Assembly: GCA_041653535.1 (NCBI GenBank)
Contig: JBAZFH010000005.1
Coordinates: forward strand, 12,012-76,011
From: Patescibacteria group bacterium
GTDB taxonomy: Bacteria; Patescibacteriota; Patescibacteriia; JACRDY01
Direction of reading: 5' to 3'
DNA length: 64,000 nucleotides
Shown one piece after another: positions 1 through 64,000 of the stretch (position 1 is the first letter of the stretch; each line of letters opens with the position of its first letter). A program made the translations under genes and the position numbers. The notes below the pieces were generated by a model, which saw only the letters and a program-made list of their open reading frames with translations, was not told where the DNA came from and did not search any database.

Positions 1-414
1 ACCGCGCACTTGGCGCATCATAAACCAAATCAGTCCAATAAACAAAATTAACGGGATAACGAAAGGTAAGATAGTGTTGAGCCAAAAAGTAGCACCGGTA
101 TCGTCCTGTATTTCCAGGGAAAACTTTTGCATTTTTTCTGAAGTGACGCCGTAGTTTTTAAGCATTGTGGAAAAGGAATCTTCTGGTTCTTTTTTTACTT
201 CTTCCTTAGTACCGTCGGAAAGAACTATTTCCAATTTGTCACCCTTGACTATTATTTTACTAACCTGCTCTTGATTGATTTGCTCCACTACTTTTTCCAG
301 TCCGATGGTTTCGACTTTTTTCTGTAAAGGATTTTCTCCCAAACTAAGTATCGCGGCGATAATCAAAAAAACGACAAAAAAGATAATTATACTGCGCGTA
401 AGGTTATTTTTCAT
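1..414 (-). CDS. ftsH: ATP-dependent zinc metalloprotease FtsH, N-terminal part (5' partial; continues beyond window start)
   Basis: Minus-strand ORF running off the window start, with ATG at 412-414. N-terminus has TM1, a periplasmic segment and a second TM helix ending ...ILPFVIPLILFIGLIWFMMRQVRG, which is characteristic of the FtsH membrane anchor. Confidence 0.55.
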   Translation of the reverse strand, partial: MKNNLTRSIIIFFVVFLIIAAILSLGENPLQKKVETIGLEKVVEQINQEQVSKIIVKGDKLEIVLSDGTKEEVKKEPEDSFSTMLKNYGVTSEKMQKFSLEIQDDTGATFWLNTILPFVIPLILFIGLIWFMMRQVRG

Positions 415-557
415 AATATTTTGTTGTTTCTAATATTTAAGAATTAATCTGATTATAGTACGGTTTAGTCAAAAAAACAAGGTATAGGGATAGAGTATGC
501 GGTATGCGGGGTAGGACTAATTTCCCATATACCGCATACTCACTCCTGCATACTTAA

Positions 558-585
558 AATCCCCGCTTTTGACGGGGATTTTATT
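558..585. terminator. Rho-independent terminator (aatccccgcttttgacggggatttt) downstream of rpsA
   Basis: GC hairpin ccccgc/gcgggg flanked by T/A runs. A preceding 13-bp-stem hairpin sits at 494-543 (gagtatgcggtat...ataccgcatactc). Confidence 0.6.
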
Positions 586-601
586 CTATATTCTATAGAG
601 A

Positions 602-1834
602 TTATTCTTCTTTTTTTTCTTCGACTTTCTCCTCAGCTACTTCTTTCTTTTCTTCCTTATCTGCTTTGACTTTCTTTGCCTTTGGCTTGGCTTCCTTTTT
701 TTCTTCTTTCTTTTCATTCTCTGCCGGAGGCTTCAGACTAAGACCTAAGCGGTGATTTTCCGGCTCTATCGATACGATGGTAAACTCGATAGTATCATTA
801 GCCTTGGCGATCTGAGAAATATCTTCGATCGGTTTATTGGAAAGTTCGGAAATGTGAGCCAGACCATGAATATCCGGATCAAGTTCAACGAATAATCCAA
901 ACGGATTAATCTTGAGTACCTTACCCTTTACTCTTTGACCGATTTGATATTTTTTACCGACATTCTTCCATGGATCGTCCATTAAAGATTTGGTTGATAA
1001 AAATATTTTTGAACCTTCGATATTGATAATTTTAGCTTTGACAGTTTCACCGGGTTTGATGAAATCTTTCGGATCATCGATTCTCTGCCAGGCTAACTCG
1101 GAAATATGGATTAAGCCCTCCAGCTTTTCGCCAAATTCGACAAAAGCACCAAAGTCAGTAACGGCGGTAACCTTTCCTTCCACCATGTCGCCGACCTGAT
1201 ATTTGGCCAGAGTGCTATGCTGCTGTTCTTCCCAAGCGGCTTTTTCCGAAACAATCAATTTTTCATCACGTTCGTCAGCAGTAATCACTTTGACGTTAAA
1301 TTTCATCTTGACGTAACTTTTGAGTTTTTCCAAAATTTTAGCTTTATCGCCGCCAGGAACTCGAGGATAATGTTCCGGACTGAGCTGTGATACCGGCAAA
1401 AATCCCGGGACTTTGTTTACCCGGATCATCAAACCGCCGCGATTAGCATCAATAATTTCAGCCTGAACTATCTTACCTTCGGTCATTAAACTTTCCAGCG
1501 CGTCCCAAACTTTTTGTCTGCCGGCAAAACGGAAAGATAATTCCAATTCGCCATTTTCATTATCAAGATCTATCACGGTTGCCTCGACTTCATCGCCTAA
1601 CTTTAAACCCGAATAATCGTCTGATTCCAAATAAAGCTCCGGACCACGCGCAACGCCGGTGCCATAACCTTCGACATCCAATCTGACTTCTTTACTGGAA
1701 ACACTTAAAACCTTACCTTTTACGGTTTCTCCTATTACCGGCAACTTCAAATAGTTTTCGTCAGCGGCAAGTATTTTAGCCAAATCAGAAACTTTGGCTT
1801 CGTCTTTAATATTCTTTTTTAATTTTGGTGACAT
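602..1834 (-). CDS. rpsA: 30S ribosomal protein S1 (four S1 domains, K/E-rich tail)
   Basis: Repeated S1-domain motifs (GxV.GxV....G.FV.L..G..GL.HISE). Likely start is ATG at 1832-1834 (MSPKLKK) with an AGGTGA SD. The track ORF to 1849 begins at an in-frame GTG that overlaps the SD. Confidence 0.9.
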   Translation of the reverse strand: MSPKLKKNIKDEAKVSDLAKILAADENYLKLPVIGETVKGKVLSVSSKEVRLDVEGYGTGVARGPELYLESDDYSGLKLGDEVEATVIDLDNENGELELSFRFAGRQKVWDALESLMTEGKIVQAEIIDANRGGLMIRVNKVPGFLPVSQLSPEHYPRVPGGDKAKILEKLKSYVKMKFNVKVITADERDEKLIVSEKAAWEEQQHSTLAKYQVGDMVEGKVTAVTDFGAFVEFGEKLEGLIHISELAWQRIDDPKDFIKPGETVKAKIINIEGSKIFLSTKSLMDDPWKNVGKKYQIGQRVKGKVLKINPFGLFVELDPDIHGLAHISELSNKPIEDISQIAKANDTIEFTIVSIEPENHRLGLSLKPPAENEKKEEKKEAKPKAKKVKADKEEKKEVAEEKVEEKKEE

Positions 1835-1961
1835 AAATAAAAAATTCACCTGCTAGGTGAAAGTGTTTATTTTAACCTGTTTGACCTTGTAAATAAAAGC
1901 GGTCAAGACAAGTCCTTAGTACCTAGCTAAGGGTTAGTTAATTAATTTTTAAGGTAAAGCC

Positions 1962-1990
1962 AGTATAATCGATGCCGGGAAATAAGTCAA
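1962..1990 (-). promoter_or_regulatory. Sigma70-like promoter for rpsA (TTGACT-17-TATACT on the minus strand)
   Basis: Reverse complement of 1985-1990 is TTGACT and of 1962-1967 is TATACT, with a 17-bp spacer, upstream of the rpsA leader. Confidence 0.5.
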
Positions 1991-2056
1991 GCATGGTAGT
2001 TGGTAGATGGTAGATGGGGAGTCCCTAGCTACCATCTACTAACTACCTTTACCCGA

Positions 2057-2087
2057 TTTTAAAACCCCCGGCATTTCTACCAGGGGC
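2057..2087 (-). terminator. Rho-independent terminator of pspA-like gene
   Basis: On the minus strand the hairpin cccctgg...ccggggg is followed by TTTTAAAAT. Confidence 0.55.
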
Positions 2088-2099
2088 TTTGTTGAATGG

Positions 2100-2878
2100 T
2101 TAAGTCACGACCGGGGTCTTCGGACCCACGGTCTTTTCGATTTCAGCCAGCGTTTCCTCGCCGGCGATAGGACCCACGGTCTTTTCCGTCGCCGAAGCAA
2201 CGGTCGTGGGAGACACAAGACCCAGCTCGACCTCGAACTGCTTGAGCAGTTCGTTGGCCTGTATTTTCTGGGCCTCTTTTTCAATTTCGAGACCCTGGAT
2301 ATCAATATTATCCAGAGCCATTTCCATTTTGGCTTGGGAAAGCGCCGCCTCGCGATCGATTCTTTCGATCATTTCATCGTGAGTGGCATCGATCCCTCCA
2401 ACCTGAAATTGTTCCATGGCGCCGGCGACTCTCGCCTGCCATTGGTTTTGCTTATGCAGCGCCAACGCCTGCTGCACTTTTTCGATGCGGCGAGACATTT
2501 CGGCCATGAAGACATCCTTAACCCTCATCGCCCTGTCTTTGGCTTCCAGCGCAACTCGCAGCTGTGCCTCATCGCTGGCACAGTCACCGTTCTCTTGCTC
2601 CAATGTAGTCGCGTAGCCGAGCGCCATATCACGGCGACCGACCTGCAATGATGCCTTGATTCGCGACTTAAGCTGCTCGATTTTTTCCCGTCGAGCGTCA
2701 AGTCGACTTTGAATGATGGTCGCATTCGCAACCATCATCGCAATGCCTTCGTTCATTTTCGGGACTTGCTCACGCAGCTCCCGAAGGTTTTGGCGAAGAA
2801 TTTTTTCCGGATCCTCCAAGGACTCAATCGCCCCACCAAGGAACGAACGCAACCACCGACGAAAACGCTTCCACATAG
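2100..2878 (-). CDS. pspA: PspA/IM30 (Vipp1) family protein
   Basis: N-terminal MWKRFRRWLRS..ESLEDPEKILRQNLRELREQV and a coiled-coil profile typical of PspA/IM30. GGAGGG SD sits before the second ATG (2876-2878). Gene is noticeably more GC-rich than its flanks. C-terminus has an EKTVGP direct repeat. Confidence 0.75.
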
Positions 2879-3179
2879 TATCCCTCCTCATTATTATTTC
2901 AATTTCAAATTAAAACGTTTTTATGTTTATGTTAATGAACAAACCAAAACATTAATGTAATAGCTTAATATAAAAATAAAAAATTGTCAATAGATGTTGG
3001 TAATTAGCAGGTGATGGCTGTGACGAACAACCAACGTACTTAAAACCATCTTGCGAACAGACCTAAATTAACAGTAATTTATACAATTCCCGACTCCCAA
3101 CCCCTGTGATCACCCCTTTTAAAATTATTTTTTTCATGCTAAAATGAAAACGTTATTTAACTATTTTTGTCTTATTTTT

Positions 3180-3830
3180 ATGCAAATTTCGTGGCTAGGA
3201 CACTCTTGTTTCAAAATCGAAACTAAAGGCGATAACGACACCGTTACCCTAGTTATCGACCCTTTCGAAGATTCCCTGGGAATCAAAATGTCATCTTGTA
3301 AAGCAGATGTTGTTTTAGTTACTCACGATCACACCGACCACAACAATATAGCCGCTATCAAAAGCGAACCGTTTGTTATCAAAGGCGCCGGCGAATATGA
3401 GGTGAAAAAAATAGTTGTCTATGGCGTCCCCACTTTTCACGATGATACTAAGGGAATAGAACGCGGAACTAACACCTGTTTTCGTATCGACGCTGAAGGA
3501 TTGTCTATCGCCCATCTTGGTGATTTGGGACACACTTTGACCGACGAACAGCTGGAGTTGCTCGAAGGAGTAGATGTTTTAATGATTCCTGTCGGTGGTA
3601 AATATACTCTTGATGCCAAACAGGCAAGCGAGGTGGTATCACAAATAGAGCCAAGGCTGGTTTTGCCGATGCATTTTAAATATCCCGGAGTCAGAGCAGA
3701 GCTGGACGGAGTAGAAGTTTTTCTTAAAGAACTAGGCACTAAAAAACAAGATAATATCGACAAACTAAAAATAAACAAAAAAGACCTTATTAATGAAGAT
3801 ACTCAGGTAGTACTTCTTAATGTTTCTTAA
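3180..3830 (+). CDS. UPF0173-family metallo-beta-lactamase-fold metal-dependent hydrolase
   Basis: MQISWLGHSCFKIE...VLVTHDHTDH (HxHxDH motif). Start chosen at the family-typical M(K/Q)I(T/S)WLGHS; the track ORF begins at 3144. Confidence 0.7.
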   Translation: MQISWLGHSCFKIETKGDNDTVTLVIDPFEDSLGIKMSSCKADVVLVTHDHTDHNNIAAIKSEPFVIKGAGEYEVKKIVVYGVPTFHDDTKGIERGTNTCFRIDAEGLSIAHLGDLGHTLTDEQLELLEGVDVLMIPVGGKYTLDAKQASEVVSQIEPRLVLPMHFKYPGVRAELDGVEVFLKELGTKKQDNIDKLKINKKDLINEDTQVVLLNVS

Positions 3831-3844
3831 AAAAAACAAAAAAT

Positions 3845-4552
3845 ATGCCCGAGCATAAAAACAAAAAAGCTCGTCAAAAATCAGAACATAAGATAAGCGT
3901 TTTTCCAGTCGAACCGGCTGAACACGACAGCAAGAAAAAAGCTATCATGACTTTAATTATAGTAATTTTGATGATTATCATATTTTGTGGCTGGATCTGG
4001 TCGCTCAAGTTTAGCTTTAACCAGCGGGAAATCACCGATGAAGAATTGGCTAAAGAAAAACAATGGGAGCTGCTCAAAGGCGAAATCGATGATTCTTTTG
4101 CCAGTATCAAAAAAAATCTGGCTAAAATAAAAAATTCTCTGGATGTCCAAGAAAAAGCCGCCAATCTTAACCAGACCGAGATAGAAAGGCTTAAAGACAG
4201 CCTGAATAAAGAGATGATAAACAACTGGATAACCTACAGTAATTTTGACTATAATTTTTCGATAAAGTATCCGGCGACATGGCAGCAGGAAACACGAGAA
4301 GGAAAAATCACTTTTAGCGAGAATGGAAAAGAAATGGCGACTATTATTATCGCTCCGGAAATCGCCAGACCAAAAGTCGCCGATGATAAAATAAAAATTT
4401 TCTTTTTAGACAATACTGAAGCCCGACTATATACCGACGCAAATACCAACACGGTGATCGCCGCCTTACCGGAAGGCAAAAACGATATTGCTATTTCGGG
4501 ATCAGGCGCAACCACGGAACAAATGGCGTCGACTTTCAAATTTATTAAATAG
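3845..4552 (+). CDS. hypothetical membrane-anchored protein (N-in single TM, coiled-coil)
   Basis: ORF with a basic N-terminus, TM helix LIIVILMIIIFCGWIW and a coiled-coil segment. No recognisable family. Confidence 0.5.
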   Translation: MPEHKNKKARQKSEHKISVFPVEPAEHDSKKKAIMTLIIVILMIIIFCGWIWSLKFSFNQREITDEELAKEKQWELLKGEIDDSFASIKKNLAKIKNSLDVQEKAANLNQTEIERLKDSLNKEMINNWITYSNFDYNFSIKYPATWQQETREGKITFSENGKEMATIIIAPEIARPKVADDKIKIFFLDNTEARLYTDANTNTVIAALPEGKNDIAISGSGATTEQMASTFKFIK

Positions 4553-4630
4553 TTATCATAGAATAAGCTGGTCATGCCCAAGGCTAGTACAACCACTAGC
4601 TGTCAAGCCACTAGCTCCTAGCCACTAATT

Positions 4631-7183
4631 ATGAAAAAACTTTCCAAGAGAAAACCGATTGGTTCTCCAAAAGATAAAATGCCGGAAGAACAACCAAAAA
4701 ACGCAAAACCGCAAACATTGCCGATAAAAACCGAATCGACTAACGAAGGCAAATTAATGCTGCAACCGCTAGTAGATGAAATGAAGCAATGTTATCTGGA
4801 TTACGCCATGTCGGTTATAGTTTCACGCGCTTTGCCGGATGTTCGTGACGGCATGAAACCAGTCCATCGCAGGATTCTTTATGCCATGTGGACGCTGGGT
4901 CTGCGTCACTCTGCCAAATTCCGCAAATCAGCAACCGTGGTCGGAGAAGTTCTCGGTAATTACCATCCGCATGGTGATGCCGCGGTATATGACTCCATGG
5001 TTCGCTTGGCACAAGATTTTAACATGCGCTATCAGTTAATATCCGGTCAGGGCAACTTTGGTTCGGTAGACGGCGATCCAGCGGCGGCCATGCGTTATAC
5101 CGAGGCCAAGCTTGCTTCTGTTTCCGAAGAACTACTACTGGATATAGAAAAAAATACTGTTAATTTCGTTCCCAACTACGACGGATCAAAAAAAGAACCG
5201 ACCGTACTCCCGGCCAAACTGCCGAATCTACTGCTCAACGGCGGTATGGGCATTGCCGTTGGTATGGCTACCAGTATCCCGCCACACAATCTGACCGAAC
5301 TATGCGACGGCACTGTTGCTGTAATCGACAATCCCAAAATCACTGTCGAAGAATTAATGCAATATATCAAAGGTCCGGATTTCCCTACCGGCGGAACGAT
5401 TTTTAATATTGAAGAAATTAAATCCGCCTATGGCACCGGAAAAGGCGGTATCATAATGCGCGCCAAAAGTGAAATAGTTGAAGAAAGAGGTACTTTCAAA
5501 ATTATTATCACCGAAATTCCTTATCAGGTGAATAAAGCAACCCTGATGGAAAAAATCGCCGATTTGGTCCGTGAAAAAAAGATCGACGCTATAAAAGATC
5601 TGCGGGATGAATCTTCGAAAGAAGGTATTCGCATTGTTATTGAACTAAAAAAAGATTCTTATCCGAAAAAAGTCCTCAATCAGTTATACAAACACACACA
5701 ACTACAAGAAAGTTTTCACGTAAACATGCTTGCTCTAGTCGACGGTATACAGCCGCGAGTTTTGAATTTAAAAATGATTTTGGAAGAATATATAAAGCAC
5801 CGTCAAGAAGTAATCGCCAGACGTACGCAATACGATCTGGACAAAGCCAAAGACCGTGCCCATATTTTGGAAGGTTTGATGATTGCCCTAAACAAAATCG
5901 ATGCGGTGATTAAAGTTATCAAATCGTCAAAAGACAAAGATGTTGCCAAAACTAATTTGATGAGCAAGTTCAAACTGTCCGAACGCCAAGCGGTCGCCAT
6001 TCTGGAAATGCGACTGCAAAATCTGGCAAACCTTGAACAGCTAAAAATTGAAACCGAACTCAAAGAAAAACGCCAGCTGATCAAAGAATTGACCGAGATA
6101 CTCAACTCACCAAAAAGAATTCTAGGTATTATCAAGGGCGAATTAAAAGAAATCAGGGATAAATATGGCGACGAACGCCGAACCAAAATTGTTAACTCCG
6201 CACCGGATAAATTTACCATGGAAGACCTGGTTCCAGACGAAGCGACGATTGTTACCATCACTAAAGACGGCTATATCAAACGCCTTTCTCCGGAAAATTT
6301 TCGCACCCAGTCTCGCGGCGGTAAAGGAGTACTTGGTCTAACTACCAAAGAAGAGGATACCGTCGATCAATTCTTCTCCACCTCTACTCATTCCGACCTG
6401 ATGTTTTTTACCAACAGCGGCAAAGTATTCCAACTCAAAGCCTATGACATCCCGGCTGCTTCCCGCACTGCCAAAGGACAATCGATTGTTAATTTTTTAC
6501 AGCTAACCAGTAATGAAAAAATCACTACCGCACTTTCCCTCAAAGAACTTTCTGATCAAAAATATCTGGTAATGGTTACCAAACACGGCGTGATCAAAAA
6601 AGTAGAAATCACTGCTTTTGAAAACGTCCGCCGCAACGGTCTGATTGCCGTCCGACTCAAAGGTGACGACGAACTGCGCTGGGTCAAATATTCTTCTGGT
6701 AAAGACGAAATAATATTGATGTCATCTGGCGGCCAAGCAATTCGTTTCAAAGAAAACACTATTCGCGCTATGGGTCGCGGCGCTGCCGGAGTCCGCGGCA
6801 TGCGCCTCAAAGGTAATGATGAGATAGTCGGCATGGATGTTGTCAGCGGCAAAACAACCGACGCCGAATTAATGGTGATTATGGAACACGGTTTTGGTAA
6901 GCGCAGTAAACTATCCAACTACAAAGTCCAGGGTCGCGGCGGCTCAGGTATCAAAACCGCCAAAATCACTCCTAAGACCGGAAAAATAGTCATTGGAGAG
7001 ATTATCGACCTCAAGGCTCTACCCGAAACTTCCACCGGTGATGTTGTTGTCGTCTCGGAAAAAGGTCAAGTAATTCGCCTGCCGCTCAAATCAGTACCGA
7101 TTATCGGTCGCGCCACCCAGGGCGTAAGGATTATGAGGTTTAAAGAAGACGGTGATAAAGTAGTTTCAGTTGCCCTAGTCTAA
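4631..7183 (+). CDS. gyrA: DNA gyrase subunit A
   Basis: Active-site region AMRYTEAKL, the QRDR-like stretch [19 protein letters not shown], and C-terminal beta-pinwheel repeats. Confidence 0.95.
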
Positions 7184-7207
7184 ACAAAAAAAAGTAAAAT
7201 AAAAAAA

Positions 7208-7238
7208 TCGCCCTGCATAACACGGGGCGGTTTTTTTA
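7208..7238. terminator. Rho-independent terminator (cgccctgcataacacggggcg + T7), shared by gyrA and the convergent gene
   Basis: GC hairpin followed by TTTTTTT on the plus strand; A-run on the other side allows minus-strand use. Confidence 0.7.
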
Positions 7239-7685
7239 TCATAAAGAAACTTTAATTCGTTTTATTGTTTGATTACTCCCCCGCACATCTATCTTATCAA
7301 CTATCAATTCTTTAGCATGCAGACCAAAATTTTCGATTTTATTAATCTGCTTTTGAATACTGCTATTTGGTTTCAATAATATTAAGACTCCTGTTTCAAA
7401 AACTTTTACATATGCTACCAGACACTGTCCATCTTTTTTTGTCCCTTTTTCTAAGCCAAAAAACGGAGTAGCCAGTAAAACCTCGTCAGCGGCGCTATCC
7501 ATTCCTGCCGCTAGTCGCTCCTCGCTAAAAACTTTATTATCCCAAACCAAATTTTCCTGATGAAAAAGATTGATCGTCGGCGCAACCACAAAATCAGCCG
7601 CTTTTAATATCTCTTCGGCTTCTTGCGAGTCGTACGACTTGCGAAGACTTCCGATTTTTTCTTCTTCCCAAACAGGCACTTCCAT
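7239..7685 (-). CDS. hypothetical protein (148 aa)
   Basis: Clean ORF convergent with gyrA. No obvious SD and no family recognised. Confidence 0.4.
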   Translation of the reverse strand: MEVPVWEEEKIGSLRKSYDSQEAEEILKAADFVVAPTINLFHQENLVWDNKVFSEERLAAGMDSAADEVLLATPFFGLEKGTKKDGQCLVAYVKVFETGVLILLKPNSSIQKQINKIENFGLHAKELIVDKIDVRGSNQTIKRIKVSL

Positions 7686-7735
7686 ATGTATTTATTAAAG
7701 CATTGAAAAAGCAAAAAAGCAAAAAAACCCAGCCA

Positions 7736-7764
7736 TTGACTTTTAACTTAGGTTATGATTAAAT
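7736..7764 (+). promoter_or_regulatory. Sigma70-like promoter (TTGACT-17-TTAAAT) driving the repeat-containing non-coding transcript
   Basis: TTGACT at 7736-7741, 17-bp spacer, TTAAAT at 7759-7764. Confidence 0.45.
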
Positions 7765-7830
7765 TACCTATCCAACAAACTGTAGACGAGGTGAAAGTGG
7801 GCTTATTGAGACATCTTAATACTTGTTTAC

Positions 7831-8200
7831 TTACCTCGTCCCTTCTCTAAAGACTTCCTTGTCAAAGTTTTTAGAGAGGGTAAAAGATGCGCTGCGTAGC
7901 CAAATAAAATAAAAAGCTGGCTGGCGATGTCAATTTTTACCCTCTACCACAATTCAACTCGGGCGAGGCGAAAAGGAGGTTATTAAATCATCATAATGAA
8001 GCATAATCTTTTACCTCGCCCCTTCTCTAAAGATTTTCCACTAAAATTTTTAGAGAGGGTAAAAGAAGTGAAGGATAGTCTAGGAAAGACTGAAAAATGT
8101 AATTTTTTTCCCTCTGCCACAACTTGGCTCGGGCGAGACGACAATGACTGTATTAAATTTACTAACGAACCTCGTCTTATCTCGCCCCTTCTCTCTTTTT
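7831..8200. repeat. tandem repeat, period about 180 bp, 2 full + 1 partial copies
   Basis: Unit 1 at 7831-8010, unit 2 at 8011-8190, partial unit from 8181. Conserved blocks ttacctcg(t/c)cccttctctaaaga, tttttagagagggtaaaaga, tttt(a/t)ccctct(a/g)ccacaa, ctcgggcgag. Confidence 0.8.
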
Positions 8201-8227
8201 TTATTATAAAAACCAATAAATCAACTA

Positions 8228-8258
8228 CCGCCTTGTTCAAAAACAGGCGGTTTTTTTT
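8228..8258 (+). terminator. Rho-independent terminator (ccgccttgtt caaa aacaggcgg + T8)
   Basis: Hairpin followed by TTTTTTTT. Confidence 0.7.
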
Positions 8259-8327
8259 ACGCCAAAGAACCTTACAATCTTGTCAAACTGGTGAATAAAA
8301 ATAAATCGTAAGCATTTAAAATGACAC

Positions 8328-8356
8328 TTGACAATTACTAAAAATTCAGATAAATT
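8328..8356 (+). promoter_or_regulatory. Sigma70-like promoter (TTGACA-17-TAAATT) for the 8446 gene
   Basis: TTGACA at 8328-8333, 17-bp spacer, TAAATT at 8351-8356. The roughly 90-nt leader contains hairpins. Confidence 0.45.
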
Positions 8357-8445
8357 ACCAGCGACCAACATAATGTTGGTGTTCATTTCACCCCATCCTT
8401 TGTGACTAGCCCAAGAGCGCTAGCCACCAAAAAAGGAGATTAATC

Positions 8446-9306
8446 ATGCCAGAATTTAGAGACCATGGAAGACCCCCGCTGATGATCGACAGGTTGGTAG
8501 AGCAAATCAAAGCTACTACCACGCCATTTAAAATGGCGATCGCTCTGATCAAAACCATCAACACTTTAGACGGTCGCACTCCTTCGGAAATATTTTCCAC
8601 CTGGGTAGATTTGGTAAACCACTTCAGCGTCTTAAGTAGAATGAACCAGCATCTATTTCACAGCATAGTATCACCGGGAACCGAAGAAGCGCGTGACCTC
8701 ACCAAAGCATCTCTCGAAGGTCTCTCCCGCCGACTCCGCATACCCACTTCTCATTTAACAGACATTTATTCTGGTCGTGCACGACCTCTGGCAAAAATGG
8801 AAGAGGGTAACCGTTTGATTGTCGAATCATTAATAGACGTCTTTAATCGTAGCTGGAGATGTTATTGGTGGCTCGAAAAACGCGATCAGGCGTATGTTGT
8901 CGAATTTCTGATTGCCGCCCACAACTACTATAACAAACTTGCAAAGAAAGAAAGCTATGACGGCGAATACCTCAAAAAGGTCATTGACACGCTAATGAAG
9001 TGCGGTCAATGGGGACTCTTCCGGCAAAATAACAAGGTCTACTTGATTCCTCAAATATTTTATCTTTTGAACCCAACGGCTCAATTACAGTGGAGTGATT
9101 GGAGTCGGCTGACTGACGGCGGTTCAGGGTTGGCTAAAAACGACAAAAAAACGATCAAAAATGATATTGATTTAATCCTGGCTACGGCTGGTGAAGCACT
9201 TAGCGTAGAAATATCCCGTACCGATTTATATGATTCGGAACAGGAAAACGCCGCCCAGACATTACTGTATCTCATCGCCGTAGTATTTTTTAGGAACGCT
9301 TTATAA
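8446..9306 (+). CDS. hypothetical protein (286 aa)
   Basis: ORF preceded by an AAAAGGAG SD and followed by the terminator at 9314-9342. No family recognised. Confidence 0.55.
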   Translation: MPEFRDHGRPPLMIDRLVEQIKATTTPFKMAIALIKTINTLDGRTPSEIFSTWVDLVNHFSVLSRMNQHLFHSIVSPGTEEARDLTKASLEGLSRRLRIPTSHLTDIYSGRARPLAKMEEGNRLIVESLIDVFNRSWRCYWWLEKRDQAYVVEFLIAAHNYYNKLAKKESYDGEYLKKVIDTLMKCGQWGLFRQNNKVYLIPQIFYLLNPTAQLQWSDWSRLTDGGSGLAKNDKKTIKNDIDLILATAGEALSVEISRTDLYDSEQENAAQTLLYLIAVVFFRNAL

Positions 9307-9313
9307 CATCCGA

Positions 9314-9342
9314 ACCCCGCTTCAACCAAAGCGGGGTTTAAT
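9314..9342 (+). terminator. Rho-independent terminator (ccccgcttcaaccaaagcgggg ttt)
   Basis: Hairpin plus T-run. Confidence 0.6.
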
Positions 9343-9421
9343 CTTGCCAAAAACAATAAAATCATATATATTACTTGCAGTTTTTCCTAACCACTAACTA
9401 CTAATCACTAACCACTATATT

Positions 9422-9640
9422 ATGACAATTCCAGCCAAACGTAGACCAAAATCAAAAACTAGGATGGGGCGATCTCACCAAGCCCTCAAAGGCATTACCC
9501 TGGGTAAATGTCCGAAATGTAAAAAACCGATGCTACCTCACCGCGCCTGCGGTTATTGCGGATATTATAAAAACAGAGAAATAGTCAAGGTTAAAACCAA
9601 ACTTGCCAAGTCTAAAAATAGCAAGGCCGAGGAAAAATAA
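9422..9640 (+). CDS. rpmF: 50S ribosomal protein L32
   Basis: MTIPAKRRPKSKTRMGRSHQALK...CPKCKKPMLPHRACGYCGYY matches the bL32 signature and its zinc ribbon. Confidence 0.85.
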   Translation: MTIPAKRRPKSKTRMGRSHQALKGITLGKCPKCKKPMLPHRACGYCGYYKNREIVKVKTKLAKSKNSKAEEK

Positions 9641-9651
9641 AATAAAAAAAT

Positions 9652-10131
9652 ATGTCTAGCCGACACTTAAGTCGCACCGTAGCCATGCAAACCCTTTATC
9701 AATGGGATTTTAGCGGTTGCAAAGATGACGTAAAAAGCATTTTGGAACACAATTTGTCCGAAATCGCTCCCGGTATGGAGGATTATAGTTTCCCGGAAAA
9801 TATTATTAATGGCGTGCTGAAGAACCAAAAAGAAATTGATAAGCTAATCGTCAAATTTGCTCCCGAATGGCCGTTGGAAAAAATCACTATTGTCGACCGG
9901 AATATTTTGCGTATCGGCATATACGAACTAAAGTTTGACCCGGAAATCCCAGCCAAAGTCGTGATCAATGAAGCAATCGAAATAGCCAAAACTTTCAGCG
10001 GTGAAAGCAGCGGCAAGTTTGTCAACGGAGTCCTCGGAGCCATATATAAAGAAATGGGCGAAAAACACACCCCCAACGATACCAAAGAAAACGAAAACAA
10101 AGAAACTAAGACCGAGGAAGTTAAAACCTAA
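9652..10131 (+). CDS. nusB: transcription antitermination factor NusB
   Basis: [15 protein letters not shown] at the N-terminus and FVNGVLGAI at the C-terminus, as in NusB. Confidence 0.8.
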
Positions 10132-10236
10132 GGAAACAAAATAACTTTAAAAAATAATCTCTGCCCAAATACCAGGATACCGGAAAATAAAAAAAGCCGA
10201 TGTCCCGATATTTTGACAGGTGGACGTAATGACTTT

Positions 10237-10926
10237 ATGAAACTACTTTCCCGTCTGGAAAAAAACATAGGTACCTCTTTCAAAAACCAAGATTTGCTTA
10301 AACAAGCCTTGGTTCATCGGTCATATCTCAATGAAAATCCGGGTTTTAGCCTCGATCACAATGAACGCTTGGAATTTTTAGGTGATGCTGTTTTGGAGTT
10401 AGTGGTTACCGAACATCTTTATAATAATTATCCCAACCCCGAAGGAGAACTGACTACCTGGCGCGCCTCGCTGGTAAACGCCAAAATGCTGGGTGGCATA
10501 GCAAAAAAACTGGAAGTGGAAGACTATCTTTTTCTGTCTAAAGGAGAATCAAAAGACAAAAATTCCAAAGCCAGGGATTATATTTTGGCCAATGCCTTTG
10601 AAGCTATCACCGGCGCTATTTACCTGGATGGTGGCTACGAAGCGGCAAAAAAATTCATTGACGAAAAAGTATTGCCGGAACTACCGGAAATTTTGGATAA
10701 AAAACTTTACGTTGACCCAAAATCACGTTTTCAAGAAGCAGCTCAAGAACACGCGGGGATTACCCCACACTACGAAGTAATACAGGAAACCGGTCCCGAT
10801 CACGCCAAAAAATTTGTTGTCGGAATATTTTTGGATAAGGAAAAAATAGCACAGGGAGAAGGTATGTCCAAACAAGAAGCCCAGGAAAATGCCGCGCTGG
10901 CAGGGTTGGAAGTAAAGGGCTGGTAA
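10237..10926 (+). CDS. rnc: ribonuclease III
   Basis: RNase III signature ERLEFLGDAVLELVVTEHLY plus a C-terminal dsRBD. Start at the ATG (MKLLSRLEK) behind an AGGTGGA SD; the track ORF starts at an upstream TTG. Confidence 0.9.
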   Translation: MKLLSRLEKNIGTSFKNQDLLKQALVHRSYLNENPGFSLDHNERLEFLGDAVLELVVTEHLYNNYPNPEGELTTWRASLVNAKMLGGIAKKLEVEDYLFLSKGESKDKNSKARDYILANAFEAITGAIYLDGGYEAAKKFIDEKVLPELPEILDKKLYVDPKSRFQEAAQEHAGITPHYEVIQETGPDHAKKFVVGIFLDKEKIAQGEGMSKQEAQENAALAGLEVKGW

Positions 10927-10932
10927 AATTTT

Positions 10933-11005
10933 GCGGTCGTAGCTCAATGGATAGAGCACTTGGCTTCGGACCAAGGGGTTGCGGGTTCGACTCCTGCCGA
11001 CCGCG
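10933..11005 (+). tRNA. tRNA-Arg (anticodon UCG)
   Basis: Hand-folded cloverleaf: acceptor GCGGTCG/CGACCGC, D-arm GCTC-AATGGATA-GAGC, anticodon loop CTTCGGA, T-arm GCGGG-TTCGACT-CCTGC. CCA is not encoded. Confidence 0.85.
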
Positions 11006-11021
11006 ATTTATTTAAATTTAC

Positions 11022-11122
11022 GGGGTGTTAGCTCAATGGTAGAGCAGTTGCCTCTTAAGCAATTGGTTAGAGGTTTGTCCCTTCGGGACATCTCCCGTAG
11101 GGAGACAAATCCTCTACATCCA
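11022..11122 (+). tRNA. tRNA-Lys(CUU)-like gene carrying a 32-nt insertion inside the T-loop and a degenerate 3' acceptor strand; possibly a pseudogene or an intron-like insertion
   Basis: Identical to the intact tRNA-Lys copy through the anticodon arm. The T-arm reads AGAGG-TT[tgtcccttcgggacatctcccgtagggagaca]AATCCTCT. The insert folds into two hairpins, one with a C(UUCG)G tetraloop. The 3' end ACATCCA mispairs with GGGGTGT. Confidence 0.4.
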
Positions 11123-11148
11123 AGACTGTTCATTATTAAATTTTATAT

Positions 11149-11220
11149 GGGGTGTTAGCTCAATGGTAGAGCAGTTGCCTCTTAAGCAATTGGTTAGAGG
11201 TTCAAATCCTCTACACCCCA
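11149..11220 (+). tRNA. tRNA-Lys (anticodon CUU), intact
   Basis: Acceptor GGGGTGT/ACACCCC, D-arm GCTC-AATGGTA-GAGC, anticodon loop CTCTTAA, T-arm AGAGG-TTCAAAT-CCTCT, discriminator A. Confidence 0.85.
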
Positions 11221-11240
11221 CTTTCAATAAAATTAACCGA

Positions 11241-11310
11241 CTTAAATAATTGGTTGGAGGTTTGTCCCTTCGGGACATCTCCCGTAGGGAGACAAATCCT
11301 CTACACCCCA
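11241..11310 (+). pseudogene. 3' fragment of a tRNA-Lys from the anticodon loop onward, carrying the same 32-nt T-loop insertion
   Basis: cttaaataattggttggaggtt[tgtcccttcgggacatctcccgtagggagaca]aatcctctacacccca. Lacks the 5' half. Confidence 0.35.
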
Positions 11311-11451
11311 CCAAAATAACATCACTGAGAAGTGGTGTTATTTTATTTTAGAATTGTCTCAATATTGACATATCGAAAAAAAGAAGTTAACCTTCAATGA
11401 TTGCTTATTTAAAAAACATACTTTTGACACTTAAACCAAGGAGGTAGCAAA

Positions 11452-11739
11452 ATGAACCGAGAAACAAGGATTACGGAAATTCCTGATGTCGGGATTAAAA
11501 TCGAGCAACTAAAAAAGGCCGAGGGTATCTTTGGTATTAAACCAATACCCGGTCAGATAGCAAGCATTGATTCAATAGCCGCAGCGCCAGATAGCCAAGA
11601 CCTTTCTACGGCAAGAATCATCATTGCTCAATACAATTCATACGACGACGAGACAAATGATATGTCGATCACCTTAAACACCACCGAACTTGATGCCCTT
11701 ATTAAGGGCCTAATCGATTTGAAGAAAAAATTGGGTTAA
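11452..11739 (+). CDS. hypothetical small protein (95 aa)
   Basis: Strong AAGGAGG SD and a terminator at 11749-11779. Confidence 0.5.
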   Translation: MNRETRITEIPDVGIKIEQLKKAEGIFGIKPIPGQIASIDSIAAAPDSQDLSTARIIIAQYNSYDDETNDMSITLNTTELDALIKGLIDLKKKLG

Positions 11740-11748
11740 TAATTTCAA

Positions 11749-11779
11749 AAGAGGATCTTCACAAGATGCCTCTTTTTTA
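11749..11779 (+). terminator. Rho-independent terminator (agaggatcttcacaagatgcctct + T6)
   Basis: Hairpin plus TTTTTT. Confidence 0.6.
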
Positions 11780-11857
11780 TATTAATTTAAAATCGCCGGA
11801 TTGAACTTTTGATCAAAAAACGCTAAACTATAACTAGTTAACAAATAAGTTAAAATT

Positions 11858-12262
11858 ATGGAAGAAAACACTCAAGGTACTAGCCCGACACCAGCACCAA
11901 CTCCAGCGCCAGTACCACCTACCCCTCCAGCAAGCAAGCCAGCTGGATCCGGTCTTGAGCCAAAAGTCGCGGCTGCTCTCAGCTACGTGCTTGGTTTTAT
12001 CACCGGCGCGTTTTTCTTTTTTACTTCCAAAGACAAGTTTGTGAAATTTCACGCCATGCAATCCATAATCACTAGCGTAGCCCTGATTATTATCGATTAT
12101 ATTCTAGGATTTGCCCTGCGCTATTCCTGGTGGAGAATAAGCGGGGTCTGGAACCTCATAGTATTTGTCTTATTTATTTTCTTGATTTACAAAGCCTACA
12201 ACCAAGAAAAATACAAATTACCGCTGATCGGCGATTGGGCTGAAAAATGGAGTTCAAAATAG
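11858..12262 (+). CDS. DUF4870-like small membrane protein with a Pro/Ala/Thr-rich N-terminus
   Basis: PKVAAALSYVLGFITGAFFFFTSKDKFVKFHAMQSI resembles the DUF4870 family; two further TM helices follow. Terminator at 12301-12326. Confidence 0.55.
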   Translation: MEENTQGTSPTPAPTPAPVPPTPPASKPAGSGLEPKVAAALSYVLGFITGAFFFFTSKDKFVKFHAMQSIITSVALIIIDYILGFALRYSWWRISGVWNLIVFVLFIFLIYKAYNQEKYKLPLIGDWAEKWSSK

Positions 12263-12407
12263 TCTTCGGATAATATTGCCCTATATTTTTTTTAAAAAAA
12301 CCGTCTTAGCAAAAAGACGGTTTTTTATTTTATTGACAAAATATTAGTAATATGTTTAATATAATAATACTTAACGTTTTTTTAAAATCAAACCAAAGGA
12401 GTATCGG

Positions 12408-13205
12408 ATGAAACTGCGAAATATCTTGTTAACGATTATAATCGCCATTATCAGCATTGTTACAATCTTTTCTTGCGACAAAAAAGACGAAAGTGATGAC
12501 GACGGTGACGACGAAATGTGTATCAAATGTCACTCTACTTCAGAGTGCGTTTCATCTTTCGGTCAGGGCTGGGGTTGCGTTGACGACTGCTGTCTCGATA
12601 CCAACATCCCGCCCACCGATGATGATAATGACAATAACGACAACGGAGACCTGATCAACATCGCCCTTGGTCAGCCGGTTATTATCACCGACAACGGAGT
12701 CTGGGAAGTAAACAACGGCTCGACCGGTTATCTCACCAATGGCAAAATTGATGGTGACACCGTCGGCTATCAAAACTTTAACACCAACGAAGCGGGCGAA
12801 GTGACTATCACCGTCACTCTCCTTCAAAAATATCGAATCCAAAAAATCAGTTATAACCAAGGCAACTGTCTGCGAGCTGACGTTTGGAATGCCGATCTTA
12901 TGACCACTCCGTTCGGCACGACAGGAACGTTAGCCGGAACTCCTCACCACGGTGCCTGGACCAGTCACACCGGCGAAACCGTTACCAACCATGTGGCTAT
13001 TATTCTCACCAAAACCCGGCTGGACTGGAAAACTGATTGGTTGTCGATCGGTGAAATACAAATCTGGGCAAAACCGCAACCCGTCGGTGATGATGATTCG
13101 ATGAGTGACGATGATACCGGAGATGACGATAACAACAACGATGATAATAACGACAACAATGACAATAACAACGATAATGACGTGACTACGACTGACACCC
13201 ACTAA
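12408..13205 (+). CDS. secreted lipoprotein with Cys-rich and poly-Asp/Asn low-complexity tracts and a discoidin/galactose-binding-like beta domain
   Basis: Signal peptide plus lipobox (IVTIFSC). DDDGDD... and DNNNDDNNDNNDNNNDND tracts. Central domain ending SIGEIQIWAKP resembles F5/8 type C domains. Terminator at 13218-13248. Confidence 0.55.
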   Translation: MKLRNILLTIIIAIISIVTIFSCDKKDESDDDGDDEMCIKCHSTSECVSSFGQGWGCVDDCCLDTNIPPTDDDNDNNDNGDLINIALGQPVIITDNGVWEVNNGSTGYLTNGKIDGDTVGYQNFNTNEAGEVTITVTLLQKYRIQKISYNQGNCLRADVWNADLMTTPFGTTGTLAGTPHHGAWTSHTGETVTNHVAIILTKTRLDWKTDWLSIGEIQIWAKPQPVGDDDSMSDDDTGDDDNNNDDNNDNNDNNNDNDVTTTDTH

Positions 13206-13354
13206 ATTCACTCATTCAACCGGTCGCCTAAAAACGTCCGGTTTTTTGTTTAAAAAAGAAATAATTGTCATAGAGACGATTCATGAATTGCCCCTACAGA
13301 CATCAAAAAATAACCTTGCAAATAGCCAATTTTAGTGATAAACTGATAATTACT

Positions 13355-16300
13355 ATGACGGAAAACAATACCAAAAAAACTATACCCCAAAGCGAAGAAG
13401 AAATTCAGAAGTTTTGGCGGGATAATCAAATTTTCGAAAAATCAATAAATCAAGAAGCGCCGCATGGCGACTATATTTTTTATGATGGCCCGCCTTTTGC
13501 TACCGGCACGCCACACTATGGTCATATCGTGGCGAGTTTGATGAAAGACGTCGTCCCCCGCTACTGGACCATGAACGGCTGGCGAGTGGAGCGTAAATGG
13601 GGTTGGGACTGCCACGGTCTGCCGATCGAAAACATTGTCGAAAAAGAACTCGGCACTCATAGTAAAAAAGAAATCGAGGATAAAGTTGGTGTGGCCAAAT
13701 TTAACGAAAGCTGCCACAGCAAAGTCATGCTTTATGCTGACGAATGGAAAAAGTTTATCCCACGCCTCGGCCGCTGGGTTGATATGGAAGACGACTACAA
13801 AACCATGGACCAACGCTACATGGAAAGTATCTGGTGGGTGTTCAAACAACTCTGGGATAAAGGTTTGATTTACCAAAGCTACAAAGCAATGCATATCTGT
13901 CCGCGCTGCGAGACCACTCTTTCCCAATCAGAAGTCAGCGAAGGCTACAAAGATATCACTGATATTTCTGTGACAGTAAAATTTCAGTTAGTTGATGAAC
14001 CAAATACTTATATTCTGGCTTGGACTACTACGCCATGGACACTAGCCGGCAACATTGCGCTAGCTGTTGGCGCCAACGTGCCATATATTAAAGTAAAGTT
14101 TGATGATGGTAATTTTTATATTTTAGCTAAAGACACCGCGGAAAAAACTTTGACCAATGTTAAACATGAATTGGTTGAGGAACTAACCGGTAAAGATTTG
14201 GTTGGTAAATCCTATATCCCGCTTTTTCCTTACTACGACAAACCGGAAAATAAAGAACGCGGTTTTAAAGTCTACGCTGCTGATTTTGTTACTACTACTG
14301 ACGGTACCGGCGTAGTTCATATTGCTCCGGCTTTTGGCCAAGACGATATGAATCTAGGTATGGCAGAAAAACTGCCTTTCGTCCAACATGTTAATATGGA
14401 AGGTCGCTTCGCTCCGGAAGTTACCGACTTTTCCGGCGAGTTAGTCAAACCAATCGAAGATCCCAAAGCTACCGACCGCAAAATTATTGCTTGGCTGGAA
14501 AAAGAAGGTAAACTATTTGCGCAAGCAGAATACACTCACTCCTATCCTCACTGCTGGCGCTGCGACACTCCGCTACTCAACTACGCCACCTCTTCTTGGT
14601 TTGTTTCTGTGACCAAAATCAAAGACAAAATGTTGAAGGCAGCTAAAAAAATAAACTGGGTGCCGGCTTATCTAAAAGAAGGTCGTTTTGGCAAATGGCT
14701 TGAAGGCGCTACCGACTGGTCTATTTCTCGCCAGCGTTTTTGGGGTTCGGTCATGCCGATCTGGCAGTGTACCAAATGTAAAGAAAATCTGGTTTTTGGT
14801 TCGATCGAAGATTTGCGACAAGCAGCATTAGAACAAATTACTAAATTAATCTTGGTTCGTCACGGTGAAAGCCAAAAAAATGACAGTGGTGTTTTTGATT
14901 CTAGTCTCGATAGCACTTTTGAACTGACCAAAGACGGCATTAAACAAGCTAAGGCCGCGGCCAAAAAAATCGCCGCAGAAAATAAAGATAATAATGTCGT
15001 TATCTACGCTTCACCGGTGCTACGTACCAAACAGACTGCGGAAATTATCGCCAAAGAGCTTTCTCTTGGTATTAACTGGGCGCCAGAGCTAAAAGAAATC
15101 GACAACGGCAACTGGGATGGTAAAACAAAAGACGACCCAAACATTGCCGCTTCCCGAGCTGCTTACAAAAAATTAAACCTAGAAGAACAATACACCGCCA
15201 AACGCGGTGAAACCGGTGAATCATGGAAAGAACAAGAAGACCGAATGTATAACTTTGTCAGAACTGTTCTAGAAAAAGAAATTGGCAAAACCATCATTTT
15301 GGTTGGTCATCAGGGTCCGCTGCTTTATTTACTCAAATCGATTGAAGACTTGAGTCTAGAAAAGATCTACAAACTTTTTGACTCTCCGGCTTGGAATAGC
15401 TACGCCTATCCGATGAACGTTTATGTTAACCAAAAAACTCAAAAGCAGTTTGATCTGCATAAACAGACTGTTGATCCGATCGAAATCCGCTGTCCCAAAT
15501 GCGACCAACTGGCAAAACGTATTCCCGATGTACTCGACTGTTGGTTTGAGTCCGGGTCCATGCCTTATGCTCAACTTCATTATCCTTTTGAAAACAAAGA
15601 AAAGTTTGAAAGTAATTTTCCGGCAAAATTTATTGCCGAAGGCGTTGACCAAACTCGCGCCTGGTTTTATTACCTATTAGTTATCTCTACTGCCATCATG
15701 GATGAGGCGCCTTTTGAAAACGTGATTGCTAACGGTATTGTGCTAGCCGAAAACGGTCAGAAGATGAGCAAGCGGCTCAAAAATTATCCTGATCCAAACG
15801 CAGTTATCGATCGCTTTGGTGCCGACGCTATGCGCTACTACCTACTCACCTCTCCGGTGGTAAAAGCCGAGACACTAAACTTTTCCGAACAAGGCGTCGA
15901 GGAAACCTACAAAAAATTAATCATGATTTTATCCAATGTCTTTTCGTTTTATCAGATGTACGGTGCTGTCGAGACAGTTGCCGCCGATGACTCAACAAAT
16001 ATTTTGGATCGCTGGATACTGGCAAAACTAAATCTACTGATTGAAGAAACTACTAAACAAATGAACGCCTACGATCTAGTCGCCGCTTCCCGACCGATTA
16101 TTGAATTTGTCGACGAATTATCGACTTGGTTTGTCCGCCGCAGCCGCGATCGCTTCAAAGGCGATGATGCCACTGATAAACAAAACGCCTTGCAAACACT
16201 AAAATACGTTTTACTGACTCTAAGCAAAATCATGGCGCCGTTTACGCCGTTTATTGCTGAAAAAATTTACCGTGAAATTGGCGGACAAAAAGAATCAGTA

Positions 16301-16828
16301 CATCTGGACGTCTGGCCGCAGGTTAATAAAAAATTGATCGACCAAACATTACTTGATCAAATGACTCTAGCCCGACAAATCGTCGAAGCTGGACTAGCTG
16401 CTCGCGCGACTACCGGGATCAAGATTCGCCAACCGTTACTTTCTTACTCCACCACTCTGACCAAAAAACTTTCAGATGAACTGATTGATATTCTAAAAGA
16501 CGAACTAAACGTTTTGGATATTAAATTCGGTGAAGATAAACTTGATACTACTATGACACCGGAACTAAAAGAGCAGGGTTTGGTCCGCGAACTAGTGCGC
16601 TTCATCAACGCTTTGCGAAAAAATGCTGGCCTGACTATCTCTGACCGCGTGACCGTTTACTATCAAACCGACAACCAGGAAATTAACGACGTTTTCACCA
16701 AATTCTCCGACCAGCTCGCCAAAGACACTTTGGCTAGTAGTCTAAAAAATGAAAAAGCCGAAGTGGCGGAAAACTGGCAATCCGAAGTAAAAATTAATGA
16801 AACTAAAGTCTGGTTGGGATTAAAATAG
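13355..16828 (+). CDS. ileS: isoleucyl-tRNA synthetase (type 2/eukaryote-like) carrying an inserted histidine-phosphatase (RHG) domain
   Basis: HIGH motif (PHYGH), WSISRQRFWG, CWFESGSMPYAQLHYPFEN and KMSKR. Start at MTENNTKK aligns with type-2 IleRS N-termini. A roughly 198-aa insertion at 14846-15440 carries LILVRHGESQKN...YASPVLRTKQTAEII...ILVGHQGPL. Confidence 0.93.
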   Translation: MTENNTKKTIPQSEEEIQKFWRDNQIFEKSINQEAPHGDYIFYDGPPFATGTPHYGHIVASLMKDVVPRYWTMNGWRVERKWGWDCHGLPIENIVEKELGTHSKKEIEDKVGVAKFNESCHSKVMLYADEWKKFIPRLGRWVDMEDDYKTMDQRYMESIWWVFKQLWDKGLIYQSYKAMHICPRCETTLSQSEVSEGYKDITDISVTVKFQLVDEPNTYILAWTTTPWTLAGNIALAVGANVPYIKVKFDDGNFYILAKDTAEKTLTNVKHELVEELTGKDLVGKSYIPLFPYYDKPENKERGFKVYAADFVTTTDGTGVVHIAPAFGQDDMNLGMAEKLPFVQHVNMEGRFAPEVTDFSGELVKPIEDPKATDRKIIAWLEKEGKLFAQAEYTHSYPHCWRCDTPLLNYATSSWFVSVTKIKDKMLKAAKKINWVPAYLKEGRFGKWLEGATDWSISRQRFWGSVMPIWQCTKCKENLVFGSIEDLRQAALEQITKLILVRHGESQKNDSGVFDSSLDSTFELTKDGIKQAKAAAKKIAAENKDNNVVIYASPVLRTKQTAEIIAKELSLGINWAPELKEIDNGNWDGKTKDDPNIAASRAAYKKLNLEEQYTAKRGETGESWKEQEDRMYNFVRTVLEKEIGKTIILVGHQGPLLYLLKSIEDLSLEKIYKLFDSPAWNSYAYPMNVYVNQKTQKQFDLHKQTVDPIEIRCPKCDQLAKRIPDVLDCWFESGSMPYAQLHYPFENKEKFESNFPAKFIAEGVDQTRAWFYYLLVISTAIMDEAPFENVIANGIVLAENGQKMSKRLKNYPDPNAVIDRFGADAMRYYLLTSPVVKAETLNFSEQGVEETYKKLIMILSNVFSFYQMYGAVETVAADDSTNILDRWILAKLNLLIEETTKQMNAYDLVAASRPIIEFVDELSTWFVRRSRDRFKGDDATDKQNALQTLKYVLLTLSKIMAPFTPFIAEKIYREIGGQKESVHLDVWPQVNKKLIDQTLLDQMTLARQIVEAGLAARATTGIKIRQPLLSYSTTLTKKLSDELIDILKDELNVLDIKFGEDKLDTTMTPELKEQGLVRELVRFINALRKNAGLTISDRVTVYYQTDNQEINDVFTKFSDQLAKDTLASSLKNEKAEVAENWQSEVKINETKVWLGLK

Positions 16829-16910
16829 TAAATAGGAGGTAGTAAATAGTAGATAATAAAATATCTACCCACCACCTCCTAACCTCCTATCATCCTAACC
16901 TCCTATATTT

Positions 16911-17867
16911 ATGAATGTTCAACAAATTTTCGATCTCGCTATCAAGCTCGGTGTTGATGCCGACTTGCGCGGCAAAGCAGCTGTCCAAAAGATGCTCCGA
17001 CGCAAAAAAGAACTGTACGACAAGTTAGGCAAGGATGCCAAAGCCGAATTTGATACCGAAGCGTTAACCAACCCTTATTTGGATAGCCGTGTTCATTATG
17101 ATTCTGGCAAGCCAGTCAAAAAAGTTTTGGTTGGTATTGACATGGAGGGCGATGAGCTGATTATTGCCAACCAAATGAAAGACATCGATGCGGTAATTGC
17201 CCATCATCCTCGCGGTAAAGGTTTGGCTGATCTTGCTGACGTCATGCATTTACAAGCCGAAGTACTTGCCGGCTATGGCGTACCGATCAACGTAGCCGAA
17301 GGCGTCCAGCGGGAAAAGATATCCGAAGTAGCTCGCAGTCTCAGCGCCGTCAATCATTATCGCCCGGTCGACATGGCTCGTCTGCTAAATCTTAGCTACC
17401 TGAACATCCACACTCCGGCAGACAACCTAGTCGCTAGTTTTCTGAAGAAAAAAATTACCTCCGGCAAATGCGAATACGTTGGCGATATCATGAAAATGTT
17501 AAAAGGGATTCCAGAATACACAGCAGCAGTCAAGCTTGGCACCGGACCAAAAGTACTTACCGGTAGCGCCAACAATCATTGTGGCAAAATTGCTATTACT
17601 GAAATTACCGGCGGTACCGAAGGTTCGCCAAAAATTTATGAAAAAATGGCACAAGCCGGTATCGGTACCGTCATCTCCATGCATCAATCCGAAGAACACC
17701 GCAAGGAAGCCGAAGCCGCTCATATCAATGTTATTATCGCCGGACATATTTCCTCCGACTCGCTGGGCATGAATCTATTTTTAGACGAACTGGAAAAAAA
17801 GGGAATTAAACTCATTCCTTGTTCTGGTCTGATCCGCGTCAGCCGCAACAAAAAAAACCGCCAATAG
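16911..17867 (+). CDS. Nif3-like dinuclear metal-centre protein (YqfO/YbgI family)
   Basis: VLVGIDMEGDELIIANQMKDIDAVIAHHP and the C-terminal HINVIIAGHISSDSLGMN metal-binding motifs typical of NIF3/DUF34. Confidence 0.6.
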   Translation: MNVQQIFDLAIKLGVDADLRGKAAVQKMLRRKKELYDKLGKDAKAEFDTEALTNPYLDSRVHYDSGKPVKKVLVGIDMEGDELIIANQMKDIDAVIAHHPRGKGLADLADVMHLQAEVLAGYGVPINVAEGVQREKISEVARSLSAVNHYRPVDMARLLNLSYLNIHTPADNLVASFLKKKITSGKCEYVGDIMKMLKGIPEYTAAVKLGTGPKVLTGSANNHCGKIAITEITGGTEGSPKIYEKMAQAGIGTVISMHQSEEHRKEAEAAHINVIIAGHISSDSLGMNLFLDELEKKGIKLIPCSGLIRVSRNKKNRQ

Positions 17868-17895
17868 TTGTTTATACTATATTAGTTTTAAAAAA

Positions 17896-17926
17896 AACCG
17901 CCGACATTTTAAGCAGCGGTTTTTTA
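17896..17926 (+). terminator. Rho-independent terminator (accgccgacattttaagcagcggt + T5)
   Basis: Hairpin plus T-run. Confidence 0.6.
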
Positions 17927-18049
17927 AGCTATCGGCTATAAACTATTTATTATTTCCCATTGACAACTTATTTTTCAAAATGTATCGTTAAGATTGCCTT
18001 TATACTAGTGCTAAGAGAATAGTGTTTTTTAAGAAAGGGGGCAGGTCTC

Positions 18050-18268
18050 ATGTCAGGCAAAGGCAAAAAGAGGACGGGCAATGGAGAGATCGACGTCGAT
18101 GTATACACTTTTATGGTTCAAAAAATGGCTATAACCAACCCTAACCATTTCAGTGCGGAATGCAGTGATGAATGCTGGGCGGGATTACCTCAACACCCGA
18201 CCAGACGCAGAGATCCACTGCGACGTGAAAATGATCTCAAGAAAACCACCGGCTCCGTTCTAATTTAA
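18050..18268 (+). CDS. hypothetical small protein (72 aa), atypically GC-rich
   Basis: ORF with a weak SD. Its composition differs from the flanks. Low confidence. Confidence 0.3.
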   Translation: MSGKGKKRTGNGEIDVDVYTFMVQKMAITNPNHFSAECSDECWAGLPQHPTRRRDPLRRENDLKKTTGSVLI

Positions 18269-18397
18269 TTGCTAAAAGCCTAGGAGAAAAACCCACCAAA
18301 AGACCGCAATCATATTTGACCGTCGCAATGGCGGTCGTTTTTTTTATTCAAAATAAGACATTTCTTCCCTAAAATAAGCTTTTAAAACATCCTGCTA

Positions 18398-18426
18398 TTG
18401 ACAATAAATGTTAAATATGATATGAT
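18398..18426 (+). promoter_or_regulatory. Sigma70-like promoter (TTGACA-17-TATGAT)
   Basis: Near-consensus hexamers with a 17-bp spacer. Followed by a roughly 125-nt leader containing a long imperfect hairpin at 18446-18518. Confidence 0.5.
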
Positions 18427-18558
18427 GATTAATTCTGAACATTACAAAAAATAGCTGTTTCTAAATAGCGGTAACCCGCCTTGTGTGGGTTGCTGCTAGC
18501 TAGAAATAGCTATTTAATAACGAAAAACCATTAACCGGATAACCAGGAGGTTACCAGC

Positions 18559-19353
18559 ATGGCAAAGCGTTACTACCGGCTGCAAGTCGGAACCAACGAT
18601 TACATCCCCCGGGTCGACGGCCTGTCCAACCCGAACGAGCCGCAGCACCAGCTGCAGGCCCGTGGCGAAGACGGTCGTTTCATCGACAACGACATCCTTA
18701 TTTCGATGACGTTTGACGATGAAATGCTCCGTAACGGGGAAGTCTTTGGCTTCCACATCATCGGTGTCATGAAGCCGATAGCCGACGAAGATGATGAGCT
18801 CATGGTCGATCTGCAAAAGAGTTTGGAAGAAAAAGAAATGGCGGCGCGTGATCATGAGCGCTATTTGCTGGAAAAACACCTTGAGGGTTTCGAAGTGATC
18901 GATGCCAACGGCAAGCAGGTCTATGACCTCGATTGCTATGATGACGAACCGTTCGACGACAAAAAATCCGATTGCTACGACGATCTTGAGACTAACGAAA
19001 CGCGAATCGCCGAAGCCGACCGCCGGCAAAAAAATCATATCCGAGACCATTTGGAGTGGCGCCGTGACGGAAGGGTCAAGAGCAGACGATTCGAAAGCAC
19101 ACCGCCCAGTCAAAAAGGACTGGAAATCAAACGCGCGCAAAAGATCGGTGCCGAAATGCGTTGGTACGGCTTTTCGGATGACCCCTGGCGCTTCTACGAA
19201 GTACCGGAACGGCGACCGAAAGCATTCACCATCTGGACAGCTCTCCGGTTGGTGAATAAAAAGTTTCAAATCAACCAACCGACCATGTTACGGCGAACTC
19301 TTTTCGCCGGAATTCCGACGGCGAATAGTTCGTTCCACGTCGCCCATGCGTAA
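18559..19353 (+). CDS. hypothetical acidic protein (264 aa), GC-rich relative to host
   Basis: AGGAGG SD 8 nt upstream. GC-rich third-position codon bias on the plus strand. The antisense 254-aa ORF is judged spurious. Confidence 0.5.
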   Translation: MAKRYYRLQVGTNDYIPRVDGLSNPNEPQHQLQARGEDGRFIDNDILISMTFDDEMLRNGEVFGFHIIGVMKPIADEDDELMVDLQKSLEEKEMAARDHERYLLEKHLEGFEVIDANGKQVYDLDCYDDEPFDDKKSDCYDDLETNETRIAEADRRQKNHIRDHLEWRRDGRVKSRRFESTPPSQKGLEIKRAQKIGAEMRWYGFSDDPWRFYEVPERRPKAFTIWTALRLVNKKFQINQPTMLRRTLFAGIPTANSSFHVAHA

Positions 19354-19434
19354 GTGGATGGACTATAGACAAGCAATTTTACCCCACCAACAGCGACACA
19401 TCTGTCGCAATCACTAATTCATCACTACAGCCAC

Positions 19435-19465
19435 GCCCCGCGCCTAAAAACGCGGGGTTTTTGCT
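19435..19465 (+). terminator. Rho-independent terminator (ccccgcgcctaaaaacgcgggg + T5)
   Basis: Hairpin plus T-run. Confidence 0.65.
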
Positions 19466-19528
19466 TTTTTTACAGAAATGATATAATAAAAACAGTGAAA
19501 AAACATTTTTATTCAAAGGGAGGGTAAA

Positions 19529-19957
19529 ATGGCACCTTTCTTTTTTTGTGACGAAGATGATGAAGGCCGCGATCACACTGTGGTAATTGGCGACTTGTTT
19601 CCCGAGGCAAAAGACATCGGCGGAAGTCCCCGTGTTGACATCACAAGAACCGTTATTCCCAAGAGGGGCTTTAACCCCGAACTACCTTTTTGCGTCGTTT
19701 GTGGGGAAATAGTACCTTCACGGCATTTCGCCTGTCCTACCTGTCTCAAAATCAGAGGAGCAAAAATAATCTTTGGTGATAACAAAGGATTAGAACAAAA
19801 TCTACAAAAAGAAGAAAGACCGCCCGATGGTACGATCCTAAGCCCGACCACCCACGAAGATTTGTTAGTCTTCTTAATGACCGATGAAAAAGACAACAAA
19901 AACAACGACTGTGCCGATTGTGAAAACTGCGGTGAATGTGAGACTGAAAACTGGTAA
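19529..19957 (+). CDS. hypothetical Cys-rich protein with zinc-ribbon-like CxxC...CxxC and C-terminal CADCENCGEC
   Basis: AAAGGGAGGG SD. CVVCGEIVPSRHFACPTC motif. Terminator at 19978-20006. Confidence 0.45.
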   Translation: MAPFFFCDEDDEGRDHTVVIGDLFPEAKDIGGSPRVDITRTVIPKRGFNPELPFCVVCGEIVPSRHFACPTCLKIRGAKIIFGDNKGLEQNLQKEERPPDGTILSPTTHEDLLVFLMTDEKDNKNNDCADCENCGECETENW

Positions 19958-20035
19958 CCGACTCCCTTCTACACCCACAGAGCGGCAAAAAAACCGCTCT
20001 TTTCTTTTTGTCATTTTTTGCTAAAATACTAGTCT

Positions 20036-21244
20036 ATGAACAAACCAGAACTACTCGCCCCAGCCGGCAGTTATGAAAAACTAAAAACCGCTCTCGCTTT
20101 TGGCGCTGATGCGGTATATTGCGGTCTACCTGATTTTTCACTACGCGTCAGGATCAACTCTTTTAATCTCAAAGACTTGGCCGAGGCAATCAAATACTGC
20201 CATGACCATAAAAAGAAAATATACCTGACTCTTAACATATATGCTCATAACCAGCATCTAAAAAAATTACCGGCGTATATCAAATTTCTCAAAGCTAACA
20301 AACCCGACGGCATTATCGTTTCCGATCCGGGAATAATCAAGATACTCAAAAAAGAATTGCCAAAGATTCCTTTGCATCTCTCTACCCAAGCTAACTGCAC
20401 CAACTGGCAAGCCGCCAAATTTTGGTACGAGCAAGGGATAAAAAGAATTATCCTGGCGCGCGAAGTGACTATTGCCGAGATCAAAGAGATTAGGAAAAAT
20501 GTGCCAAAACTCGAACTAGAATATTTTGTCCACGGCGCCATGTGTATGTCCTACTCTGGACGCTGCATCCTCAGTAAGTGGCTAACTGGTCGTAGCGCCA
20601 ATCTTGGCGACTGCGTGCAACCTTGCCGCTGGGGTTATCGCGTCAGTACCGATGACGAACGTGGCCAAGTCATGGAAGTCGAAGAAGATAAACATGGCAC
20701 TTATTTATTTAACTCCAAAGACCTTTGTCTGATCGGGCATTTGGCTGAACTAAAAAAAGCCGGCGTCACTAGTTTTAAAATCGAAGGCCGGGCTAAAAGC
20801 GCCTACTATGTTGCAGTGGTCGTCAAAGCCTATCGCCAGGCGATTGATAAAAAACAACCAATCAAAAACCTAGTCAAAGAACTAGGCACCCTGGCCAATC
20901 GTGGCTACACCACCGGCTTTGCTTTTGGAGCCGAAAAATGGGATAACAACTTCCAGATTTCTCATCAAAAATCGTCTTACCAATTTGTGGGTGAAGTGGT
21001 AAAATACAGTAAAGAAAAAGGCGCGACACTAATAGCTGTTCATAATGCCATTTACCGCGGAGAAACGGTAGAATTTATCACTCCTACTGGTAAAAACTTT
21101 AGGCAAAAGCTAACCAAAATCATTGATACCAAAAACGATAAGGAAGTCGCTTCTGCCCATGGTGGCCATGATCAAATTATCTCTATCAAAACAACCGAGC
21201 CTATTCCCGCTTTTTCAGTCCTCCGCAAAAAACTCAAATCCTAA
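20036..21244 (+). CDS. peptidase U32 family protein (YegQ/TrhP-like)
   Basis: PELLAPAGSYEKLKTALAFGADAVYCG and E..HGAMC..YSGRC motifs typical of the U32 family. Confidence 0.8.
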   Translation: MNKPELLAPAGSYEKLKTALAFGADAVYCGLPDFSLRVRINSFNLKDLAEAIKYCHDHKKKIYLTLNIYAHNQHLKKLPAYIKFLKANKPDGIIVSDPGIIKILKKELPKIPLHLSTQANCTNWQAAKFWYEQGIKRIILAREVTIAEIKEIRKNVPKLELEYFVHGAMCMSYSGRCILSKWLTGRSANLGDCVQPCRWGYRVSTDDERGQVMEVEEDKHGTYLFNSKDLCLIGHLAELKKAGVTSFKIEGRAKSAYYVAVVVKAYRQAIDKKQPIKNLVKELGTLANRGYTTGFAFGAEKWDNNFQISHQKSSYQFVGEVVKYSKEKGATLIAVHNAIYRGETVEFITPTGKNFRQKLTKIIDTKNDKEVASAHGGHDQIISIKTTEPIPAFSVLRKKLKS

Positions 21245-21280
21245 CCTCCTGCCCTCTTATCCTCCTAATCTCTTACTAAT

Positions 21281-21844
21281 ATGCTTGGTTATATCAAAGG
21301 CACAATCAAAGCCAAAACCGATAAGTCAGTTATCATAGAAAACAACGGCATCGGCTATCTGGTTCACACCACTCCGGTGAACGCCGAACAAAGTAAAACC
21401 GAAACGGTTGGTGAATTTTTTTTACATACTCACGTACGCGAAGATATTTTAGAACTATACGGATTACCGACTTTTGAAGAAATAGAATTCTTCAAAAAAT
21501 TGATCTCCATCTCTGGTGTCGGACCAAAAACCGCTCTCGGCGTTTTTGAGGTGGCAAAACTAGACGAGATAAAAAAAGCCGTTTCTCGTGGCGATGCCAC
21601 CCTGCTAACCAAAGTATCCGGTATTGGTAAAAAAACCGCTGAATTGATCGTGATAAAACTCAAAGACAAAAACCTTGATATTAATTTGGGAGACGTTGGT
21701 GGAATAGACGGTCAAGCAATCGACGCGCTGGTCAGTCTTGGCTACTCTGCCGCCGACGCCAGAATCGTCTTGTCGCAGCTTCCGCCGGAAACCCAATCAG
21801 TAGAAGACAAAATCAAATCCGCGCTAAAACTGCTTAACCGTTAA
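21281..21844 (+). CDS. ruvA: Holliday junction branch migration protein RuvA
   Basis: MLGYIKGTI...GIGYLVH...ISGVGPKTALGV...VSGIGKKTAELIVIKLKDK (HhH motifs). Confidence 0.85.
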   Translation: MLGYIKGTIKAKTDKSVIIENNGIGYLVHTTPVNAEQSKTETVGEFFLHTHVREDILELYGLPTFEEIEFFKKLISISGVGPKTALGVFEVAKLDEIKKAVSRGDATLLTKVSGIGKKTAELIVIKLKDKNLDINLGDVGGIDGQAIDALVSLGYSAADARIVLSQLPPETQSVEDKIKSALKLLNR

Positions 21845-21848
21845 TTTT

Positions 21849-22799
21849 ATGCAAACCAGCGATGTCGTGGAACAAAAGATATGGGACGACTTTGTCACTG
21901 CTAACGGCAGTGAATTTTTGCAATCCTGGGACTGGGGCGTGCTGCAAGAAAGCCTAGGACGAAAAATCTGGCGCCTGGCAGTCACTGACGAAAACCAAAT
22001 TAAAGCCGTTGCACTGATAGTTAAACACCAACTGCCTTTTAAACAAAATTACCTCTACTGCCCGCGCGGACCGCTTACCACCGAACCGAAATATTTTGAA
22101 TATCTGGTCGAAAGAATCAAGGAACTCGGCAAACACGAAAAATCCACCTTCTGCCGTATTGAACCAATTTCCCCAACTATCAACTATCATCTACCACCTA
22201 CCAAACCCGTCCAACCCAAAACCACGCTCGTTTTAGATCTAACCAAATCAGAAGACGACATACTTAACTCTTTTCACCAAAAAACCCGATACAATATTCG
22301 CCTAGCTGAAAAACACGGAGTAACGGTTCGCGATGGTAGTGGCGACCAAGATTTTGAGATTTTCTGGAATCTGTTAACCAAAACCTACACCAAACAAGAA
22401 ATCTCCACCCACCCAAAAGAATATTATAAAAAAATACTCACTACCCCATACTCACTACTTGCTACTAAGCTGTTCATCGCTGAAAGCAACGGTATTCCTG
22501 TTGCCGCCAATCTCTGCTATTTCTACGGAGATCGCGCTACTTACGCTCATGGCGGATCGGATTACCAGTACAGAAACCTCATGGCGCCACATTTACTGCA
22601 GTGGCATCAAATCAAATGCGCTAAAGATGCCGGTTACAAAGTTTATGACTTTTGGGGAATAGATGAAAAACGTTGGCCCGGAGTAACTAGGTTTAAACTC
22701 GGATTTAATGGAAAAAGCGTCGACTATCCAGGAACGTTCGACATACCAATATCCAAAATACTTTATCCCCTATATAAACTAGTGAAGAAAGTTAAATAG
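21849..22799 (+). CDS. FemAB-family aminoacyltransferase (peptidoglycan bridge formation type)
   Basis: EFLQSWDWGVLQESLGRKIWRLAV and the overall length and pattern fit the FemAB/Lipid II glycyltransferase family common in CPR genomes. Confidence 0.6.
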   Translation: MQTSDVVEQKIWDDFVTANGSEFLQSWDWGVLQESLGRKIWRLAVTDENQIKAVALIVKHQLPFKQNYLYCPRGPLTTEPKYFEYLVERIKELGKHEKSTFCRIEPISPTINYHLPPTKPVQPKTTLVLDLTKSEDDILNSFHQKTRYNIRLAEKHGVTVRDGSGDQDFEIFWNLLTKTYTKQEISTHPKEYYKKILTTPYSLLATKLFIAESNGIPVAANLCYFYGDRATYAHGGSDYQYRNLMAPHLLQWHQIKCAKDAGYKVYDFWGIDEKRWPGVTRFKLGFNGKSVDYPGTFDIPISKILYPLYKLVKKVK

Positions 22800-22800
22800 A

Positions 22801-22832
22801 AAAACCCCGTAATCCCTTACGAGGTTTTTTGC
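22801..22832. terminator. Rho-independent terminator between convergent genes
   Basis: aaccccgtaatcccttacgaggtttttt. Confidence 0.55.
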
Positions 22833-22840
22833 TTGATTGC

Positions 22841-23215
22841 TTAGCCTTCGTCGGCTATTGAGCGACCGACGGGAGTCAACGCCGACCTTCCTCTGGCCTG
22901 CTGCCAATGATAGCTATGACCGACTTTCAGATTGCCAATGCCGTAGTCACGCCAGGGGTCATTGCGTCGAAGCTTGAAATAAAACAGGTCGTTAATTTTC
23001 TTGCCTTCAGGTCCGCCGTCGCGCAGATTCTTCGGTCGAACAATGTATTCCTTAGGCCAAATCTCTTGAATAACCTCGAAGACGACGCCCGTAGGACCAA
23101 CAAAGGCAGCGATGTCATACAGACGACGATTGCCGCCCCACCATCTGCCGACCAAAAAACCAACGACTAAAGCAATGATAGCCACCGAAATAGCAAAAAA
23201 AACCTCATTCATCAC
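22841..23215 (-). CDS. hypothetical N-terminally membrane-anchored protein (124 aa)
   Basis: ORF with AAGGAGA SD. Minus-strand promoter TTGACG-17-TATTAT at 23269-23297. One TM helix. Confidence 0.5.
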   Translation of the reverse strand: MMNEVFFAISVAIIALVVGFLVGRWWGGNRRLYDIAAFVGPTGVVFEVIQEIWPKEYIVRPKNLRDGGPEGKKINDLFYFKLRRNDPWRDYGIGNLKVGHSYHWQQARGRSALTPVGRSIADEG

Positions 23216-23307
23216 GCGTTGTCTCCTTTTTTGTTAAAAACCACTCTTATTAATTTAATTGATTTTCTATAATATCGCACTATTAATATCCCGTCAATAT
23301 TAATAAA

Positions 23308-23337
23308 AACCCCTGACTTCTGTCAGGGATTTTTGAT
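23308..23337. terminator. Rho-independent terminator (aaaacccctgacttctgtcagggatttttg)
   Basis: Palindromic hairpin with T/A runs on both sides, ending the long minus-strand operon. Confidence 0.65.
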
Positions 23338-23346
23338 TGCTTATTA

Positions 23347-23526
23347 TTAGCCATTGGGCATCGTCGTCTTTTTCAAAAACGCCGATGCTTTTTTTGCTTC
23401 CGCCTCCAGCTCGTCGAGCTTCTTTTTATCGCCTCGCATTCTTTCAAAAAACATTCCCGTAACAAATGCTGCTGTTATGCAAAAAAGTGCGAATATCACG
23501 ATAGTCACGATCCACCATACTAGCAT
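23347..23526 (-). CDS. small membrane protein (59 aa), not in the ORF track
   Basis: Minus-strand ORF MLVWWIVTIVIFALFCITAAFVTGMFFERMRGDKKKLDELEAEAKKASAFLKKTTMPNG with a strong AGGAGGG SD 8 nt upstream. Lies immediately downstream of the 646-aa gene. Confidence 0.4.
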   Translation of the reverse strand: MLVWWIVTIVIFALFCITAAFVTGMFFERMRGDKKKLDELEAEAKKASAFLKKTTMPNG

Positions 23527-23555
23527 GAAACGTCCCTCCTTTCTTTTGTAGATTT

Positions 23556-25496
23556 CTACTCTACTACCAACCCCTTGTCTTTTGCCAATGGGTCGCTGGT
23601 CAAATCCGTGGTAATAGCCCCTTGCGCCTGAGATATCTTGGATCCGGTTGTCTGATCAACGGCCGAGAGCTGATTGTCACCGGTTAATGCCAGAATTTTT
23701 TTTACGTCGGTATTTTCCGGAGCGATACTAACATCAAAAATTACTTTATATTTTAAATCCAGATTAACCGGCATACGATTTATTTTCCAGGTAACTTTTC
23801 TAGAAGAAGGATCGTAACTGATATCACCGGCGCTAATATCTTTTTTTCCGCCCCATTTCACCTTTTCCGGTAAAATAGTGCTGACTACCACATCGCGAAC
23901 CTCGTGGACAGAATTGTCCAACTGCCAAACAATCGCATAATAAGTAGTTTGACCTACTTTTGGCGGAATCGGACCGCTGCCGATCGATGACCCACTGACA
24001 TCGAAATATTGACCATATGCTACGAGCGCTAAATTGGAATTAATTTTAGTGGTAATGGCATTACTTCTATTTTCTATATTCATTTCCTCTTTGTTTACAT
24101 ACTGGGTTTTTATCGAAGCAACGGTACGCAGGGACAGATCGCCTGACAATTTTCCGGCGTTACTTGATATTTTAACTGAAAAATCTATCACTCCTTTGTC
24201 ACCCGGTCTTAACTCTTCCAGATTAGGGACTTCTTTCTCTGTCCAGGAAATACTCTTACCGGCTTCAAACTCGTCAAGTAGTCCATCATAACGATCAACT
24301 AAAGTAGTCCATTCGATAAACTCAGCCGACGGAGTAAAAAACACGGTAGCAGTAAGGTTTTTCAAAACATCTTTACCACTGTTTTCATAGGTCAAAGAAT
24401 AATTCAGGGTCTGACCAAAATCAATCATCCCGTCATCTTTTGATCCGTTTATTTTTAGTTCAGTCAGCAGATCCCCCGAAACAACAGCCACGCTGTAAAT
24501 ATTTTCAGCAATAGACAAATATTTGTCTTGATTTTTTATCGACGCCTTAATCGTAAAGTCTTGACCACCGGTAACATTAGCGGAAAATTTACCTTTGATT
24601 TTTAACTCGCCTTTATCACCTTTTTTAAAACTAACTATTTGCCACTGATTGTCGCTACCTTCCACGGTTTTCGGATCGGTTTCCTCCACCACGAATCCTT
24701 GAGGATAAATCACTTCTAACAAAACGTCCTTCAACTCTTCATCTTTTTCGCTTTTGTTTTCATACTTTATATTTAATTCAACAGGGTCGGTAGTAGCCAA
24801 CTGTTTAGTCCCCTCTACCACGATATCAAAAGGAGAAGACTCAATCGTGGTAGAAAAGCTGGCTTCGGTTTGAAACTGAGAAGCAAAATTTTCCGGCTCA
24901 TAATAAAGTACCGCCCAAATATTAGCATTGGTTCCTTGAGCGCCAATCAGCTTTCCTGTTATCTCCACTTCGCCGCTAGCACCGCGAGCCAGTGTTCCCA
25001 AACTCCAATTATCTTCCTTAACCAAACTTTCGCTGCCATCATCAGCTTTGTCAGCCTCAGGATTAGACGACTCGATTATCAATCCGCTGGGATAACGGAC
25101 GTTGAGGGATATTTTTTTTAAATCAACTTTTTTGTGATTTTTATATTTGATTAGATATTTTATTTGATCGCCAGCAGACATCTCTTTTTGCGCTTCAATA
25201 GTCAGCTCTACCTCCCCCCCCTCGCCAATCACTTTTTTCAGCTGATTAGGAGCATATTTATTGAAAACATAATATCCCGCCCAGGCAATACCTGCTAAAA
25301 TCAACAAAATGACCGCCAGTTTGGTTAAAAATTGCAAAACCCCTTTTTTCTTTCTCGGCTCCAGACGAGAAATATCCGGCAAATTACCATCATCATCTTC
25401 ATAAATATTTTCCAGGTCTTTCCTGATTTCACGACCAGGTATTTTGTAGTTGTTATGATTAGCGTTATGGTTTTTATTTTTATTATCTTGGTTCAT
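23556..25496 (-). CDS. membrane-anchored surface protein with repeated beta-rich domains (DUF11/CARDB-like repeats)
   Basis: Charged N-terminus, one TM helix (LAVILLILAGIAWAGYYVF), then roughly 120-aa repeats with the pattern G...E...I..K..GA/G....N.A. Confidence 0.55.
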   Translation of the reverse strand: MNQDNKNKNHNANHNNYKIPGREIRKDLENIYEDDDGNLPDISRLEPRKKKGVLQFLTKLAVILLILAGIAWAGYYVFNKYAPNQLKKVIGEGGEVELTIEAQKEMSAGDQIKYLIKYKNHKKVDLKKISLNVRYPSGLIIESSNPEADKADDGSESLVKEDNWSLGTLARGASGEVEITGKLIGAQGTNANIWAVLYYEPENFASQFQTEASFSTTIESSPFDIVVEGTKQLATTDPVELNIKYENKSEKDEELKDVLLEVIYPQGFVVEETDPKTVEGSDNQWQIVSFKKGDKGELKIKGKFSANVTGGQDFTIKASIKNQDKYLSIAENIYSVAVVSGDLLTELKINGSKDDGMIDFGQTLNYSLTYENSGKDVLKNLTATVFFTPSAEFIEWTTLVDRYDGLLDEFEAGKSISWTEKEVPNLEELRPGDKGVIDFSVKISSNAGKLSGDLSLRTVASIKTQYVNKEEMNIENRSNAITTKINSNLALVAYGQYFDVSGSSIGSGPIPPKVGQTTYYAIVWQLDNSVHEVRDVVVSTILPEKVKWGGKKDISAGDISYDPSSRKVTWKINRMPVNLDLKYKVIFDVSIAPENTDVKKILALTGDNQLSAVDQTTGSKISQAQGAITTDLTSDPLAKDKGLVVE

Positions 25497-25519
25497 AAAT
25501 TTAAAATAAAAATTAAATA

Positions 25520-28180
25520 TTACTTTTGAAACATTACGCTATATGCCCGGTCTTTATCTAAAAAATTAGTATAATGCAGAATACTACCGGCAATATCTAT
25601 CTTTTCTTCGGGATAACGCCACACCTCTTTCCACGAATCGGGAAAATCTACTAAACTATAAAAATCGCTTTCTTGACCGGATTGTTTTTGCACCACCAAA
25701 CCATAAGAAGTGCTGACATCGGTAAAATTTAATTTATCTTCCAGTTTATTTAGCCAGTTAAAACCTGTTTCCATTTTGGCAAAAGATACTCTGAAAGGTA
25801 GCTCATATTCAATAATACTTACTTGCGTTTTACCGGGATAAACTTGCGTCCATCCACCAAAAACAGTTTTACCATATTCTTCATTTATTCTTATTCCAGT
25901 TTTTTCATCCGTTTTGGTCAAACCGGATATTTGTAATAAATCTTTGTCTTGCTTGTAATCACCGTCGTTTTTAAAAAGTTCCTCTGCCGGCTCCTGAAAA
26001 CCATCCGCGCTAATCAATTTACTTCCTTGCGGAACATATACTCGCACATAATTTACGTTTCGAACGCCATAAAAAGGCTCACCGGCAATCCCGTTATGAG
26101 CGCGAATAATGGTAACTTTATTACGCACAGTACCATCATCACCAATCGCCGCTTGATGCAAGATTGTCTGATTAATAACTTTATCAGTTTTTTGTCCGGC
26201 AATATTAGCGTTAACCACCATCAGATAATCACTGGCAGTTTCTTTTATTTTATTTTCCCAACCGAGCCCGGCGAGCTGACTTTCTGTTTCAGGATTAAAA
26301 AAATATAGCTGTAAATCCTTGGCATATAACGAATCGCTAAGTAGCGAAATAATTTTTATTAATTTATCTTTGTCCGCGGATAATATTTGACCCAATACTT
26401 GAGGCGCCATATCGGCAATAAACTCTTTAGGCTTATTTTTCTCCTTATCATAATCAACCTCTACCGCTGTTTGTACGGTACCAAAAAAATTATCAGCGGT
26501 AATCTGTTTACCGTTCACATTTACTGGACCAATTAAACCCAGCAATTGCTGCAATAAATCAGCATTTATAGCTACTATACCGTCTATTGTCGGACCACCG
26601 GCTTCATTATAAAACCAAGCTATTTTTTGCGCCGCCGTCGGCCAATCAGAGAACCAATTGCTATCCTGAAACTCCCAACGAGCGTTGATTAGCCGCAATG
26701 GCGCTGGAGCAGCCACGGCAGTAGTTAGCCCCGCGCGTAAATCATAGCTGCCACCGCCGGGTATCTCCATATTTTTTATTTCACCGTTAACCAAATCTAT
26801 TAAAGCAAAAGATCCGATGAATCCTCCTGTCGGTCTGATCTCGCTATTATTTTGAAATAAAACTAAATATCTTTTCAGCTCGTTTTTGCCAAGTATGTCT
26901 TCGGCAAACTTGGCAACGGAGATAAAACCATCAAAACTCTTGGCTATTGCCGGCATTTTTTGTTTTAGAGAAATAAATTTAACCTGATTTTCTTCAGGCA
27001 ATTGATTGATATCCACTCTTGCCAAAAGACTATCAATGCTATGAATGTCAGGAGCAACTAATTCTAGATTTTCCCGCAAAATAGTAATTTTTTGGACAAT
27101 GGTTTTATCACCAGACTCCAGCGCTGACAAACCATTAGTTAAATTTTGACCGACTAGAGCAAGTAATTTCCCCGTATCAAGTAAAGCGTTTGCTGTTTTC
27201 AAAGTATTATCGGTTTGCGGTATCAATTTAGCAATTGTTGTAACTATTTTATTAATTCCATCAAGTTCGTCTTTGGCTGAAGAAAATTTTTGATAAGCTG
27301 CGCTAAAATCGTTACTGGCAGCTGCCAAATCTTTTTCCCCTACTTCGCTGCTGGCAGAGAGCAGATCGTTGGCACCAGCGGAAGCAAAACTTAAAACACC
27401 TATTTGCTTACCTTTCAAGTTCTGATAGTAACTAGTAATACCCAAAGGCAAAACCAAAACTAAAGCCATAACCACAAAACCAACCAACGCTTTAGCCGGC
27501 AATGACAAAGGAATATTTCTTAAAGGTCGCACTAAACGGTCGCTCCCATAATCGAATAAAATAAAAATGCGCCTACCTATTCGCAATGGATTAAAGAGTC
27601 TTTTTTTTCTTTCAACAGGCAACACTGATGATGCCGCTGGTAGTTGCGGCAAAACAATATTTTGCGATTCAACTTCTTGCACCACTCTTTCAATTGACGG
27701 CATGTCCTCTATATCCTTGAAGATATCTTCCGGATCATTGGTATTATATAAAGTTTCGTCGACAATGACCGTTTCCGCCGGCTTATATTCGGCTATTTCT
27801 TGTCTTATTTTGTCTATTTTGTTTTGCTCTGTCGATGATATTGGCTCTAAATTTGGAGAAAAAAACGTTACCGATTCTTCCGCATTCTCTGATGACACTA
27901 CCCGAGAAAAATCCAGATCGTTATTTGTCGGCGCAGTAAAATAATTATCCGCCGACTCTTCCCAAAAAATCGGTTGTTCCTTTTGCTTAGGAGAAAGCTC
28001 GGACAGGTCAACAAGATGGGGAGAGATATAATGATTCAAATAATCACTTTTAACAACATTAATCCTGACTACCTTGGGAGTAATTTTTGAATTTGTTTTT
28101 TTTATTGAAGCATTTTTTCTTTTACCGACCGTTTTTCTACCCACTACATCTTCTTTTGCTTTTTTATTTTTTCGCAGCAT
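25520..28180 (-). CDS. DUF4012 domain-containing membrane protein
   Basis: RYLVLFQNNSEIRPTGGFIGSFALIDLVNGEI matches the DUF4012 core, a family found in capsule/EPS loci. One TM helix. Confidence 0.75.
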   Translation of the reverse strand: MLRKNKKAKEDVVGRKTVGKRKNASIKKTNSKITPKVVRINVVKSDYLNHYISPHLVDLSELSPKQKEQPIFWEESADNYFTAPTNNDLDFSRVVSSENAEESVTFFSPNLEPISSTEQNKIDKIRQEIAEYKPAETVIVDETLYNTNDPEDIFKDIEDMPSIERVVQEVESQNIVLPQLPAASSVLPVERKKRLFNPLRIGRRIFILFDYGSDRLVRPLRNIPLSLPAKALVGFVVMALVLVLPLGITSYYQNLKGKQIGVLSFASAGANDLLSASSEVGEKDLAAASNDFSAAYQKFSSAKDELDGINKIVTTIAKLIPQTDNTLKTANALLDTGKLLALVGQNLTNGLSALESGDKTIVQKITILRENLELVAPDIHSIDSLLARVDINQLPEENQVKFISLKQKMPAIAKSFDGFISVAKFAEDILGKNELKRYLVLFQNNSEIRPTGGFIGSFALIDLVNGEIKNMEIPGGGSYDLRAGLTTAVAAPAPLRLINARWEFQDSNWFSDWPTAAQKIAWFYNEAGGPTIDGIVAINADLLQQLLGLIGPVNVNGKQITADNFFGTVQTAVEVDYDKEKNKPKEFIADMAPQVLGQILSADKDKLIKIISLLSDSLYAKDLQLYFFNPETESQLAGLGWENKIKETASDYLMVVNANIAGQKTDKVINQTILHQAAIGDDGTVRNKVTIIRAHNGIAGEPFYGVRNVNYVRVYVPQGSKLISADGFQEPAEELFKNDGDYKQDKDLLQISGLTKTDEKTGIRINEEYGKTVFGGWTQVYPGKTQVSIIEYELPFRVSFAKMETGFNWLNKLEDKLNFTDVSTSYGLVVQKQSGQESDFYSLVDFPDSWKEVWRYPEEKIDIAGSILHYTNFLDKDRAYSVMFQK

Positions 28181-29309
28181 GATAGATATCTATATGTTTT
28201 TTAACCGTAGCATCCCAGTTATATTTTTTTATTTGTTCCAGTCCTAAATATCGTAACTTTTCTTGTTTGACGTTATCAGTTAAAACATTTTTAATTTTTT
28301 GTAAAATATCACTAACACTTTTCGGATTAAATTTTTCGTAAGCATCGCCGATCACTTCTCGCAAAGACGGGATGTCTGAAGCAACCACCGGCAATCCCCA
28401 ACTCATTGCCTCTAGCGGCGGCAATCCGAATCCTTCATACAAGGAAGGAAAAACATAAACCCGAGCTTGACGATATAAAACAGCTAAATCACTATCAGGA
28501 ATATAGCCTAAGAAAAGAACACTTTTTGTATTCAACTCTTGAACACCCTCTTCAAGACGCTGGTAAAAATAATCTTTTTTACCCACCAACACCAACTTAC
28601 CAGTCCAATTCTTTTCCGGCCTAGCAAAAGCTAATATTAATTTATCCAAATTTTTATGAGGATAAGCACTGCCAACATATAAAATAAAAGGGTCGGTTAT
28701 ATTATACCGTAAAAGAACATCGTTGTCATCTTTTTTCTCGATCATTTCTTTCTCCAGCTTGCTCACACCCTCATAGACAACTTCTATCTTATTTCTGTCG
28801 ACTAAAGGATAATATTTAAGAATTTCGGTTTTAGTAAAATCTGAAATAGTAATAATTTTTTTTGCCCGCCAAACAGCCGCCCAAACAATCAAACGGTAAC
28901 CAATATTTTTCAGCCAATATTTTATTGGTCCCAAAGTACTTGCCCGACGTGAAGGATATTGACGTAATAACAAATCGTGGATCGTAACAACGAACGGCGA
29001 AAAAAAATAAAACAACGGAACGTTAAAATGTGGAAAATGAACCAAGTCCGGTTTTTCTTTTTTTATAAGTCGCGGCAGGTAGATTTGCTCGGCAAGGGTA
29101 TACCAGCGCCATGGCGCTAAAACCTTGTGAAACCCGGGTTTTTCTGCAAAATCGTCCCAATTTTCACGCTGTAATAAAATTACATATTCGTTTTGCGAAT
29201 CTTGCCTGACCAAACCATCAATAATTTCTTTGATATAGCGACCGAGACCTTTTGAACCTCTCGGTCCATACATTCTAGCATCGATTAATATTTTCATAAC
29301 AATAGTCAC
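28164..29309 (-). CDS. glycosyltransferase family 4 (GT-B, Glycos_transf_1)
   Basis: C-terminal [34 protein letters not shown] (EX7E motif). Confidence 0.85.
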
Positions 29310-30415
29310 TAACGGTTAGCGGTTAACAAAAAATTTAAAAAATCCTGAGCGGCGGCTGACCAGCTAAAACGCTTAATATTTTCAAAACCTCTGGCTGATA
29401 ACTTTTGTCTGGTTACCGAGTCCAGCGTACTGACAGACTTTATCGCTTCCACGATTTCATTTATATTATACGGATCGACTAACAACGCTGCGTCAGCGCA
29501 AACTTCACTGATTGACGAAGACAGACTGGCGATCACTGGACAACCGTGACTCATCGCTTCCAACGGCGGAAAACCAAATCCTTCGTAAAAAGACGGAAAG
29601 ACAAACATTGACGCCTGACGATACAGGTCAATTTTTTCTTTTTCACTGACATAGCCCAAAACCTTGATATTATTTTTAAAATTACTAACGGCAATCAATC
29701 TATCGGCTTCTCTGCTGAGCCAACCGCTACCACCGGCAATTACCAAATCCATGTTCAAACCTTGCTGTCTAGCTTTTTCATAAGCGATTAGCAGACCAGC
29801 TAAATTTTTACGCGGCTCTCTGGTACCCAAGGTTAAAATAAAATTTCCCTTATTTTCTAAAATTTTTTCGTCACTTCTTTTTACTCCGGAGTAAACCACG
29901 CCAATTTTACCAGGATTTATTTTATAAAAACTAATTAAATCTTTTTTGGTATTTTGTGAAACTACCACCAGTCTATCCATCGCGGTAAAAACCTTTTTGG
30001 GGTTAATCAACCGATAAGCCAGCCGCCATTTTGACTGAAAAAAATCCTGATATAAATCAAAAGTGATGTCATGCACTATGGAAATTTTTTTACAACGATC
30101 TGATAAAGAAAAATAACAAAGGTTGGGAACGACAAATGCGTCGCAACCGCCAATCATCAAATCAATCTTCGGCCAATGAAAAAATAAAAATAAAAAGTTA
30201 AGTAGTTTATTTGGTAAAGCAAAACCACAAAATTTAACATTGGGATAATCCCATTTAGGTAGCCGATTTTCGATACTATGAAAAGAATTATAAAAAAGTT
30301 TATACTGGTTTTGCGAATCAATACGAAACAACTCGTCAAGCAAATTAAAAAGGTGCAGCCCCACGCCGCTTAGCTCTTTGTCCATCAGAGGTCTAATATC
30401 TACGCCTATTATCAT
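29309..30415 (-). CDS. glycosyltransferase family 4 (GT-B)
   Basis: FVFPSFYEGFGFPPLEAMSHGCPVIASLSSSISEV. Confidence 0.85.
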   Translation of the reverse strand: MIIGVDIRPLMDKELSGVGLHLFNLLDELFRIDSQNQYKLFYNSFHSIENRLPKWDYPNVKFCGFALPNKLLNFLFLFFHWPKIDLMIGGCDAFVVPNLCYFSLSDRCKKISIVHDITFDLYQDFFQSKWRLAYRLINPKKVFTAMDRLVVVSQNTKKDLISFYKINPGKIGVVYSGVKRSDEKILENKGNFILTLGTREPRKNLAGLLIAYEKARQQGLNMDLVIAGGSGWLSREADRLIAVSNFKNNIKVLGYVSEKEKIDLYRQASMFVFPSFYEGFGFPPLEAMSHGCPVIASLSSSISEVCADAALLVDPYNINEIVEAIKSVSTLDSVTRQKLSARGFENIKRFSWSAAAQDFLNFLLTANR

Positions 30416-30539
30416 AAGATAATTTTAGCGAAAATATGACTAAAAATCAATCTATTTTTTTACCAAAAAACCCCGTAAAAACAGGGCTTTTTATTAAAAA
30501 TTTGAAACGGAAAAGCTATTTATAAAAAAACTTTGTCTG

Positions 30540-33500
30540 TTACGGTTTTTCGTTATATTCCTGTCCCTCGCCGACATCAATATTCAATCTTGTTTCAAAA
30601 TCAGCCGGGCTGCCGATGATCTCTGTATTGCGAACAAAAGTTCCTGCTTCGCGCAAAACTATATTACGGTCGGGAAAAAAAGTATAACGAACATCCCGAC
30701 CGGGAGCACTGACCTCAAAACCAATACTGTTATCAGCTTTATTTTCTTCGATACTTTTAATAACAGCGTTTTCTCCTAAACTATATTGCCCCAAATTGAA
30801 ACCTCGGCTGGACAGCAAGGCATCAATATATGTTTTAGCATTTGATGTTTTTATAAAATCGACAGAAAAACGTTCGGTATCAATCCATGTTTCAATAAAT
30901 TTTTGTGCTTGAGAATCGGTCACAAATTCCTCTCTGATTATATTTTCGGCGTTGGTAGTGATCACTCCTTCGGTATCAGCCACAATCGCACGAATGGCCG
31001 TATCAAGATGGCTAGCAGGAAAGTATTGATCTTTTCCGATACGATTAATTTTTACGCTGCTGGTCTTGCTGTCGATTATTAAATCATCCCTGGCACCGGA
31101 ATCATAACCAGCCGCGTGCAGTCCTGAGATCTCCAGCCTGCCGTGTTTAGCCGTAATCATCGGCTCATCGTCAAACTCTAATCCGCCGACATTTAAAAAT
31201 TCTCTCAAATGCAAATTATTCACTGAAGGATTGGCATAAATCGATGCCAATATAAATCCTTTCTTAGCGTCAACACTGCGCAGACTTTGAGAAAACTCTA
31301 GTCCGCTTCTTATTTCGTTCGGATTATAAGACTCTTTTATTAAATTTTGAGCAATCTCGCATTGTGATCTATTACCTAATAAATTAACGTCGCCGCCGCT
31401 TTTTTCTACAAACCGGCTTACTTCTTCGATCTTTGGTTCTCCTAAATAATGATCAACAGCAAAGCGAACATCACTGATTAATTGATTGGCTTTACTGTTG
31501 TCAATTTGATATTCCTTTGTTACCGAATCACGAATATCAATAATTTCTTTAATATATTGATTAATATTCCTAACGTCGGTTTTATTAATAGAAACTTCGG
31601 CTAAAGTCTGAGCATGTACTACTTCGCTACCAAACATCACATAAACCTTGGAACCACCTTCTGTTTCCACCCGAGCCAAACGTAAATTTTGTTCTGACGA
31701 TACAGTAATGCCATACTCTGCCGGATTCAACACCTCTAATTTTGCGGCATCGCTTATTTCCACGCCTTCATTGGTTAAGACTCGCGTAATATCTTCTGTG
31801 TTGATTGATTCAATATTTATTTCCGGGGAAGGAGCGGAGTATTGGTCATAATTTTGGAGAATATCGCCAAAATTATTAGTTTTTCCTTCCGGTAACCGTA
31901 AACCTTCCGCCTTTACTAACTTACCGTCATCACTCAAATAGACACCGCTGCCGCTGCCGTCTAAAGCTTTGACCAAGACATTTTTTGAACCAGCCCCATC
32001 GACTCTAAAAGCACGACCGTTAGATTGAAAAATAAAACTTTTGTCCGGACCGATCTTGATACTTTGGATAGTATCGCGATTAACCTGTAATCGTTCTTGC
32101 AAATAATTGAGGCGTAAAGTTTCTTCTGACACTCGACGCGCGTCCGCGACACCAACGCCTTTAATAATATCTATTGCTCCATTATTAGCAATAATCATTC
32201 TATTGCCGGCGTAAGCAAGATTTTCTTCGCGAGCAGCGGCAACGCCGATAGCTTTATCAATCAAAGATTGGTTTACCTCGTCTCCGTCCCCCGAAAGGAC
32301 ATCTTCACCTAAATAATTTTTGACAAAAGCCGTCGCTAGGCGCGAGTCATAATTACTGCTTTTTTCATCTAGTTGATCGTGCAATATTTTAGTTAAGGTG
32401 TCACCTTGTTTTACCACCGCAACTCGGTTAGTTTGTATTATATTATCGATTTCCTTAAAATCGCCTTTGGCAAATATCTTGTTTAGTTCTTCCAATGATT
32501 CCCGGGAGCTGTCGCCGCTCAAAGACCCTGGACCACCCAATGCTTTTTCCATATTTTGCAGAATGAGTGCCGCATTATCAGTCTGCAATATGTAGTTGAT
32601 TATATCTTGATCGGCATTTGGCAGTGCTGAAATTTTACTGATAACATCGACAACATTTCTATCACTCTGATCAAAAATACCATCTTTGACCAAACCATAA
32701 ACCACGTATTCCCGTGATCCCTCCGGTAAATTTTTCACTGCTGCGATTGCTTCGTTTAATTGACTCGCTGTTTCCGGCTCTATACCTCCCCGGGATAATT
32801 TCTCCAATAAAGCAATCTGAATCTCCGGTGATTTAATTTTAGTGGCGGTCTCGACTAAGCCACTCACTCTGCTGATAGCCTCAGGCGAGAACCCGTCCTT
32901 TGCTATAGCTGACACCGTATAACCTTCGACCTGTTGGCTGATTTTACCGTGCAAATTAGCAACCAGAGTACCGGCAGCCTCTATCTGTTCTTTTTGCAAC
33001 CCGCTATTAGCTAAAGAGTTGATAATATTAGATTTTTCCGTATCATCAGAAATATCTTTTACAATCGAAAAAACATCATCCAGCCGCTGGTTCACTTCAT
33101 TAACCCCTTCGATATTATTGATACCGCCGACAAAAGATTCTGGTAAAGCGGCTCGCTGTAAATTCTCGTCTAATTTCACTAAAGATACGATTTCTTGTTC
33201 ATTTATGCGACCGTCTTTGGCGATATTGTTTACCGTGTCCTCTGACAAAATACTAAGTTTAGGCATCACTTCAGCCGTACTCTGACCGGCCCAATCGGAC
33301 AAGGTTTTTACCCCGGTATCATTCCCTATGACACCGGCTACCTCCCGCAAGCTCCCCGCCACTTGTTGTGAAAAACCCCTCACCTGCGATAAAGTCTTAT
33401 TTTCAGAAATTTCTCTAAAAACATCTTTGCTGGCCTGAGATTGAAAAACCGGCTTGACAGTGTGATCGCCGCCCAGCCATTGACCCAGCTCTTGTATTGC

Positions 33501-36500
33501 TTCCGGACCAAGCAAGGCTCCGGCAGCGGCACCTACCGCCTGTGAAGCACCGATAATTATTTTTCTATGTTTTTCCAGATTTTTTCTGCGCAAAAAATTG
33601 CTTTCCAGGTCGTTGGTTATCTGTTGAACCGTCTCGGTTAATTTTTTAGCATTTTTTATCTTTAAAGTCGTAAAATATTCCACCTTTTCCCGCAGCCGAA
33701 CGTAATCTCCAGGGTGCTGTTTTTTAAATTTCTGATCCAAAAGTTGCGCTCGAGCTCTAGCCATCAGTTGATCATTGACGTTATCCTTGTTTAGTTGTTC
33801 GGCGGTGATAAATCCTAATTCTCTAAAACCACCCATCTTACTGGTTGCCAGTATAGCGGCGCTTTCAAAAGCTTTGGCTCCAGAATAAGCAAAAAGTCCC
33901 TGGCGGACAGCCGGCATAGTACGCGCCAACATACCGGCAAAAGTAAATACTGCGGCTGTTTTCATTTTTTCTTTTGCCGTTGTACCGCCGCTCCATAGTG
34001 ATTTTAATGAATCCGGCAAAACCCGATCGAGCCAGGAAAAACTTTTTTCCAAAACACCAGGAGCCCGATCCGCTATTTTTGCCTCCATCACCGCAGTGCT
34101 GCGATCCACCGCTAACAACGCTCTGACCTGATCTAATATTTTATCAATATTTTCCGCAGGCATTTCGGTATTTTCCAGTTTTTTCCGGATATCGTCCAAA
34201 TAAACAGAAGATTGCATATCAATAAGTTTTTCATACCTGACGTAATCATTATTTTTTCTGGCTTTATTTTTTTCTTGATCAAAATCGGCAAAAACCCTTT
34301 CTTGTCGATCGATTTGATGCTGCTTACTAATAGCTAAGTCGGCTGTTAGATTGGCAACGAGTAAATTCAGCCACTGTTGTCCCTCAGGAGAATCTTTGCT
34401 TATTTCTCTTTTTATTTTTTTTAAATTGTCGCTTAGCTCCCGTTCGGATCTACCTCCGGAAATTTTAGCGTCAATCATACGTACCACTCCCATACTCAAC
34501 GCTCCGCCGACTCCACCGGTTGCTAAAGTGGCGACTGTCCCTATCCCGGCGTACATTCCGATTTTTCCCGTTACTTTTCCCGCTCCTTTTAGCTTGCTCC
34601 AAAAACCACGCTTAGTGTCGGTTCTGCCTAGTTGTTTTGCCAGCTCTGTCAGTTCTTGCTCCCTGCGATCAATGCTCCGATAAATATCATCTTGATCTAA
34701 ACCAGTCAAATCTAAAAAATTTTTGGCAAGATTATTTAATCCGCTGCCAGAAGTCAATATTTCTTTTAAAAGCTGGCTTATTTCTTCAACCACTCTTTGG
34801 TCGCGAAAAAATTCTTTACTGTTAGCAAATTTGGCTTGTTGCAAAGGTTTAGTTAACTCCTCATAATCAGCTCCCGGCATCGCCATCCTGATCTTCGCCT
34901 CATTAATTATCTCACGGATATCCTTGTTTTTTTCTTTAGGAGCGGCTAAATATCTTTTTATCAAATCGAGCAGATCTTTATATTTTTGCTCCGCCCGGAC
35001 TAGAGTTTCAATATTTTCCAGCGTTGCTTCACGCTGATACCACTCTCTGGCGTTAGACACGTCTTCCCGCAAAAGATAGACCTCTTTTTCCAAGGGAAAT
35101 TCCGGCCATTTATTTTTTATAAAACCAAACATTTCTTCGCTAAGGACAGACAATTGTTTCGCCTGGTCTACCAGCGATTCTATCGCATCTTTTGAACCTA
35201 CCATACTTTTTTTCTCTGCCGTTCCTGATTCTATATTATTTTTATTTTCTTCCGTCGTTTCTAGAGAATAATCAATTTTTTTATCATTAAAAAAATCTTT
35301 AATGTTATTGATCAAGCCAGGCGTGCGGCGTTCAACAAAATCTAAATAAATCTGAGTATTTGCCGGATTATCAAAATCAAAATCTGGGCTGTTTATTTTT
35401 TTAACATCCGCATAATACTGTTGTATTGCCAAACCTACCGGGTCGTTTTCAGAAAAATTGGAAAAATCGTGATGTTTTTTCAAAACAGACAAAAGTTTAT
35501 CCGCTTCTTGTCGAACGGCTAAAAATCTTTCCTTCAACTCGCCTCCTTCTTTTTCGATAGCCGTCTCTCCTGGATTTATTTGCCATTGAGCTAAAGTATC
35601 TAAAGAAAAATCATGATTTAAAAATGATTCTCCCATACGATGAGCGGTCACCATGCCATCATTTTCATCAACCTCTTTGATTATCCAGTCATTTTCATAT
35701 TGTCCATTGATAAAAACTCTTACCATGTCGCCGGCTATTAACACGCCGTTGGCGACCCTTTCCCAATTCTCTTTCTGGTTATCATGAGCCGCCTTTATAA
35801 TTTCTTTCATTTTTTTCTCTGTTTCATCTATCTCTCCAGTAGACAATTTCGCCAAAAATTTTTGATCAAATCCATTATTAATAAAAGACTCTCTCTGTCC
35901 ATAATCCTGCGGGGACAGAAAATAGGTCAATTCCGACGGCATCTCTTTCAATACAATAAATCTATCAAGCAACCGTTCCACTGCTTGTTTATGTTCTTTA
36001 GGATTATTAATAGAATCCAAAGACGTTGCTCCTTTATCTAACCCCTTTTCTGGCAAGCGGTCCCGTACTACTAATCGAGCGATCTCATCCGCCTCTCGTC
36101 CACTTATTATTGATTCTTTTTTTATGCCCTTCACTACATAATCGCTATCGCTAAATTCAGGAAAATCATAATTTTGTATCGTTTCTTCGGTGGAGATTAT
36201 TTTACCGTCGCCATTTTGACGGATAACATTCTCTCCGGACGCAATGCCAAATTTTTGGGGGTGGAAAGTACTTACTTCCTTACTACCGGCGTTGACATCT
36301 ACCGCAACGTCAAAATCACCGGATGCGGCCGCTTTTTTTAGCATCTCGGCTTCTTTATCGCTCAATCTTCGTTCCACCGGTTTTGGGATATTAGCGGGAC
36401 GAGACTTTTCCTGAGCTGATATCGCTGTATTATTTGCCCCACTTAAAGCTTCGTTTGTAACATCTATTTCTTCCCTTTCTGGTGGTTTTTTTTCCGTATT

Positions 36501-37757
36501 AACAGTCGGTGAAATATTACCGCGAGCAGCCACCCTGGCGTTTTCCCATTCTAAAACTCCTTCCTCCACTTCGCCCTCTCCTGCCAATCGAAACATATCT
36601 CCCACTCGAGACATGTGTTCCGCTAATGATTTGAAATCTTTACCCTGAACGTGTCTTTGCGGCGGAACAGTATCCCGCGTACGAGGAAGAGGCGGCTCTT
36701 TTTTTGCCTTATCTTTTATAAAAGAAGCTAATCCTTTTATTAATACCTCTTTTTGCTGATCGCTAAAATATGTTTTTTGAGGTTTTGTTTCTGGTCCAGC
36801 TTGTTCTACGGGAGCTACCTGGATGTTCGGATCATTCGATACAATATTTTGTTCTTTTTTATCCTGTTCTTTTTTCCAAAGATCATAATCATCGGCAGTA
36901 GCCGCAATAGATTGACCGACAAATTCTTTTTTACCCCTACCAATAGCCAAATAATCACCGCTGACCGCCAATTCCTTCAACTTGTCAGAGTCGAGCTCGT
37001 CTTTTAACTCCCAAAATTTTTCACCCCAAAGCTTGTTATTTTGCACTATTTCTTTCATGTCTTCCTGATCTGGCCGACTTTCCAACCCCCGTAAAATACG
37101 ACCGCCGCCCAAGATAAAAAGCTTAAGCGCCTCACTATATCTTTTTCTCCACTCACCGACGCCGATTTCTGTTTTTTTATTTTCGTCATCAAGCACGGCA
37201 AGCGCCTGACTGGCAATAAAAAATTCTCTGATCTCTTGTTTTACGAAAGTAGTAGTGCGTTTGTTTTTTAAAACTTTTGACAACATAGCCCATAGATTTT
37301 TGGCCTCTTTTTCTTGGATCAGCAAATTTTCATCCTCTTTTTTTTCCATGTCTTCCAAAACCGCCTGATCTCTTGCTTGCCGCTGCAATACTTGTTCTAG
37401 CTGAAAAAATTTTTCCACCAGCTTACTGCCGATTTTTACGATAGTTTTCAATCTTTTCACGTCAGTAACGCTGATATTTTTTTGCTTATTTAAAAAATCA
37501 TCTATTTCTTGCTTAAGATTTTTATCTTTAACTAAAAACTCGCTCTTACTATGAGCGGCAAGATTTTCAAATATTCTTTTTAAATCCGCTTCCAGCTTTG
37601 CTTCTTTTAAATCGTTTCTTTCTTGCGCGGAATTTCCAGATGGTTGACACTTCCCCTTCTTTTTATCTTCAATCCTCTTCCTGCCAGATGCCTTATGGTC
37701 TTCCAGCCTTTCTTTTTGTTTATCTTGGAAACCACCTGATGGTTTTGGCTCTCGCAT
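30540..37757 (-). CDS. giant hypothetical protein (2405 aa), highly charged/coiled-coil with a central Gly-zipper hydrophobic hairpin
   Basis: Single uninterrupted ORF. No N-terminal signal peptide. Gly-rich segment GKVTGKIGMYAGIGTVATLATGGVGGALSMGVV. No recognisable catalytic motifs. Confidence 0.75.
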   Translation of the reverse strand: MREPKPSGGFQDKQKERLEDHKASGRKRIEDKKKGKCQPSGNSAQERNDLKEAKLEADLKRIFENLAAHSKSEFLVKDKNLKQEIDDFLNKQKNISVTDVKRLKTIVKIGSKLVEKFFQLEQVLQRQARDQAVLEDMEKKEDENLLIQEKEAKNLWAMLSKVLKNKRTTTFVKQEIREFFIASQALAVLDDENKKTEIGVGEWRKRYSEALKLFILGGGRILRGLESRPDQEDMKEIVQNNKLWGEKFWELKDELDSDKLKELAVSGDYLAIGRGKKEFVGQSIAATADDYDLWKKEQDKKEQNIVSNDPNIQVAPVEQAGPETKPQKTYFSDQQKEVLIKGLASFIKDKAKKEPPLPRTRDTVPPQRHVQGKDFKSLAEHMSRVGDMFRLAGEGEVEEGVLEWENARVAARGNISPTVNTEKKPPEREEIDVTNEALSGANNTAISAQEKSRPANIPKPVERRLSDKEAEMLKKAAASGDFDVAVDVNAGSKEVSTFHPQKFGIASGENVIRQNGDGKIISTEETIQNYDFPEFSDSDYVVKGIKKESIISGREADEIARLVVRDRLPEKGLDKGATSLDSINNPKEHKQAVERLLDRFIVLKEMPSELTYFLSPQDYGQRESFINNGFDQKFLAKLSTGEIDETEKKMKEIIKAAHDNQKENWERVANGVLIAGDMVRVFINGQYENDWIIKEVDENDGMVTAHRMGESFLNHDFSLDTLAQWQINPGETAIEKEGGELKERFLAVRQEADKLLSVLKKHHDFSNFSENDPVGLAIQQYYADVKKINSPDFDFDNPANTQIYLDFVERRTPGLINNIKDFFNDKKIDYSLETTEENKNNIESGTAEKKSMVGSKDAIESLVDQAKQLSVLSEEMFGFIKNKWPEFPLEKEVYLLREDVSNAREWYQREATLENIETLVRAEQKYKDLLDLIKRYLAAPKEKNKDIREIINEAKIRMAMPGADYEELTKPLQQAKFANSKEFFRDQRVVEEISQLLKEILTSGSGLNNLAKNFLDLTGLDQDDIYRSIDRREQELTELAKQLGRTDTKRGFWSKLKGAGKVTGKIGMYAGIGTVATLATGGVGGALSMGVVRMIDAKISGGRSERELSDNLKKIKREISKDSPEGQQWLNLLVANLTADLAISKQHQIDRQERVFADFDQEKNKARKNNDYVRYEKLIDMQSSVYLDDIRKKLENTEMPAENIDKILDQVRALLAVDRSTAVMEAKIADRAPGVLEKSFSWLDRVLPDSLKSLWSGGTTAKEKMKTAAVFTFAGMLARTMPAVRQGLFAYSGAKAFESAAILATSKMGGFRELGFITAEQLNKDNVNDQLMARARAQLLDQKFKKQHPGDYVRLREKVEYFTTLKIKNAKKLTETVQQITNDLESNFLRRKNLEKHRKIIIGASQAVGAAAGALLGPEAIQELGQWLGGDHTVKPVFQSQASKDVFREISENKTLSQVRGFSQQVAGSLREVAGVIGNDTGVKTLSDWAGQSTAEVMPKLSILSEDTVNNIAKDGRINEQEIVSLVKLDENLQRAALPESFVGGINNIEGVNEVNQRLDDVFSIVKDISDDTEKSNIINSLANSGLQKEQIEAAGTLVANLHGKISQQVEGYTVSAIAKDGFSPEAISRVSGLVETATKIKSPEIQIALLEKLSRGGIEPETASQLNEAIAAVKNLPEGSREYVVYGLVKDGIFDQSDRNVVDVISKISALPNADQDIINYILQTDNAALILQNMEKALGGPGSLSGDSSRESLEELNKIFAKGDFKEIDNIIQTNRVAVVKQGDTLTKILHDQLDEKSSNYDSRLATAFVKNYLGEDVLSGDGDEVNQSLIDKAIGVAAAREENLAYAGNRMIIANNGAIDIIKGVGVADARRVSEETLRLNYLQERLQVNRDTIQSIKIGPDKSFIFQSNGRAFRVDGAGSKNVLVKALDGSGSGVYLSDDGKLVKAEGLRLPEGKTNNFGDILQNYDQYSAPSPEINIESINTEDITRVLTNEGVEISDAAKLEVLNPAEYGITVSSEQNLRLARVETEGGSKVYVMFGSEVVHAQTLAEVSINKTDVRNINQYIKEIIDIRDSVTKEYQIDNSKANQLISDVRFAVDHYLGEPKIEEVSRFVEKSGGDVNLLGNRSQCEIAQNLIKESYNPNEIRSGLEFSQSLRSVDAKKGFILASIYANPSVNNLHLREFLNVGGLEFDDEPMITAKHGRLEISGLHAAGYDSGARDDLIIDSKTSSVKINRIGKDQYFPASHLDTAIRAIVADTEGVITTNAENIIREEFVTDSQAQKFIETWIDTERFSVDFIKTSNAKTYIDALLSSRGFNLGQYSLGENAVIKSIEENKADNSIGFEVSAPGRDVRYTFFPDRNIVLREAGTFVRNTEIIGSPADFETRLNIDVGEGQEYNEKP

Positions 37758-37781
37758 AGCTATATAATAATACGTAAAATT

Positions 37782-37979
37782 TTATTTATCTTTCAATTTT
37801 TTTATATCTTCTTCCAGCTGCTGAACTCGCAGATCTTCAACTTGTTTAAGATAACTATTGATTATATGATCTTTTTCAGCAAAAAGCTTATCAAACTCAC
37901 GCTGATACTGCGCCGTAAGCTCTTTTAGTTTTTTGATTTTTTCCGTTAGCAAATCGGCGTTTGTCTTAACATCGTCCAT
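37782..37979 (-). CDS. small coiled-coil protein (65 aa) immediately upstream of the giant gene
   Basis: ORF lies 24 nt upstream of the giant ORF start with a heptad-like sequence. Low confidence. Confidence 0.35.
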   Translation of the reverse strand: MDDVKTNADLLTEKIKKLKELTAQYQREFDKLFAEKDHIINSYLKQVEDLRVQQLEEDIKKLKDK

Positions 37980-38010
37980 GTTTGTAATTTTTTAAAAAAG
38001 AAGCAAAAAT

Positions 38011-38364
38011 TTACTCCTTTTTGGCAGCAGCGATAAACTCGGCGGCAAAATCCTGCAGCCCTTGCTGTACTTTTTCCGGAAAATTATCTATCTTACCGGC
38101 GAAAAATTGCTGCAAAGCGGCATTGCTGATTTTCGGTTCGCGCTCCATCATCTGGCGAAACTCGTCTAGACCGGCTGAGTCGAGCTCTTGCATGGCTATT
38201 ACGCCAATACGACGATCTATCTGCACTCGCAATTTATCAATATAATCCGCTTTGTATTCATCAGGCATGCCATCCAAGCCGGCGGCTAAAATCAAGTTTT
38301 GAATAAAGACTTCCATTGGATCTTGTGCCATATTTTTATTTATTTTTCCGTTAAAGGAAAACAA
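38011..38364 (-). CDS. hypothetical protein (about 106-117 aa)
   Basis: ORF; likely start at MAQDPMEVF. No family recognised. Confidence 0.4.
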   Translation of the reverse strand: MFSFNGKINKNMAQDPMEVFIQNLILAAGLDGMPDEYKADYIDKLRVQIDRRIGVIAMQELDSAGLDEFRQMMEREPKISNAALQQFFAGKIDNFPEKVQQGLQDFAAEFIAAAKKE

Positions 38365-38685
38365 CTATTTATTAGTTTTATTTTGCTAAATTATAGCTAA
38401 AATGGCTAAAAAAATCAAATAAAAACTTTGCTTTGCAAAGAAAAAACCGTACATTGTGACATATGTTAACAAAAGTCTAATATAACAAACAGAAAAGACG
38501 CATTTAAAACTAAACCCTGCAGACCCATTATAGTAACGATTGCGCAACAACAATCCCGTCCGCTAAATTATGCGGAAACAGAAAAACGATACATGGTAAC
38601 TGCTAATCACAAAAGAGCAAACATTGCTGTCTGCTCTTATTTTTACTGAAACTATAGCATTACCCCGTTTTCCAGCTCTCTGTCC

Positions 38686-39798
38686 TTATTTTATCATTTT
38701 ATTCCCTTTAAATTCCTGATAAGTTTTTTCAATATAGTCGGTGATTCTTTTTTTAAATTCTTCCACACCAAAATTTTGCGCGTGTTGACGGATTTTTTTC
38801 GAATCATATTTTTCCGGTTTGAAACGAATAACGGCGTCGGACAAACTCTCCCAGGTTTGCTCGTCGAAAAACTCGCCCGTCACCCCAGGGATAATAGTTT
38901 CCAAAGCGCCACCTACCGGATAAGCAATTACCGGCCGACCGGCTGCCATTGCTTCTACTGCCGTAATACCAAAATCCTCTTCTTGTGGATTGATAAAACC
39001 CAGACAATGAGCGCAAAGTTCTGCTTTACGCTGATCGGATATTTTGCCGACAAATTCGATGTGCGATTTTGCCATTTTACGGAGACGCGCTTCTTCCGGT
39101 CCAGTGCCAAATATTTTAAGCGGAATGCCCAGTTTATTGAAGGCCTGCACGATAATATCAAAACGCTTATATGGCACCAGCCTGCCGCCCGCCAAATAAT
39201 AGTGATTGAGCTGATCCGCTTGATAAAACTTTTCTGTTTCTACCGGCGGATAAATCACCTCGCTATTACGACGATAATATTTATTAATTCTTGCCGCGAC
39301 ATTGTGTGAATTGGCAATAAAATTATCCACTCGATCGGCAGCCAGACGATCCCATTTACGCAGTCTAGTCAAATAAAAAGGTAAAAACTTTTTGAGCAAT
39401 GGACTAGCTTTCAACTCACGCAGATAGCTATGCGTGTCCGTCCAGAGATATCTGGTCGGAGTATGACAATAACAAATATGCAAAGTTTTTGGACCGGTAA
39501 TCACTCCTTTTGCCATGGCTGATGCTGAAGATAAAACCAAATCGTAATCGTTTAAATCGTGGCGCTCGGTAGCCATCGGCATCATCGGCAAATACCATTG
39601 ATATTTTTTAATAGCAAAAGGCATGTCTTGCAAAAAAGAAGGGCGAATGTCTTTTTTAGCAAAATCATTACCCATGGTTTTAGAATCATAGAGTAAAGTA
39701 AAAATCGGCGCCTCGGGAAAAATGTCCTGAAACGCCTTGAGAACTTTTTCAGCACCACCGTACTGAACTAAATGGTCGTGGATCAAAGCAACTTTCAT
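38686..39798 (-). CDS. glycosyltransferase family 4 (GT-B)
   Basis: MKVALIHDHLVQYGGAEKVL...APIFTL N-terminus and a C-terminal GT1 domain (GRPVIAYPVGGALETI). Confidence 0.85.
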   Translation of the reverse strand: MKVALIHDHLVQYGGAEKVLKAFQDIFPEAPIFTLLYDSKTMGNDFAKKDIRPSFLQDMPFAIKKYQWYLPMMPMATERHDLNDYDLVLSSASAMAKGVITGPKTLHICYCHTPTRYLWTDTHSYLRELKASPLLKKFLPFYLTRLRKWDRLAADRVDNFIANSHNVAARINKYYRRNSEVIYPPVETEKFYQADQLNHYYLAGGRLVPYKRFDIIVQAFNKLGIPLKIFGTGPEEARLRKMAKSHIEFVGKISDQRKAELCAHCLGFINPQEEDFGITAVEAMAAGRPVIAYPVGGALETIIPGVTGEFFDEQTWESLSDAVIRFKPEKYDSKKIRQHAQNFGVEEFKKRITDYIEKTYQEFKGNKMIK

Positions 39799-39808
39799 AA
39801 ATTAGTAT

Positions 39809-39837
39809 GCAGGATACAGGATACCGGATACAGGATT
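39809..39837. repeat. (ACAGGAT)n-like heptamer repeat, 3-4 units
   Basis: gcaggatacaggataccggatacaggatt. Confidence 0.7.
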
Positions 39838-39860
39838 AAAATACACACATAAGGAAACAC

Positions 39861-39914
<54 letters not shown>

Positions 39915-41339
39915 TTACACTTTACTTTTTCTCGTCAACACCACTATCGGAGTTCGGAGTAATATCCATAAATCAAGCAGTATACTCCAATTTTCAATAT
40001 AATACGTGTCTAATCTGACCTCCTCGTCAAAATCCAAATCCGACCGACCGGAAATCTGGGCAAGACCGGTAATCCCCGGCTTGATCGCTAACACCGCCTT
40101 ATGATGACGTTGATATTTTTCTACCTCACGCGGCTGATGCGGGCGCGGACCGACCAGACTCATATTACCAATTATCACGTTAATAATTTGAGGCAATTCA
40201 TCAAGACTGGTTTTTTCTAAAAACCGACCGACTCTGGTACGGCGAGGATCGTCGAGAACCTTGTAAACCGGACCTTGTCTTCGATTTTTTTCGGCAATCA
40301 ACTCTTTTTCGTATTCTTCGGCCTTGAGACTATCATAGCCCGGACCGGTGCAGTATTCTGTCTTCATCGAACGAAATTTGTAGGTATTAAAAACTCCTTC
40401 CCGACTCACTCGTTGGTTTTTATAAATCACCGGACCGCGTGAATCGATTTTTATCGCGATGCCAATGATAGCTAAAACCGGAAAAAGAACAGCTAACAAA
40501 AACAAAGCGAGAATAAAATCAAAAAATCTTTTGATAATCTTAGCCCAGCCATCCAGCGGAGTTTTGCGCAGCTCAATAATCGGCACGCCGGCAAGGGTGC
40601 TAATATCAACATTAGTTGCCTGAGCCTGAAATAAATCCGGAGCGTATTTGAAAGTCACATGATATTCGTCGCACCAGTCAACCAAATCAAGAATCTGTTC
40701 TTTAGGCAAATTTGGATCAACCTGCAAAACTTCGTCTAACTTTTTTTGCGCCAACAACTCCTGTACTGCTTTTTTTTCTTCTCCGTTAAACTGTTTAAAA
40801 ATCTTTACTACCCGTAACCCTATTGACGGCTTTTTTTCTATTTCTTGGCGAATCATTTCGGTTGTTTTGTCGCTGCCAAAAACAGCGATATAGTTTACGC
40901 CATAGCCGGCGGTAAAAAGAAATCTTTGCACTCCGCGAATCAATCCGCGACCGAAGCTAACTGTTAAAATACTTACCACCCAAACAGCAATAATAATAAA
41001 ACGGGAAGAAAATAATTCTTGTTTGCCAAAGAAAATAATCACGATCAACGTCAGTGTTGCCGTAGAGCAAGCGAGCAAGATACGGGAAAATTCGCCTAAA
41101 AATTTTCTCGATCCGGAAATTTTGTAGAGACCGGAAAACGCAAAAATTGCCAGCCAACAAACCGCCATCACCAAAACTATTTTGATGTACTGAGGAAAAG
41201 GCAAGGCGTAAATCACTGGACGAACATCAGTCAAAAAAGATTTGAACCGCAAAAAATATGCCAGCACTCCGGCTGCCACCACCATAAAATAATCAACCGG
41301 AACCAGCAAGGCACTGAACGTGAGTTCGGATTTTTTCAT
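39915..41339 (-). CDS. polyprenyl-phosphate sugar phosphotransferase (WbaP/EPS initiating bacterial sugar transferase)
   Basis: Multi-TM N-terminus and a C-terminal Bac_transf domain (DELPQIINVIIGNMSLVGPRP). Confidence 0.85.
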   Translation of the reverse strand: MKKSELTFSALLVPVDYFMVVAAGVLAYFLRFKSFLTDVRPVIYALPFPQYIKIVLVMAVCWLAIFAFSGLYKISGSRKFLGEFSRILLACSTATLTLIVIIFFGKQELFSSRFIIIAVWVVSILTVSFGRGLIRGVQRFLFTAGYGVNYIAVFGSDKTTEMIRQEIEKKPSIGLRVVKIFKQFNGEEKKAVQELLAQKKLDEVLQVDPNLPKEQILDLVDWCDEYHVTFKYAPDLFQAQATNVDISTLAGVPIIELRKTPLDGWAKIIKRFFDFILALFLLAVLFPVLAIIGIAIKIDSRGPVIYKNQRVSREGVFNTYKFRSMKTEYCTGPGYDSLKAEEYEKELIAEKNRRQGPVYKVLDDPRRTRVGRFLEKTSLDELPQIINVIIGNMSLVGPRPHQPREVEKYQRHHKAVLAIKPGITGLAQISGRSDLDFDEEVRLDTYYIENWSILLDLWILLRTPIVVLTRKSKV

Positions 41340-41729
41340 AAATTAGTAGCTAGTGGCTAGCGACTAGCAACTAGTGACTGGCGATTTTTACTGCCAGCTA
41401 CCAACTGCCAGCTACCATTTTCTGTCCCTATTCTATGTAAAATTTAGGTAAAAGTCAATTTAAAAAATTTTAGTTAGTGTAAAAAATGGGCTAATTTGAC
41501 ACATTTATCTTTATATTTTATATCAAAAAACGCTATTGACAAAGATTGTCTAACTTGGTAGGCTGCTATGATAAATAGAATTTTGACAATTAAAATAAAG
41601 AATTGAAAAATGGAGGTGAAAAAGATAGTAGTCTGGCTTATTTAGAGCCAAAACTTTGTTCGTGCGTGTTCTTACAATATGTTCAGTGTCCAACTCCAAC
41701 AACCCATTCATGTACAAGGAGAAAGAAAA

Positions 41730-42947
41730 ATGTCCGATGACACCAAGAAAACCGACGGAATCACCAATGTCGCCGCTGCCACCGCACCGACCTATCCGCC
41801 CGCTTGGACGGAACGCGTCGGCAAGTTCGCCGACCTCGTCGGCAAGAAACTCGAAGACGTGACCACCGCCCTGGCCGATGTCGCCGGCGCCGCCGGTGAT
41901 GACGCCCTGGCCGTGCTCGCGGACGAAGCGAGCTCGCCTTTCGACGATCTCAAGAACGCTCTCGCGTCCCTGAAGATCCCGTCCGGCGTCCTGCGCAAAA
42001 ACGTCGCGATCCTGCGCGGTCCCAAACCCGAAGCTCCCGCCGCCACTCCCGCCGCCGGCCCGTCTTTCGACGTGCTGCCGAGCGTGCCCGGTGACGACGC
42101 CAGTTTTCTCGAGCTGCTGAAAGTCGGCGGCATCCTGAAGATCGGCTCGACCGAGGTCATCTCGGCGATGAAGGCCGCCTTGGCCAATCGCCTCGACATG
42201 TTCAAGCTGCCGAAGAAAATCATGGAAGCCATGGAACGCTTCGCCGAAGACCAGGAAGAACCCTGCGGCGAAAGCTACTACAAGCTCCAGGATCTCGTCA
42301 CCCGTCGCAGCTACGCGGAAGTTTTGTCCGCCCTGGGCGTCAAGGGTCACCTGGTCAGCGAGAGCCGCAAGAACGAGCTCCTCGGCAAGACCGACCTGCT
42401 CTGGCCGGCCCTGCAGAGCTTCCACGAACAGCTGATCAACTGGCAGACCGCCTGGACTCAGGGCGCCAATCCGACCATGATGTTCGCGGCGATCGCGTCC
42501 ATGGCCAGCGGCGGCAACTCGATGATGCCTCCGGGAATGATGCAGCCCCCCGACACCGCCGGTCTCCGCGACGCGGCCGAAGGCGTGATCAACAAGATCA
42601 ACAAGGTCTTCGCCGGTCACGGCATTCCGATCGCGCGAGCGCTCGCCTATGACGCCACGCAGATTCGTGCCCTTCTCGAAGAGCCGACGCTGCCGACGCA
42701 CATGGGCGTCGCCAACCGCGAACAGATGATCAAGATGCTGGGCGTGTCTGTTTCCGCAGATCTGCTCCGCCTCGAACGCAACGTCTGCCGCTACGCGCTG
42801 GCGGTCATGGAACTGCCCAAGATCCCGTCCGGTCAAAGCGAATACGGCTACCTCGGCGCCATGATCCAGCTCGGTATCCAGATCCCCTGGGACACGCTGC
42901 TTTCCGGCTCCAGCGCCACCGCTCGCCCGGGTCGCAAACCCTTCTAA
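41730..42947 (+). CDS. hypothetical Ala-rich protein (406 aa), first gene of the GC-rich island
   Basis: Strong GC3 codon bias in this frame and an AAGGAGAAAG SD. The antisense 516-aa ORF (41550..43100) is an artefact of high GC. Terminator at 42971-43005. Confidence 0.6.
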   Translation: MSDDTKKTDGITNVAAATAPTYPPAWTERVGKFADLVGKKLEDVTTALADVAGAAGDDALAVLADEASSPFDDLKNALASLKIPSGVLRKNVAILRGPKPEAPAATPAAGPSFDVLPSVPGDDASFLELLKVGGILKIGSTEVISAMKAALANRLDMFKLPKKIMEAMERFAEDQEEPCGESYYKLQDLVTRRSYAEVLSALGVKGHLVSESRKNELLGKTDLLWPALQSFHEQLINWQTAWTQGANPTMMFAAIASMASGGNSMMPPGMMQPPDTAGLRDAAEGVINKINKVFAGHGIPIARALAYDATQIRALLEEPTLPTHMGVANREQMIKMLGVSVSADLLRLERNVCRYALAVMELPKIPSGQSEYGYLGAMIQLGIQIPWDTLLSGSSATARPGRKPF

Positions 42948-43036
42948 TTCCACCAACCTCATCAACCTAAAGGGCAGGGAGCAATGCTCCTTGCCCTTTT
43001 TTTTCGACAACCGCACAACTAAAAAAGGAGATATTA

Positions 43037-44068
43037 ATGAGCGGAAACAACTATAGCGACTATCGTAGTCGCGGTATCGCCTATAGCGGCTTTGCCTCAA
43101 GCGATGAGCGCGAAAGGAAAAAAGCAGAAAAACTGCGCGCCGAACGCGTCGAGAAAGCCAAGGAGACGGTGCACGAAAAAAGCACCAAGGCGCGCCCCAA
43201 ACGTGAAGACAACGCCGTCTATGACGACAAGCTGGTGCGCCTTGGCATCACCAAACCGAAACCCGGCGTCAAACGCGTCTACGTCATCTATATCGACAAC
43301 AGCGGCTCCAACCGAGTCATCGCCGCCCATTTGCGGAAAAGCTCGGCCTGGCTGCTGTCTCTTCTGAAGATGCTCGACCCGGAAGCGCAAATCGCTTTCG
43401 TCTATTTTTCCGACCACACCGACGGCAGTCAGTTCACGCAGGAAGTCGATTTCGTCTCCCCCGACGAAGAGGGCGACAAGATCATGTTCTCGACGATTTC
43501 CCATATCAGCGCCGCCAACGGTTTCGATGTGCCGGAAGCGCACGAATGCGCGCTCAAAGCCGCTTGCGAGATCAACTTCGGCGGCGCGGTCGAAAAGCAT
43601 CTGATCATGATCAGCGACGTCGTTGGCCATGGCATGGGCATGCCCTTTGATGACGGTTGCCCGGCTCAGCAAAGCTGGAAAAAATCCGTCGAGCTGGTCG
43701 CCAAGACCTACGACACTTTCCATTTCATCGGCTGCGGCGACGATGCCGAGGTCTGTGAGTTGCAGCAGCAGTTCATCTCTGACCCGAAACGAGTCCCCTG
43801 GGATCTGATCGACCTGTCGATGGTCAAAGACGAGCAGCACCGCATGCGCATCACCGGCAACGCCATCATGTTCCTCATTGCCCGCCAACTCGGTCGGCAA
43901 GCCATGGAAATGTTCCTCGGCTTCCTCTACGAGAAATGGCTCGACGATCCGATTTTTGGCGAAGCTACCGACGCGCGCGCCCAGGAAATGATTCGACGCT
44001 TCACCAAATATCTGGAATGGCCGGAAACCGAAATCGAAGACATGCTCAAGAAAGTCTTCGTCCAATAA
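43037..44068 (+). CDS. von Willebrand factor A (vWA) domain protein, TerY-like
   Basis: MIDAS-like IYIDNSGSN (DxSxS) after a basic N-terminal region. AAAGGAG SD. Terminator at 44085-44122. Confidence 0.6.
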   Translation: MSGNNYSDYRSRGIAYSGFASSDERERKKAEKLRAERVEKAKETVHEKSTKARPKREDNAVYDDKLVRLGITKPKPGVKRVYVIYIDNSGSNRVIAAHLRKSSAWLLSLLKMLDPEAQIAFVYFSDHTDGSQFTQEVDFVSPDEEGDKIMFSTISHISAANGFDVPEAHECALKAACEINFGGAVEKHLIMISDVVGHGMGMPFDDGCPAQQSWKKSVELVAKTYDTFHFIGCGDDAEVCELQQQFISDPKRVPWDLIDLSMVKDEQHRMRITGNAIMFLIARQLGRQAMEMFLGFLYEKWLDDPIFGEATDARAQEMIRRFTKYLEWPETEIEDMLKKVFVQ

Positions 44069-44143
44069 TCCGTCATCAACACGTGGCTGCCCCGTCATCT
44101 GGCAGGGCAGCCATATTTTTTTCTCACAGAAAGGAGTTGGAAA

Positions 44144-46426
44144 ATGAGTGACCGCCAGTTGCTTACTCGACTCCTCGCTGCGACCAAAAAAGGTGGCGGA
44201 CTGGAGTCTTTGCGCGACGCGCTGGAACAAATTGTTTTTGCCGACGAAGCAGAAAAAAACCACGCCACCAAACTAGTGGCTGTCGCCCACCTTACTGCCT
44301 TTCACGCGCAACCGCAAGAACTGGTCCACGCCATCCCGCTGCTAGCAAAAATCAACGACTGGGAAACGCTGCAAACGATCCTAAAAATCGGTCACGACTA
44401 TGGTCGGCTCGACCTGGTACAAAGCATCGACCAAATTGGTCGGCAAAAAAATCTGCCGGCGTTACAAGTTACGGACTTTGCCGAGTGGATGCAAAATTTT
44501 TCCATCTACTGGATTGACCTGTGTTATGACAAAAAAAACAATCTGGTTTTTGTCGATCTGCAGTACGAAAAGATTCTACGGCAAACAATCGCCGAAAACT
44601 TTGAGCCGCCGCTTTTCTGGTCTAATGTACTACTGCAGCTGGACCTGCAAAAACATTTGTCCCCCGAAAGAAAAATAATCTTGGCCAAATTGGCCGCAGG
44701 GCAAAACCCCGTCTGCCGGCCATTCACCGAACATCGACAAAATGTCTATAAGCGATTTGGCGAGTATTGCGAAAACAACGACTTGGAAATTGTTAAAACT
44801 TTGCAAGTCGGTATCGAAAGCTCTCGTCGCTGCAGCTACGTTTATCTGGTTCGCGACACTGACGGTATCATGAAGGTCTACAAAGAAATTCTTGACTACC
44901 GCCGCGGTCCGTTGGCCGAAAGCTACGACAGCGAAGACGAACTCTATGAAACGATTGGTCAAAACGATTTTCTGCCGGCGTACCTTGCCACGGTAATCGT
45001 CGATAAAGATTTACGCTTTGCCAAATTGGAATTCCAGTACGCTCAAAGTCTGGCTGACTATCTGCGCGACGGCGAACCGCTGGAAAAAAATCTGGCGATC
45101 CGCATCATGCTGCAGCTAGCCAAAAACCTGAAACGACTCCATCGGCGCAATATCATTTTCCTGGATCTCAAACCGGAAAACGTGGCGCTGACGGATCAAG
45201 ACGTTAAGCTTTTTGACCTGGGTGTTTCCCGCCAAATTAAATCGACGGATAAAATCAACGCTTTTCTCGCCGATCCGCGCTATGGCACGCCAGAAACCGG
45301 TCTGGAACTAACAGCGTCTACCGCTTCGGACGTGTTCCAGCTGGGAATAATTTTCCACCAACTGTTGACCGGTTATCACCCGTTTGCTTTTGAAGGAACG
45401 ACCGACAATCGGGAAGAACAAATCTTGCGCTACTTCTGGCCAACAGTGGTTCTTCCCTACGAGCACGATCTGGCAGTAAAACTACGAGACGATCGGCTGA
45501 AAATCATCAACGCGATGTTGGACAAAAATCCGGCGCTGCGCCCCGGTCTTGAACAAATAATCGCAACGCTAGAAGAAGGAGAACAAACCGCCGTCACAAC
45601 CCAAGCAGCACAGAGAAAAGACACCAGACTAGAAGAAAACAATACAGTGCTTTTCCCGGCACGCATGGGTATTCCCCATAAAGGACACATCGAGTACATC
45701 TCACGGCTGTTGCAACTAGGATTTCACGTTACGATTTCCTTGCAGCGCAGCTACACTATCACTGACCGCGATCCGTTACCTAAATGGCTAGTAGCCAAAA
45801 TGGTAGCTAGATCCCTACTCGATCGTGGATTTACACCCGATGACTTCGATTTTATTTTCACACCGCTGTACAAAGAACGTCGAGAGATGGAAATCCATTT
45901 TGCGATGCTGCCGTCGGCGGAAAATATTGTCGCTGTTGCTTCTAGCAATCTGAGCGTCCACGATCTTTTTTCGCGATACGCCATCTTTGATCAAAAAACG
46001 GTCTTTGGTAGCGCTGGCGAGGAATTCGAAGATCGTTCGTGGGGAGAGATCATTCGCGGAGCAGTAAAAAACAACGACTACCAAAAATTTTCCGAGTATG
46101 CGGCCAGCGGCGTAGAAAAAATCTTGCCGTTGGACCAAATCCGAAAAATCTACGGCAGTCCAAATATCGAATTCGTCAGCGGATCAGTCAATCTGGTTTT
46201 GCTCGACGAAAACGACCAAGAAATCGCTTCCGGAAGAGCTTTCCGTTTCGTTGGACCAGAAATAAGTCTGCTGCGCCATTTAGTGCGTGCTGGACATGAG
46301 GTCGAGTTAATCGATCCTTACGCCAATGACACGCTCGTCAAAATCGACGGACAGACCAAACATCTGAAATACCTCCGGACCGAATTTTCGGCCGGAAATG
46401 AATTCATTTATTTCCAAAGCGTCTAG
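44144..46426 (+). CDS. multidomain protein: N-terminal unknown domain + Hanks-type Ser/Thr protein kinase domain + C-terminal HxGH nucleotidyltransferase (cytidylyltransferase-like) domain
   Basis: Kinase catalytic loop IIFLDLKPENVAL, DLG (KLFDLGVS), GTPE. C-terminus FPARMGIPHKGHIEYI is the (T/H)xGH nucleotidyltransferase signature. Confidence 0.65.
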   Translation: MSDRQLLTRLLAATKKGGGLESLRDALEQIVFADEAEKNHATKLVAVAHLTAFHAQPQELVHAIPLLAKINDWETLQTILKIGHDYGRLDLVQSIDQIGRQKNLPALQVTDFAEWMQNFSIYWIDLCYDKKNNLVFVDLQYEKILRQTIAENFEPPLFWSNVLLQLDLQKHLSPERKIILAKLAAGQNPVCRPFTEHRQNVYKRFGEYCENNDLEIVKTLQVGIESSRRCSYVYLVRDTDGIMKVYKEILDYRRGPLAESYDSEDELYETIGQNDFLPAYLATVIVDKDLRFAKLEFQYAQSLADYLRDGEPLEKNLAIRIMLQLAKNLKRLHRRNIIFLDLKPENVALTDQDVKLFDLGVSRQIKSTDKINAFLADPRYGTPETGLELTASTASDVFQLGIIFHQLLTGYHPFAFEGTTDNREEQILRYFWPTVVLPYEHDLAVKLRDDRLKIINAMLDKNPALRPGLEQIIATLEEGEQTAVTTQAAQRKDTRLEENNTVLFPARMGIPHKGHIEYISRLLQLGFHVTISLQRSYTITDRDPLPKWLVAKMVARSLLDRGFTPDDFDFIFTPLYKERREMEIHFAMLPSAENIVAVASSNLSVHDLFSRYAIFDQKTVFGSAGEEFEDRSWGEIIRGAVKNNDYQKFSEYAASGVEKILPLDQIRKIYGSPNIEFVSGSVNLVLLDENDQEIASGRAFRFVGPEISLLRHLVRAGHEVELIDPYANDTLVKIDGQTKHLKYLRTEFSAGNEFIYFQSV

Positions 46427-46483
46427 AACAAAAACTAGGCGCTTTTTTATTTAAACAGCTTAGTGCACAGTGCTTAAATAGAT

Positions 46484-46690
46484 TGGCGGGGGTTCAGGGG
46501 CGGAAGCCGCGCCGAGCCCCGCCCCGTTTCGGTAATTATGGTCTGCAGGGGCGGGGCGGGGTAAGGGAACCTTAAGGTGATAAGGACAAGCGCTTGCTTC
46601 CAGCCCCCGGAACTTTTTGCTTACTTTTTGGTTACAAAAAGTAAGTGCCCGCCCCTGCCTACCGGCAGGCAGGCGGCATGAGGGCAAGCC
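46484..46690 (+). repeat. GC-rich roughly 210-bp structured element, copy 1 of 2 (about 90% identical to 57572-57775)
   Basis: Contains the conserved hairpins cttactttttgg-ttac-aaaaagtaag and cctgcc-NNNN-ggcagg, and the ggggcggggcgggg tract. Confidence 0.8.
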
Positions 46691-46844
46691 ATGAGTTAAT
46701 TTTATATTACAACCAAATATAAACTACTTGGCAAATCATTTAAAAAACTACACTAAGTGACTAAAATGCTTGACTATTTAGCTGTTTTTGATAAGATATA
46801 ATGTCTAGAATTTTGACAATACAAAAAAATCAAAGGAGACAAAA

Positions 46845-47468
46845 ATGGGTACTACTTTGACCATAGATTATCCCAATGGACTCAAAAATATTCTGACGGC
46901 AATGACTTACTACAGCAAACCGGCGTTGATCGCTATTGCCGGATGTAGCTGCAGCGGAAAAAGCTTTCTCGCTAAAGCTTTGAACGAAGCGTCTCCCGCA
47001 ACAATACTGCCGTTGGATAATTTTTTCCGTGATATTGACGATCCTGCGCTACCGCGCGATAAAAACAACAGACATCTTTTCGAAGCTCCTGAATCCTATT
47101 GGAAAGATCAGTACTTAGCTGCAGCGGTGGCTTTACTGACCGGCAAAACAGTTATTCTGCCAACTTACGATCTGGCAACTAACAAAAGATTGCCTACGAC
47201 CGGACAAACAGTGTCGCCGAACACAACTATTGTCGCAGAAGGACTCTACGCTATCACTTTTTTGTCCGCGCTGTCCGCGCCAGTACTCAAAGTCTTTCTG
47301 GATACCGATCTGGAAATCTGCCTGAATCGACGCATCGCGCGCGATGTGCCGAGATGGAACATCACCGCGGAAAAAGTACGAGAAATATTTTTTGCCAAAG
47401 TGCTTCCCTATTATCAAATGTTCATTGCTAAACAAAAAAGTTTGGCTGATATAGTCATCAAAGAATAA
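46845..47468 (+). CDS. P-loop nucleoside/nucleotide kinase, uridine kinase/phosphoribulokinase (PRK) family-like
   Basis: Walker A IAIAGCSCSGKSFLAKAL. PLDNFF, ILPTYDLATNKR, IVAEGLYAI and DTDLEICLNRRIARD parallel Udk motifs. Confidence 0.65.
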   Translation: MGTTLTIDYPNGLKNILTAMTYYSKPALIAIAGCSCSGKSFLAKALNEASPATILPLDNFFRDIDDPALPRDKNNRHLFEAPESYWKDQYLAAAVALLTGKTVILPTYDLATNKRLPTTGQTVSPNTTIVAEGLYAITFLSALSAPVLKVFLDTDLEICLNRRIARDVPRWNITAEKVREIFFAKVLPYYQMFIAKQKSLADIVIKE

Positions 47469-47489
47469 ATAAAGAAAGGAGACCCCCGC

Positions 47490-48602
47490 ATGGACATTGA
47501 CCTGCAAAGGGTATACGACATTATTTTTGGCTCGGTGCGAGCTGAAGACGTATTTGGCGATCTTATTGATCGTCAAAACAAAACGTCCAAAGAACAGTTG
47601 TTGGAAGCCGTTTACGCCGACCTGGCCGCAATCGTTGATCCAAAAAAGTACACCTATCCGGATGACCGAGAATTTGCCGCTGATGCCCAGTTCAAACTGA
47701 AAACTTTCTACGAGAAAGCCAAGGAAAAACTGGCCAGCGGATTCTATGGCGCGACCGCCAATCCCAGTATCCATGTCTCTCGCGGACGACCAGCTTTTGC
47801 AACCGAAAAAAGATCGTACTACCTTGGTCAACCAATCGCCGAAGGCGACATAGCCACCATTTATGTTGGCGACTGCGTCATGGGCGATGACTTTGCTGGC
47901 CGCGTGGCGATTAAAATCGTCAACGATCCGGCTGACAACGACCTGGCCCGCAACGAGATCCGGGCTCTGACCGAGCTGCACTCCAAAAAAGGCGCTCAAC
48001 GCAAACATCTGCCGATACTGCTCGACAATTTTTTGACTGAAGACGACCAAGTTGGTTTGGTGTTTCGATTCTTAGACGATAGCTACGATCTGCTGGCCGT
48101 TAAGGAAAAATATCCTCGCGGCGTTGATCGCAAGCATATGGTCTGGATGCTCAACCGGCTACTGTCTGCTGCTGGCTATGCCCACAACTGGGGCATGGTC
48201 CACGCTAACATCGAGCCGAGCAACCTGATGGTTCGTCCACAAAACCACAATCTGTTCATGATCGACTGGACCAGTGCGGTGATCCGACCGGCCGAAACCG
48301 GCGACACTTTCAAAGTCTACAACCCTGAATTTAGCGCGCCGGAAGTCAAAGAAGGAGGTCCTGCAACACCAGCTTCGGACTTATATTCGATTGGCAAGTG
48401 CATGATCTATATCCTCGGCGGCAATGTCGAAGACAATACCATGCCCGACACAGTCGAAGAAGAACTCCAACGCTTTATCCATTTCCTGGTTTTGGAAAGT
48501 CAGGGTGGACGAGCGCAAGATGCCTGGAAAATGCATCATAAACTCATCTCTTTAGTCGAAGGACTTTGGGGACCAAGAAAATTTCTGGTCTTCAGCATGT
48601 AA
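47490..48602 (+). CDS. protein-kinase-like protein with degenerate catalytic loop (HAN in place of HRD)
   Basis: VAIK present (RVAIKIV). HANIEPSNLMV replaces HRDLKPEN. DWT replaces DFG. SAPE and DLYSIGKCMIY are conserved. Confidence 0.55.
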   Translation: MDIDLQRVYDIIFGSVRAEDVFGDLIDRQNKTSKEQLLEAVYADLAAIVDPKKYTYPDDREFAADAQFKLKTFYEKAKEKLASGFYGATANPSIHVSRGRPAFATEKRSYYLGQPIAEGDIATIYVGDCVMGDDFAGRVAIKIVNDPADNDLARNEIRALTELHSKKGAQRKHLPILLDNFLTEDDQVGLVFRFLDDSYDLLAVKEKYPRGVDRKHMVWMLNRLLSAAGYAHNWGMVHANIEPSNLMVRPQNHNLFMIDWTSAVIRPAETGDTFKVYNPEFSAPEVKEGGPATPASDLYSIGKCMIYILGGNVEDNTMPDTVEEELQRFIHFLVLESQGGRAQDAWKMHHKLISLVEGLWGPRKFLVFSM

Positions 48603-48638
48603 CCAAAAACCACCAGACAAACAAAAAGGAGAAGTATC

Positions 48639-50117
48639 ATGGGTGGAGGCGGTGATCATTATGAACGCGACGTAGACATGAATGCGCGCCGACGGCAGGT
48701 CGAACAACATTTCGAGCAAGTAACCAAACCCAAGCCGCCGGAAGAACGCAAAGTCGCGGCAACTCTTGATCCCAAAAAGATCGAAAAGTTGGTCAGCGAC
48801 GACAGCGAAGAATACCCCGAAACAACTTCAATCGCCGTGATTATGGATCTGACCAGATCGCGCGGCAAGGACCTGATCGACATCTTGACCAAGATGCCGC
48901 TGCTGATGGGTCAAGTCATGCTGGAAGGCTACGTGCGTAATCCGGCCATCAGTTTTTGCGGTGTTGGCGACGCCACTGACGGCGACGCCGCTCCTCTGCA
49001 AGTCGGTCAGTTTGAAACCGACGACCTGATCGACAGAGTCTTGCAAGCGATGTGGCCCGAAGGTGGCGGTGGTGGCAGCGGGCAAGAATCCTACCAGCTG
49101 GCGGCGTACATGTACGCCATCAAAGCCGAGCTCGCTTCGCTCAAAAAGCGCAACCAGAAAGGCTACCTTTTTATAATCGGTGATGAGGGTTTCTACCCGA
49201 AAGTTTCGAAAGACGAAGTTAAACGCGTCATCGGCGCCTCCATTCCCAAAGACATTCCTTCGGCGGAAATTTTCCGACTGCTCCAAGAAAAATTCAACGT
49301 CTTCTTTATCTACCCGGCCAAGTCCTGGGAGGAACGCAAAGAAGACATCGACGAAGAAATCGCCGCCCGTGTCCGCAAGGCCGGCGGTATGATCGAAGGT
49401 GTCGATATACGATTCTCGCTAGCCTGGTCCAATCGCAACGATCTGGATTTGCACGTCATCGATCCCGACGGCTTCGAGATCTACTACGGCAGCAAGGTTT
49501 CCCGCAGCGGCGGCATGCTCGATGTCGACATGAACGTCCACGGCGAGACCACCAAGCCAGTCGAAAACACCCGCTGGGCCAAAGGCAAAGCGCCCAAAGG
49601 CACGTATCGAGTCTTTGTCCGAAACTACGGCTTCCACGAAAACACCCGCGCCGCTACGCCATTCCGAGTCGAAATCGAAATCGGCGGTGAGGTAGAGCAC
49701 TTCGAAGGCAAGACTCCGGCCAACTCCTCCGGTGCAGGTAGTGATGTCGAGGTCGGAACCTTTACCTTCGATCCCCAGAAGGTCAGAGCAAAAGACGGCG
49801 ATGAAAAATACGCCGGCTACAGAGACAATGTTGTGTTGACTCAGTGGGGCAGCGTGATCCCGCAGGAAAACATTCTGCGGTTAAAAAACCCCAAAGCCAT
49901 CGTCGACGCGATGCTCGGCGTACTGGCTATTTGCAGCGGTAGCCGCACGTTGCCGGCCTACCTGCAAGACATGAAAAACCGCGGTCAGACAGTCACGCGA
50001 ATCAAAGAAATTGAAACTTCGCTTGACGGACTGGCTCAAGTCGCGAACACACCGAAAGTGACAATCCGCAGCACCGGCGGCGGCAAGACTCGCAAGAGCG
50101 GCGCTACCCGAATCTAG
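48639..50117 (+). CDS. vWA domain protein with Gly-rich linker and C-terminal beta-rich domain of unknown function
   Basis: MIDAS-like AVIMDLTRSRG (DxTxS). GGGGGSG linker. C-terminal ...LHVIDPDGFEIYYG...MLDVDMNVHG.... Confidence 0.6.
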   Translation: MGGGGDHYERDVDMNARRRQVEQHFEQVTKPKPPEERKVAATLDPKKIEKLVSDDSEEYPETTSIAVIMDLTRSRGKDLIDILTKMPLLMGQVMLEGYVRNPAISFCGVGDATDGDAAPLQVGQFETDDLIDRVLQAMWPEGGGGGSGQESYQLAAYMYAIKAELASLKKRNQKGYLFIIGDEGFYPKVSKDEVKRVIGASIPKDIPSAEIFRLLQEKFNVFFIYPAKSWEERKEDIDEEIAARVRKAGGMIEGVDIRFSLAWSNRNDLDLHVIDPDGFEIYYGSKVSRSGGMLDVDMNVHGETTKPVENTRWAKGKAPKGTYRVFVRNYGFHENTRAATPFRVEIEIGGEVEHFEGKTPANSSGAGSDVEVGTFTFDPQKVRAKDGDEKYAGYRDNVVLTQWGSVIPQENILRLKNPKAIVDAMLGVLAICSGSRTLPAYLQDMKNRGQTVTRIKEIETSLDGLAQVANTPKVTIRSTGGGKTRKSGATRI

Positions 50118-50132
50118 CTCTATTTAACCATC

Positions 50133-50170
50133 CAACCAAACCCCGTATCGTCTAGGTACGGGGTTTTTCT
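50133..50170 (+). terminator. Rho-independent terminator (ccccgtatcgtctaggtacgggg + T5)
   Basis: Hairpin plus T-run. Its 5' flank caaccaaacccc and ctagg loop resemble the terminator at 53146-53180. Confidence 0.6.
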
Positions 50171-50186
50171 TTTTTCAGTAAATAGG

Positions 50187-50212
50187 ACAGGATACAGGAG
50201 ACAGGATACAGT
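50187..50212. repeat. (ACAGGAK)n heptamer repeat, 3.5 units
   Basis: gacaggatacaggagacaggatacag. Confidence 0.75.
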
Positions 50213-50219
50213 GCCGCTA

Positions 50220-50585
50220 TTATGACTTTAATTTTCTTATAGAACCGCTTAGTAACTTTTTAGTTAAAACTGTTTGATCAGCAATCTTAGTAAAGCAAAC
50301 ACCACCTATATAACCCAAGTCTTGTGCTATCAAAAGCTGACTTTGCACCTCGACTAAGGAGCCGAAAGCAATGGAATAAAAATTAATTTTTTCCGGCTTG
50401 GACCTACGGGCAAAACCTTCAGCTATATTAGAAGAGACTGATACAGATGCGCGTCTAATCTGACTACTTAAACCAAACCTCTCGTCTTCCGAAAAACCCT
50501 TTGAAGCCTTATAAACTAACAAAACAAGCTTATGAGATTCCTGCCATGACTTCATCTGAAAAAATGACTTTATTATTTCTGTCAT
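50220..50585 (-). CDS. four-helix-bundle protein (23S rRNA intervening-sequence protein / Avd-like family)
   Basis: SWQESHKLVLLVYKASKGFSEDERFGLSSQIRRASVSVSSNIAEGFARRS...FYSIAFGSLVEVQSQLLIAQDLGYI matches the TIGR02436/PF05635 pattern. AT-rich, unlike the flanking island genes. Confidence 0.75.
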   Translation of the reverse strand: MTEIIKSFFQMKSWQESHKLVLLVYKASKGFSEDERFGLSSQIRRASVSVSSNIAEGFARRSKPEKINFYSIAFGSLVEVQSQLLIAQDLGYIGGVCFTKIADQTVLTKKLLSGSIRKLKS

Positions 50586-50650
50586 ATTGTTTTTATCGTT
50601 TATCCAGATAATACCAAAATCAATATTAAATCTTTCTAAAATCTCCCCGG

Positions 50651-50677
50651 CCTCCTGTCTCCCGCCTCCTGTCTCCT
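50651..50677. repeat. (CTCCTGT)-type heptamer repeat, 3 units, inverted relative to 50187-50212
   Basis: cctcctgtctcccgcctcctgtctcct. Confidence 0.7.
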
Positions 50678-50758
50678 ATATATTGACTTTTTCCCTTTTC
50701 ATTGCTAAATTAACATGTCGAACCTTTACAATAAAACAGTCAAAAAGGAGATGTACCC

Positions 50759-51724
50759 ATGACTATGTGGATTGCGACTTTACCGCCGATTCATCGGCGT
50801 GAGTTGCTGGAAAAAATCATCAACCATCCCATGATCGGTGGCGTCCGCTACAACAGCGGCTATGCCTCCGGCTCCAACCCTGAAGACACCCTGATAACCA
50901 TTATCGAACTAATCCGCGCCGCGGGTAAAAAGCTTTGGATTGACCTGAAAGGTCGTCAACTGCGCATCGACAGATGGGCGACTCCTGATTACGGCAAAAT
51001 CGTACTCAACCATGAAGTTGAAATTTATGGTCAGGCATTTGTCCTTTTTCGCGGAGAATCCGATTTGTCCGAAATCGTCAAGGCAAACGGTCGCGTAATC
51101 TACGTTGATCCGCCACCGAAGTATGCTGTCGGTCAAAGCCAAGCAATCAACGTCGCCGGCGACATCCGTATTAAAGGTTTTTTAACCAACACGGATATTG
51201 CCTATGTCAAAGCGGCTGTGAAATTAGGTAATCCTTATTTCATGCTGTCATTCGTCGAACAGTGTTCGGACTGGCAGCAAGTGAAAAGCTTGATCATGTC
51301 CAGTTCCGGATATTCACCGGAACAGGAATATGAGCTCGTTCTCAAAATCGAATCGACTAAAGGCTGGGACTATGCCAGCCGGTCGATTAATCTGGGAACA
51401 CTCGCCAAAGAGCGCCTGCGACTGATGGCAGCACGCGACGACCTAATGATAAACATCGGATCAACTAAGTCAAAGATTCTCAAAGCGACGCAAGAATTGA
51501 TAAACATCGACCGCAGTGCCATCGCCGCCTCCCGACTTTTCGCCAACGTGGAAAAAGACGGCAAGGCGTCACTCGGCGATTTTGCTGACTTGCATTTGCT
51601 TTACGGCATGGGATACCGACACTTCATGATATCAGATGGCGTTTGTCTTCATCACTTCGATGAAGCGATAGCGGCGGCTAATGACTATTACACCGAATAT
51701 CCGCAGCATCTCACCCTGGAATGA
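50759..51724 (+). CDS. PEP/pyruvate-binding TIM-barrel superfamily protein (pyruvate-kinase-barrel/HpcH-HpaI-like)
   Basis: LKIESTKGWDYASRSI and LMAARDDLMINIG parallel the pyruvate kinase motifs KIEnqEG and MVARGDLGiEi. Moderate GC (about 50%). Confidence 0.5.
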   Translation: MTMWIATLPPIHRRELLEKIINHPMIGGVRYNSGYASGSNPEDTLITIIELIRAAGKKLWIDLKGRQLRIDRWATPDYGKIVLNHEVEIYGQAFVLFRGESDLSEIVKANGRVIYVDPPPKYAVGQSQAINVAGDIRIKGFLTNTDIAYVKAAVKLGNPYFMLSFVEQCSDWQQVKSLIMSSSGYSPEQEYELVLKIESTKGWDYASRSINLGTLAKERLRLMAARDDLMINIGSTKSKILKATQELINIDRSAIAASRLFANVEKDGKASLGDFADLHLLYGMGYRHFMISDGVCLHHFDEAIAAANDYYTEYPQHLTLE

Positions 51725-51736
51725 CAAGGAGAAAAA

Positions 51737-53125
51737 ATGGCTCCGACAATCTATATTGTCACCGATCTAACGTTTGGAGACGGGGGCAAAGGAACGATCG
51801 TCGACGCCCTCGCCCGACATACGGGGATAAAAAACATCGTCCGTTTCAACGGCGGGTCGCAAGCAGCGCATAACGTGATAACACCTCAAGGGTTGCATCA
51901 TTGCTTCGCCCAATTTGGCTCCGGCATGCTTTTGCCAGACACTCACACTATTGTTTCTCGCTATATGCTCATTAACCCTAGCAGCATGCTTGTTGAAAAT
52001 TCAGCGTTGCAAAACAAAGGCGTAACAAGCGCCATGGCACGAACTTTTATCAGTGAAAACAGCGCCATTATCACGCCTTGGCACGAACTAATCAACCAAA
52101 TGCGCGAAATCGCCCGCGGTAACAATCGTCACGGCAGCTGCGGCAAGGGAGTATGGGAAGCCACTTGTGATTTGAATTATTCAAGTCGAATAACACTGTT
52201 TGCCAAAAATTTGGATAAAATCGATTTGATCAAAGAAAAAATCGGTTTCATCCAACAGATGAAGCTCGATATTGCCGAGCAACTGTATGACCAAAATCCT
52301 GCTTACCGCGAACAACTTTTTCCTTTGCTGGAGAAGGTTCGTTGGGCGGATCAGGAAAAAATCGCCGAAAGCTACCAAGCTTTTTTCAAACAAGCAAAAA
52401 TCGTTACCGACGATTTTATCTTGGAAAAAATCTGTCGGCAAGGTGCGATATTCGAAGGCGCTCAAGGAGTATTACTGGATGCCGACTACGGTTTTCATCC
52501 GTACGTCACCAGCAGCAATACCACGATGATCAATGCCGAAGAGATGCTGAAGCAAGCTGGCATTTCACCGCAAAGGCAAACGGTCCGTATCGGTGTAATG
52601 CGCGGTTATATGACGCGTCACGGTGCCGGACCGCTCGTTACTGAAGACCAAGCACTGCACAATTTCGTCCCGCCCGATCACAACGAATGGAATGACTGGC
52701 AGCAAGACTTTCGTCTCGGCTGGTTTGATCTTATAGCGACCAAATACGCGCTTAGCGTAGCCGGTAAAATCGATGCGCTGGCCATCACCAATCTTGATCG
52801 TATGGCAAAAATCCCGCTGGTCAAAGTTGCACTATTCTATCGTGGCAAAGAAGTTCGCCCCGATCTCTTCATTAGTAATGGTGAAGATGTGATAGTACAA
52901 ATAAGGAAACCGGCACTGCCTCAGCAAAATGAAAACAACGCCCTGACCAACGCCTTGTTCGCAGCTGAGCCGGTTTATTTTTCCGATCATCTTTGGACCG
53001 GAAAAAATATCGCCGACCGATACGTCGACCCCGGTTACATAAAATTTTTGGAAGAAAGACTCGGTGTCCCGGTAAAAATTTTGTCTTTTGGCCCCACCGC
53101 CAAGGACAAGCTATTCTATCCCTAA
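51737..53125 (+). CDS. adenylosuccinate synthetase (PurA)-family protein, divergent
   Basis: N-terminal P-loop TFGDGGKGTIVDALA (PurA has GDEGKGK) and RFNGGSQAAHNV (PurA has GGHNAGHT); length 462 aa. Atypical substitutions suggest a paralogous function. Confidence 0.65.
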   Translation: MAPTIYIVTDLTFGDGGKGTIVDALARHTGIKNIVRFNGGSQAAHNVITPQGLHHCFAQFGSGMLLPDTHTIVSRYMLINPSSMLVENSALQNKGVTSAMARTFISENSAIITPWHELINQMREIARGNNRHGSCGKGVWEATCDLNYSSRITLFAKNLDKIDLIKEKIGFIQQMKLDIAEQLYDQNPAYREQLFPLLEKVRWADQEKIAESYQAFFKQAKIVTDDFILEKICRQGAIFEGAQGVLLDADYGFHPYVTSSNTTMINAEEMLKQAGISPQRQTVRIGVMRGYMTRHGAGPLVTEDQALHNFVPPDHNEWNDWQQDFRLGWFDLIATKYALSVAGKIDALAITNLDRMAKIPLVKVALFYRGKEVRPDLFISNGEDVIVQIRKPALPQQNENNALTNALFAAEPVYFSDHLWTGKNIADRYVDPGYIKFLEERLGVPVKILSFGPTAKDKLFYP

Positions 53126-53145
53126 CATTCAACCAAACCCCCTGT

Positions 53146-53180
53146 TCGCCTAGGCGAATGGGGGTTTTTAATTAGTATAT
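53146..53180 (+). terminator. Rho-independent terminator (ccccctgttcgcctaggcgaatggggg + T5)
   Basis: Hairpin plus T-run. Confidence 0.6.
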
Positions 53181-53355
53181 AGGGGCGAGTATATGGTATA
53201 TAGCGAATAAACCAAGTTCCTGCATACCGCATACCGTTTTTGATCCTGGTCCGACACGGCCTCTGGCTTGTCCGCCCGTTGGAGGACCGTGTTATGGAGT
53301 TTAGTGAGTCAATCACAATAACACGCCCAGAGGGCGTGTCGCTCCGCACATACTC

Positions 53356-53384
53356 ATTGACAAATCAAACCTATTCTGATATAT
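53356..53384 (+). promoter_or_regulatory. Sigma70-like promoter for rnpB (TTGACA-17-TATATT)
   Basis: Consensus-like hexamers place the TSS about 6 nt later, at the first nucleotide of the P1 helix. Confidence 0.55.
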
Positions 53385-53390
53385 TGCTAG

Positions 53391-54058
53391 AGCTTAAGTA
53401 AGCAAGATGACCGCCCCCCACTTTCTATGTTTTATGTCTACATTTTAAAAAGCCAAAAAGACGACAAGCTTTATATTGGCTTTACTAGTGACTTAAAACG
53501 CAGATTTCAGGAACACCAAAATAAAGAGAATAAATCGACAAAAAACAGAACTCCTTTTATTTTGGTCTACTACGAATCCTATCGTTCAAAATCAGACGCG
53601 ATGAAACGGGAGAAAAATTTAAAACAGTTTAAAAACAGCTACTCTCATCTAAAAAAGCGTCTTGGCGATAGCCTTAAAACATAGAAAATGGGGGGAGGAA
53701 AGTCCGAACACCCCTCTGGCTGTAAAGCTAGAGTGACAAAGAGAGTCGCTAACGGCGACCGGGAGTAATCCTAGGGAAAGTGTCACAGAGACAATACTAT
53801 CCCCCACATATTATGTGGGGGACAAAGGTGAAAAGAGAAAAGGTGTATTTTTAGAAAATCATATGATTTCTAAAGACTGCTACTTTTCTTCCTCTTGGGC
53901 GACCAAGATGTGATGGTAAACCCTCTCTGGTGCAAGAGCCAATTTGGTTGCTCGCTTGATCCTGTCAGCAATGGCAGGACTAGATAGATGGTCATCCTCC
54001 CTCACATAATTTATGTGGGGGATGACAGAATTCGGCTTACCAGCTTGCTTAAGCAATA
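53391..54058 (+). ncRNA. rnpB: RNase P RNA (bacterial) with a roughly 270-nt insertion in P3 that encodes a GIY-YIG protein
   Basis: P4 5' strand GGAGGAAAGTCCG at 53695-53707. GGGAAAGTGTCACAGAGA (P10/11 region). 3' ACAGAATTCGGCTTA...CTTGCTTAAGC pairs with the 5' GCTTAAGTAAGCAAG as P1. Terminator at 54059-54093. Confidence 0.7.
53427..53684 (+). CDS. GIY-YIG domain protein (UPF0213-like, 85 aa) encoded within the P3 helix insertion of rnpB
   Basis: MFYVYILKSQKDDKLYIGFTSDLKRRFQEH is a GIY-YIG motif. The start codon sits in the 5' strand, and the stop codon in the 3' strand, of a 13-bp extended P3 stem (tttctatgtttta/taaaacatagaaa). Confidence 0.7.
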   Translation: MFYVYILKSQKDDKLYIGFTSDLKRRFQEHQNKENKSTKNRTPFILVYYESYRSKSDAMKREKNLKQFKNSYSHLKKRLGDSLKT

Positions 54059-54189
54059 AAAATCCGCCGGTTAATCACCAGCGGTTTTTTATTTTATTCT
54101 CCTACTCGCGTTATTGACACTTTTACCAAAACCTGATAAGCTTTTTTATTCGTTCTTACAAGAATCAATTAACCAAAAAGGAGACGCCT

Positions 54190-54648
54190 ATGTTTGGGTT
54201 TTGTATTGCCCTGTTGATATTTGTTTTTAGTTTTATCTTCAACACCCTGTCTGAAGGCATCAGCTCAGCCGGACACTTCCTCTACATTTGGAATTGGGTT
54301 TTTGGCATCGGTAAAGTCGTACTTCTGAGTTTGGTCGCCTTCGGCATTACCGGTTTTATCGGTCTTGGCGGCGCTGGCGCCGCTAGCCAAAAATGGAGCT
54401 CGCGCGGTGCGATGATCCTAGGAGGACTGCTTGGCGCTGGCGCTGGGGGCGTGGTCTCGGGTCTGATCTTCATCAAGGCTTTGATCAAAAACGCACTGCT
54501 GATCCTAGGCGCTTACCTGATCACCCTCTCCGGCACCGCCAGTATGTCTTTTGATCAGTTCGACAAAACCAAACTGTTCGTCGGACTGGCAATAGTGGTC
54601 ATCGCCTTATTGTTATTCCGTAAAAAAAGTAAGGATTCATCCAAATAA
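54190..54648 (+). CDS. small polytopic membrane protein, paralog 1
   Basis: Shares ISSAGHFLYIWNWVF and IGAYLITLSGTASM(S/T)FDQFDKTKLFVGLAIV with 54847..55329. Each has its own copy of the promoter-like sequence ttattgacacttttaccaaaacctgataagctttt and its own terminator. Confidence 0.5.
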   Translation: MFGFCIALLIFVFSFIFNTLSEGISSAGHFLYIWNWVFGIGKVVLLSLVAFGITGFIGLGGAGAASQKWSSRGAMILGGLLGAGAGGVVSGLIFIKALIKNALLILGAYLITLSGTASMSFDQFDKTKLFVGLAIVVIALLLFRKKSKDSSK

Positions 54649-54846
54649 ATATCTCACCAAAAAACCCAGGGTTTTATCCCTGGTTTTTTATTATTTTCTT
54701 CTTCTGATTAAAAAAATCTAGAAAAACAGTGAGGGTAAAAAATGGTCTTATTATTATTGACACTTTTACCAAAACCTGATAAGCTTTTTTATTCGTTCTT
54801 ACAAAAATAAATTAACCTGGGAGCCTAAGATAAGGAGGAAGGAAAA

Positions 54847-55329
54847 ATGAGTGACAAGATGTTAGGTTTTCTAATCGCAGCGATCGCATTTGTTGTCAAC
54901 AACCTTTTTTTCAAAACCCTACCCGAAAGCATCAGTTCGGCCGGACATTTTCTTTATATCTGGAACTGGGTCTTCGCCGGACTCAACGTTGCGTTGTCTG
55001 TTTGTTTCTCCCTTGGTTTAATCAACCTTACTGTCAACAGCACCGACGCTGATGCCGCGAAAGAAGCTACGAAAGCTATCAAAAATATGCTCCGAATCGG
55101 ATCCGGCGGCGTAATGTCCAAAATCAATTTCATCAAAATGCTGATCAGAAACACCTTGAGTATCATCGGCGCTTACCTGATCACCCTCTCCGGCACCGCC
55201 AGTATGACCTTTGATCAGTTCGACAAAACCAAGCTGTTCGTCGGACTGGCAATAGTGGGCGTTGCCTTATTCCTCTCTAAGAAAAAAGTCGTAGGGGTTG
55301 TCATGATCAATGACCGTGAAACCGCCTAA
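54847..55329 (+). CDS. small polytopic membrane protein, paralog 2
   Basis: See paralog 1. AAGGAGG SD. Confidence 0.5.
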   Translation: MSDKMLGFLIAAIAFVVNNLFFKTLPESISSAGHFLYIWNWVFAGLNVALSVCFSLGLINLTVNSTDADAAKEATKAIKNMLRIGSGGVMSKINFIKMLIRNTLSIIGAYLITLSGTASMTFDQFDKTKLFVGLAIVGVALFLSKKKVVGVVMINDRETA

Positions 55330-55385
55330 AGAACCATCAAAAAAACCCGGGAATATCTCTCGGGTTTTTCATTTACCAATAATTA

Positions 55386-56375
55386 TTAAACCAACCCAAC
55401 AATCTCTCTCACCTCCGCCATAGTTTGACTAGCAATCTTTTGCGCGGTAGCGGCTCCCTCTGTCATTACCTTGTCGACATATTTACTATCTTTTTCTAAC
55501 TTTTTCCGGCGATCACGAAAGTCTTTAAAATAATTAGCGATATCATCGGCTAACTGCGCTTTGAACTCACCAAACTTTATCTTCTTTTGCTCTTTTTGTT
55601 TAAAGAAGTATTCTACCGTGTCGGGATGAGAAAAATTTTCGAGGAGTAGTAGTAGGTTGGTACCACCGACCGATTCTCCACTACCTTCGTCAGACACCGC
55701 GCGACTCAATTTCTTTTTGATTACTTCCGGGTCGTCGTTGATACCGATACAATGATTTTCACCCAAACTTTTACTCATCTTTTTCTCTGGAGTGAGCAGG
55801 CTCATTATTTTTGGAGTGTTAGTCAATACTTCTTTTGGCTCAGCAAAATAATCAGTCTTATACTTTTGGTTAAACTTGCGAGCCGCCAGACGAGTCAGCT
55901 CAACATGCTGTACCTGGTCTTGACCCACCGGCACTGCCAAAGCGTGATAAAGCAAAATATCAGCCGCCTGCAAAACGGGATAGTCAAAAAGACCCATGTT
56001 AATATTTGCTTTTTGTCGAGCTGCTTTGTCTTTAAACTGTGTCATCCTTTCCAGCTCCGCTACTGGCAATAAAGTATTAAAAATCCAAGCAAGCTCGGTA
56101 TGACCAGTTACTTGTGACTGAAGAAAAATCGTCGATTTACTCGGATCGATACCAGCTGCCAAATAATCCATGATCAACCCTCGAGAACGAGCGCGAAGCT
56201 GCTCCGGATCACTATTTTCTGTCATTGCATGGTAGTCGGCAATAAAGAAAAAACATTGATATTTGGAGCTGTTTTGCAATTCAACAAAGTTTTTGAGCGA
56301 ACCGAGATAATTGCCCACGTGCAGTTCGCCACTGGGTTGAATACCGGAAACTATGATTGGTTTGATTGTTTTCAT
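55386..56375 (-). CDS. trpS: tryptophanyl-tRNA synthetase
   Basis: PSGELHVGNYLG (HIGH-type), KMSKS, and the overall TrpRS pattern. Start at MKTIKPII; the upstream extension of the track ORF runs into the repeat array. Confidence 0.9.
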   Translation of the reverse strand: MKTIKPIIVSGIQPSGELHVGNYLGSLKNFVELQNSSKYQCFFFIADYHAMTENSDPEQLRARSRGLIMDYLAAGIDPSKSTIFLQSQVTGHTELAWIFNTLLPVAELERMTQFKDKAARQKANINMGLFDYPVLQAADILLYHALAVPVGQDQVQHVELTRLAARKFNQKYKTDYFAEPKEVLTNTPKIMSLLTPEKKMSKSLGENHCIGINDDPEVIKKKLSRAVSDEGSGESVGGTNLLLLLENFSHPDTVEYFFKQKEQKKIKFGEFKAQLADDIANYFKDFRDRRKKLEKDSKYVDKVMTEGAATAQKIASQTMAEVREIVGLV

Positions 56376-56400
56376 ATGTTTTAATTTTAGCTTTAATTCC

Positions 56401-56580
56401 TCCCCCTGCCAAGGGGGAGATGTCGCGAAGCGACAGAGGGGGTGAATGCGACTCCCTGCCAAGGGGGAGATGTCGCGAAGCGACAGAGGGGGTGAATGCG
56501 ACTCCCTGCCAAGGGGGAGATGTCGCGAAGCGACAGAGGGGGTGAATGCGACTCCCTGCCAAGGGGGAGTCGCTTCCTGT
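56401..56580. repeat. 50-bp GC-rich tandem repeat, 3.6 copies, in the trpS 5' leader
   Basis: Unit tccctgccaagggggagatgtcgcgaagcgacagagggggtgaatgcgac. Contains hairpins ctccc-tgccaag-gggag and gtcgc-gaa-gcgac. Sits between the T-box terminator and the trpS SD. Confidence 0.85.
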
Positions 56581-56599
56581 AGTTGTTATCAGTGGATAC

Positions 56600-56895
56600 A
56601 AAAAAATCCCCCGTTCTTAGCTAGAAATATAAACTTCTAGCCAAGGACGAGGGATTTACCCCGCGGTACCACCTTGATTAACAAAAAAATACCAGTAAAC
56701 GGTATCTGTCTGTTCACTTTACCAACTCTGTTTCGCATCAACAAAACGACATTAGTTATCCTTTGATTACGGAGGACGCCGGATCGCCACTAACGCAGCA
56801 ATCATCCTGTCTTTTTTAAGACCACTCTAGACCCAGTCCCCATTTTATTGGAGATCCAAAGTTTGGATTTTAGAAAACATCTTAAGTTCTTCTAT
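56600..56895 (-). promoter_or_regulatory. T-box riboswitch leader of trpS (with intrinsic terminator)
   Basis: On the minus strand the T-box sequence AATCAAGGTGGTACCGCGGGG (consensus AAUUAGGGUGGNACCGCG) lies at reverse complement of about 56650-56672. It is followed by a long terminator hairpin and a U7 run (reverse complement of 56601-56650). The downstream gene is an aaRS. Confidence 0.7.
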
Positions 56896-56899
56896 TAAT

Positions 56900-56928
56900 A
56901 TCTTAATAGAAATAAAGAAAAAAGTCAA
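56900..56928 (-). promoter_or_regulatory. Sigma70-like promoter for the T-box/trpS transcript (TTGACT-17-TAAGAT on the minus strand)
   Basis: Reverse complement of 56923-56928 is TTGACT and of 56900-56905 is TAAGAT, with a 17-bp spacer. Confidence 0.45.
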
Positions 56929-57040
56929 CAATCAAAATCTATTGACCGTTTCACTATCTATTGTTAATATAACTAGTCAGCTGCTAATGGCTGACCAACA
57001 ACCGTCCGGCTCGTGATGAGCTTAAAAAAGGAGGTTATAG

Positions 57041-57441
57041 TGGAACCAAAAAGGTTACAAAGATTTCTCCGCGAGTTTCCATGGCTTTATGGGATTAAGC
57101 TTGAATGGGACAGCAAAAAAGTAATTTCGATTGTAGTCAAAACTTTTACTGTCCAATCAGTTCAAAACAGGTCAGTCTACGACCTGCGACGTGTCGAACA
57201 AAGAGCTTGGTTCCTCCTCTCTTCAAACTTCGGCGGCTGGAAACAACGAGTCGTCGAAGTCAGTATCCAAACAAATGGTTACTTTGATTCGATAATCAAG
57301 AGAGTCAAAAACAAATTCCCAGGCGAGGAAATTGACGCCATCGTCCTCCGGTGGAGAGTCCCTCCCTTCGTGGACACCGAAGACTATGTAATCATCAAAC
57401 GGCCAAAGCGGCAATCGATCGAAAAATTTTTCAAAGACTAA
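57041..57441 (+). CDS. hypothetical protein (133 aa)
   Basis: AAGGAGG SD followed by a GTG start at 57041; the ATG-initiated track ORF includes the SD. Terminator at 57449-57480. Confidence 0.45.
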
Positions 57442-57571
57442 CAGTCAACAAAACCCCGTTCTACATGAATGGGGTTTTATCTTTCAAATTTAGCTGGTGG
57501 TAATTTTACTAAATAAACTACCACCAGCTAAGGCTTTAATCTTATTTCAAAAAATATTAAGTTGTTAAAAT

Positions 57572-57775
57572 GTCGGGGGTCCGGGGGCGTAAGCTGCGCC
57601 GAGCCCCGACCCGTTTCGGTAATTATGGTCTGCAGGGGCGGGGCGGGGTAAGGAAACCTTAAGATGATAAGGACACGCGCTTGCTTCCAGCCCCCGGAAC
57701 TTTTTGCTTACTTTTTGGTTACAAAAAGTAAGTGCCTGCCCCTGCCCGCCGGCAGGCAGGCGGCATGAGGGCGAA
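57572..57775 (+). repeat. GC-rich roughly 210-bp structured element, copy 2 of 2
   Basis: About 90% identical to 46484-46690. Followed by the terminator ccccgctcactcgaaacgggg + TTATTTTT at 57790-57818. Confidence 0.8.
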
Positions 57776-57849
57776 GAAAAACAGAAAACCCCGCTCACTC
57801 GAAACGGGGTTATTTTTAAATTCTAACCACTAACAACTAACCACTACCC

Positions 57850-59688
57850 CTAAACTTCAATCAACACCGGCAATATCATCGGCCGACGGTTGGTGCGTTT
57901 CCAGAGAAATTCGCCAATCTCGTTACGAATTTTATTTTTGATATAGTCTTCAAAAGCTGGCGAGGTATGGTCTTTGTCTTTGAGCAAATTGCGCACCCGC
58001 TTGCGGGTTTCCTCGACTATATTTTTATTTTCTTTCATGTAGATAAAACCGCGGGAAATTAGGTCTGGATTTTGTACTAGCTCACCGGTTTTTTTGCGAA
58101 TAGTGACAATCACGACCAGCATACCGTCTTCGGCCATCATCCGGCGATCACGCAATACTATCTCGGAAACATCGCCTACACCGAGTCCGTCAACAAAAAC
58201 GTATTCGGCCGATATCTTTTCTGCGGTAACTTTGGCGGCATCTTTGGTCAGCTCAACCACCTGTCCATTATCAGCAATCAAAACATTACTTTCTTTTATC
58301 CCAGTTGAAACAGCCAATTCACCGTGAATCCGCAACATATAGTGATTGGCATAAATCGGCATATAGAATTTCGGCCGAATCAAACTAATTAACTCTTTGA
58401 GATCTTCTTGTTTGGCATGACCACCGGCGTGAATATCCATCATTTTATAGTGGATCACTTTGGCGCCATTACGATACAGAGTGTCCTTGAGATTCTGAAT
58501 AGTGCGCTCATTACCCGGGATCACCGAGGAAGAAAACACCACCACATCGCCTTTTTTGATATGAAGATATTTATGTTCATTGTTAGCCATACGCATTAGG
58601 ACGGCGTTGCGCTCGCCCTGGGCGCCAGTACAAATAATCATCAATTTGTTATCCGGAATGTTTTTGGCTTCCGCCCAGTCAACCATAGTATTTTTACCAA
58701 ACTTCATGTAGCCGAGACTATGAGAAACATCTAGATTGTCGTTTAAACTACGCCCTTCAACTAGAACTTTTCGCCCATGACGTTCCGCCAAACTGATAAG
58801 GAGTTGGACGCGGGAAAGGTTGGAAGCAAAAGTACCGACAATCATACGACCCTGGACGCTGCCGAAAACTTTTTCCATTTCTCGGTCGACATCACTTTCA
58901 GAAAGCTGATGACCGGGATGCTCGGCATTAGTGCTGTCAGCCATAAGTAGAGCCACGCGCTGATTACCGATAGAACGCAAACGATTTATATCTATTGGTT
59001 TTTCATTGACAGGATGTTTATCAAATTTGAAATCTCCGGTGTGGACGATGTTTCCCACCGGGGTTTTAATCACTATGCCATAACTATCCGGTATCGTATG
59101 GTTGACTCGAAAAAATTCTACCTGAAAAGCGCCGCCCAGTTTCAACCGGGAATTTTCATTAATCTGATAGATATTGAGTTTGGGAGCGTCGGCATATTCC
59201 TCCTGCCGTTTTTTGATAATCCCGGCCGTGAGCGGTGCGGTGTATATTACCGGATTGCCTATTTCTTTCATCAAATGAGGAATCCCGCCGATATGGTCAT
59301 AGTGCCCGTGGGTAATAATAACACCGCGGATGTTATTGATTTTGTTTTTTAAATAAGTAACATCAGGAATAATATAATCAATACCAGGCATATCTTCTTC
59401 AGGAAATTGCAGACCCATGTCAACGATAATTATGTCGCTGTCGTATTCAAATAAAATACAATTACGACCGACTTCTTCCAGGCCACCGAGAGCGATTATT
59501 CTCAGTTTGTTCACCGAATTTTTATGAGCGCCGACCAATGCTTTGGCCGCTAAATTATATTTTCCTTTAGTATCATTTTTTCCGGACTTGAAACCAGGCG
59601 CAGCTTCTTTATGCCAAAAACGTTTCTGTTTTGTGGCTCGGCCGTGTCTTCTACCGGGGTTTTTCGTACCTTCTTTTTTAGGAATCAT
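57850..59688 (-). CDS. rnj: ribonuclease J (beta-CASP metallo-beta-lactamase RNase)
   Basis: GVIITHGHYDHIGG (HxHxDH), the beta-CASP region and a C-terminal domain; length 612 aa. Confidence 0.9.
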   Translation of the reverse strand: MIPKKEGTKNPGRRHGRATKQKRFWHKEAAPGFKSGKNDTKGKYNLAAKALVGAHKNSVNKLRIIALGGLEEVGRNCILFEYDSDIIIVDMGLQFPEEDMPGIDYIIPDVTYLKNKINNIRGVIITHGHYDHIGGIPHLMKEIGNPVIYTAPLTAGIIKKRQEEYADAPKLNIYQINENSRLKLGGAFQVEFFRVNHTIPDSYGIVIKTPVGNIVHTGDFKFDKHPVNEKPIDINRLRSIGNQRVALLMADSTNAEHPGHQLSESDVDREMEKVFGSVQGRMIVGTFASNLSRVQLLISLAERHGRKVLVEGRSLNDNLDVSHSLGYMKFGKNTMVDWAEAKNIPDNKLMIICTGAQGERNAVLMRMANNEHKYLHIKKGDVVVFSSSVIPGNERTIQNLKDTLYRNGAKVIHYKMMDIHAGGHAKQEDLKELISLIRPKFYMPIYANHYMLRIHGELAVSTGIKESNVLIADNGQVVELTKDAAKVTAEKISAEYVFVDGLGVGDVSEIVLRDRRMMAEDGMLVVIVTIRKKTGELVQNPDLISRGFIYMKENKNIVEETRKRVRNLLKDKDHTSPAFEDYIKNKIRNEIGEFLWKRTNRRPMILPVLIEV

Positions 59689-59861
59689 AAATAAAAATTA
59701 TTAAGAGAGATTTTAATTATTAAATGAGGTTAAAGACAAAAAGTAGGAAGTAAAATTTTTGTTACTTTTAATTACTCTAGCAATCGTCCCACCACGGGGA
59801 GATGCTGGCAAATCTGGCACTTTTTACTTTTTATATTCAACTTGTCGTGATTAAAATATAA

Positions 59862-60101
59862 CTAAGAACCACAGTCGCATAACCCTAACTCCTCCATAGA
59901 CAGTTGATCGGCAAAGGTAATATTACCACTTTCATCATAATAGATTTTGTCGACACAACGTCTGTGAAGAGAACCGTTGCACTCAGTAGATTGTTCAGTT
60001 TTTGAGCCATCATCATGATTTTCCAAAACCTCGTTCTTAATTATTTGGTATCGTTCAGGCTTTTTTTCTCCTTCTATGCTTTTAGAAAATTTTTCTGCCA
60101 T
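59862..60101 (-). CDS. hypothetical small protein (79 aa)
   Basis: ORF only. Low confidence. Confidence 0.3.
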   Translation of the reverse strand: MAEKFSKSIEGEKKPERYQIIKNEVLENHDDGSKTEQSTECNGSLHRRCVDKIYYDESGNITFADQLSMEELGLCDCGS

Positions 60102-60189
60102 ATAATACTGCTTTATTTAATAATCTTATAACCGTATTAGTCAAAATCGAATCGTCGAGGAACTAAAGACATGACAACCTGTTTTTTAT

Positions 60190-60774
60190 CTATTTTAATA
60201 CAACTTTCAATAACTCAGGGAACTCTTCGGTCCCCATATTACTCATACAATAATGTCCGCGCCCTTCCAATTCGATGATTTTTCCGCCCAATGCTTGATG
60301 AATGATTTTCACGCTTTTCTTTCCATCTTCTTTTTCATTATCTGCGGTAAACAATACAATGTTTTTCACCCGCGACTTAATAGTTTCGTCAATTGGATAC
60401 TCATAAAAATCCACCCTAGATTTATCGTCTTTGTCAGCGATTACCCAGGGGGCTACCAGTATAAGTTTGGATATTTTCCTTTTGGTATCGCCAAGCCAAC
60501 GAATCAAAAAGGCCGTACCGCAGCTATGTCCAATAAGTACAGTGTTCTCTTTAACATTATGTTTTTCAAACTCTGCTTTGAATTTTTGGTAATCTGGCTC
60601 CCACGGTGTCGGCATAAGCGGCGTTTCGGTTCGTATCCCCCGTTTAATAAGCTCTTTTTTCAACCAAGGTATCCAATGCTTGTCATAAGTTCTGGTTTCC
60701 GGATTCATCGCCTTTTCTACATCCGTAGGACATCCGTGAATCATAATGACTTGCTTTGGCATATCCATACTCAA
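60190..60774 (-). CDS. alpha/beta-hydrolase fold serine hydrolase (RBBP9/YdeN-like)
   Basis: GHSCG nucleophile elbow (GxSxG) and a roughly 190-aa length typical of the YdeN/RBBP9 family. Confidence 0.6.
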   Translation of the reverse strand: MSMDMPKQVIMIHGCPTDVEKAMNPETRTYDKHWIPWLKKELIKRGIRTETPLMPTPWEPDYQKFKAEFEKHNVKENTVLIGHSCGTAFLIRWLGDTKRKISKLILVAPWVIADKDDKSRVDFYEYPIDETIKSRVKNIVLFTADNEKEDGKKSVKIIHQALGGKIIELEGRGHYCMSNMGTEEFPELLKVVLK

Positions 60775-60790
60775 TTCTTAAAAATTTATT

Positions 60791-60877
60791 TGGTGGGCGA
60801 GAGAGGAGTCGAACCTCCATGAGATTGCTCTCGCTGGCTCCTGAAGCCAGTGCGTCTACCAGTTCCGCCACTCGCCC
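60791..60877 (-). tRNA. tRNA-Leu (anticodon CAG), type II with long variable arm, CCA encoded
   Basis: Reverse complement folds as: acceptor GGGCGAG/CTCGCCC, anticodon loop TTCAGGA, 17-nt variable arm, T-arm GAGG-TTCGACT-CCTC, ACCA 3' end. Confidence 0.9.
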
Positions 60878-60883
60878 GAATGA

Positions 60884-62881
60884 TTAATTACCCAAACGTT
60901 TGGTATTAAAATAACGCAGCCCCATATCCGCCAAACGATCTTGCGGCATAGCTATTTTATCTACCACCAAGCCATAAACCTTATCACTTACTATGTAAGG
61001 ATATTTTGGCTGATAAAGAAAAATAGCAATTGTTTCATCTAAAAGTAACTGTTGAAGTTTTTTGTAGTTATCTTCTCGCACTGCCTGGTCGTTTGTTTGT
61101 CTGGCATCTTCCAAAAATTTGTCGATTCTTCTATCGGTTATCATAGACAAGCTTAACCCCGGATCGGTTTGTTGTGAAGAATGCCAAAATGGATAAGGAT
61201 CGGGGTCATAACCCGTTATTTCGCCATAAAGCAAAGTTTGATAATTTCTCGGCTTGATCACTTCACGACGAACGTTTTGAGCAGAAACTGTAATCAAATT
61301 TGTTTTCACTCCTATGCGTTGCCAATCTTCCTGTACTAGTTTTGCCACCGCAACGCTCTCCGGCTGATCGGCTACCGTCAAATTTATTTCCAAAATCCTT
61401 CCGTCTTTTTTTCTGAAATACTCTTGACCAGACAGTTCGGCTAAACGTTCTTCGTCGGTTTTTTGTAACTCTGGCGCGTCGGCGGGTAAACTCTTTTTCT
61501 CCTGTTCCTTAACTAAAGCGATATAATCATTGGGAGTAATACCAACCCATTTGTTTTGATCGAGCAAACTTGTCGCTTGAGCCGGCGCGTAATCAATCTT
61601 TATATCCGAATTATAACCAATCCAACCGGGTAAAATAGGCCCATTAACAATATCCGCTTCGCCTTCCAAAACCTGCCTGACAATCCTTTGCCGATCAATC
61701 GCTTTATACAAAGCCTGTCTTACATTTCTGTCTTTTAACAAATCGTTATTATCGGGGTTGAAAAAAATCGCCGTATATTGAGCGGCGGCTAACAATTTTT
61801 GCCTCCACCCTTTCGCCTCGTCTTGATCACCGAAAAATTTATCCCTGTTAGTTCGCGGCAAATAGCTGATTGCTGAAACGTTTTTATTCCGCAATGCTTG
61901 TTCTAAAGATAAAACATCGGGATAAAATTTAAAAACTACTTTGTCCATATACGGTCGACCGGCATAATAGCCATCAAACGCAGCCAAGGTAACAGATTTT
62001 ATATTCCCCTGCTTATCTTTTTTCAAAGATTCAAATTTCCAAGCGCCAGAACCAATAGGCTTAAGATTCAATTCAGCCAATTTGATATTAGCCGGATCAA
62101 TCTCCGCCCAATATTTCTCCGGTAAAATACCGAAAGTCAGAGTGCTCAAAAAAGGAGCAAAAGGTTCTTTGAGAATAAATTTAACAGTATAATCATCAAT
62201 TCTTTCGGCGGTAACTCCGGAAAATGTTTTAAATAAAGGCGATCCGGAATCAGGGTCTCTGATTAGATCAAATGTCATTAAAACATCATCAACCCCTAGT
62301 TCTTCCCCATCGTGCCATTTAATACCTTTTTTTAAAACAAAAACATATTCTTTTTGATCTTCAGATATCTGGTAACTCTCAACCAAATCCGATTCAATAC
62401 CGTTCTTACCATAACGCATCAAACTGGAATAGATCAAGGAAGAAACGTCGGAATCAACATCATTAGCCGGCGCCAAAATAGGATTCAAATATTTCGGATA
62501 ACCGAGCAACCCTTCCGAATATTCTCCGCCATAATCAGGTTTTACTTTCAAAGTAAAAAACCAAAAATTAACAAACAAAAACATAACAGCTAAAACCACA
62601 AAAAACAGAAGCGCCTTAACCGCCATCCTTTCTTTTTCTGAAAAAATACTTCCCACCCTCTTTAACTGCTTCCATGCCGGAAGTTTGCTGCGTTTTTTTC
62701 CCGTCAAAGACAAAACTAACTGTTTATCCATCTCACTCTTTGCCTCATGTTGCAACAAAGCTTCATTTTCTACATCTACATTTTTGTGCCGAAAAGATAC
62801 TAATTCAAATAGTCGGCTAAACACTTTTTTAACCTTAGATATTTTTTGATTGGAGAGTCCTGATTGTTTTTCTTCAGTCAC
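60884..62881 (-). CDS. ABC transporter substrate-binding protein, family 5 (Opp/Dpp-like), N-terminally membrane-anchored
   Basis: TM helix followed by SBP_bac_5-like motifs (YGGEYSEGLLGYP..LNPI, LKKGIKWHDG). Confidence 0.7.
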   Translation of the reverse strand: MTEEKQSGLSNQKISKVKKVFSRLFELVSFRHKNVDVENEALLQHEAKSEMDKQLVLSLTGKKRSKLPAWKQLKRVGSIFSEKERMAVKALLFFVVLAVMFLFVNFWFFTLKVKPDYGGEYSEGLLGYPKYLNPILAPANDVDSDVSSLIYSSLMRYGKNGIESDLVESYQISEDQKEYVFVLKKGIKWHDGEELGVDDVLMTFDLIRDPDSGSPLFKTFSGVTAERIDDYTVKFILKEPFAPFLSTLTFGILPEKYWAEIDPANIKLAELNLKPIGSGAWKFESLKKDKQGNIKSVTLAAFDGYYAGRPYMDKVVFKFYPDVLSLEQALRNKNVSAISYLPRTNRDKFFGDQDEAKGWRQKLLAAAQYTAIFFNPDNNDLLKDRNVRQALYKAIDRQRIVRQVLEGEADIVNGPILPGWIGYNSDIKIDYAPAQATSLLDQNKWVGITPNDYIALVKEQEKKSLPADAPELQKTDEERLAELSGQEYFRKKDGRILEINLTVADQPESVAVAKLVQEDWQRIGVKTNLITVSAQNVRREVIKPRNYQTLLYGEITGYDPDPYPFWHSSQQTDPGLSLSMITDRRIDKFLEDARQTNDQAVREDNYKKLQQLLLDETIAIFLYQPKYPYIVSDKVYGLVVDKIAMPQDRLADMGLRYFNTKRLGN

Positions 62882-62945
62882 AAAAAATAATCAAAATAAA
62901 ACCAGAAAACTTAGGTCTTAAAAAGACTAATAATTAAGAGAGGTT

Positions 62946-63167
62946 TTATATTAAAAATCGAAGTAATGATAAGGCTAAAAACAAAACTGCCAAAACAATC
63001 GTTGAGATAAAAAGAAATCTTTCCGCCCCACGCTTAGTTTTATACACGTTACCGTCACCGCCAAAAACAGCTCCCATGCCGGTGCCTCGACTTTGCATCA
63101 TAACCACTACTACCAATAAAGCGGAGATGACGACTTGAATGATTGAGAAAATAGTTCCTTTGTCCAT
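62946..63167 (-). CDS. secG: preprotein translocase subunit SecG
   Basis: Two TM helices flank QSRGTGMGAVFGGDG, matching the SecG signature. Confidence 0.75.
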   Translation of the reverse strand: MDKGTIFSIIQVVISALLVVVVMMQSRGTGMGAVFGGDGNVYKTKRGAERFLFISTIVLAVLFLALSLLRFLI

Positions 63168-63314
63168 AAGTTTAAAAGACTAGAATAAGTCTACTACACC
63201 AAAGGTTTTATGTCAACCGAAAATAGTTACTTTTGCCCTAAAATTCGCTAATTTTAAAGGATAAAAAGCTGCTGCAAAATACAACTAAAACAATAAATGT
63301 GCTATAATAATTTT

Positions 63315-64000
63315 ATGAACGGACAAACTCCAAATTATCCGACAAAAATTAAACGCTGGTATAAAAAATGGTGGGGGGTTGTAATATTAATAATTTTAGC
63401 CATTTTCTTGATATTTGGCTCGGCCATAACTTTTCAAGTGGCTCAAATTCTCTGGAAATTCAATAAGGGAGAAATAACCGTCGAAGAAATAATCGGTAAA
63501 AGTACCAACGATCTGGATGAAATCAGAAAAAAGGTTGAATCAACAGATGATCCTTTCTTGGGACCGAAAGACGCGCCTGTCACTATTGTCGAATTTGGCG
63601 ACTTTGCCTGTCCAATTACCAAACAAATGGTACCGGTATTGAAACAACTCCGCGAATTATATCCCCAACAAGTAAAAATTATCTACCGTGACTACCCGAT
63701 AGTCTCCCAAGACAGTATTACGGCCGCAAACGCGGCAGCTTGCGCCTATGAACAAGGTGCCCCGATTTTTTGGACTTTTCACGATCAGCTTTTTGCCGGT
63801 CAAGATAATCTGACCGAAGACAACATGGTGGCAATAGCAAAAAATATGGGAATTAACACCCAACGGTTTTATCAGTGCTTTACCGCCCGTACCCACCAAA
63901 AAGAAATAAAAGAAGATATGGATACCGGTCTAAATCTTAACTTAAAAGGAACTCCGGTATTTTTTATCAATGGCAATATGGTTACCGGTTTGCAGCCGAT
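63315..64000 (+). CDS. DsbA-like thioredoxin-fold protein, N-terminal TM anchor (3' partial; runs off window end)
   Basis: ORF open from ATG 63315 to the window end. FGDFACPITKQ active-site region (CPIT, i.e. CxxT rather than CxxC). GTPVFFINGN is typical of the DsbA family. Confidence 0.55.
   Translation, partial: MNGQTPNYPTKIKRWYKKWWGVVILIILAIFLIFGSAITFQVAQILWKFNKGEITVEEIIGKSTNDLDEIRKKVESTDDPFLGPKDAPVTIVEFGDFACPITKQMVPVLKQLRELYPQQVKIIYRDYPIVSQDSITAANAAACAYEQGAPIFWTFHDQLFAGQDNLTEDNMVAIAKNMGINTQRFYQCFTARTHQKEIKEDMDTGLNLNLKGTPVFFINGNMVTGLQP

Follow-up and report, generated by a model that had tools for sequence, protein, structure and literature searches.

RNAs of the CsrB/RsmZ type are stand-alone promoter-to-terminator transcripts of several hundred nucleotides that repeat one binding element and carry many GGA motifs in their hairpin loops. 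OLE, GOLLD, ROOL, HEARO and raiA are ornate folded ncRNAs, also of several hundred nucleotides, that have many homologues and covariation backed by statistics and are not built of tandem modules. Tandem sibling sRNAs (PrrF1/PrrF2, LhrC1-5, NsiR1) combine diverged loops with conserved cores, and each sibling has its own promoter and terminator.

Type III toxin-antitoxin loci consist of a promoter, tandem direct repeats of 31-62 nt, a Rho-independent terminator and a protein gene on the same strand, and variable or mobile parts of genomes commonly harbour them (PMC3401426). RCd22, which belongs to the abiF motif, is described as a structured ncRNA with a conserved motif in two copies that lies beside the AbiF (Abi_2) gene and neutralises the AbiF protein by direct binding (PMC12373285).

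We analysed a 64,000-nt chromosomal stretch of an uncultured Patescibacteria (CPR) group bacterium, referred to here as the window. Between gyrA and rpmF it contains a region that makes a fairly well-supported candidate for a structured ncRNA that is new, specific to this lineage and of an unusual modular toggle design. The region holds two full modules (M1 and M2) and one partial module (M3). Unlike the sibling sRNAs, all modules have one promoter (P1) and one terminator in common on the + strand. Unlike the RNAs of the CsrB/RsmZ type, the candidate has GGA three times, all in M2 and not at equivalent positions, and its conserved element is a helix junction. Set against OLE, GOLLD, ROOL, HEARO and raiA, it has no Rfam match and is a tandem-modular singleton. 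The candidate is best classed with the stand-alone multi-repeat structured bacterial RNAs. The genes around it are the following.

4631-7183, + strand: gyrA, with its own hairpin at 7199-7239
7239-7685, − strand: orphan ORF of 148 aa, oriented divergently to the RNA and belonging with it to one lineage-specific islet
7736-8258, + strand: structured-RNA region, promoter to terminator
8446-9306, + strand: orphan ORF of 286 aa, 3' of the RNA and on the same strand
9422-9640, + strand: rpmF
9652-10131, + strand: nusB
10213-10926, + strand: rnc
10932 onward, + strand: tRNAs

The closest non-self GyrA matches, at 74-78% identity, belong to MAGs that are Falkowbacteria- or Buchananbacteria-like. In six relatives with GyrA in this range of identity the flanking gene orders S1 ... 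Lactamase_B_3-hyp-gyrA and rpmF-nusB-rnc are kept (two of the six contigs stop before rpmF). The content from gyrA to rpmF/nusB differs per relative: adenylosuccinate lyase, glutamine synthetase, a 94-aa ORF, or several other genes in a row, most of them uncharacterised. The gyrA-rpmF interval is a hypervariable slot among these relatives, and the RNA with the two orphan ORFs is a 2.1-kb lineage-specific islet at about 7239-9340, in which the RNA, the 148-aa ORF and the 286-aa ORF each appear, from the sequence, to form a transcription unit of their own. Exact-protein look-ups showed that the population also occurs in two or more further samples, where it is represented by a 5.5-kb contig without any difference and by a 2.1-kb contig that differs by one SNP; the two contigs add no variation in the RNA, and the 2.1-kb contig ends before it. 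SRR18595300 and JGI 3300014205 contain this population, and 3300013123 and 3300013138 contain relatives.

The initial annotation had described a consensus-like promoter and a strong terminator bracketing about 490 nt with no credible ORF, and we found each of these at the claimed place. The signals that delimit the predicted transcript, together with the promoter of the downstream ORF, are listed here.

7736-7765, + strand: promoter P1, −35 TTGACT at 7736-7741, 18-nt spacer, −10 TAAATT at 7760-7765
7772-8258, + strand: predicted ncRNA transcript of ~487 nt, from fold energy and strand asymmetry
8195-8226, + strand: AU-rich tail from M3 to the terminator, predicted unpaired in the M3 fold
8227-8258, + strand: intrinsic terminator, stem ACCGCCUUGUU / AACAGGCGGU at 8227-8250, interrupted by a single bulged U and followed by U8 at 8251-8258, from sequence and folds
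8328-8356, + strand: promoter P2, TTGACA-17-TAAATT, matching 10/12 consensus positions, between the RNA terminator and the 286-aa ORF

There are a total of 10 TTGACN-16..18-TANWWT sites on the two strands of the window (128 kb of strand), and P1 and P2 are among these. The two promoters have the −10/discriminator TAAATTACC in common, and the start of P1 is put at ~7772 from the sequence. At the other end the GC-rich terminator stem is followed by eight U; a simple terminator scan does not see it because the stem has a bulged U. No + strand protein gene that this terminator could serve lies 5' of it, gyrA having its own hairpin. The gap from the terminator to the ATG of the 286-aa ORF is 188 nt, with P2 inside. 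A reading frame of 100 aa in the region (7996-8298) was judged not credible because it has no Pfam match, passes through the terminator, starts at an ATG badly spaced at 16 nt after AGGAGG, and has no counterpart in the paralogous M1, where no + strand ORF of at least 30 aa exists within 7851-7995.

The two full modules and the partial one are defined by families of direct repeats that lie 180, 179, 170 and 166 nt apart and are 76-89% identical, in agreement with the 2.5 tandem copies of a ~180-bp module noted initially. The copies are ~77% alike overall, and TRF did not report the 170-180 nt period because this overall identity is too low. The initial annotation had counted at least two conserved hairpins in each module; hairpins are present, and their number is three per full module, here called A, B and C.

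7783-7959, + strand: M1, with A1 at 7785-7840, B1 at 7841-7880, C1 at 7875-7945 and linker ACCACAATTCAACTC at 7946-7960
7960-8129, + strand: M2, with A2 at 7961-8021, B2 at 8021-8059, C2 at 8054-8115 and linker GCCACAACTTGGCTC at 8116-8130
8131-8194, + strand: M3, partial, with A3 at 8131-8187 and the B 5' arm CCTTCTCT at 8187-8194 unpartnered; C is absent
7868-7887 (M1) and 8047-8066 (M2), + strand: shared core TTTTTAGAGAGGGTAAAAGA, B 3' arm and C 5' arm, the two 20-mers identical (20/20)

Hairpin A has a GC-rich base of 8-9 bp, whose sequence differs among the copies, and a long AU-rich distal stem. Hairpin B is a helix of 16-17 bp with the arms CCUUCUCUAAAGA... and ...UUUUUAGAGAGGG, and hairpin C has the base AGAGGGUAAAAG / UUUUUACCCUCU with a variable interior. 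The linker after C is conserved as RCCACAAYU...CUC. The arms of the A junction helix are GACGAGGT at 7785 and ACCTCGTC at 7833 in M1, GGGCGAGG at 7961 and CCTCGCCC at 8014 in M2, and GGGCGAGA at 8131 and TCTCGCCC at 8180 in M3; the interior of M3 also holds ACCTCGTC (8169-8176), identical to the A1 3' arm. These arms lie where they had been reported and are complementary across copies, with two pairs changed on both sides and 1 of 24 cells unpaired. M1 and M2 were the two source sequences of a covariance model, which matches them by construction (205.7 bits for M1 and 192.8 bits for M2) and recovers M3 (8130-8272) at 23 bits with E = 1e-4.

The 497-nt region folds on the + strand at −153.7 kcal/mol (z = −8.47), and none of 100 shuffles was as stable; on the − strand the same region reaches z = −3.56. 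The + strand MFE contains 19 G-U among 153 pairs, and each B helix has two invariant G-U pairs. These G-U pairs argue for an RNA of the + strand because they become A-C mismatches on the other strand and are mismatches in duplex DNA. Every hairpin is more stable than its own shuffles, with z of −6.3, −4.9 and −3.0 for the three A hairpins, −5.1 and −5.0 for B, and −4.6 and −2.7 for C. The A interiors taken alone still fold (z = −3.3 and −2.5) despite their shuffle-level sequence identity between modules, and the C interiors alone have no significant structure (z = −0.5 and −1.6).

Conservation between M1 and M2 is concentrated in the arms and at the junctions. The segment formed by the A 3' arm and the B 5' arm is identical at 20 of 21 positions, so that with the shared 20-mer the module cores are 95-100% identical (20/21 and 20/20 segments), and the C 3' arm with the linker agrees at 20 of 26. 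As the initial annotation had it, the loop sequences have diverged: the A interior, the B top and the C interior are 47-55% identical, and the shuffled expectation is 45-49%. Interiors at shuffle level beside intact helix bases imply a duplication old enough to saturate unconstrained positions. Neutral decay after duplication would not produce such a contrast of core and interior, as judged from the two copies; alternatively, gene conversion between the repeats could account for the identical cores.

A model of 35 pairs has 98.6% of its cells paired, and M1 differs from M2 in seven of the pairs: four are double changes that still pair, two have become wobbles and one is broken. A slid-partner control gave 0-1 double changes, and RNAalifold agrees with the compensatory changes. 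Across three copies the A base helix has two positions with a G-C / A-U exchange, which adds a second compensatory position and brings to five the helix positions where both sides have changed and pairing is kept (helices A and B, in 2-3 paralogous copies). Shuffle controls equalled the observed double-change values in 25/500 and 59/500 trials; covariation among 2-3 paralogous copies is thus suggestive, not significant. The bases of B and C are invariant, as one would expect if AGAGGG had to keep its complementarity to two partners. Together the helices bear what appear to be signs of purifying selection.

Part of this pattern could also arise at the level of DNA, if the repeats were operator- or iteron-like sites bound by a protein, for example by one of the neighbouring orphans, or were left over from a duplicated fragment of a mobile element, and no functional RNA were made. 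The B arms form an invariant 13-bp near-palindrome upstream of a gene, symmetric changes in half-sites can mimic compensatory change, gene conversion could hold the cores alike, and the element is a singleton without homologues. We nevertheless consider a DNA-level or non-functional origin unlikely. The G-U pairs would be mismatches in DNA, folding is strongly strand-asymmetric, and the arms of A and C lie 40-50 nt apart and overlap, which is unlike operators. In addition, the region has a promoter precisely at one end and a terminator precisely at the other, the saturated interiors with intact helices point to selection on pairing, and there are no dispersed copies in the 64 kb.

Hairpins B and C follow each other with no spacer and have 6 nt in common, AGAGGG, which belongs to the 3' arm of B and equally to the 5' arm of C. 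Constrained folds give −33.1 kcal/mol for a long B and −36.3 kcal/mol for a long C in M1, and −25.5 and −26.2 kcal/mol, respectively, in M2, so that the energy gap is 3.2 kcal/mol in M1 and 0.7 in M2. Because the two registers are nearly equal in energy, one purine tract per module is contested by two pyrimidine tracts, and in these folding models each module may toggle between a state with long B and short C and a state with short B and long C. In the MFE of the whole transcript the unpartnered third CCUUCUCU arm, that of M3, pairs with the purine tract of M2, and could in this model enter the B/C contest.

Alternative pairings of this kind resemble those of switch elements, and the RNA lies close to the 286-aa gene on the same strand. 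It might then be a long cis leader or attenuator of that gene, with transcription from P1 passing through a regulated terminator into the ORF. Several features make a cis leader very unlikely: no complement of the terminator's 5' arm, and hence no apparent antiterminator, exists upstream; more than 110 nt separate the B/C toggle from the terminator; between the terminator and the ORF stands P2, with its 10/12 consensus match; and no riboswitch or leader family in Rfam matches.

The mRNA of the 148-aa protein contains a stretch that agrees with the 3' arm of B at 15/16 positions, for which the rough chance expectation, by our own estimate, is ~0.03-0.1 in the AT-rich 2.3 kb.

A CU-rich tract followed by an AU-rich tail and a terminator is a layout typical for Gram-positive sRNAs. 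The candidate has an unpaired CU-rich tract just 5' of its AU-rich tail and terminator, and it might act in trans by base pairing, its CU-rich arms (CCUUCUCU three times and CCCUCU twice), chiefly the unpartnered 3' one, pairing with purine-rich Shine-Dalgarno-like sites in mRNAs and the internal AGAGAGGG tracts serving as auto-inhibitory mimics. The 15/16 copy in the 148-aa mRNA would fit such a role, yet its chance expectation stands against giving it much weight. Within the 64 kb AGAGARGG is confined to the RNA itself and one site antisense to RNase P RNA, so that there are no visible targets, and a seed-type function needs neither 490 nt nor three-fold modularity. We regard a base-pairing sRNA as quite improbable.

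We searched for relatives of the element at several scales. At gathering thresholds no Rfam family matches the region in a scan of the whole window, and at E <= 10 the segment 7600-8500 gives chance-level matches only (L20 leader, mir-320), the best reaching 15-23 bits against thresholds of 37-100; the abiF motif is absent among these matches. ARAGORN found no tmRNA. Pattern search, nhmmer --max and the covariance model with filters off found no second copy within the 64 kb, and nhmmer and the covariance model with filters off found no module in the contigs of the six relatives. The Infernal homology search that had been proposed thus covered the window and the loci of six relatives, and it returned no copy beyond M1-M3. 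A minisatellite scattered across the genome had been named as a refuting alternative; we found no dispersed copies within 64 kb, and with no further copy there we rejected REP, MITE and dispersed minisatellite elements.

Larger scans required 20-22 exactly conserved bases, so that diverged homologues would escape them. In metagenome contigs the exact-motif scan yielded 29 single matches, near our own chance estimate, none of them a CTCTAAAG/CTTTAGAG hairpin, and four exact-motif scans of viral contigs yielded 0-52 chance matches without extended similarity by nhmmer. The sole exact-motif match among genome representatives, a hairpin in a Moraniibacteriota MAG, has no A or C hairpin and no repeats and was rejected as not homologous. 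Phage and plasmid collections gave nothing by blastn, and we found no equivalent element described in the literature. The element is an orphan in the collections searched, and its conservation is only paralogous. The initial proposal of a novel structured ncRNA agrees with the absence of an Rfam match, the + strand fold and the modularity; its covariation is suggestive only, and a functional ncRNA is a well-supported candidate.

Several other identities were considered from sequence or composition and set aside. The cumulative GC skew is monotonic, which does not fit a replication origin with DnaA boxes. A pyrimidine-motif triple helix would have the wrong strand polarity, the match to a NusB boxA is poor, and the architecture is wrong for CRISPR or attC arrays. 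A leader peptide was rejected as well: the Shine-Dalgarno sequence and AUG of M1 give 6 codons that are not kept in M2.

The two neighbouring proteins are orphans. The 148-aa protein has no homologue but itself, and the 286-aa protein has none in a word-index search or among 1.84 billion representatives. Neither has a Pfam, NCBIfam, PADLOC, PHROGs or PDB signal, and no RNA-binding or toxin domain is recognisable in either. Single-sequence AF2 models are unusable, with a pLDDT of 43 for the 286-aa protein (all-helical) and 38 for the 148-aa protein.

The position of the 286-aa gene raises the question of a type III-like toxin-antitoxin or abortive-infection module, in which the 286-aa protein would be a toxin, possibly an RNase, that cuts the array into single modules, which in turn neutralise it. 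The order of promoter, tandem repeats, terminator and same-strand ORF is that of published type III loci, and 2.5 copies lie inside the published range of 1.9-5.6 (PMC3401426). As in ToxI, CptI and TenpI loci, a Rho-independent terminator (8227-8258) stands between the repeats and the same-strand ORF (8446-9306), and the locus is in a hypervariable islet with orphan genes. The unit itself differs from those of ToxI, CptI and TenpI: it has three hairpins and ~175 nt, with spacings of 166-180 nt, against the published 31-62 nt (PMC3401426), and the copies are only ~77% identical. The 286-aa protein has no ToxN/AbiQ, CptN or TenpN signal and, with no PADLOC, Pfam, NCBIfam or PHROGs match, is not ToxN, CptN, TenpN or Abi_2. 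RCd22/AbiF (PMC12373285) offers a precedent for a longer structured RNA of two motifs that neutralises a toxin, and is similar to the present locus in that a structured RNA with a repeated motif adjoins a protein gene. The present locus differs from it in module size and architecture, and has no abiF motif, or any other Rfam family, and no Abi_2 match at E <= 10. Finally, the 286-aa gene is served by a strong promoter of its own, P2, and its ATG lies 188 nt beyond the RNA terminator, so that it would not be coupled to the RNA by read-through as type III toxins are. On balance a type III-like module is unlikely here. A more specific variant, in which the ~175-nt toggling three-hairpin units neutralise, or are processed by, the 286-aa protein as a previously unseen long-repeat analogue of type III toxin-antitoxin systems, is a candidate that we hold to be rather doubtful.

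The reading that we prefer, and to which we give about an even chance of being correct, is that 7772-8258 (+ strand) is a predicted stand-alone, lineage-specific structured ncRNA gene, possibly one whose product binds protein multivalently in an antitoxin-like manner. The RNA would be made from its own sigma-70-type promoter and ended by a constitutive intrinsic terminator. Tandem duplication of a ~175-nt module would have led to the present 2.5 copies, with selection keeping the helix bases and the contest among three strands, and with the sequences of loops and distal stems drifting until they were random. The same B/C junction, displayed two to three times, might make the RNA a multivalent binder (a sponge, or antitoxin-like) of a protein partner, and the most economical candidate for this partner would be the 286-aa orphan, whose gene comes next downstream within the islet. 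A shift of the B/C register could be brought about by the third CCUUCUCU arm, which has no partner of its own. We infer that an invariant repeated junction with a drifting remainder fits a multivalent platform better than it fits a seed-type sRNA or a riboswitch; the protein-binding step itself is conjecture. "Antitoxin-like" is kept here as an analogy and as a rival reading, not as a classification.

The singleton status of the element limits the reach of the finding. The reduced genomes of the CPR are thought to be poor in regulatory RNA. If transcribed and functional, the RNA would join a very short list of candidate regulatory RNAs reported from Patescibacteria/CPR, and it would have an unusual multi-module design, with a near-isoenergetic register shift between abutting helices in each module. 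Found together in a variable gyrA-rpmF slot, the RNA and its two orphan neighbours suggest an accessory module that is self-contained, resembles toxin-antitoxin or defence systems and includes no known protein family; such a module would offer a way into new RNA-protein biology.

The predicted structured ncRNA (7772–8258, plus strand) carries within its partial third module, M3 (8131–8194), the sequence ACCTCGTC at 8169–8176, which is the same as the 3' arm of helix A1, the hairpin A of the first module (M1, 7783–7959). Because the two copies are identical, the A1 5' arm (7785–7792) could alternatively pair with M3 to form a long-range helix closing the whole RNA. Instead of being a long-range pairing partner, ACCTCGTC in M3 may be a trace of unequal crossing-over. 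A promoter-like sequence, TTGACA-16-TATTTT, lies inside M1 on the minus strand (7933–7906), oriented toward the divergent gene for an orphan protein of 148 aa (7239–7685, minus strand). This site could give rise to an antisense transcript or to a long 5' UTR overlapping M1. Within the 148-aa ORF, 16 nt at 7520–7535 are complementary at 15 positions to the 3' arm of hairpin B1, also in M1 (7864–7879), and therefore the mRNA of the divergent gene has a near copy of this arm. This mRNA could pair with the 5' arms of the ncRNA's B hairpins, or the match could have arisen by chance.

A 61-nt Rfam tRNA match between tRNA-Arg and tRNA-Lys (11022–11082) scores 33.4 bits, just over threshold, and ARAGORN called no tRNA at this position; the match may represent a tRNA that is truncated or atypical. 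A class A bacterial RNase P RNA (53654–54055, 164 bits) contains an insertion of 42 nt that is not present in the model.

GC content is 0.59 at 42001–44000 and 0.53 at 48001–50000, compared with roughly 0.42 elsewhere in the window. The long ORFs of these GC-rich stretches (41679–42947, 43037–44068 and 48639–50117) have no Pfam match, and they flank a Ser/Thr protein kinase (44144–46426).

Directly upstream of a class-I Trp/Tyr tRNA-synthetase ORF (55386–56462, minus strand), a repeat unit of 50 bp that contains internal hairpins (CCCCCTGCCAAGGGGG, GTCGCGAAGCGAC) occurs in 3.3 perfectly identical copies (56404–56569). Rfam has no match for the repeats, which could reflect a recent expansion, form a leader element or stem from an assembly artefact. 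Heptamers also form micro-arrays:

39810–39914, CCTGTCT, 7.7 copies with 100% matches, adjoining CAGGATA, 3.9 copies
9387–9417, CTAACCA, 4.4 copies, in the 5' leader of rpmF
57823–57846, CTAACCA, 3.4 copies
50187–50211, ACAGGAT, 3.6 copies

When the interval between gyrA and rpmF (7184–9421) was compared with the gyrA loci of six relatives (L003, L004/L005, L059, L060, L061 and L062), each relative was found to carry unrelated cargo. This Patescibacteria clade has a hypervariable insertion slot between gyrA and rpmF-nusB-rnc.

What the first reader, a model, noticed from the sequence alone, without database searches (positions are those of the whole stretch)
14846..15440. Histidine-phosphatase (RHG) domain inserted in-frame within isoleucyl-tRNA synthetase
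Between the WSISRQRFWG/zinc-knuckle region and CWFESGSMPYAQ the IleRS carries about 198 extra residues. They bear the full branch-1 histidine-phosphatase signature (LILVRHGESQKN, YASPVLRTKQTAEII, ILVGHQGPL), as in PGAM/SixA/CobC. It is not an intein: no Cys/Ser and His-Asn junctions. A phosphatase domain embedded in an aaRS catalytic core is highly unusual and may add editing, regulatory or moonlighting activity.
Basis: seen in the sequence. Interest (0 to 1): 0.7.

Follow-up and report, generated by a model that had tools for sequence, protein, structure and literature searches.

The report
Active phosphatase nested inside isoleucyl-tRNA synthetase
The isoleucyl-tRNA synthetase of this candidate-phyla-radiation bacterium carries a complete, apparently active phosphatase enzyme spliced into one of its surface loops; the same design recurs in many related uncultured bacteria, is kept by selection, has not been described in the papers I could search, and its substrate is unknown.

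Summary
One uninterrupted ORF (13283/13355..16828, +) encodes a type-2 IleRS (TIGR00392, E 6e-270). A branch-1 histidine phosphatase domain (PF00300, E 1e-34) is nested at ORF aa ~512-723, between the two Cys pairs of the zinc-binding CP3 subdomain.

It is not an artefact or an intein. An identical protein is deposited (MFA5359155.1). 69 of the 120 best homologues and 46 of 72 species-representative genome loci, all Patescibacteria-type, carry the domain at exactly this site.

- **Host:** IleRS synthetic and editing motifs are intact.
- **Evolution:** distribution is patchy, and the insert appears to move or be swapped between ileS alleles.
- **Variants:** relatives have 2 to at least 4 tandem copies, a second insertion site, and MutT-like NUDIX domains inserted at two other sites.

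Best reading: an accessory, autonomous phosphomonoesterase docked on IleRS, probably acting on a nucleotide-type small substrate. tRNA 3'-end repair or inhibitor detoxification remain open. I judge it a new variant of a known kind; function is untested.

The parts
13355..16828 (+). ileS gene: type-2 isoleucyl-tRNA synthetase with nested phosphatase. The ORF is open from 13283; the deposited protein starts at M25 = 13355.
   Evidence: ORF. TIGR00392 E 6e-270, 898 bits against a cut-off of 621. 100% identical to P0121 = MFA5359155.1. Model pLDDT 91.8, pTM 0.84. Foldseek TMt 0.92 to 1ILE and 0.84 to 8C8V.
13514..13525 (+). HIGH signature (HYGH, aa 78-81) of the synthetic site
   Evidence: Coordinates. 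H54, G56 and H57 (NCBI numbering) are invariant or nearly invariant in 80 aligned relatives.
14021..14338 (+). CP1 editing domain core motifs (WTTTPWT aa 247-253; GTGVVHIAPAFG aa 341-352)
   Evidence: Coordinates. W223, T224-T226 and W228 are invariant; H322 is at least 90% conserved.
14717..14746 (+). CP2-CP3 linker WSISRQRFWG (aa 479-488). The equivalent stretch in yeast IleRS lines the tRNA A76 / reveromycin pocket.
   Evidence: Coordinates. Homologous stretch ARDWNVSRNRYWG described in PMC7955072.
14747..14815 (+). N-terminal half of CP3: first Cys pair of the zinc knuckle (C496, C499; 14768-14779) and the start of the helix GSIEDL
   Evidence: Both Cys are invariant in 69 carriers and 51 insert-free relatives. 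CP3 is zinc-binding in T. thermophilus IleRS (PMC7191050).
14816..15451 (+). The insert (aa 512-723): linker plus a complete branch-1 histidine phosphatase domain (Pfam match aa 522-698 = 14846-15376) plus a terminal strand and linker
14858..14863 (+). R526-H527 of the RHG motif; H527 is the predicted phospho-accepting nucleophile
   Evidence: 69/69 carriers for each residue. Retained in every complete tandem and second-site copy.
14879..14881 (+). N533, phosphate-pocket residue
   Evidence: 69/69 carriers.
15023..15025 (+). R581, second phosphate-binding arginine
   Evidence: 69/69 carriers.
15095..15097 (+). E605, predicted general acid/base
   Evidence: 66/69 Glu and 3/69 Asp.
15308..15310 (+). 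H676, second catalytic histidine
   Evidence: 69/69 carriers.
15452..15538 (+). C-terminal half of CP3: the DLHK helix and the second Cys pair (C737, C740; 15491-15502)
   Evidence: Both Cys invariant in carriers and insert-free relatives. Alignment.
15539..15775 (+). Second half of the Rossmann fold, from CWFESGSMPYAQ (aa 753-764) to KMSKR (aa 827-831)
   Evidence: Coordinates. W730, F731, S733, G734, K803 and K806 (NCBI numbering) are invariant.
15947..16015 (+). Loop between the stem-contact fold and the anticodon-binding domain (aa 889-911). It is empty in this window but is the second His_Phos insertion site in relatives P0246, P0264 and P0294.
13976..14011 (+). CP1 entry hairpin (VKFQLVDEPNTY, aa 232-243). 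It is empty here but is the site of a MutT-like NUDIX insertion in relatives P0138, P0203 and P0239.

Best explanation
The gene encodes the working type-2 IleRS of a Patescibacteria (CPR) bacterium. A complete, catalytically competent branch-1 histidine phosphatase of about 200 aa has been nested into the tip loop of the zinc-binding CP3 subdomain of this IleRS.

**Shown.** The nesting is real. Both enzymes keep all their signature residues. The insert is under purifying selection as strong as the host's. The architecture is widespread but patchy in Patescibacteria. The insert folds as a compact, confidently modelled lobe.

**Inferred.** The lobe works as an autonomous phosphomonoesterase. H527 would take the phosphoryl group. 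R526, R581, N533 and H676 would hold it. E605 would protonate the leaving group. The domain belongs to the capped PspA/GpgP/PhoE/CobC structural type, not the minimal SixA type, so its substrate is most likely a small soluble phosphomonoester. I favour a nucleotide-type substrate, because relatives independently add MutT-like NUDIX pyrophosphohydrolase domains to the same IleRS, which would give a pyrophosphatase-then-phosphatase pair.

The module is accessory to aminoacylation, since very close IleRS lack it. It behaves as a cassette that is lost, duplicated and exchanged between ileS alleles, with IleRS serving as a scaffold and expression vehicle.
For: **Nesting and identity.**

**Host intact.** HIGH, KMSKS, the editing motifs and the four CP3 Cys are invariant. 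The model superposes on type-2 IleRS.

**Insert active by sequence.** R526, H527, N533, R581, E646 and H676 are 69/69; E605 is 66/69. Every complete tandem or second-site copy keeps the set, apart from one N->A.

**Selection.** dN/dS for insert against body is 0.039/0.029, 0.053/0.046, 0.057/0.085 and 0.086/0.105 in four pairs.

**Rigid lobe.** pLDDT is 92-97 through the insert and both linkers, and pTM is 0.84 for the 1157-aa model.

**Accessory and cassette-like.**
- 51 of 120 closest IleRS lack the insert, and carrier state needs about 11 changes on the body tree.
- The query's body is 68.5% identical to insert-free proteins but 57.4% to the carriers whose inserts are closest to its own (47.9%).
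- In L003/L004 the body dN is 0.10 but the insert dN is 0.46.

**Nucleotide hint.** NUDIX domains with an intact Nudix box are inserted at two different sites in His_Phos-bearing IleRS.

**Geometry not fixed.** Relatives have a second His_Phos site about 170 aa downstream in IleRS body coordinates (query aa 890-905) and arrays of 2 to at least 4 copies.
Against: No activity or substrate has been measured, and the insert reaches no curated equivalog cut-off, so 'small nucleotide-type substrate' is inference.

Host specificity is striking. 36 of 37 long proteins among the insert's 150 closest relatives in 1.84 billion representatives are IleRS. Hydrolase domains were also recruited to IleRS several times independently. 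Both facts argue for a functional tie to IleRS chemistry, meaning tRNA(Ile), Ile-AMP or IleRS inhibitors, and against a mere scaffold role.

The apparently rigid docking next to the CP2-CP3 linker that lines the A76 pocket is also compatible with coupling. I could not read model coordinates, so the orientation of the phosphatase pocket relative to the IleRS sites is unknown.

No free His_Phos gene neighbours ileS in insert-free genomes, so there is no Rosetta-stone support.
Confidence: 0.5

Rival explanations
1. On-enzyme tRNA 3'-end repair. [quoted passage not shown] Such a block could be left by a toxSAS/CapRel-type toxin or by a nuclease. NUDIX would cut PPi to P, and His_Phos would remove the last phosphate.
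For: - The insert sits in CP3, directly after the CP2-CP3 linker that lines the tRNA A76 pocket.
- A NUDIX plus phosphatase pair matches the two steps this chemistry needs.
- The host is exclusively IleRS.
- Patchy, cassette-like spread is typical of conflict-related modules.
- tRNA-specific CCA pyrophosphorylation by toxSAS is established (10.1101/2021.04.30.441581; PMC11559606).
Against: - The fold is the capped small-molecule type, not an open protein- or RNA-end phosphatase.
- A repair function restricted to one of about 20 synthetases is odd.
- The second His_Phos site lies at the junction with the anticodon-binding domain, which should be far from the CCA end.
- No toxSAS or related gene was seen in the ORFs of at least 150 aa that I scanned up to position 50117; ORFs beyond 50117 were not scanned.
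- No histidine phosphatase is known to act on tRNA ends (my own knowledge).
Confidence: 0.13
2. Built-in self-protection against IleRS-targeting antibiotics. The hydrolase domains would destroy a phosphorylated or nucleotide-like inhibitor, such as an adenylate mimic, at the enzyme it targets. This would be analogous to MccE/RimL-type GNAT detoxification of aminoacyl-adenylate mimics, and possibly to the curated 'ileS_w_GNAT' architecture.
For: - Host specificity for IleRS.
- Independent recruitment of different small-molecule hydrolases, with His_Phos at two sites and NUDIX at two sites.
- Tandem amplification.
- Patchy distribution and cassette exchange, as expected under an arms race.
- A small-molecule pocket type.
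- NCBIfam lists an IleRS with a GNAT domain (NF040702).
Against: - No natural phosphomonoester inhibitor of IleRS is known to me; mupirocin, thiomarinol and SB-203207 carry no phosphate.
- I found no paper linking ileS_w_GNAT to resistance.
- The query is not MupA/MupB-like (749-761 bits against a cut-off of 1900).
Confidence: 0.1
3. Protein phosphatase or regulatory module. The domain would dephosphorylate IleRS itself or a partner (pHis, pSer or pThr), for example to counter kinases that silence aaRS, as SixA, PGAM5 and the MutT1 C-terminal domain act on proteins.
For: - Branch-1 members include protein phosphatases. The MutT1 RHG domain dephosphorylates sensor kinases (PMC12407098) and SixA acts on Ndk (PMC12934123).
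- The window encodes two Hanks-type kinases.
- The NUDIX plus RHG pairing mirrors MutT1.
Against: - The kinases lie about 30 kb away and are unlinked.
Confidence: 0.08
4. A known metabolic enzyme simply fused to IleRS. The insert would be the cell's phosphoserine phosphatase (PspA), alpha-ribazole phosphatase (CobC) or dPGM, relocated into ileS in a streamlined genome.
For: The best sequence and structure matches are PspA, CobC, PhoE, GpgP and dPGM. CPR genomes are small and gene-poor (my own knowledge).
Against: - All curated equivalog cut-offs are missed by a wide margin: PspA 86 against 350, CobC 85 against 163, archaeal dPGM 84.5 against 225, pgm_1 43 against 82.
- The closest free-standing relatives are only about 35% identical.
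- Close relatives do without the insert, and no free copy lies beside their ileS.
- Arrays of 2 to at least 4 active copies are hard to explain for a housekeeping step.
Confidence: 0.12
5. Artefact or selfish element: an assembly chimera, a frameshifted two-gene fusion, or an intein-like mobile insertion.
For: The sequence comes from a metagenome assembly. Some database fragments are indeed chimeric (P0013 and P0023).
Against: - IleRS sequence continues in the same frame on both sides of the insert.
- An identical protein is deposited independently by two sources.
- The architecture is present in more than 100 distinct clusters and 46 species-representative genomes at the same residue-level site.
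- There is no intein domain, no flanking repeats and no composition break.
- The insert is under strong purifying selection.
Confidence: 0.01

Closest known systems
Type-2 ('eukaryote-like') bacterial IleRS with a zinc-binding CP3, e.g. Thermus thermophilus IleRS (1ILE) and Priestia megaterium IleRS2 (8C8V)
   Same: The domain order is the same: Rossmann N-half, CP core, CP1 editing, CP2, CP3, Rossmann C-half, anticodon-binding domain and DUF5915 C-terminus. HIGH and KMSKS are present, as is the 4-Cys CP3. TMt is 0.92 to 1ILE and 0.84 to 8C8V.
   Different: Here CP3 is split by an enzyme domain of about 200 aa. No solved or described IleRS has a catalytic domain in CP3. The query also does not reach the MupA/MupB resistance-IleRS cut-offs.
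Short capped branch-1 histidine phosphatases: PspA (4IJ5), GpgP (6S2Q), PhoE (1H2E), CobC (6E4B)
   Different: Sequence identity is only 22-27%. All curated family cut-offs are missed. Those enzymes are free-standing, whereas this domain is nested in another enzyme with both termini tied to a zinc knuckle.
Mycobacterial MutT1 (Rv2985): NUDIX N-terminal domain plus RHG histidine phosphatase C-terminal domain
   Same: Relatives of this IleRS (P0138, P0203, P0231, P0239) combine a MutT-like NUDIX domain and an RHG domain in one polypeptide. MutT1 shows that such a pair can act on nucleotides and on phosphoproteins (PMC11784022, PMC12407098).
NCBIfam NF040702 'isoleucine--tRNA ligase, N-acetyltransferase domain-containing' (ileS_w_GNAT)
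   Same: It is a curated example of an IleRS that carries an extra enzymatic domain.
   Different: The extra domain is a different one (GNAT), and the query scores 312 bits against a cut-off of 1999. I could find no publication on it.
CP1 editing domain of class Ia aaRS (IleRS, ValRS, LeuRS)
   Same: It is the classic case of a hydrolytic domain nested in the Rossmann fold of these synthetases. Domain-insertion surveys list aaRS as preferred hosts (PMC13114784).
   Different: CP1 is universal, ancient and acts on aminoacyl-tRNA. The His_Phos insert is lineage-specific, dispensable in sister lineages, chemically unrelated (a phosphomonoesterase) and sits in CP3.

Membership tests
Histidine phosphatase superfamily, branch 1 (Pfam PF00300) | Profile match above the gathering score | tested here: met
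   120.1 bits (E 1.3e-34) against a cut-off of 21.7. Insert alone: 125 bits.
Histidine phosphatase superfamily, branch 1 (Pfam PF00300) | RHG motif with the nucleophilic His, two phosphate-binding Arg, the second His and an acidic proton donor | tested here: met
   R526, H527, R581, H676 and N533 are 69/69 in carriers. E605 is 66/69 with 3 Asp.
Histidine phosphatase superfamily, branch 1 (Pfam PF00300) | Alpha/beta/alpha fold of the family | tested here: met
Histidine phosphatase superfamily, branch 1 (Pfam PF00300) | Phosphoryl transfer through a phospho-histidine intermediate | not testable with these tools
   Needs an enzyme assay with an H527A control.
Isoleucyl-tRNA synthetase (TIGR00392), type 2 | Equivalog HMM above the trusted cut-off | tested here: met
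   898 bits against a cut-off of 621.4, in two stretches flanking the insert.
Isoleucyl-tRNA synthetase (TIGR00392), type 2 | HIGH and KMSKS signatures and the CP1 editing motifs | tested here: met
   HYGH aa 78-81, KMSKR aa 827-831, WTTTPWT aa 247-253, GTGVVHIAPAFG aa 341-352. They are invariant or nearly invariant in 80 relatives.
Isoleucyl-tRNA synthetase (TIGR00392), type 2 | Overall structure of type-2 IleRS | tested here: met
   Foldseek E 1e-87 to 8c8v. TMt 0.92 to 1ile and 0.83-0.90 to 8wnd. Type-1 IleRS score lower, at 0.76-0.78.
Isoleucyl-tRNA synthetase (TIGR00392), type 2 | Being the cell's only, housekeeping IleRS | not testable with these tools
   Only 64-81 kb of the genome is available. 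There is no second ileS in the window, and each assembly gave one locus in the genome scan, but that scan was pattern-limited.
Phosphoserine phosphatase PspA (NF045917) | Equivalog cut-off | tested here: not met
   86.4 bits against a cut-off of 350. It is the best structural neighbour, but only 27% identical.
Alpha-ribazole phosphatase CobC (TIGR03162 / NF011580) | Equivalog cut-off | tested here: not met
   85 bits against 162.9, and 69.7 against 250.
Cofactor-dependent phosphoglycerate mutase (TIGR01258, NF038349) | Family cut-off | tested here: not met
   43.4 bits against 81.7, with only the N-terminal ~95 aa matched. 84.5 bits against 225.
Phosphohistidine phosphatase SixA (TIGR00249) | Equivalog cut-off and minimal cap-less fold | tested here: not met
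Mycobacterial MutT1 (NF052459) | NUDIX N-terminal domain plus RHG C-terminal domain, above the equivalog cut-off | tested here: not met
   15.9 bits against 475, and there is no NUDIX domain in the query. NUDIX is present only in some relatives.
Intein / Hint-type selfish insertion | Hint/intein domain with Cys/Ser/Thr at +1 and a His-Asn C-terminal junction | tested here: not met
   No intein or Hint family appears in the Pfam scan, and the whole insert is covered by His_Phos_1. The junctions read ...LEQITK|LILV... and ...KTQKQF|DLHK....
Mupirocin-resistance IleRS MupA/MupB (NF000257/NF000258) | Exception-model cut-off | tested here: not met
   749 and 761 bits against a cut-off of 1900.
ileS_w_GNAT (NF040702) | Exception-model cut-off and a GNAT domain | tested here: not met
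   312 bits against a cut-off of 1999, and no acetyltransferase domain was found.

The most novel reading that the evidence does not exclude
IleRS in many Patescibacteria may be a platform for an on-enzyme repair or defence system. Exchangeable hydrolase cassettes (His_Phos in CP3 or at the anticodon-domain junction, MutT-like NUDIX in CP1) would act on the enzyme's own ligands. They would either strip toxin-added phosphate or pyrophosphate from the tRNA(Ile) CCA end, or destroy nucleotide-like IleRS inhibitors. The patchy, swapped and amplified distribution would then be the trace of an arms race. This would be a new class of aaRS-embedded activity besides editing.
Probability: 0.2. Interest if true: 0.85.

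Novelty: new variant of a known kind. Interest (0 to 1): 0.62.

Why it matters
Class I synthetases are textbook examples of enzymes that gained function through nested domains, but the only nested catalytic module characterised so far is the editing domain. This IleRS carries a second, chemically unrelated enzyme. It is conserved under strong selection across dozens of uncultured species. Sister lineages add NUDIX domains, duplicate the phosphatase up to at least four times, or place it at a second site.

If the phosphatase acts on IleRS ligands (the tRNA 3' end, adenylate-like molecules or inhibitors), it would reveal a new layer of quality control or defence in translation. If it acts on an unrelated metabolite, it is a clear natural case of enzyme-in-enzyme fusion in streamlined CPR genomes, and it marks CP3 as a permissive site for engineering.

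Either way it can be tested directly with one recombinant protein and one point mutant. The finding also shows that annotation pipelines currently name these proteins either generically ('class I tRNA ligase family protein', NCBI) or as plain isoleucyl-tRNA synthetase (IMG), and in neither case mention the phosphatase.

Tried and rejected
**Rejected hypotheses**
- **Other enzymes in the same loop.** P0013 (RmlD/epimerase + IleRS) and P0023 (TMP-TENI + IleRS) looked like further inserts. They are fragments that join the start of another gene to mid-IleRS with a normal short CP3 loop, so they are chimeric or miscalled.
- **Rosetta-stone neighbourhood.** No free His_Phos gene lies within 3 kb of ileS in 72 genome loci, and there is only one trivial NUDIX neighbour.
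- **Docking-surface signal.** Body positions that co-vary with carrier state are spread over the anticodon-binding and C-terminal domains. The query carries the insert-free residue at most of them, so the signal is phylogenetic.
- **Mobile-element traces.** Only short chance repeats occur at the junctions, and there is no GC break.
- **The SB-203208 paper.** It describes separate IleRS-like and GNAT enzymes, not a fusion.

**Inconclusive**
- **Single versus multiple capture of the domain.** Domain distances are saturated (above 1.2), and the NJ tree gives about 20 embedded/free transitions that I do not trust.
- **Literature.** Ten searches found no description of IleRS with a histidine phosphatase or NUDIX insert. 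Subscription journals are not covered.

**Technical failures**
- Model coordinates are not readable by scripts, so no inter-site distances could be computed.
- The afdb50 fold library is unavailable.
Whether NUDIX-only IleRS exist is therefore unknown.
Full report
**Observation.** The window holds one uninterrupted ORF, 13283..16828 on the + strand, 1181 aa. The identical deposited protein starts at M25, which is window 13355. Pfam splits the class I synthetase domain in two (PF00133, E 2e-136) and places His_Phos_1 (PF00300) between the halves at aa 522-698, with E 1.3e-34 and 120 bits against a gathering score of 21.7. NCBIfam identifies the host as IleRS (TIGR00392, 898 bits against a cut-off of 621, matched in two stretches around the insert).

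**Anatomy.** I aligned the query with 120 full-length homologues. The stretch between WSISRQRFWG and CWFESGS is about 60 aa in 51 insert-free proteins and 240-267 aa in 69 carriers, always at the same position. Insert-free proteins read '...GS.EELEK.SG....DLHK...'. The query has aa 512-723 (window 14816-15451) between those two points. The insertion lies between the two Cys pairs (C496/C499 and C737/C740) of a four-Cys knuckle, and all four Cys are invariant in carriers and non-carriers alike. Published IleRS structures call this element the CP3 subdomain. It is zinc-binding in T. thermophilus IleRS, varies in topology between lineages, and links CP2 to the second half of the Rossmann fold (PMC7191050). 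The CP2-CP3 linker just upstream (ARDWNVSRNRYWG in yeast, WSISRQRFWG here) lines the tRNA A76 / reveromycin pocket (PMC7955072). In human IARS1, CP3 is a protein-interaction surface (PMC13439101).

**Structure models.** An AlphaFold2 model of the 1157-aa protein is confident throughout (pLDDT 91.8, pTM 0.84), with pLDDT 92-97 across the insert and both linkers. This suggests a docked lobe and not a floppy tether. Its body superposes on type-2 IleRS: TMt 0.92 to 1ILE, 0.83-0.90 to yeast IleRS-tRNA 8WND and 0.84 to P. megaterium IleRS2.

**Host integrity.** HIGH (HYGH), KMSKR, the WFESG strand and the CP1 editing motifs (WTTTPWT, GTGVVHIAPAFG) are present, and they are invariant or nearly so across 80 aligned carriers and non-carriers. 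By sequence criteria this is a working, editing-competent IleRS, so the phosphatase is an addition and not a replacement.

**The insert.** The catalytic set of branch-1 histidine phosphatases is essentially invariant in 69 carriers. R526, H527, N533, R581, E646 and H676 are 69/69, and E605 is 66/69 with Asp in the other three. This holds even though the insert as a whole diverges about 2.5 times faster than the body. In four carrier pairs with unsaturated dS, dN/dS of the insert is 0.039, 0.053, 0.057 and 0.086, against 0.029, 0.046, 0.085 and 0.105 for the body. Selection on the insert is therefore as strong as on an essential enzyme.

These rank ahead of true dPGM (20.2) and well ahead of the minimal protein phosphatases SixA (16.3) and the MutT1 C-terminal domain (about 15). 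Sequence searches give the same order. No curated equivalog cut-off is reached (PspA 86 against 350, CobC 85 against 163, archaeal dPGM 84.5 against 225, SixA 35 against 74.5). The closest free-standing proteins are only about 35% identical. It is a member of the superfamily but of no characterised family.

**Distribution.**
- Fragment and full-length searches return many distinct clusters with PF00133 plus PF00300, mostly labelled Patescibacteria, Paceibacterota, Buchananbacteria or Nealsonbacteria.
- 46 of 72 ileS loci recovered from species-representative genomes carry the insert. By record title they are Zambryski-, Sungii-, Taylor-, Adler-, Vogel- and Kaiserbacteria, Paceibacterota and Parcubacteria. 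Komeili-, Buchanan-, Gracilibacteria and Acidimicrobiia loci do not carry it.
- Among the 150 closest relatives of the insert in 1.84 billion representatives, 36 of 37 long proteins are IleRS. The host is specific.
- Public names are generic: 'class I tRNA ligase family protein' for MFA5359155.1 and 'isoleucyl-tRNA synthetase' at IMG.
- Ten full-text searches found no description of this architecture.

**Evolution.** On an NJ tree of the IleRS body with the insert removed, carrier state needs about 11 changes, and the query with P0122 nests in a mostly insert-free clade. The query's body is 68.5% identical to insert-free proteins, 61.1% to one carrier group (group B) and 57.4% to another (group A, P0129 and relatives). 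Its insert is 47.9% identical to that most distant group and 32.8% to the nearer one. The flanks stay insert-free-like up to the junctions. In L003/L004 the bodies are close (dN 0.10) but the inserts are not (dN 0.46). Either the domain is lost cleanly and often, or it is exchanged between ileS alleles as a cassette, and I consider both likely. There are no flanking repeats and no composition break.

**Variations in relatives.**
- Some IleRS have two, three or at least four tandem His_Phos domains in CP3 (P0219, P0248, P0255, P0259, P0269, P0249).
- Three (P0246, P0264, P0294) have a second copy in another loop, at query aa 890-905, between the stem-contact fold and the anticodon-binding domain.
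- All complete copies keep the catalytic set, apart from one N->A. Second copies of different proteins cluster together, so the duplication is old and retained.
- Four His_Phos-bearing IleRS also carry a MutT-like NUDIX domain with an intact Nudix box. It is inserted either in the CP1 entry hairpin (after query aa 236) or inside the editing domain (after about aa 318-327), which implies two independent events. One also has a C-terminal rhodanese.

**Mechanism.**
- *Shown:* a nested, selected, catalytically complete phosphatase on an intact IleRS, which is dispensable in sister lineages.
- *Inferred:* it acts autonomously through a phospho-H527 intermediate on a small phosphomonoester, because the fold is of the capped type. 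The substrate is most plausibly nucleotide-like, given the NUDIX partners and the analogy with the NUDIX plus RHG protein MutT1 (PMC11784022, PMC12407098). IleRS would serve as scaffold, since several sites and copy numbers are tolerated.
- *Against a pure scaffold role:* the strict host specificity and the repeated recruitment of hydrolases to IleRS.
- *Rivals:* two coupled readings therefore stay open. One is repair of (pyro)phosphorylated tRNA(Ile) 3' ends, a modification made by toxSAS toxins (10.1101/2021.04.30.441581; PMC11559606). The other is destruction of nucleotide-like IleRS inhibitors. A protein-phosphatase role and a simple relocation of PspA, CobC or PGM are less likely for the reasons given under each rival. 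An artefact is excluded.

**Limits.** There was no access to model coordinates, no complete genome, no activity data, and the search for NUDIX-only IleRS failed. The trees are distance-based and deep nodes are saturated.

**Verdict.** The finding is real and correctly interpreted at the domain level. It is a new, undescribed variant of IleRS architecture that is widespread in Patescibacteria, with an open and experimentally accessible question about what the embedded phosphatase does.

Noticed in passing
relatives P0138, P0203, P0239 (after query aa 236; window-equivalent 13976-14011) and P0231 (after query aa ~318-327): MutT-like NUDIX domains with intact Nudix boxes are inserted into the CP1 region of His_Phos-bearing IleRS at two different sites, implying independent events. 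Whether NUDIX-only IleRS exist is unknown.
   Followed up: partly
relatives P0219, P0248, P0255, P0259 (2 copies), P0269 (3 by Pfam), P0249 (at least 4, protein truncated): Tandem arrays of catalytically complete His_Phos domains sit in the CP3 loop of IleRS. Second copies from different proteins cluster together, so the duplication is old and maintained.
   Followed up: partly
relatives P0246, P0264, P0294; equivalent to window 15947-16015: A second His_Phos insertion site lies in the loop between the stem-contact fold and the anticodon-binding domain of IleRS. P0176 has an unrelated 45-aa insertion in the same loop.
   Followed up: partly
relative P0203, C-terminus (aa ~1317-1406): One IleRS carries NUDIX, His_Phos and a C-terminal rhodanese domain, making 1423 aa in all.
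   Followed up: no
loci L003 and L004: Two closely related IleRS (body dN 0.10) carry very different His_Phos inserts (dN 0.46). This suggests the insert was replaced without replacing the gene.
   Followed up: partly
window 30540-37757 (-): A 2405-aa ORF with no Pfam match at E <= 1e-4, lying next to glycosyltransferase genes.
   Followed up: no
window 12408-13205 (+): A 265-aa ORF directly upstream of ileS has an N-terminal hydrophobic segment, a Cys-rich stretch and long Asp/Asn-rich tails, with no Pfam match. It is probably a secreted or surface protein.
   Followed up: no
window 44144-46426 (+) and 47490-48602 (+): Two Hanks-type Ser/Thr protein kinase ORFs flank a uridine-kinase-like gene. 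They are relevant only as possible partners if the IleRS phosphatase were a protein phosphatase.
   Followed up: no
window 18500-19450: A local rise in G+C to 0.50-0.54, against about 0.42 around it. It coincides with two long overlapping ORFs on opposite strands (18514-19278 - and 18559-19353 +). The + strand ORF has no Pfam match; the - strand ORF was not scanned.
   Followed up: no
window 13283-13354: The ileS reading frame is open for 24 codons upstream of the deposited start. IMG calls the long form (1181 aa) and NCBI the short form (1157 aa). The conserved IleRS alignment begins after M25.
   Followed up: partly
loci L002, L039, L041, L045, L053, L070 and many 'Saccharibacteria' loci: Several species-representative MAGs whose ileS is clearly of the Patescibacteria type (54-66% identical to the query) are titled 'uncultured Gammaproteobacteria' or 'Saccharibacteria'. 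These record labels look unreliable. Likewise, the 1.3-kb fragment P0001 is labelled Methylomirabilis.
   Followed up: no
proteins P0251, P0252 and ~25 others: Free-standing proteins of 400-430 aa made of two tandem His_Phos domains are among the closest relatives of the insert. They could be donors or derivatives of the IleRS arrays.
   Followed up: no

Follow-up and report, generated by a model that had tools for sequence, protein, structure and literature searches.

The locus examined here raises the question of what a bacterial protein might accomplish by carrying, in one polypeptide chain, both a Hanks-type Ser/Thr kinase and a nucleotidyltransferase (NTase) of the HxGH type. Patescibacteria are symbionts with tiny genomes, which depend on their hosts for nucleotides and cofactors. 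Small-genome members of the group nevertheless still keep a 2.3-kb gene encoding this fusion, together with a dedicated partner protein of the vWA type (about 100 sequence clusters). The features discussed below lie within a window of 64,000 nucleotides, i.e., the whole stretch of DNA that was analyzed (Table 1). The initial annotation proposed a kinase that is regulated by, or regulates, the nucleotidylation of a small molecule, which is plausible. In the reading preferred here, to which we assign a probability of roughly 45%, the fusion protein is a vWA-partnered signaling enzyme in which protein phosphorylation is coupled to the transfer of an adenylyl group to an acceptor other than NMN.

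Table 1. Coordinates of the fusion gene, its domains and motifs, and its neighbors (positions within the window).
Feature	Position	Strand	Description
g422, conserved hypothetical protein	41679..42947	+	own terminator 42969-42999
vWA partner, 343 aa	43037..44068	+	MIDAS D87-N-S-G-S91, D164, D194; C-terminal helical bundle
Fusion gene	44144..46426	+	760 aa: N-domain, Ser/Thr kinase, NadM-like adenylyltransferase, Nudix-remnant tail
N-terminal domain, helical	44144..44788	+	aa ~1-215; shorter or absent in some relatives
Hanks-type protein kinase domain, non-RD	44789..45583	+	aa ~216-480; Pfam PF00069 E 6.5e-29
Catalytic loop FLDLKPEN	45158..45181	+	aa 339-346; read from sequence
NadM/archaeal-NMNAT-like HIGH-superfamily nucleotidyltransferase domain	45641..46168	+	aa ~500-675; AF2, Foldseek, hhalign
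HxGH motif H512-K-G-H515	45677..45688	+	H512 79/79, G514 79/79, H515 78/79
C-terminal alpha/beta tail	46178..46423	+	aa 679-760, ~85 aa; probable dead Nudix remnant
Terminator-like hairpin, end of fusion gene	46416..46445	+	11-bp stem, then T run
PRK/uridine-kinase-like P-loop nucleoside kinase	46845..47468	+	Pfam PRK E 9e-20; 4 loci
Kinase-like protein, phrog_3043	47490..48602	+	HAN for HRD; adjacent in 10 loci
492-aa protein	48639..50117	+	phrog_2971 N-terminal half, phrog_1735 middle; adjacent in 10 loci
Pyruvate-kinase-barrel-like protein	50759..51724	+	Pfam PK sub-threshold; 6 loci
Divergent adenylosuccinate-synthetase-family enzyme	51737..53125	+	Pfam E 2.6e-68; 8 loci

A protein kinase and a nucleotidyltransferase in one reading frame

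As the initial annotation had it, the gene encodes one protein of 760 residues: the ORF listing gives a single frame with an ATG start and without internal stops. All quoted motifs are found at their places (FLDLKPEN; DLG, residues 358–360; GTPE, 381–384; GIPHKGHIEYI, 509–519), and the proposed domain order, with a Hanks-type kinase between an N-terminal domain and an HxGH nucleotidyltransferase at the C-terminus, is confirmed by Pfam, family profiles and the AlphaFold2 fold. Such a protein could be an artefact, in which a sequencing error has merged two genes or a kinase tail happens to contain an HxGH tetrapeptide, and the C-terminal 283 residues indeed lack any Pfam match. However, the search for the same fusion that the annotation had suggested returned about 100 independent clusters (at 50% identity) with a colinear kinase–NTase architecture, which is continuous in 27 of the 28 non-redundant genomic loci (window included) from different assemblies, and the profile, profile–profile and fold evidence for the nucleotidyltransferase is significant throughout. 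The uninterrupted frame, the recurrent architecture and the homology of the NTase refute the artefact, including the frameshift between two separate genes that the annotation had kept in mind, and leave it practically no probability. The domain identities are near certain.

Within the Patescibacteria the family is patchy, with 24 matches among 185,579 species genomes (two peptide patterns). Such patchiness is as compatible with an accessory or conflict role as with metabolism, a point against the preferred mechanism. A phage-borne version of the fusion was considered and dropped, as 50,697 phage records gave generic kinase matches only. In the literature searched we found no description of a fusion between a kinase and a NadM-derived nucleotidyltransferase, an architecture that brings together two enzyme families, each of which has been studied extensively. 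The N-terminal domain has no Pfam match at E ≤ 10 and can be aligned solely to members of the family; with the isolated N-terminal and C-terminal parts, searches of Pfam, PDB sequences and PHROG returned nothing useful.

The Hanks-type core stands on a Pfam Pkinase match of 101.6 bits (cut-off 31.7) across residues 284–474. Conservation, the check that the annotation had proposed for the catalytic residues, was counted over 79 full-length relatives of the fusion: the β3 Lys K247 (78/79), the αC Glu E264 (79/79), D341 (79/79) and N346 (74/79) of the catalytic loop, and the DFG Asp D358 (79/79) are all kept. So are hallmarks of protein kinases, namely P383 (79/79) and E384 (78/79) of the APE motif, the αF Asp D396 (61/79), and R466 of subdomain XI (78/79). 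The replacement of HR by FL in the HRD motif, already noted in the annotation, is present in the sequence; the position of the HRD Arg, 340, holds Leu in 59 and Arg in 4 of the 79 relatives, which is not the pattern of an RD kinase. The glycine-rich loop is degenerate, with variable positions 222–229 in place of the canonical GxGxxG. To judge from these residues, the domain is a predicted non-RD, otherwise catalytically complete protein kinase. Because it carries the APE motif, the αF Asp and R466, the logic familiar from RibF and NadR, in which a kinase makes the phosphate that a nucleotidyltransferase then adenylylates, is inapplicable to a small molecule here; this counts against the preferred mechanism, as does the degenerate glycine-rich loop.

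A nucleotidyltransferase domain derived from NadM

The nucleotidyltransferase that had been claimed from its HxGH motif emerged as a signal only from family profiles and structure. Neither PF01467 nor any other Pfam model matches the NTase region or the C-terminal 283 residues at E ≤ 10, and TIGR00125 reaches the HxGH region below threshold (17.5 bits, cut-off 27.7, E 0.0035). A profile of the C-terminal 265 residues, however, retrieved NTase+NUDIX proteins from 1.84 billion proteins (E 3.7e-17 to 1e-4), and hhalign of the C-terminal region against NadM-type NTase+Nudix proteins gave 99.8% (E 3.9e-29). The AlphaFold2 model of NTase and tail (pLDDT 84.6, pTM 0.84) has the Rossmann-like fold, whose absence the annotation had named as an argument against itself. 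Foldseek matched this model to NadM and archaeal NMNAT (2qjo, 1hyb, 1ej2, 1f9a; E 2.4e-8 to 5.9e-5), with TM scores of 0.63–0.76 against archaeal NMNAT when normalized to those single-domain targets, and with a probability of 1.00 for the Rossmann-like alpha/beta fold of NMNAT, NadM, CoaD and ATP sulfurylase. The earlier assignment to a NadD/CoaD/FAD-synthetase type thus stands at the level of the HxGH superfamily, but the closest relatives are NadM and archaeal NMNAT, the Foldseek matches to CoaD being 3–4 orders of magnitude weaker. The domain is shown by these comparisons to derive from a NadM-type bifunctional NMN adenylyltransferase/ADP-ribose pyrophosphatase.

In the region of the Nudix box, the tail aligns with the Nudix domain of NadM-like outgroup proteins (hhalign 78.6%, E 1.7e-5). 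Its Glu and Arg positions are variable there, and the GX5EX7REUXEEXGU box is absent. The tail also exists as stand-alone proteins of 75–101 residues. It is probably a catalytically dead Nudix remnant.

The HxGH motif aligns to H16 and H19 of M. thermoautotrophicum NMNAT, and R507, H512, G514, H515, N602 and R638 of the ATP site are each found in 78 or all 79 of the relatives, as is P511 of the P511-H512-K-G514-H515 stretch; conservation of the catalytic residues, about which the annotation had asked, thus extends to the NTase. A second nucleotide-binding motif, S632-W-G634-x-x-x-R638, is a variant of ISxTxxR, in which G634 and R638 are invariant (79/79) and R638 aligns with the invariant R135/R136 of NadM/NMNAT. 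The predicted ATP/AMP-donor site (R507, PH512xGH515, S/G-N602-P, G634...R638) is shown by the alignment to be fully conserved. Conservation of the ATP site would also be expected of a mere nucleotide sensor, which counts against the preferred mechanism.

The acceptor side presents a different picture. The NadM-like outgroup keeps D80, W87 and G38-S39 (M. thermoautotrophicum numbering) with few or no exceptions, and D80 and W87 are, as we take it from archaeal NMNAT structures, part of the nicotinamide pocket. In the fusion family the aligned positions are F/Y/L575, M/H/L582 and Q534-[R/K]535, and Asp or Trp occurs there in none of the 79 relatives. The NTase has instead a conserved, family-specific SYTIT/PKW surface and, on the acceptor side, conserved Q534, Y537, T538, T540, K547, H585 and F586. 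That the NTase kept the residues of ATP chemistry and lost those characteristic of its relatives that use NMN suggests an as yet undescribed adenylylated product or modification. We infer that the NadM-derived domain may still adenylylate a phosphate-bearing acceptor from ATP; this acceptor would no longer be NMN and would most likely be a nucleotide-like small molecule, and the fusion to the kinase would couple adenylylation to protein phosphorylation in either direction.

These residues bear directly on the most conventional explanation, in which the domain is simply the organism's NMN adenylyltransferase for housekeeping NAD salvage, the PRK-like protein serves as nicotinamide-riboside kinase, and the fused kinase has a regulatory role. 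Structure and profile comparisons both place NadM and NMNAT first, a nucleoside kinase gene lies downstream in four loci, and NAD genes are adjacent in four. The loss of D80 and W87, invariant in the NadM-type outgroup and found in 0/79 sequences here, nonetheless argues against this role, and most loci lack the PRK-like gene. Moreover, a NadE–NadD fusion is located directly upstream in loci L010, L011 and L006, and a NadD-like gene in L018; with a canonical NadD-type adenylyltransferase adjoining the cluster in these four loci, a second NMNAT would be superfluous there. A family with 24 matches in 185,579 species genomes (two peptide patterns) is also a poor fit for housekeeping, and we regard this explanation as distinctly improbable. 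NadE and NadD were also looked for within the window, and neither was found there.

Alternatively, the NadM-derived domain could be non-catalytic and bind ATP, NAD, ADP-ribose or a related nucleotide to gate the kinase allosterically, which we consider rather unlikely. A precedent is NadR, whose NMNAT domain would serve as the NAD sensor for repression, and the losses of the presumed nicotinamide-pocket residues and of the Nudix catalytic residues are in line with it, as is the predicted packing of tail and NTase into one confident unit (pTM 0.84). However, all residues required for the chemistry (both HxGH His, R507, N602 and R638) persist in 78 or more of the 79 divergent relatives, which binding alone would rarely demand, and the new acceptor-side surface (Q534 to F586) is equally conserved, so that the domain looks re-specialized rather than decayed.

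The vWA partner and the gene neighborhood

The vWA fold of the partner was recognized by structure prediction after sequence searches had failed: no Pfam vWA model matches at threshold (the best match of the orthologs is VWA_2, E 0.11), and a PDB sequence search with the partner's profile gave no match, while the AlphaFold2 model (pLDDT 89.9) has vWA domains only among its top Foldseek matches. The family has at least 79 members, with metal-binding MIDAS residues that are invariant in 33 sequences. Its gene is located directly upstream of the fusion in all 24 intact loci. Terminators follow the fusion gene and g422, and none lies between the vWA gene and the fusion, which are shown to form a two-gene operon. 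The fusion gene is one half of an obligate pair with the vWA protein. For the signaling enzyme preferred here, the vWA protein would be a peptide- or ligand-binding partner of the kinase, or its substrate. The g422 gene, present in 17 of the 28 non-redundant loci (window included) and usually directly upstream of the vWA gene, has at least 284 homologs, none of them annotated. Upstream genes in loci L001 and L004 were considered as diverged versions of g422 and dropped, being unrelated membrane proteins.

The pairing allows for a bolder scheme, in which the kinase phosphorylates Ser/Thr in the vWA protein, g422 or itself, and the NTase adenylylates this phosphate to yield a pyrophosphate-linked protein-O-ADP. 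To our knowledge, the known HIGH-family adenylyltransferases all attack ATP through an oxygen of the acceptor's phosphate or sulfate; the APE motif, αF Asp and R466 mark a protein kinase, the small-molecule pocket residues of the NTase are replaced, the pairing with a putatively peptide-binding vWA protein is obligate, and an ADP-ribosylglycohydrolase gene adjoins one locus (downstream, in L001). That neighbor is limited to a single lineage, however, nothing in the data places the two active sites face to face, and we know of no HIGH-superfamily enzyme with a protein acceptor. The scheme is highly improbable; if true, it would constitute both an undescribed post-translational mark and an undescribed use of a HIGH-superfamily nucleotidyltransferase.

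Several of the genes downstream relate to nucleotide metabolism. The PRK-like protein scores 103 bits against the NCBIfam uridine kinase model (cut-off 180), the pyruvate-kinase-barrel-like (PK-barrel-like) protein 24.7 bits against Pfam PK (cut-off 30; E 1.5e-5), and the adenylosuccinate-synthetase-like (AdSS-like) enzyme 197 bits against PurA (cut-off 402) and 53 against PurZ (cut-off 300). The fusion protein may be a signaling or regulatory node for such nucleotide- and NAD-related neighbors (AdSS-like, PK-barrel-like, nucleoside kinase, NadE–NadD), and the ADP-ribosylglycohydrolase gene downstream in L001 speaks for this as well. The nucleotide-metabolism genes accompany it in 4–10 of the 28 loci and are therefore not obligatory, which also weighs against the preferred mechanism. 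No riboswitch was found in the cluster with Rfam.

The phrog_3043 protein, with HAN in place of HRD, is a probable pseudokinase, and the 492-residue protein next to it, with homologs in 666 phage records, looks vWA-like by eye. Mycobacterium phage Colt carries homologs of the pseudokinase, vWA-like and AdSS-like genes in a matching arrangement, and Vibrio phage Va1 has homologs of the vWA-like and AdSS-like genes arranged in the same way; no account of this kinase/vWA-like/PurA-like trio was found in the literature searched. The possibility that the two vWA/kinase pairs of the cluster are recent paralogues was discarded: the 343- and 492-residue proteins have no significant similarity, and the fusion and the 370-residue kinase-like protein have generic kinase similarity only.

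These phage homologs are among the observations that could assign the vWA–kinase pair to biological conflict, as a defense or counter-defense cassette resembling TerY-P with the NTase as effector or signal generator. Such a role would be compatible with any of the biochemical models above. A vWA protein and a Ser/Thr kinase form the core of the TerY-P triad, some examples of which defend against phage (PMC11090510). The GC3 of the cluster is far higher than that of its flanks, the distribution is patchy, and in PADLOC the kinase comes closest to the defense kinases mad6 and PD-T4-6. These two matches, however, cover the generic kinase core only, and neither the vWA protein nor g422 matched any PADLOC model. 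When every ORF of 100 residues or more was clustered across the 28 non-redundant loci, no further family recurred, a PP2C phosphatase included, nor was there a Pfam match to PP2C among the neighbors scanned. The flanks consist of housekeeping genes (TruB, IF2, RNase Y, TsaD) and not of defense islands, and the fusion is absent from the 50,697 phage records. A conflict role is unlikely.

For the signaling enzyme favored here, knowing the acceptor would uncover either a novel nucleotide signal or cofactor of episymbiotic bacteria or a novel protein modification, and would give a function to two hypothetical families, the vWA partner (at least 79 members) and g422 (at least 284). The pseudokinase, vWA-like and AdSS-like genes represent a second uncharacterized module, which is common to large phages.

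Comparison with known systems

With NadM (PDB 2qjo, 2r5w, 2qjt) and archaeal NMNAT (1f9a, 1ej2, 1hyb), the fusion has in common the Rossmann-like HIGH fold, a matched ATP site (R11/R507, H16/H512, H19/H515, R136/R638), the RDP motif and an SGNP-like motif (S-G/S-N602-P), and with NadM also the order of NTase and Nudix in its C-terminal half. In contrast to these enzymes, D80, W87 and the G38-S39 loop are replaced, the NTase sits behind a protein kinase, and Pfam CTP_transf_like remains under threshold; unlike that of NadM, the Nudix domain has been reduced to about 85 residues that lack the Nudix-box glutamates.

RibF, HldE, CoA synthase and PAPS synthase each fuse a HIGH-superfamily nucleotidyltransferase to a small-molecule kinase of the same pathway. 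Their kinases have unrelated folds, whereas that of the fusion is eukaryotic-like, with APE and GHI subdomain residues. Fusion of a HIGH-type nucleotidyltransferase to a partner from the same pathway is likewise seen in NadM (NTase and Nudix) and NadR (NTase and P-loop kinase), precedents that favor the proposed coupling, and NadR resembles the protein studied here in that an archaeal-type NMNAT-like domain is joined to a kinase within a regulatory protein (PMC9503650). However, the kinase of NadR is a C-terminal P-loop small-molecule kinase, while that of the fusion is of the Hanks type and N-terminal to the NTase. Neither an HTH nor a P-loop ribosylnicotinamide kinase, the hallmarks of NadR, was found in the 760-residue protein; the counterpart of the P-loop kinase domain is a separate PRK-like gene, in four loci only.

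The TerY-P triad comprises a TerY-like vWA protein, a PP2C phosphatase and a Ser/Thr kinase that ends in a zinc ribbon or OB fold (PMC11090510). The loci described here differ from it by the lack of a recurrent PP2C and by a vWA partner that no PADLOC model recognizes. The likeness lies in the placement of a gene for a cytoplasmic, MIDAS-containing vWA protein beside a Ser/Thr kinase with a C-terminal accessory domain, which is a ZnR or OB fold in the TerY-P kinase and an NTase with a Nudix remnant in the fusion.

Domains and residues of the fusion protein

The initial annotation had described a Ser/Thr kinase joined to an HxGH nucleotidyltransferase (NTase), and this reading of the domains is right: the finding is real, and one uninterrupted, ATG-initiated ORF encodes a 760-aa protein in which FLDLKPEN (aa 339-346), DLG (358-360), GTPE (381-384) and GIPHKGHIEYI (509-519) were all located. 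The Pfam Pkinase profile matches aa 284-474 (E 6.5e-29); the N-lobe (aa ~216-283) has diverged beyond the reach of this profile and can be aligned within the fusion family. HMMER was run in full over 1.84 billion representative proteins, and in an alignment of 79 full-length relatives from that scan the β3 Lys (K247, 78/79), αC Glu (E264, 79/79), catalytic Asp (D341, 79/79), catalytic-loop Asn (N346, 74/79), DFG Asp (D358, 79/79) and subdomain-XI Arg (R466, 78/79) are kept, and P383/E384 of the APE motif are essentially invariant. In the HRD motif, FL stands in place of HR, as remarked on beforehand; at the position preceding the catalytic Asp, 59 of the 79 have Leu and 4 have Arg, and the glycine-rich loop is degenerate. 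By these residues, the domain is a non-RD yet catalytically complete kinase. APE and GHI features separate protein kinases from small-molecule kinases, and by this measure the fusion kinase belongs with the former.

For the C-terminal NTase domain, family-level evidence is decisive, unlike single-sequence searches: Pfam gave no match at E<=10, phmmer found none among PDB sequences, and TIGR00125 reached E 0.0035 only (aa 502-533). A profile of the alignment A2 (fusion aa 496-760 with its relatives) ranked the archaeal NMN adenylyltransferases (NMNATs) 1ej2, 4yp5 and 1m8j second to fourth of five PDB matches (E<=10), in register and not significant (E 0.6-1.0), behind an unrelated fimbrial fusion (E 0.1). 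Against the 1.84 billion proteins, the same profile returned 98 at E<1e-30, essentially all kinase plus NTase, and next reached a distinct outgroup (E 3.7e-17 to 1e-4) with the CTP_transf_like and NUDIX Pfam architecture of NadM, to which hhalign aligned A2 over 246 columns (99.8% probability, E 3.9e-29). An AlphaFold2 model of the region (pLDDT 84.6, pTM 0.84) has the Rossmann-like NTase fold; Foldseek matched it to NadM (2qjo, 2r5w, 2qjt) and archaeal NMNAT (1hyb, 1ej2, 1f9a and others) at E 2.4e-8 to 5.9e-5, with TM 0.63-0.76 normalised to single-domain targets. The fold proposed initially thus held; NadM and archaeal NMNAT are the closest relatives, and CoaD and ATP sulfurylase rank behind (E 7e-4 and above). 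The best viral matches are phage NadM-like proteins.

The residue register, taken from the A2-PDB profile match and from hhalign with the outgroup, pairs the ATP-side residues R11, H16, H19, N105 (SGNP) and R136 of the M. thermoautotrophicum NMNAT with R507, H512, H515, N602 and R638 of the fusion, each shared by 78 or more of the 79 relatives; PDB entries matched by Foldseek include mutants of exactly R11, H19 and R136. The acceptor side is remodelled. In the NadM-type outgroup, D80, W87 and S39 are invariant and G38 nearly so, residues which we take to line the nicotinamide/NMN site of archaeal NMNAT structures. Their fusion counterparts are F/Y/L575, M/H/L582 and Q534-[R/K]535, never Asp or Trp, and a family-specific surface is conserved instead (S536-Y-T538-I-T540, P546-K547-W548, H585-F586). 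With ATP-side residues kept and NadM-type invariants replaced by a conserved surface of its own, the domain appears to have retained AMP-donor chemistry and changed its acceptor, rather than decayed. A purely sensory NTase domain is an unlikely reading.

In the model, aa ~679-760 form a beta-beta-alpha-beta4 unit packed on the NTase domain. The A2-outgroup alignment continues into the outgroup Nudix domain, and a tail-only profile matches the outgroup Nudix halves (78.6%, E 1.7e-5), with GRVxRYxxPExSLxxHL aligned to the Nudix box GGGIDxYESPxDAxxRExxEETG. Nudix catalysis appears to be lost, the Glu and Arg positions of the box being variable. The tail, also found as free-standing proteins of 75-101 aa, is with moderate confidence a truncated, catalytically dead Nudix remnant, in which case an NTase-Nudix protein of NadM type would be the ancestor of the entire C-terminal half.

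Distribution and the vWA partner

An initial word-indexed search recovered just 10 full-length relatives and was superseded by the exhaustive scan of 1.84 billion proteins, in which the fusion forms ~100 clusters (50% identity) that all share one domain order. Scanning one genome per GTDB species gave 24 loci, in Falkowbacteria, Uhrbacteria, Saccharibacteria, Shapirobacteria, Minisyncoccota and unclassified Patescibacteria. The architecture is restricted to Patescibacteria, apart from a few MAGs submitted under the label Gammaproteobacteria, and is absent among 50,697 phage records searched. A Bacteroidales-labelled MAG (L033) holds a copy 32-37% identical, matched in several separate pieces and with no vWA partner detected upstream; pseudogenisation, misassembly or a contaminating contig may explain it.

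Gene context was compared in two ways: the cluster proteins of the window were searched against every locus with tblastn, and all ORFs of 100 aa or longer were clustered across 28 non-redundant loci. The fusion occurs in 27 of these, the 343-aa protein in 24, g422 in 17, the 370-aa kinase-like and 492-aa proteins in 10 each, the AdSS-like (adenylosuccinate synthetase-like) protein in 8, the PK-barrel-like in 6 and the PRK-like kinase in 4; no further family, PP2C phosphatase included, recurs among these ORFs. Three fusion loci lacking the 343-aa gene are contigs ending just upstream, and the fourth locus that lacks it is L033 with its fragmentary copy, so the pairing holds in 24/24 intact loci and the 343-aa protein is an obligate partner. 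It has no Pfam, PADLOC or PDB-sequence match; its AlphaFold2 model (pLDDT 89.9, from 33 sequences) matches vWA domains only (SpaC, TFIIH p44, CMG2, integrin beta-I, vWF A3, Ku80, Rpn10), and its MIDAS (D87-x-S89-x-S91, D164, D194) is invariant. Hairpins resembling terminators were located downstream of the g422, fusion, 492-aa and AdSS-like genes but not of the 343-aa gene, which points to [g422], [vWA-fusion], [PRK-like, kinase-like, 492-aa] and [PK-like, AdSS-like] as separate units. Neighbour proteins in the window are annotated 'hypothetical protein' (WC310_05165/05170) in public collections.

Directly upstream of the cluster, loci L010, L011 and partially L006 encode an 815-aa NadE-NadD-type fusion; L018 has a NadD-like gene downstream, and in L001 an ADP-ribosylglycohydrolase adjoins the fusion. 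These lineage-limited associations are hints to an NAD/nucleotide theme. As the genomes of L010, L011, L006 and L018 already encode a canonical NaMN/NMN adenylyltransferase, the fusion is improbable as a plain housekeeping NMNAT.

Other features of the window

Coordinates of features in the window and in compared loci
Feature	Position	Strand	Remark
g422 gene	41679-42947	+	NCBI record begins at M18 (405 aa)
Terminator of g422	42969-42999		strong
Antisense ORF, 516 aa	41550-43100	-	spurious
343-aa vWA gene	43037-44068	+	MIDAS
Kinase-NTase fusion	44144-46426	+	760 aa
PRK-like gene	46845-47468	+
370-aa kinase-like gene	47490-48602	+
492-aa gene	48639-50117	+
23S-rRNA-intervening-sequence-protein (PF05635) gene	50220-50585	-	between 492-aa and PK-like genes; GC 0.36
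PK-barrel-like gene	50759-51724	+
AdSS-like gene	51737-53125	+
Module	47490-53125
RNase P RNA, bacterial class A	53654-54055	+	164 bits, full length
GC3 anomaly	41679-44068; 48639-50117
207-nt repeat	46479-46685; 57566-57772		93% identical
TAGAATTTTGACAAT motif	41567-41599; 46797-46829		before g422; just before PRK-like gene
Further shared segments	41458-41488; 46738-46768
Three tandem 50-nt-period repeats	56395-56569		hairpin-forming GGGGGAG/CTCCCC cores
TCTCCTG heptamer runs	39851-39937; 50630-50702		two intergenic sites
NadE-NadD fusion	L010 3379-5823; L011 3401-5851; L006 157-846		glutamine-dependent NAD synthetase + NadD-type adenylyltransferase; Falkowbacteria-like genomes
Fragmentary kinase-NTase copy	L033 9519-10759
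Module homologs, Mycobacterium phage Colt	L007 2691-6161		same gene order
Homologs of last two module genes, Vibrio phage Va1	L008 4917-6999		adjacent

Beside the fusion, 10 CPR loci carry a module of kinase-like, vWA-like-by-eye (phrog_2971, with or without phrog_1735) and AdSS-like genes with phage homologs; the 492-aa protein is matched in 666 phage records. The 370-aa protein has HANIEPSN at the HRDxKxxN position, and Colt gp251, 33% identical, has HGAITPDN; the catalytic Asp is thus replaced by Asn in the 370-aa protein, and this family (phrog_3043) probably comprises pseudokinases or atypical kinases. Its N-terminal ~90 aa look J-domain-like by eye, with DPKK for HPD. The AdSS-like protein scores 197 bits against a PurA equivalog cut-off of 402 and 53 against a PurZ cut-off of 300, and by eye has GDGGKG, where canonical PurA has GDEGKG; it reads as a divergent enzyme, perhaps not an adenylosuccinate synthetase of the standard kind. 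The PF05635 insertion is seen in this genome only.

The g422 family has at least 284 homologs (E<=1e-3), CPR hypothetical proteins with no Pfam domain, 46-59% identical among the 120 listed. The shared TAGAATTTTGACAAT motif might serve the g422 and PRK-like units as a joint promoter or operator. GC3 is 0.80 in g422, 0.73 in the vWA gene and 0.66 in the 492-aa gene, against ~0.40 in flanking genes, and gave rise to the antisense ORF; the region also looks GC-richer than its flanks in some other genomes (e.g., L001, L006), and horizontal transfer or expression-linked codon bias may be the cause. The GC-rich 207-nt repeat lies in AT-rich intergenic DNA, its first copy just 3' of the fusion gene terminator. 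Either of its strands gives a very stable fold (z about -4.8), and Rfam contains no match to it.

Proposed mechanism and comparison with known systems

The resulting hypothesis, to which we assign a probability of roughly 0.45 as a mechanism, is that the fusion would link phosphorylation of Ser/Thr to the transfer of an adenylyl group to an acceptor that carries a phosphate and is not NMN, with the vWA protein as binding partner or substrate. A role in a conflict system, compatible with the other readings, is rather improbable. Carrying the NadR/RibF logic, in which a kinase makes the phosphate that the NTase adenylylates, over to a protein kinase would give sequential phosphorylation and adenylylation of a protein, for which we see a slim chance.

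The coupled kinase-adenylyltransferase proposed here has partial counterparts. Its NTase domain works like NadM and descends from it, but the protein does not qualify as a NadM, either by its acceptor-side residues or by its Nudix box. NadR likewise combines an archaeal-type NMNAT domain and a kinase within a regulatory protein, whereas the fusion differs in kinase fold and domain order and has no HTH (PMC9503650). In TerY-P triads, too, a vWA protein is paired with a Ser/Thr kinase bearing a C-terminal accessory domain, but the fusion system is without PP2C and without a ZnR/OB domain (PMC11090510). A literature search for the kinase-NadM fusion architecture found no description, and the system appears to be a new combination of known parts, namely a vWA-partnered Hanks kinase and a re-specialised, NadM-derived adenylyltransferase.
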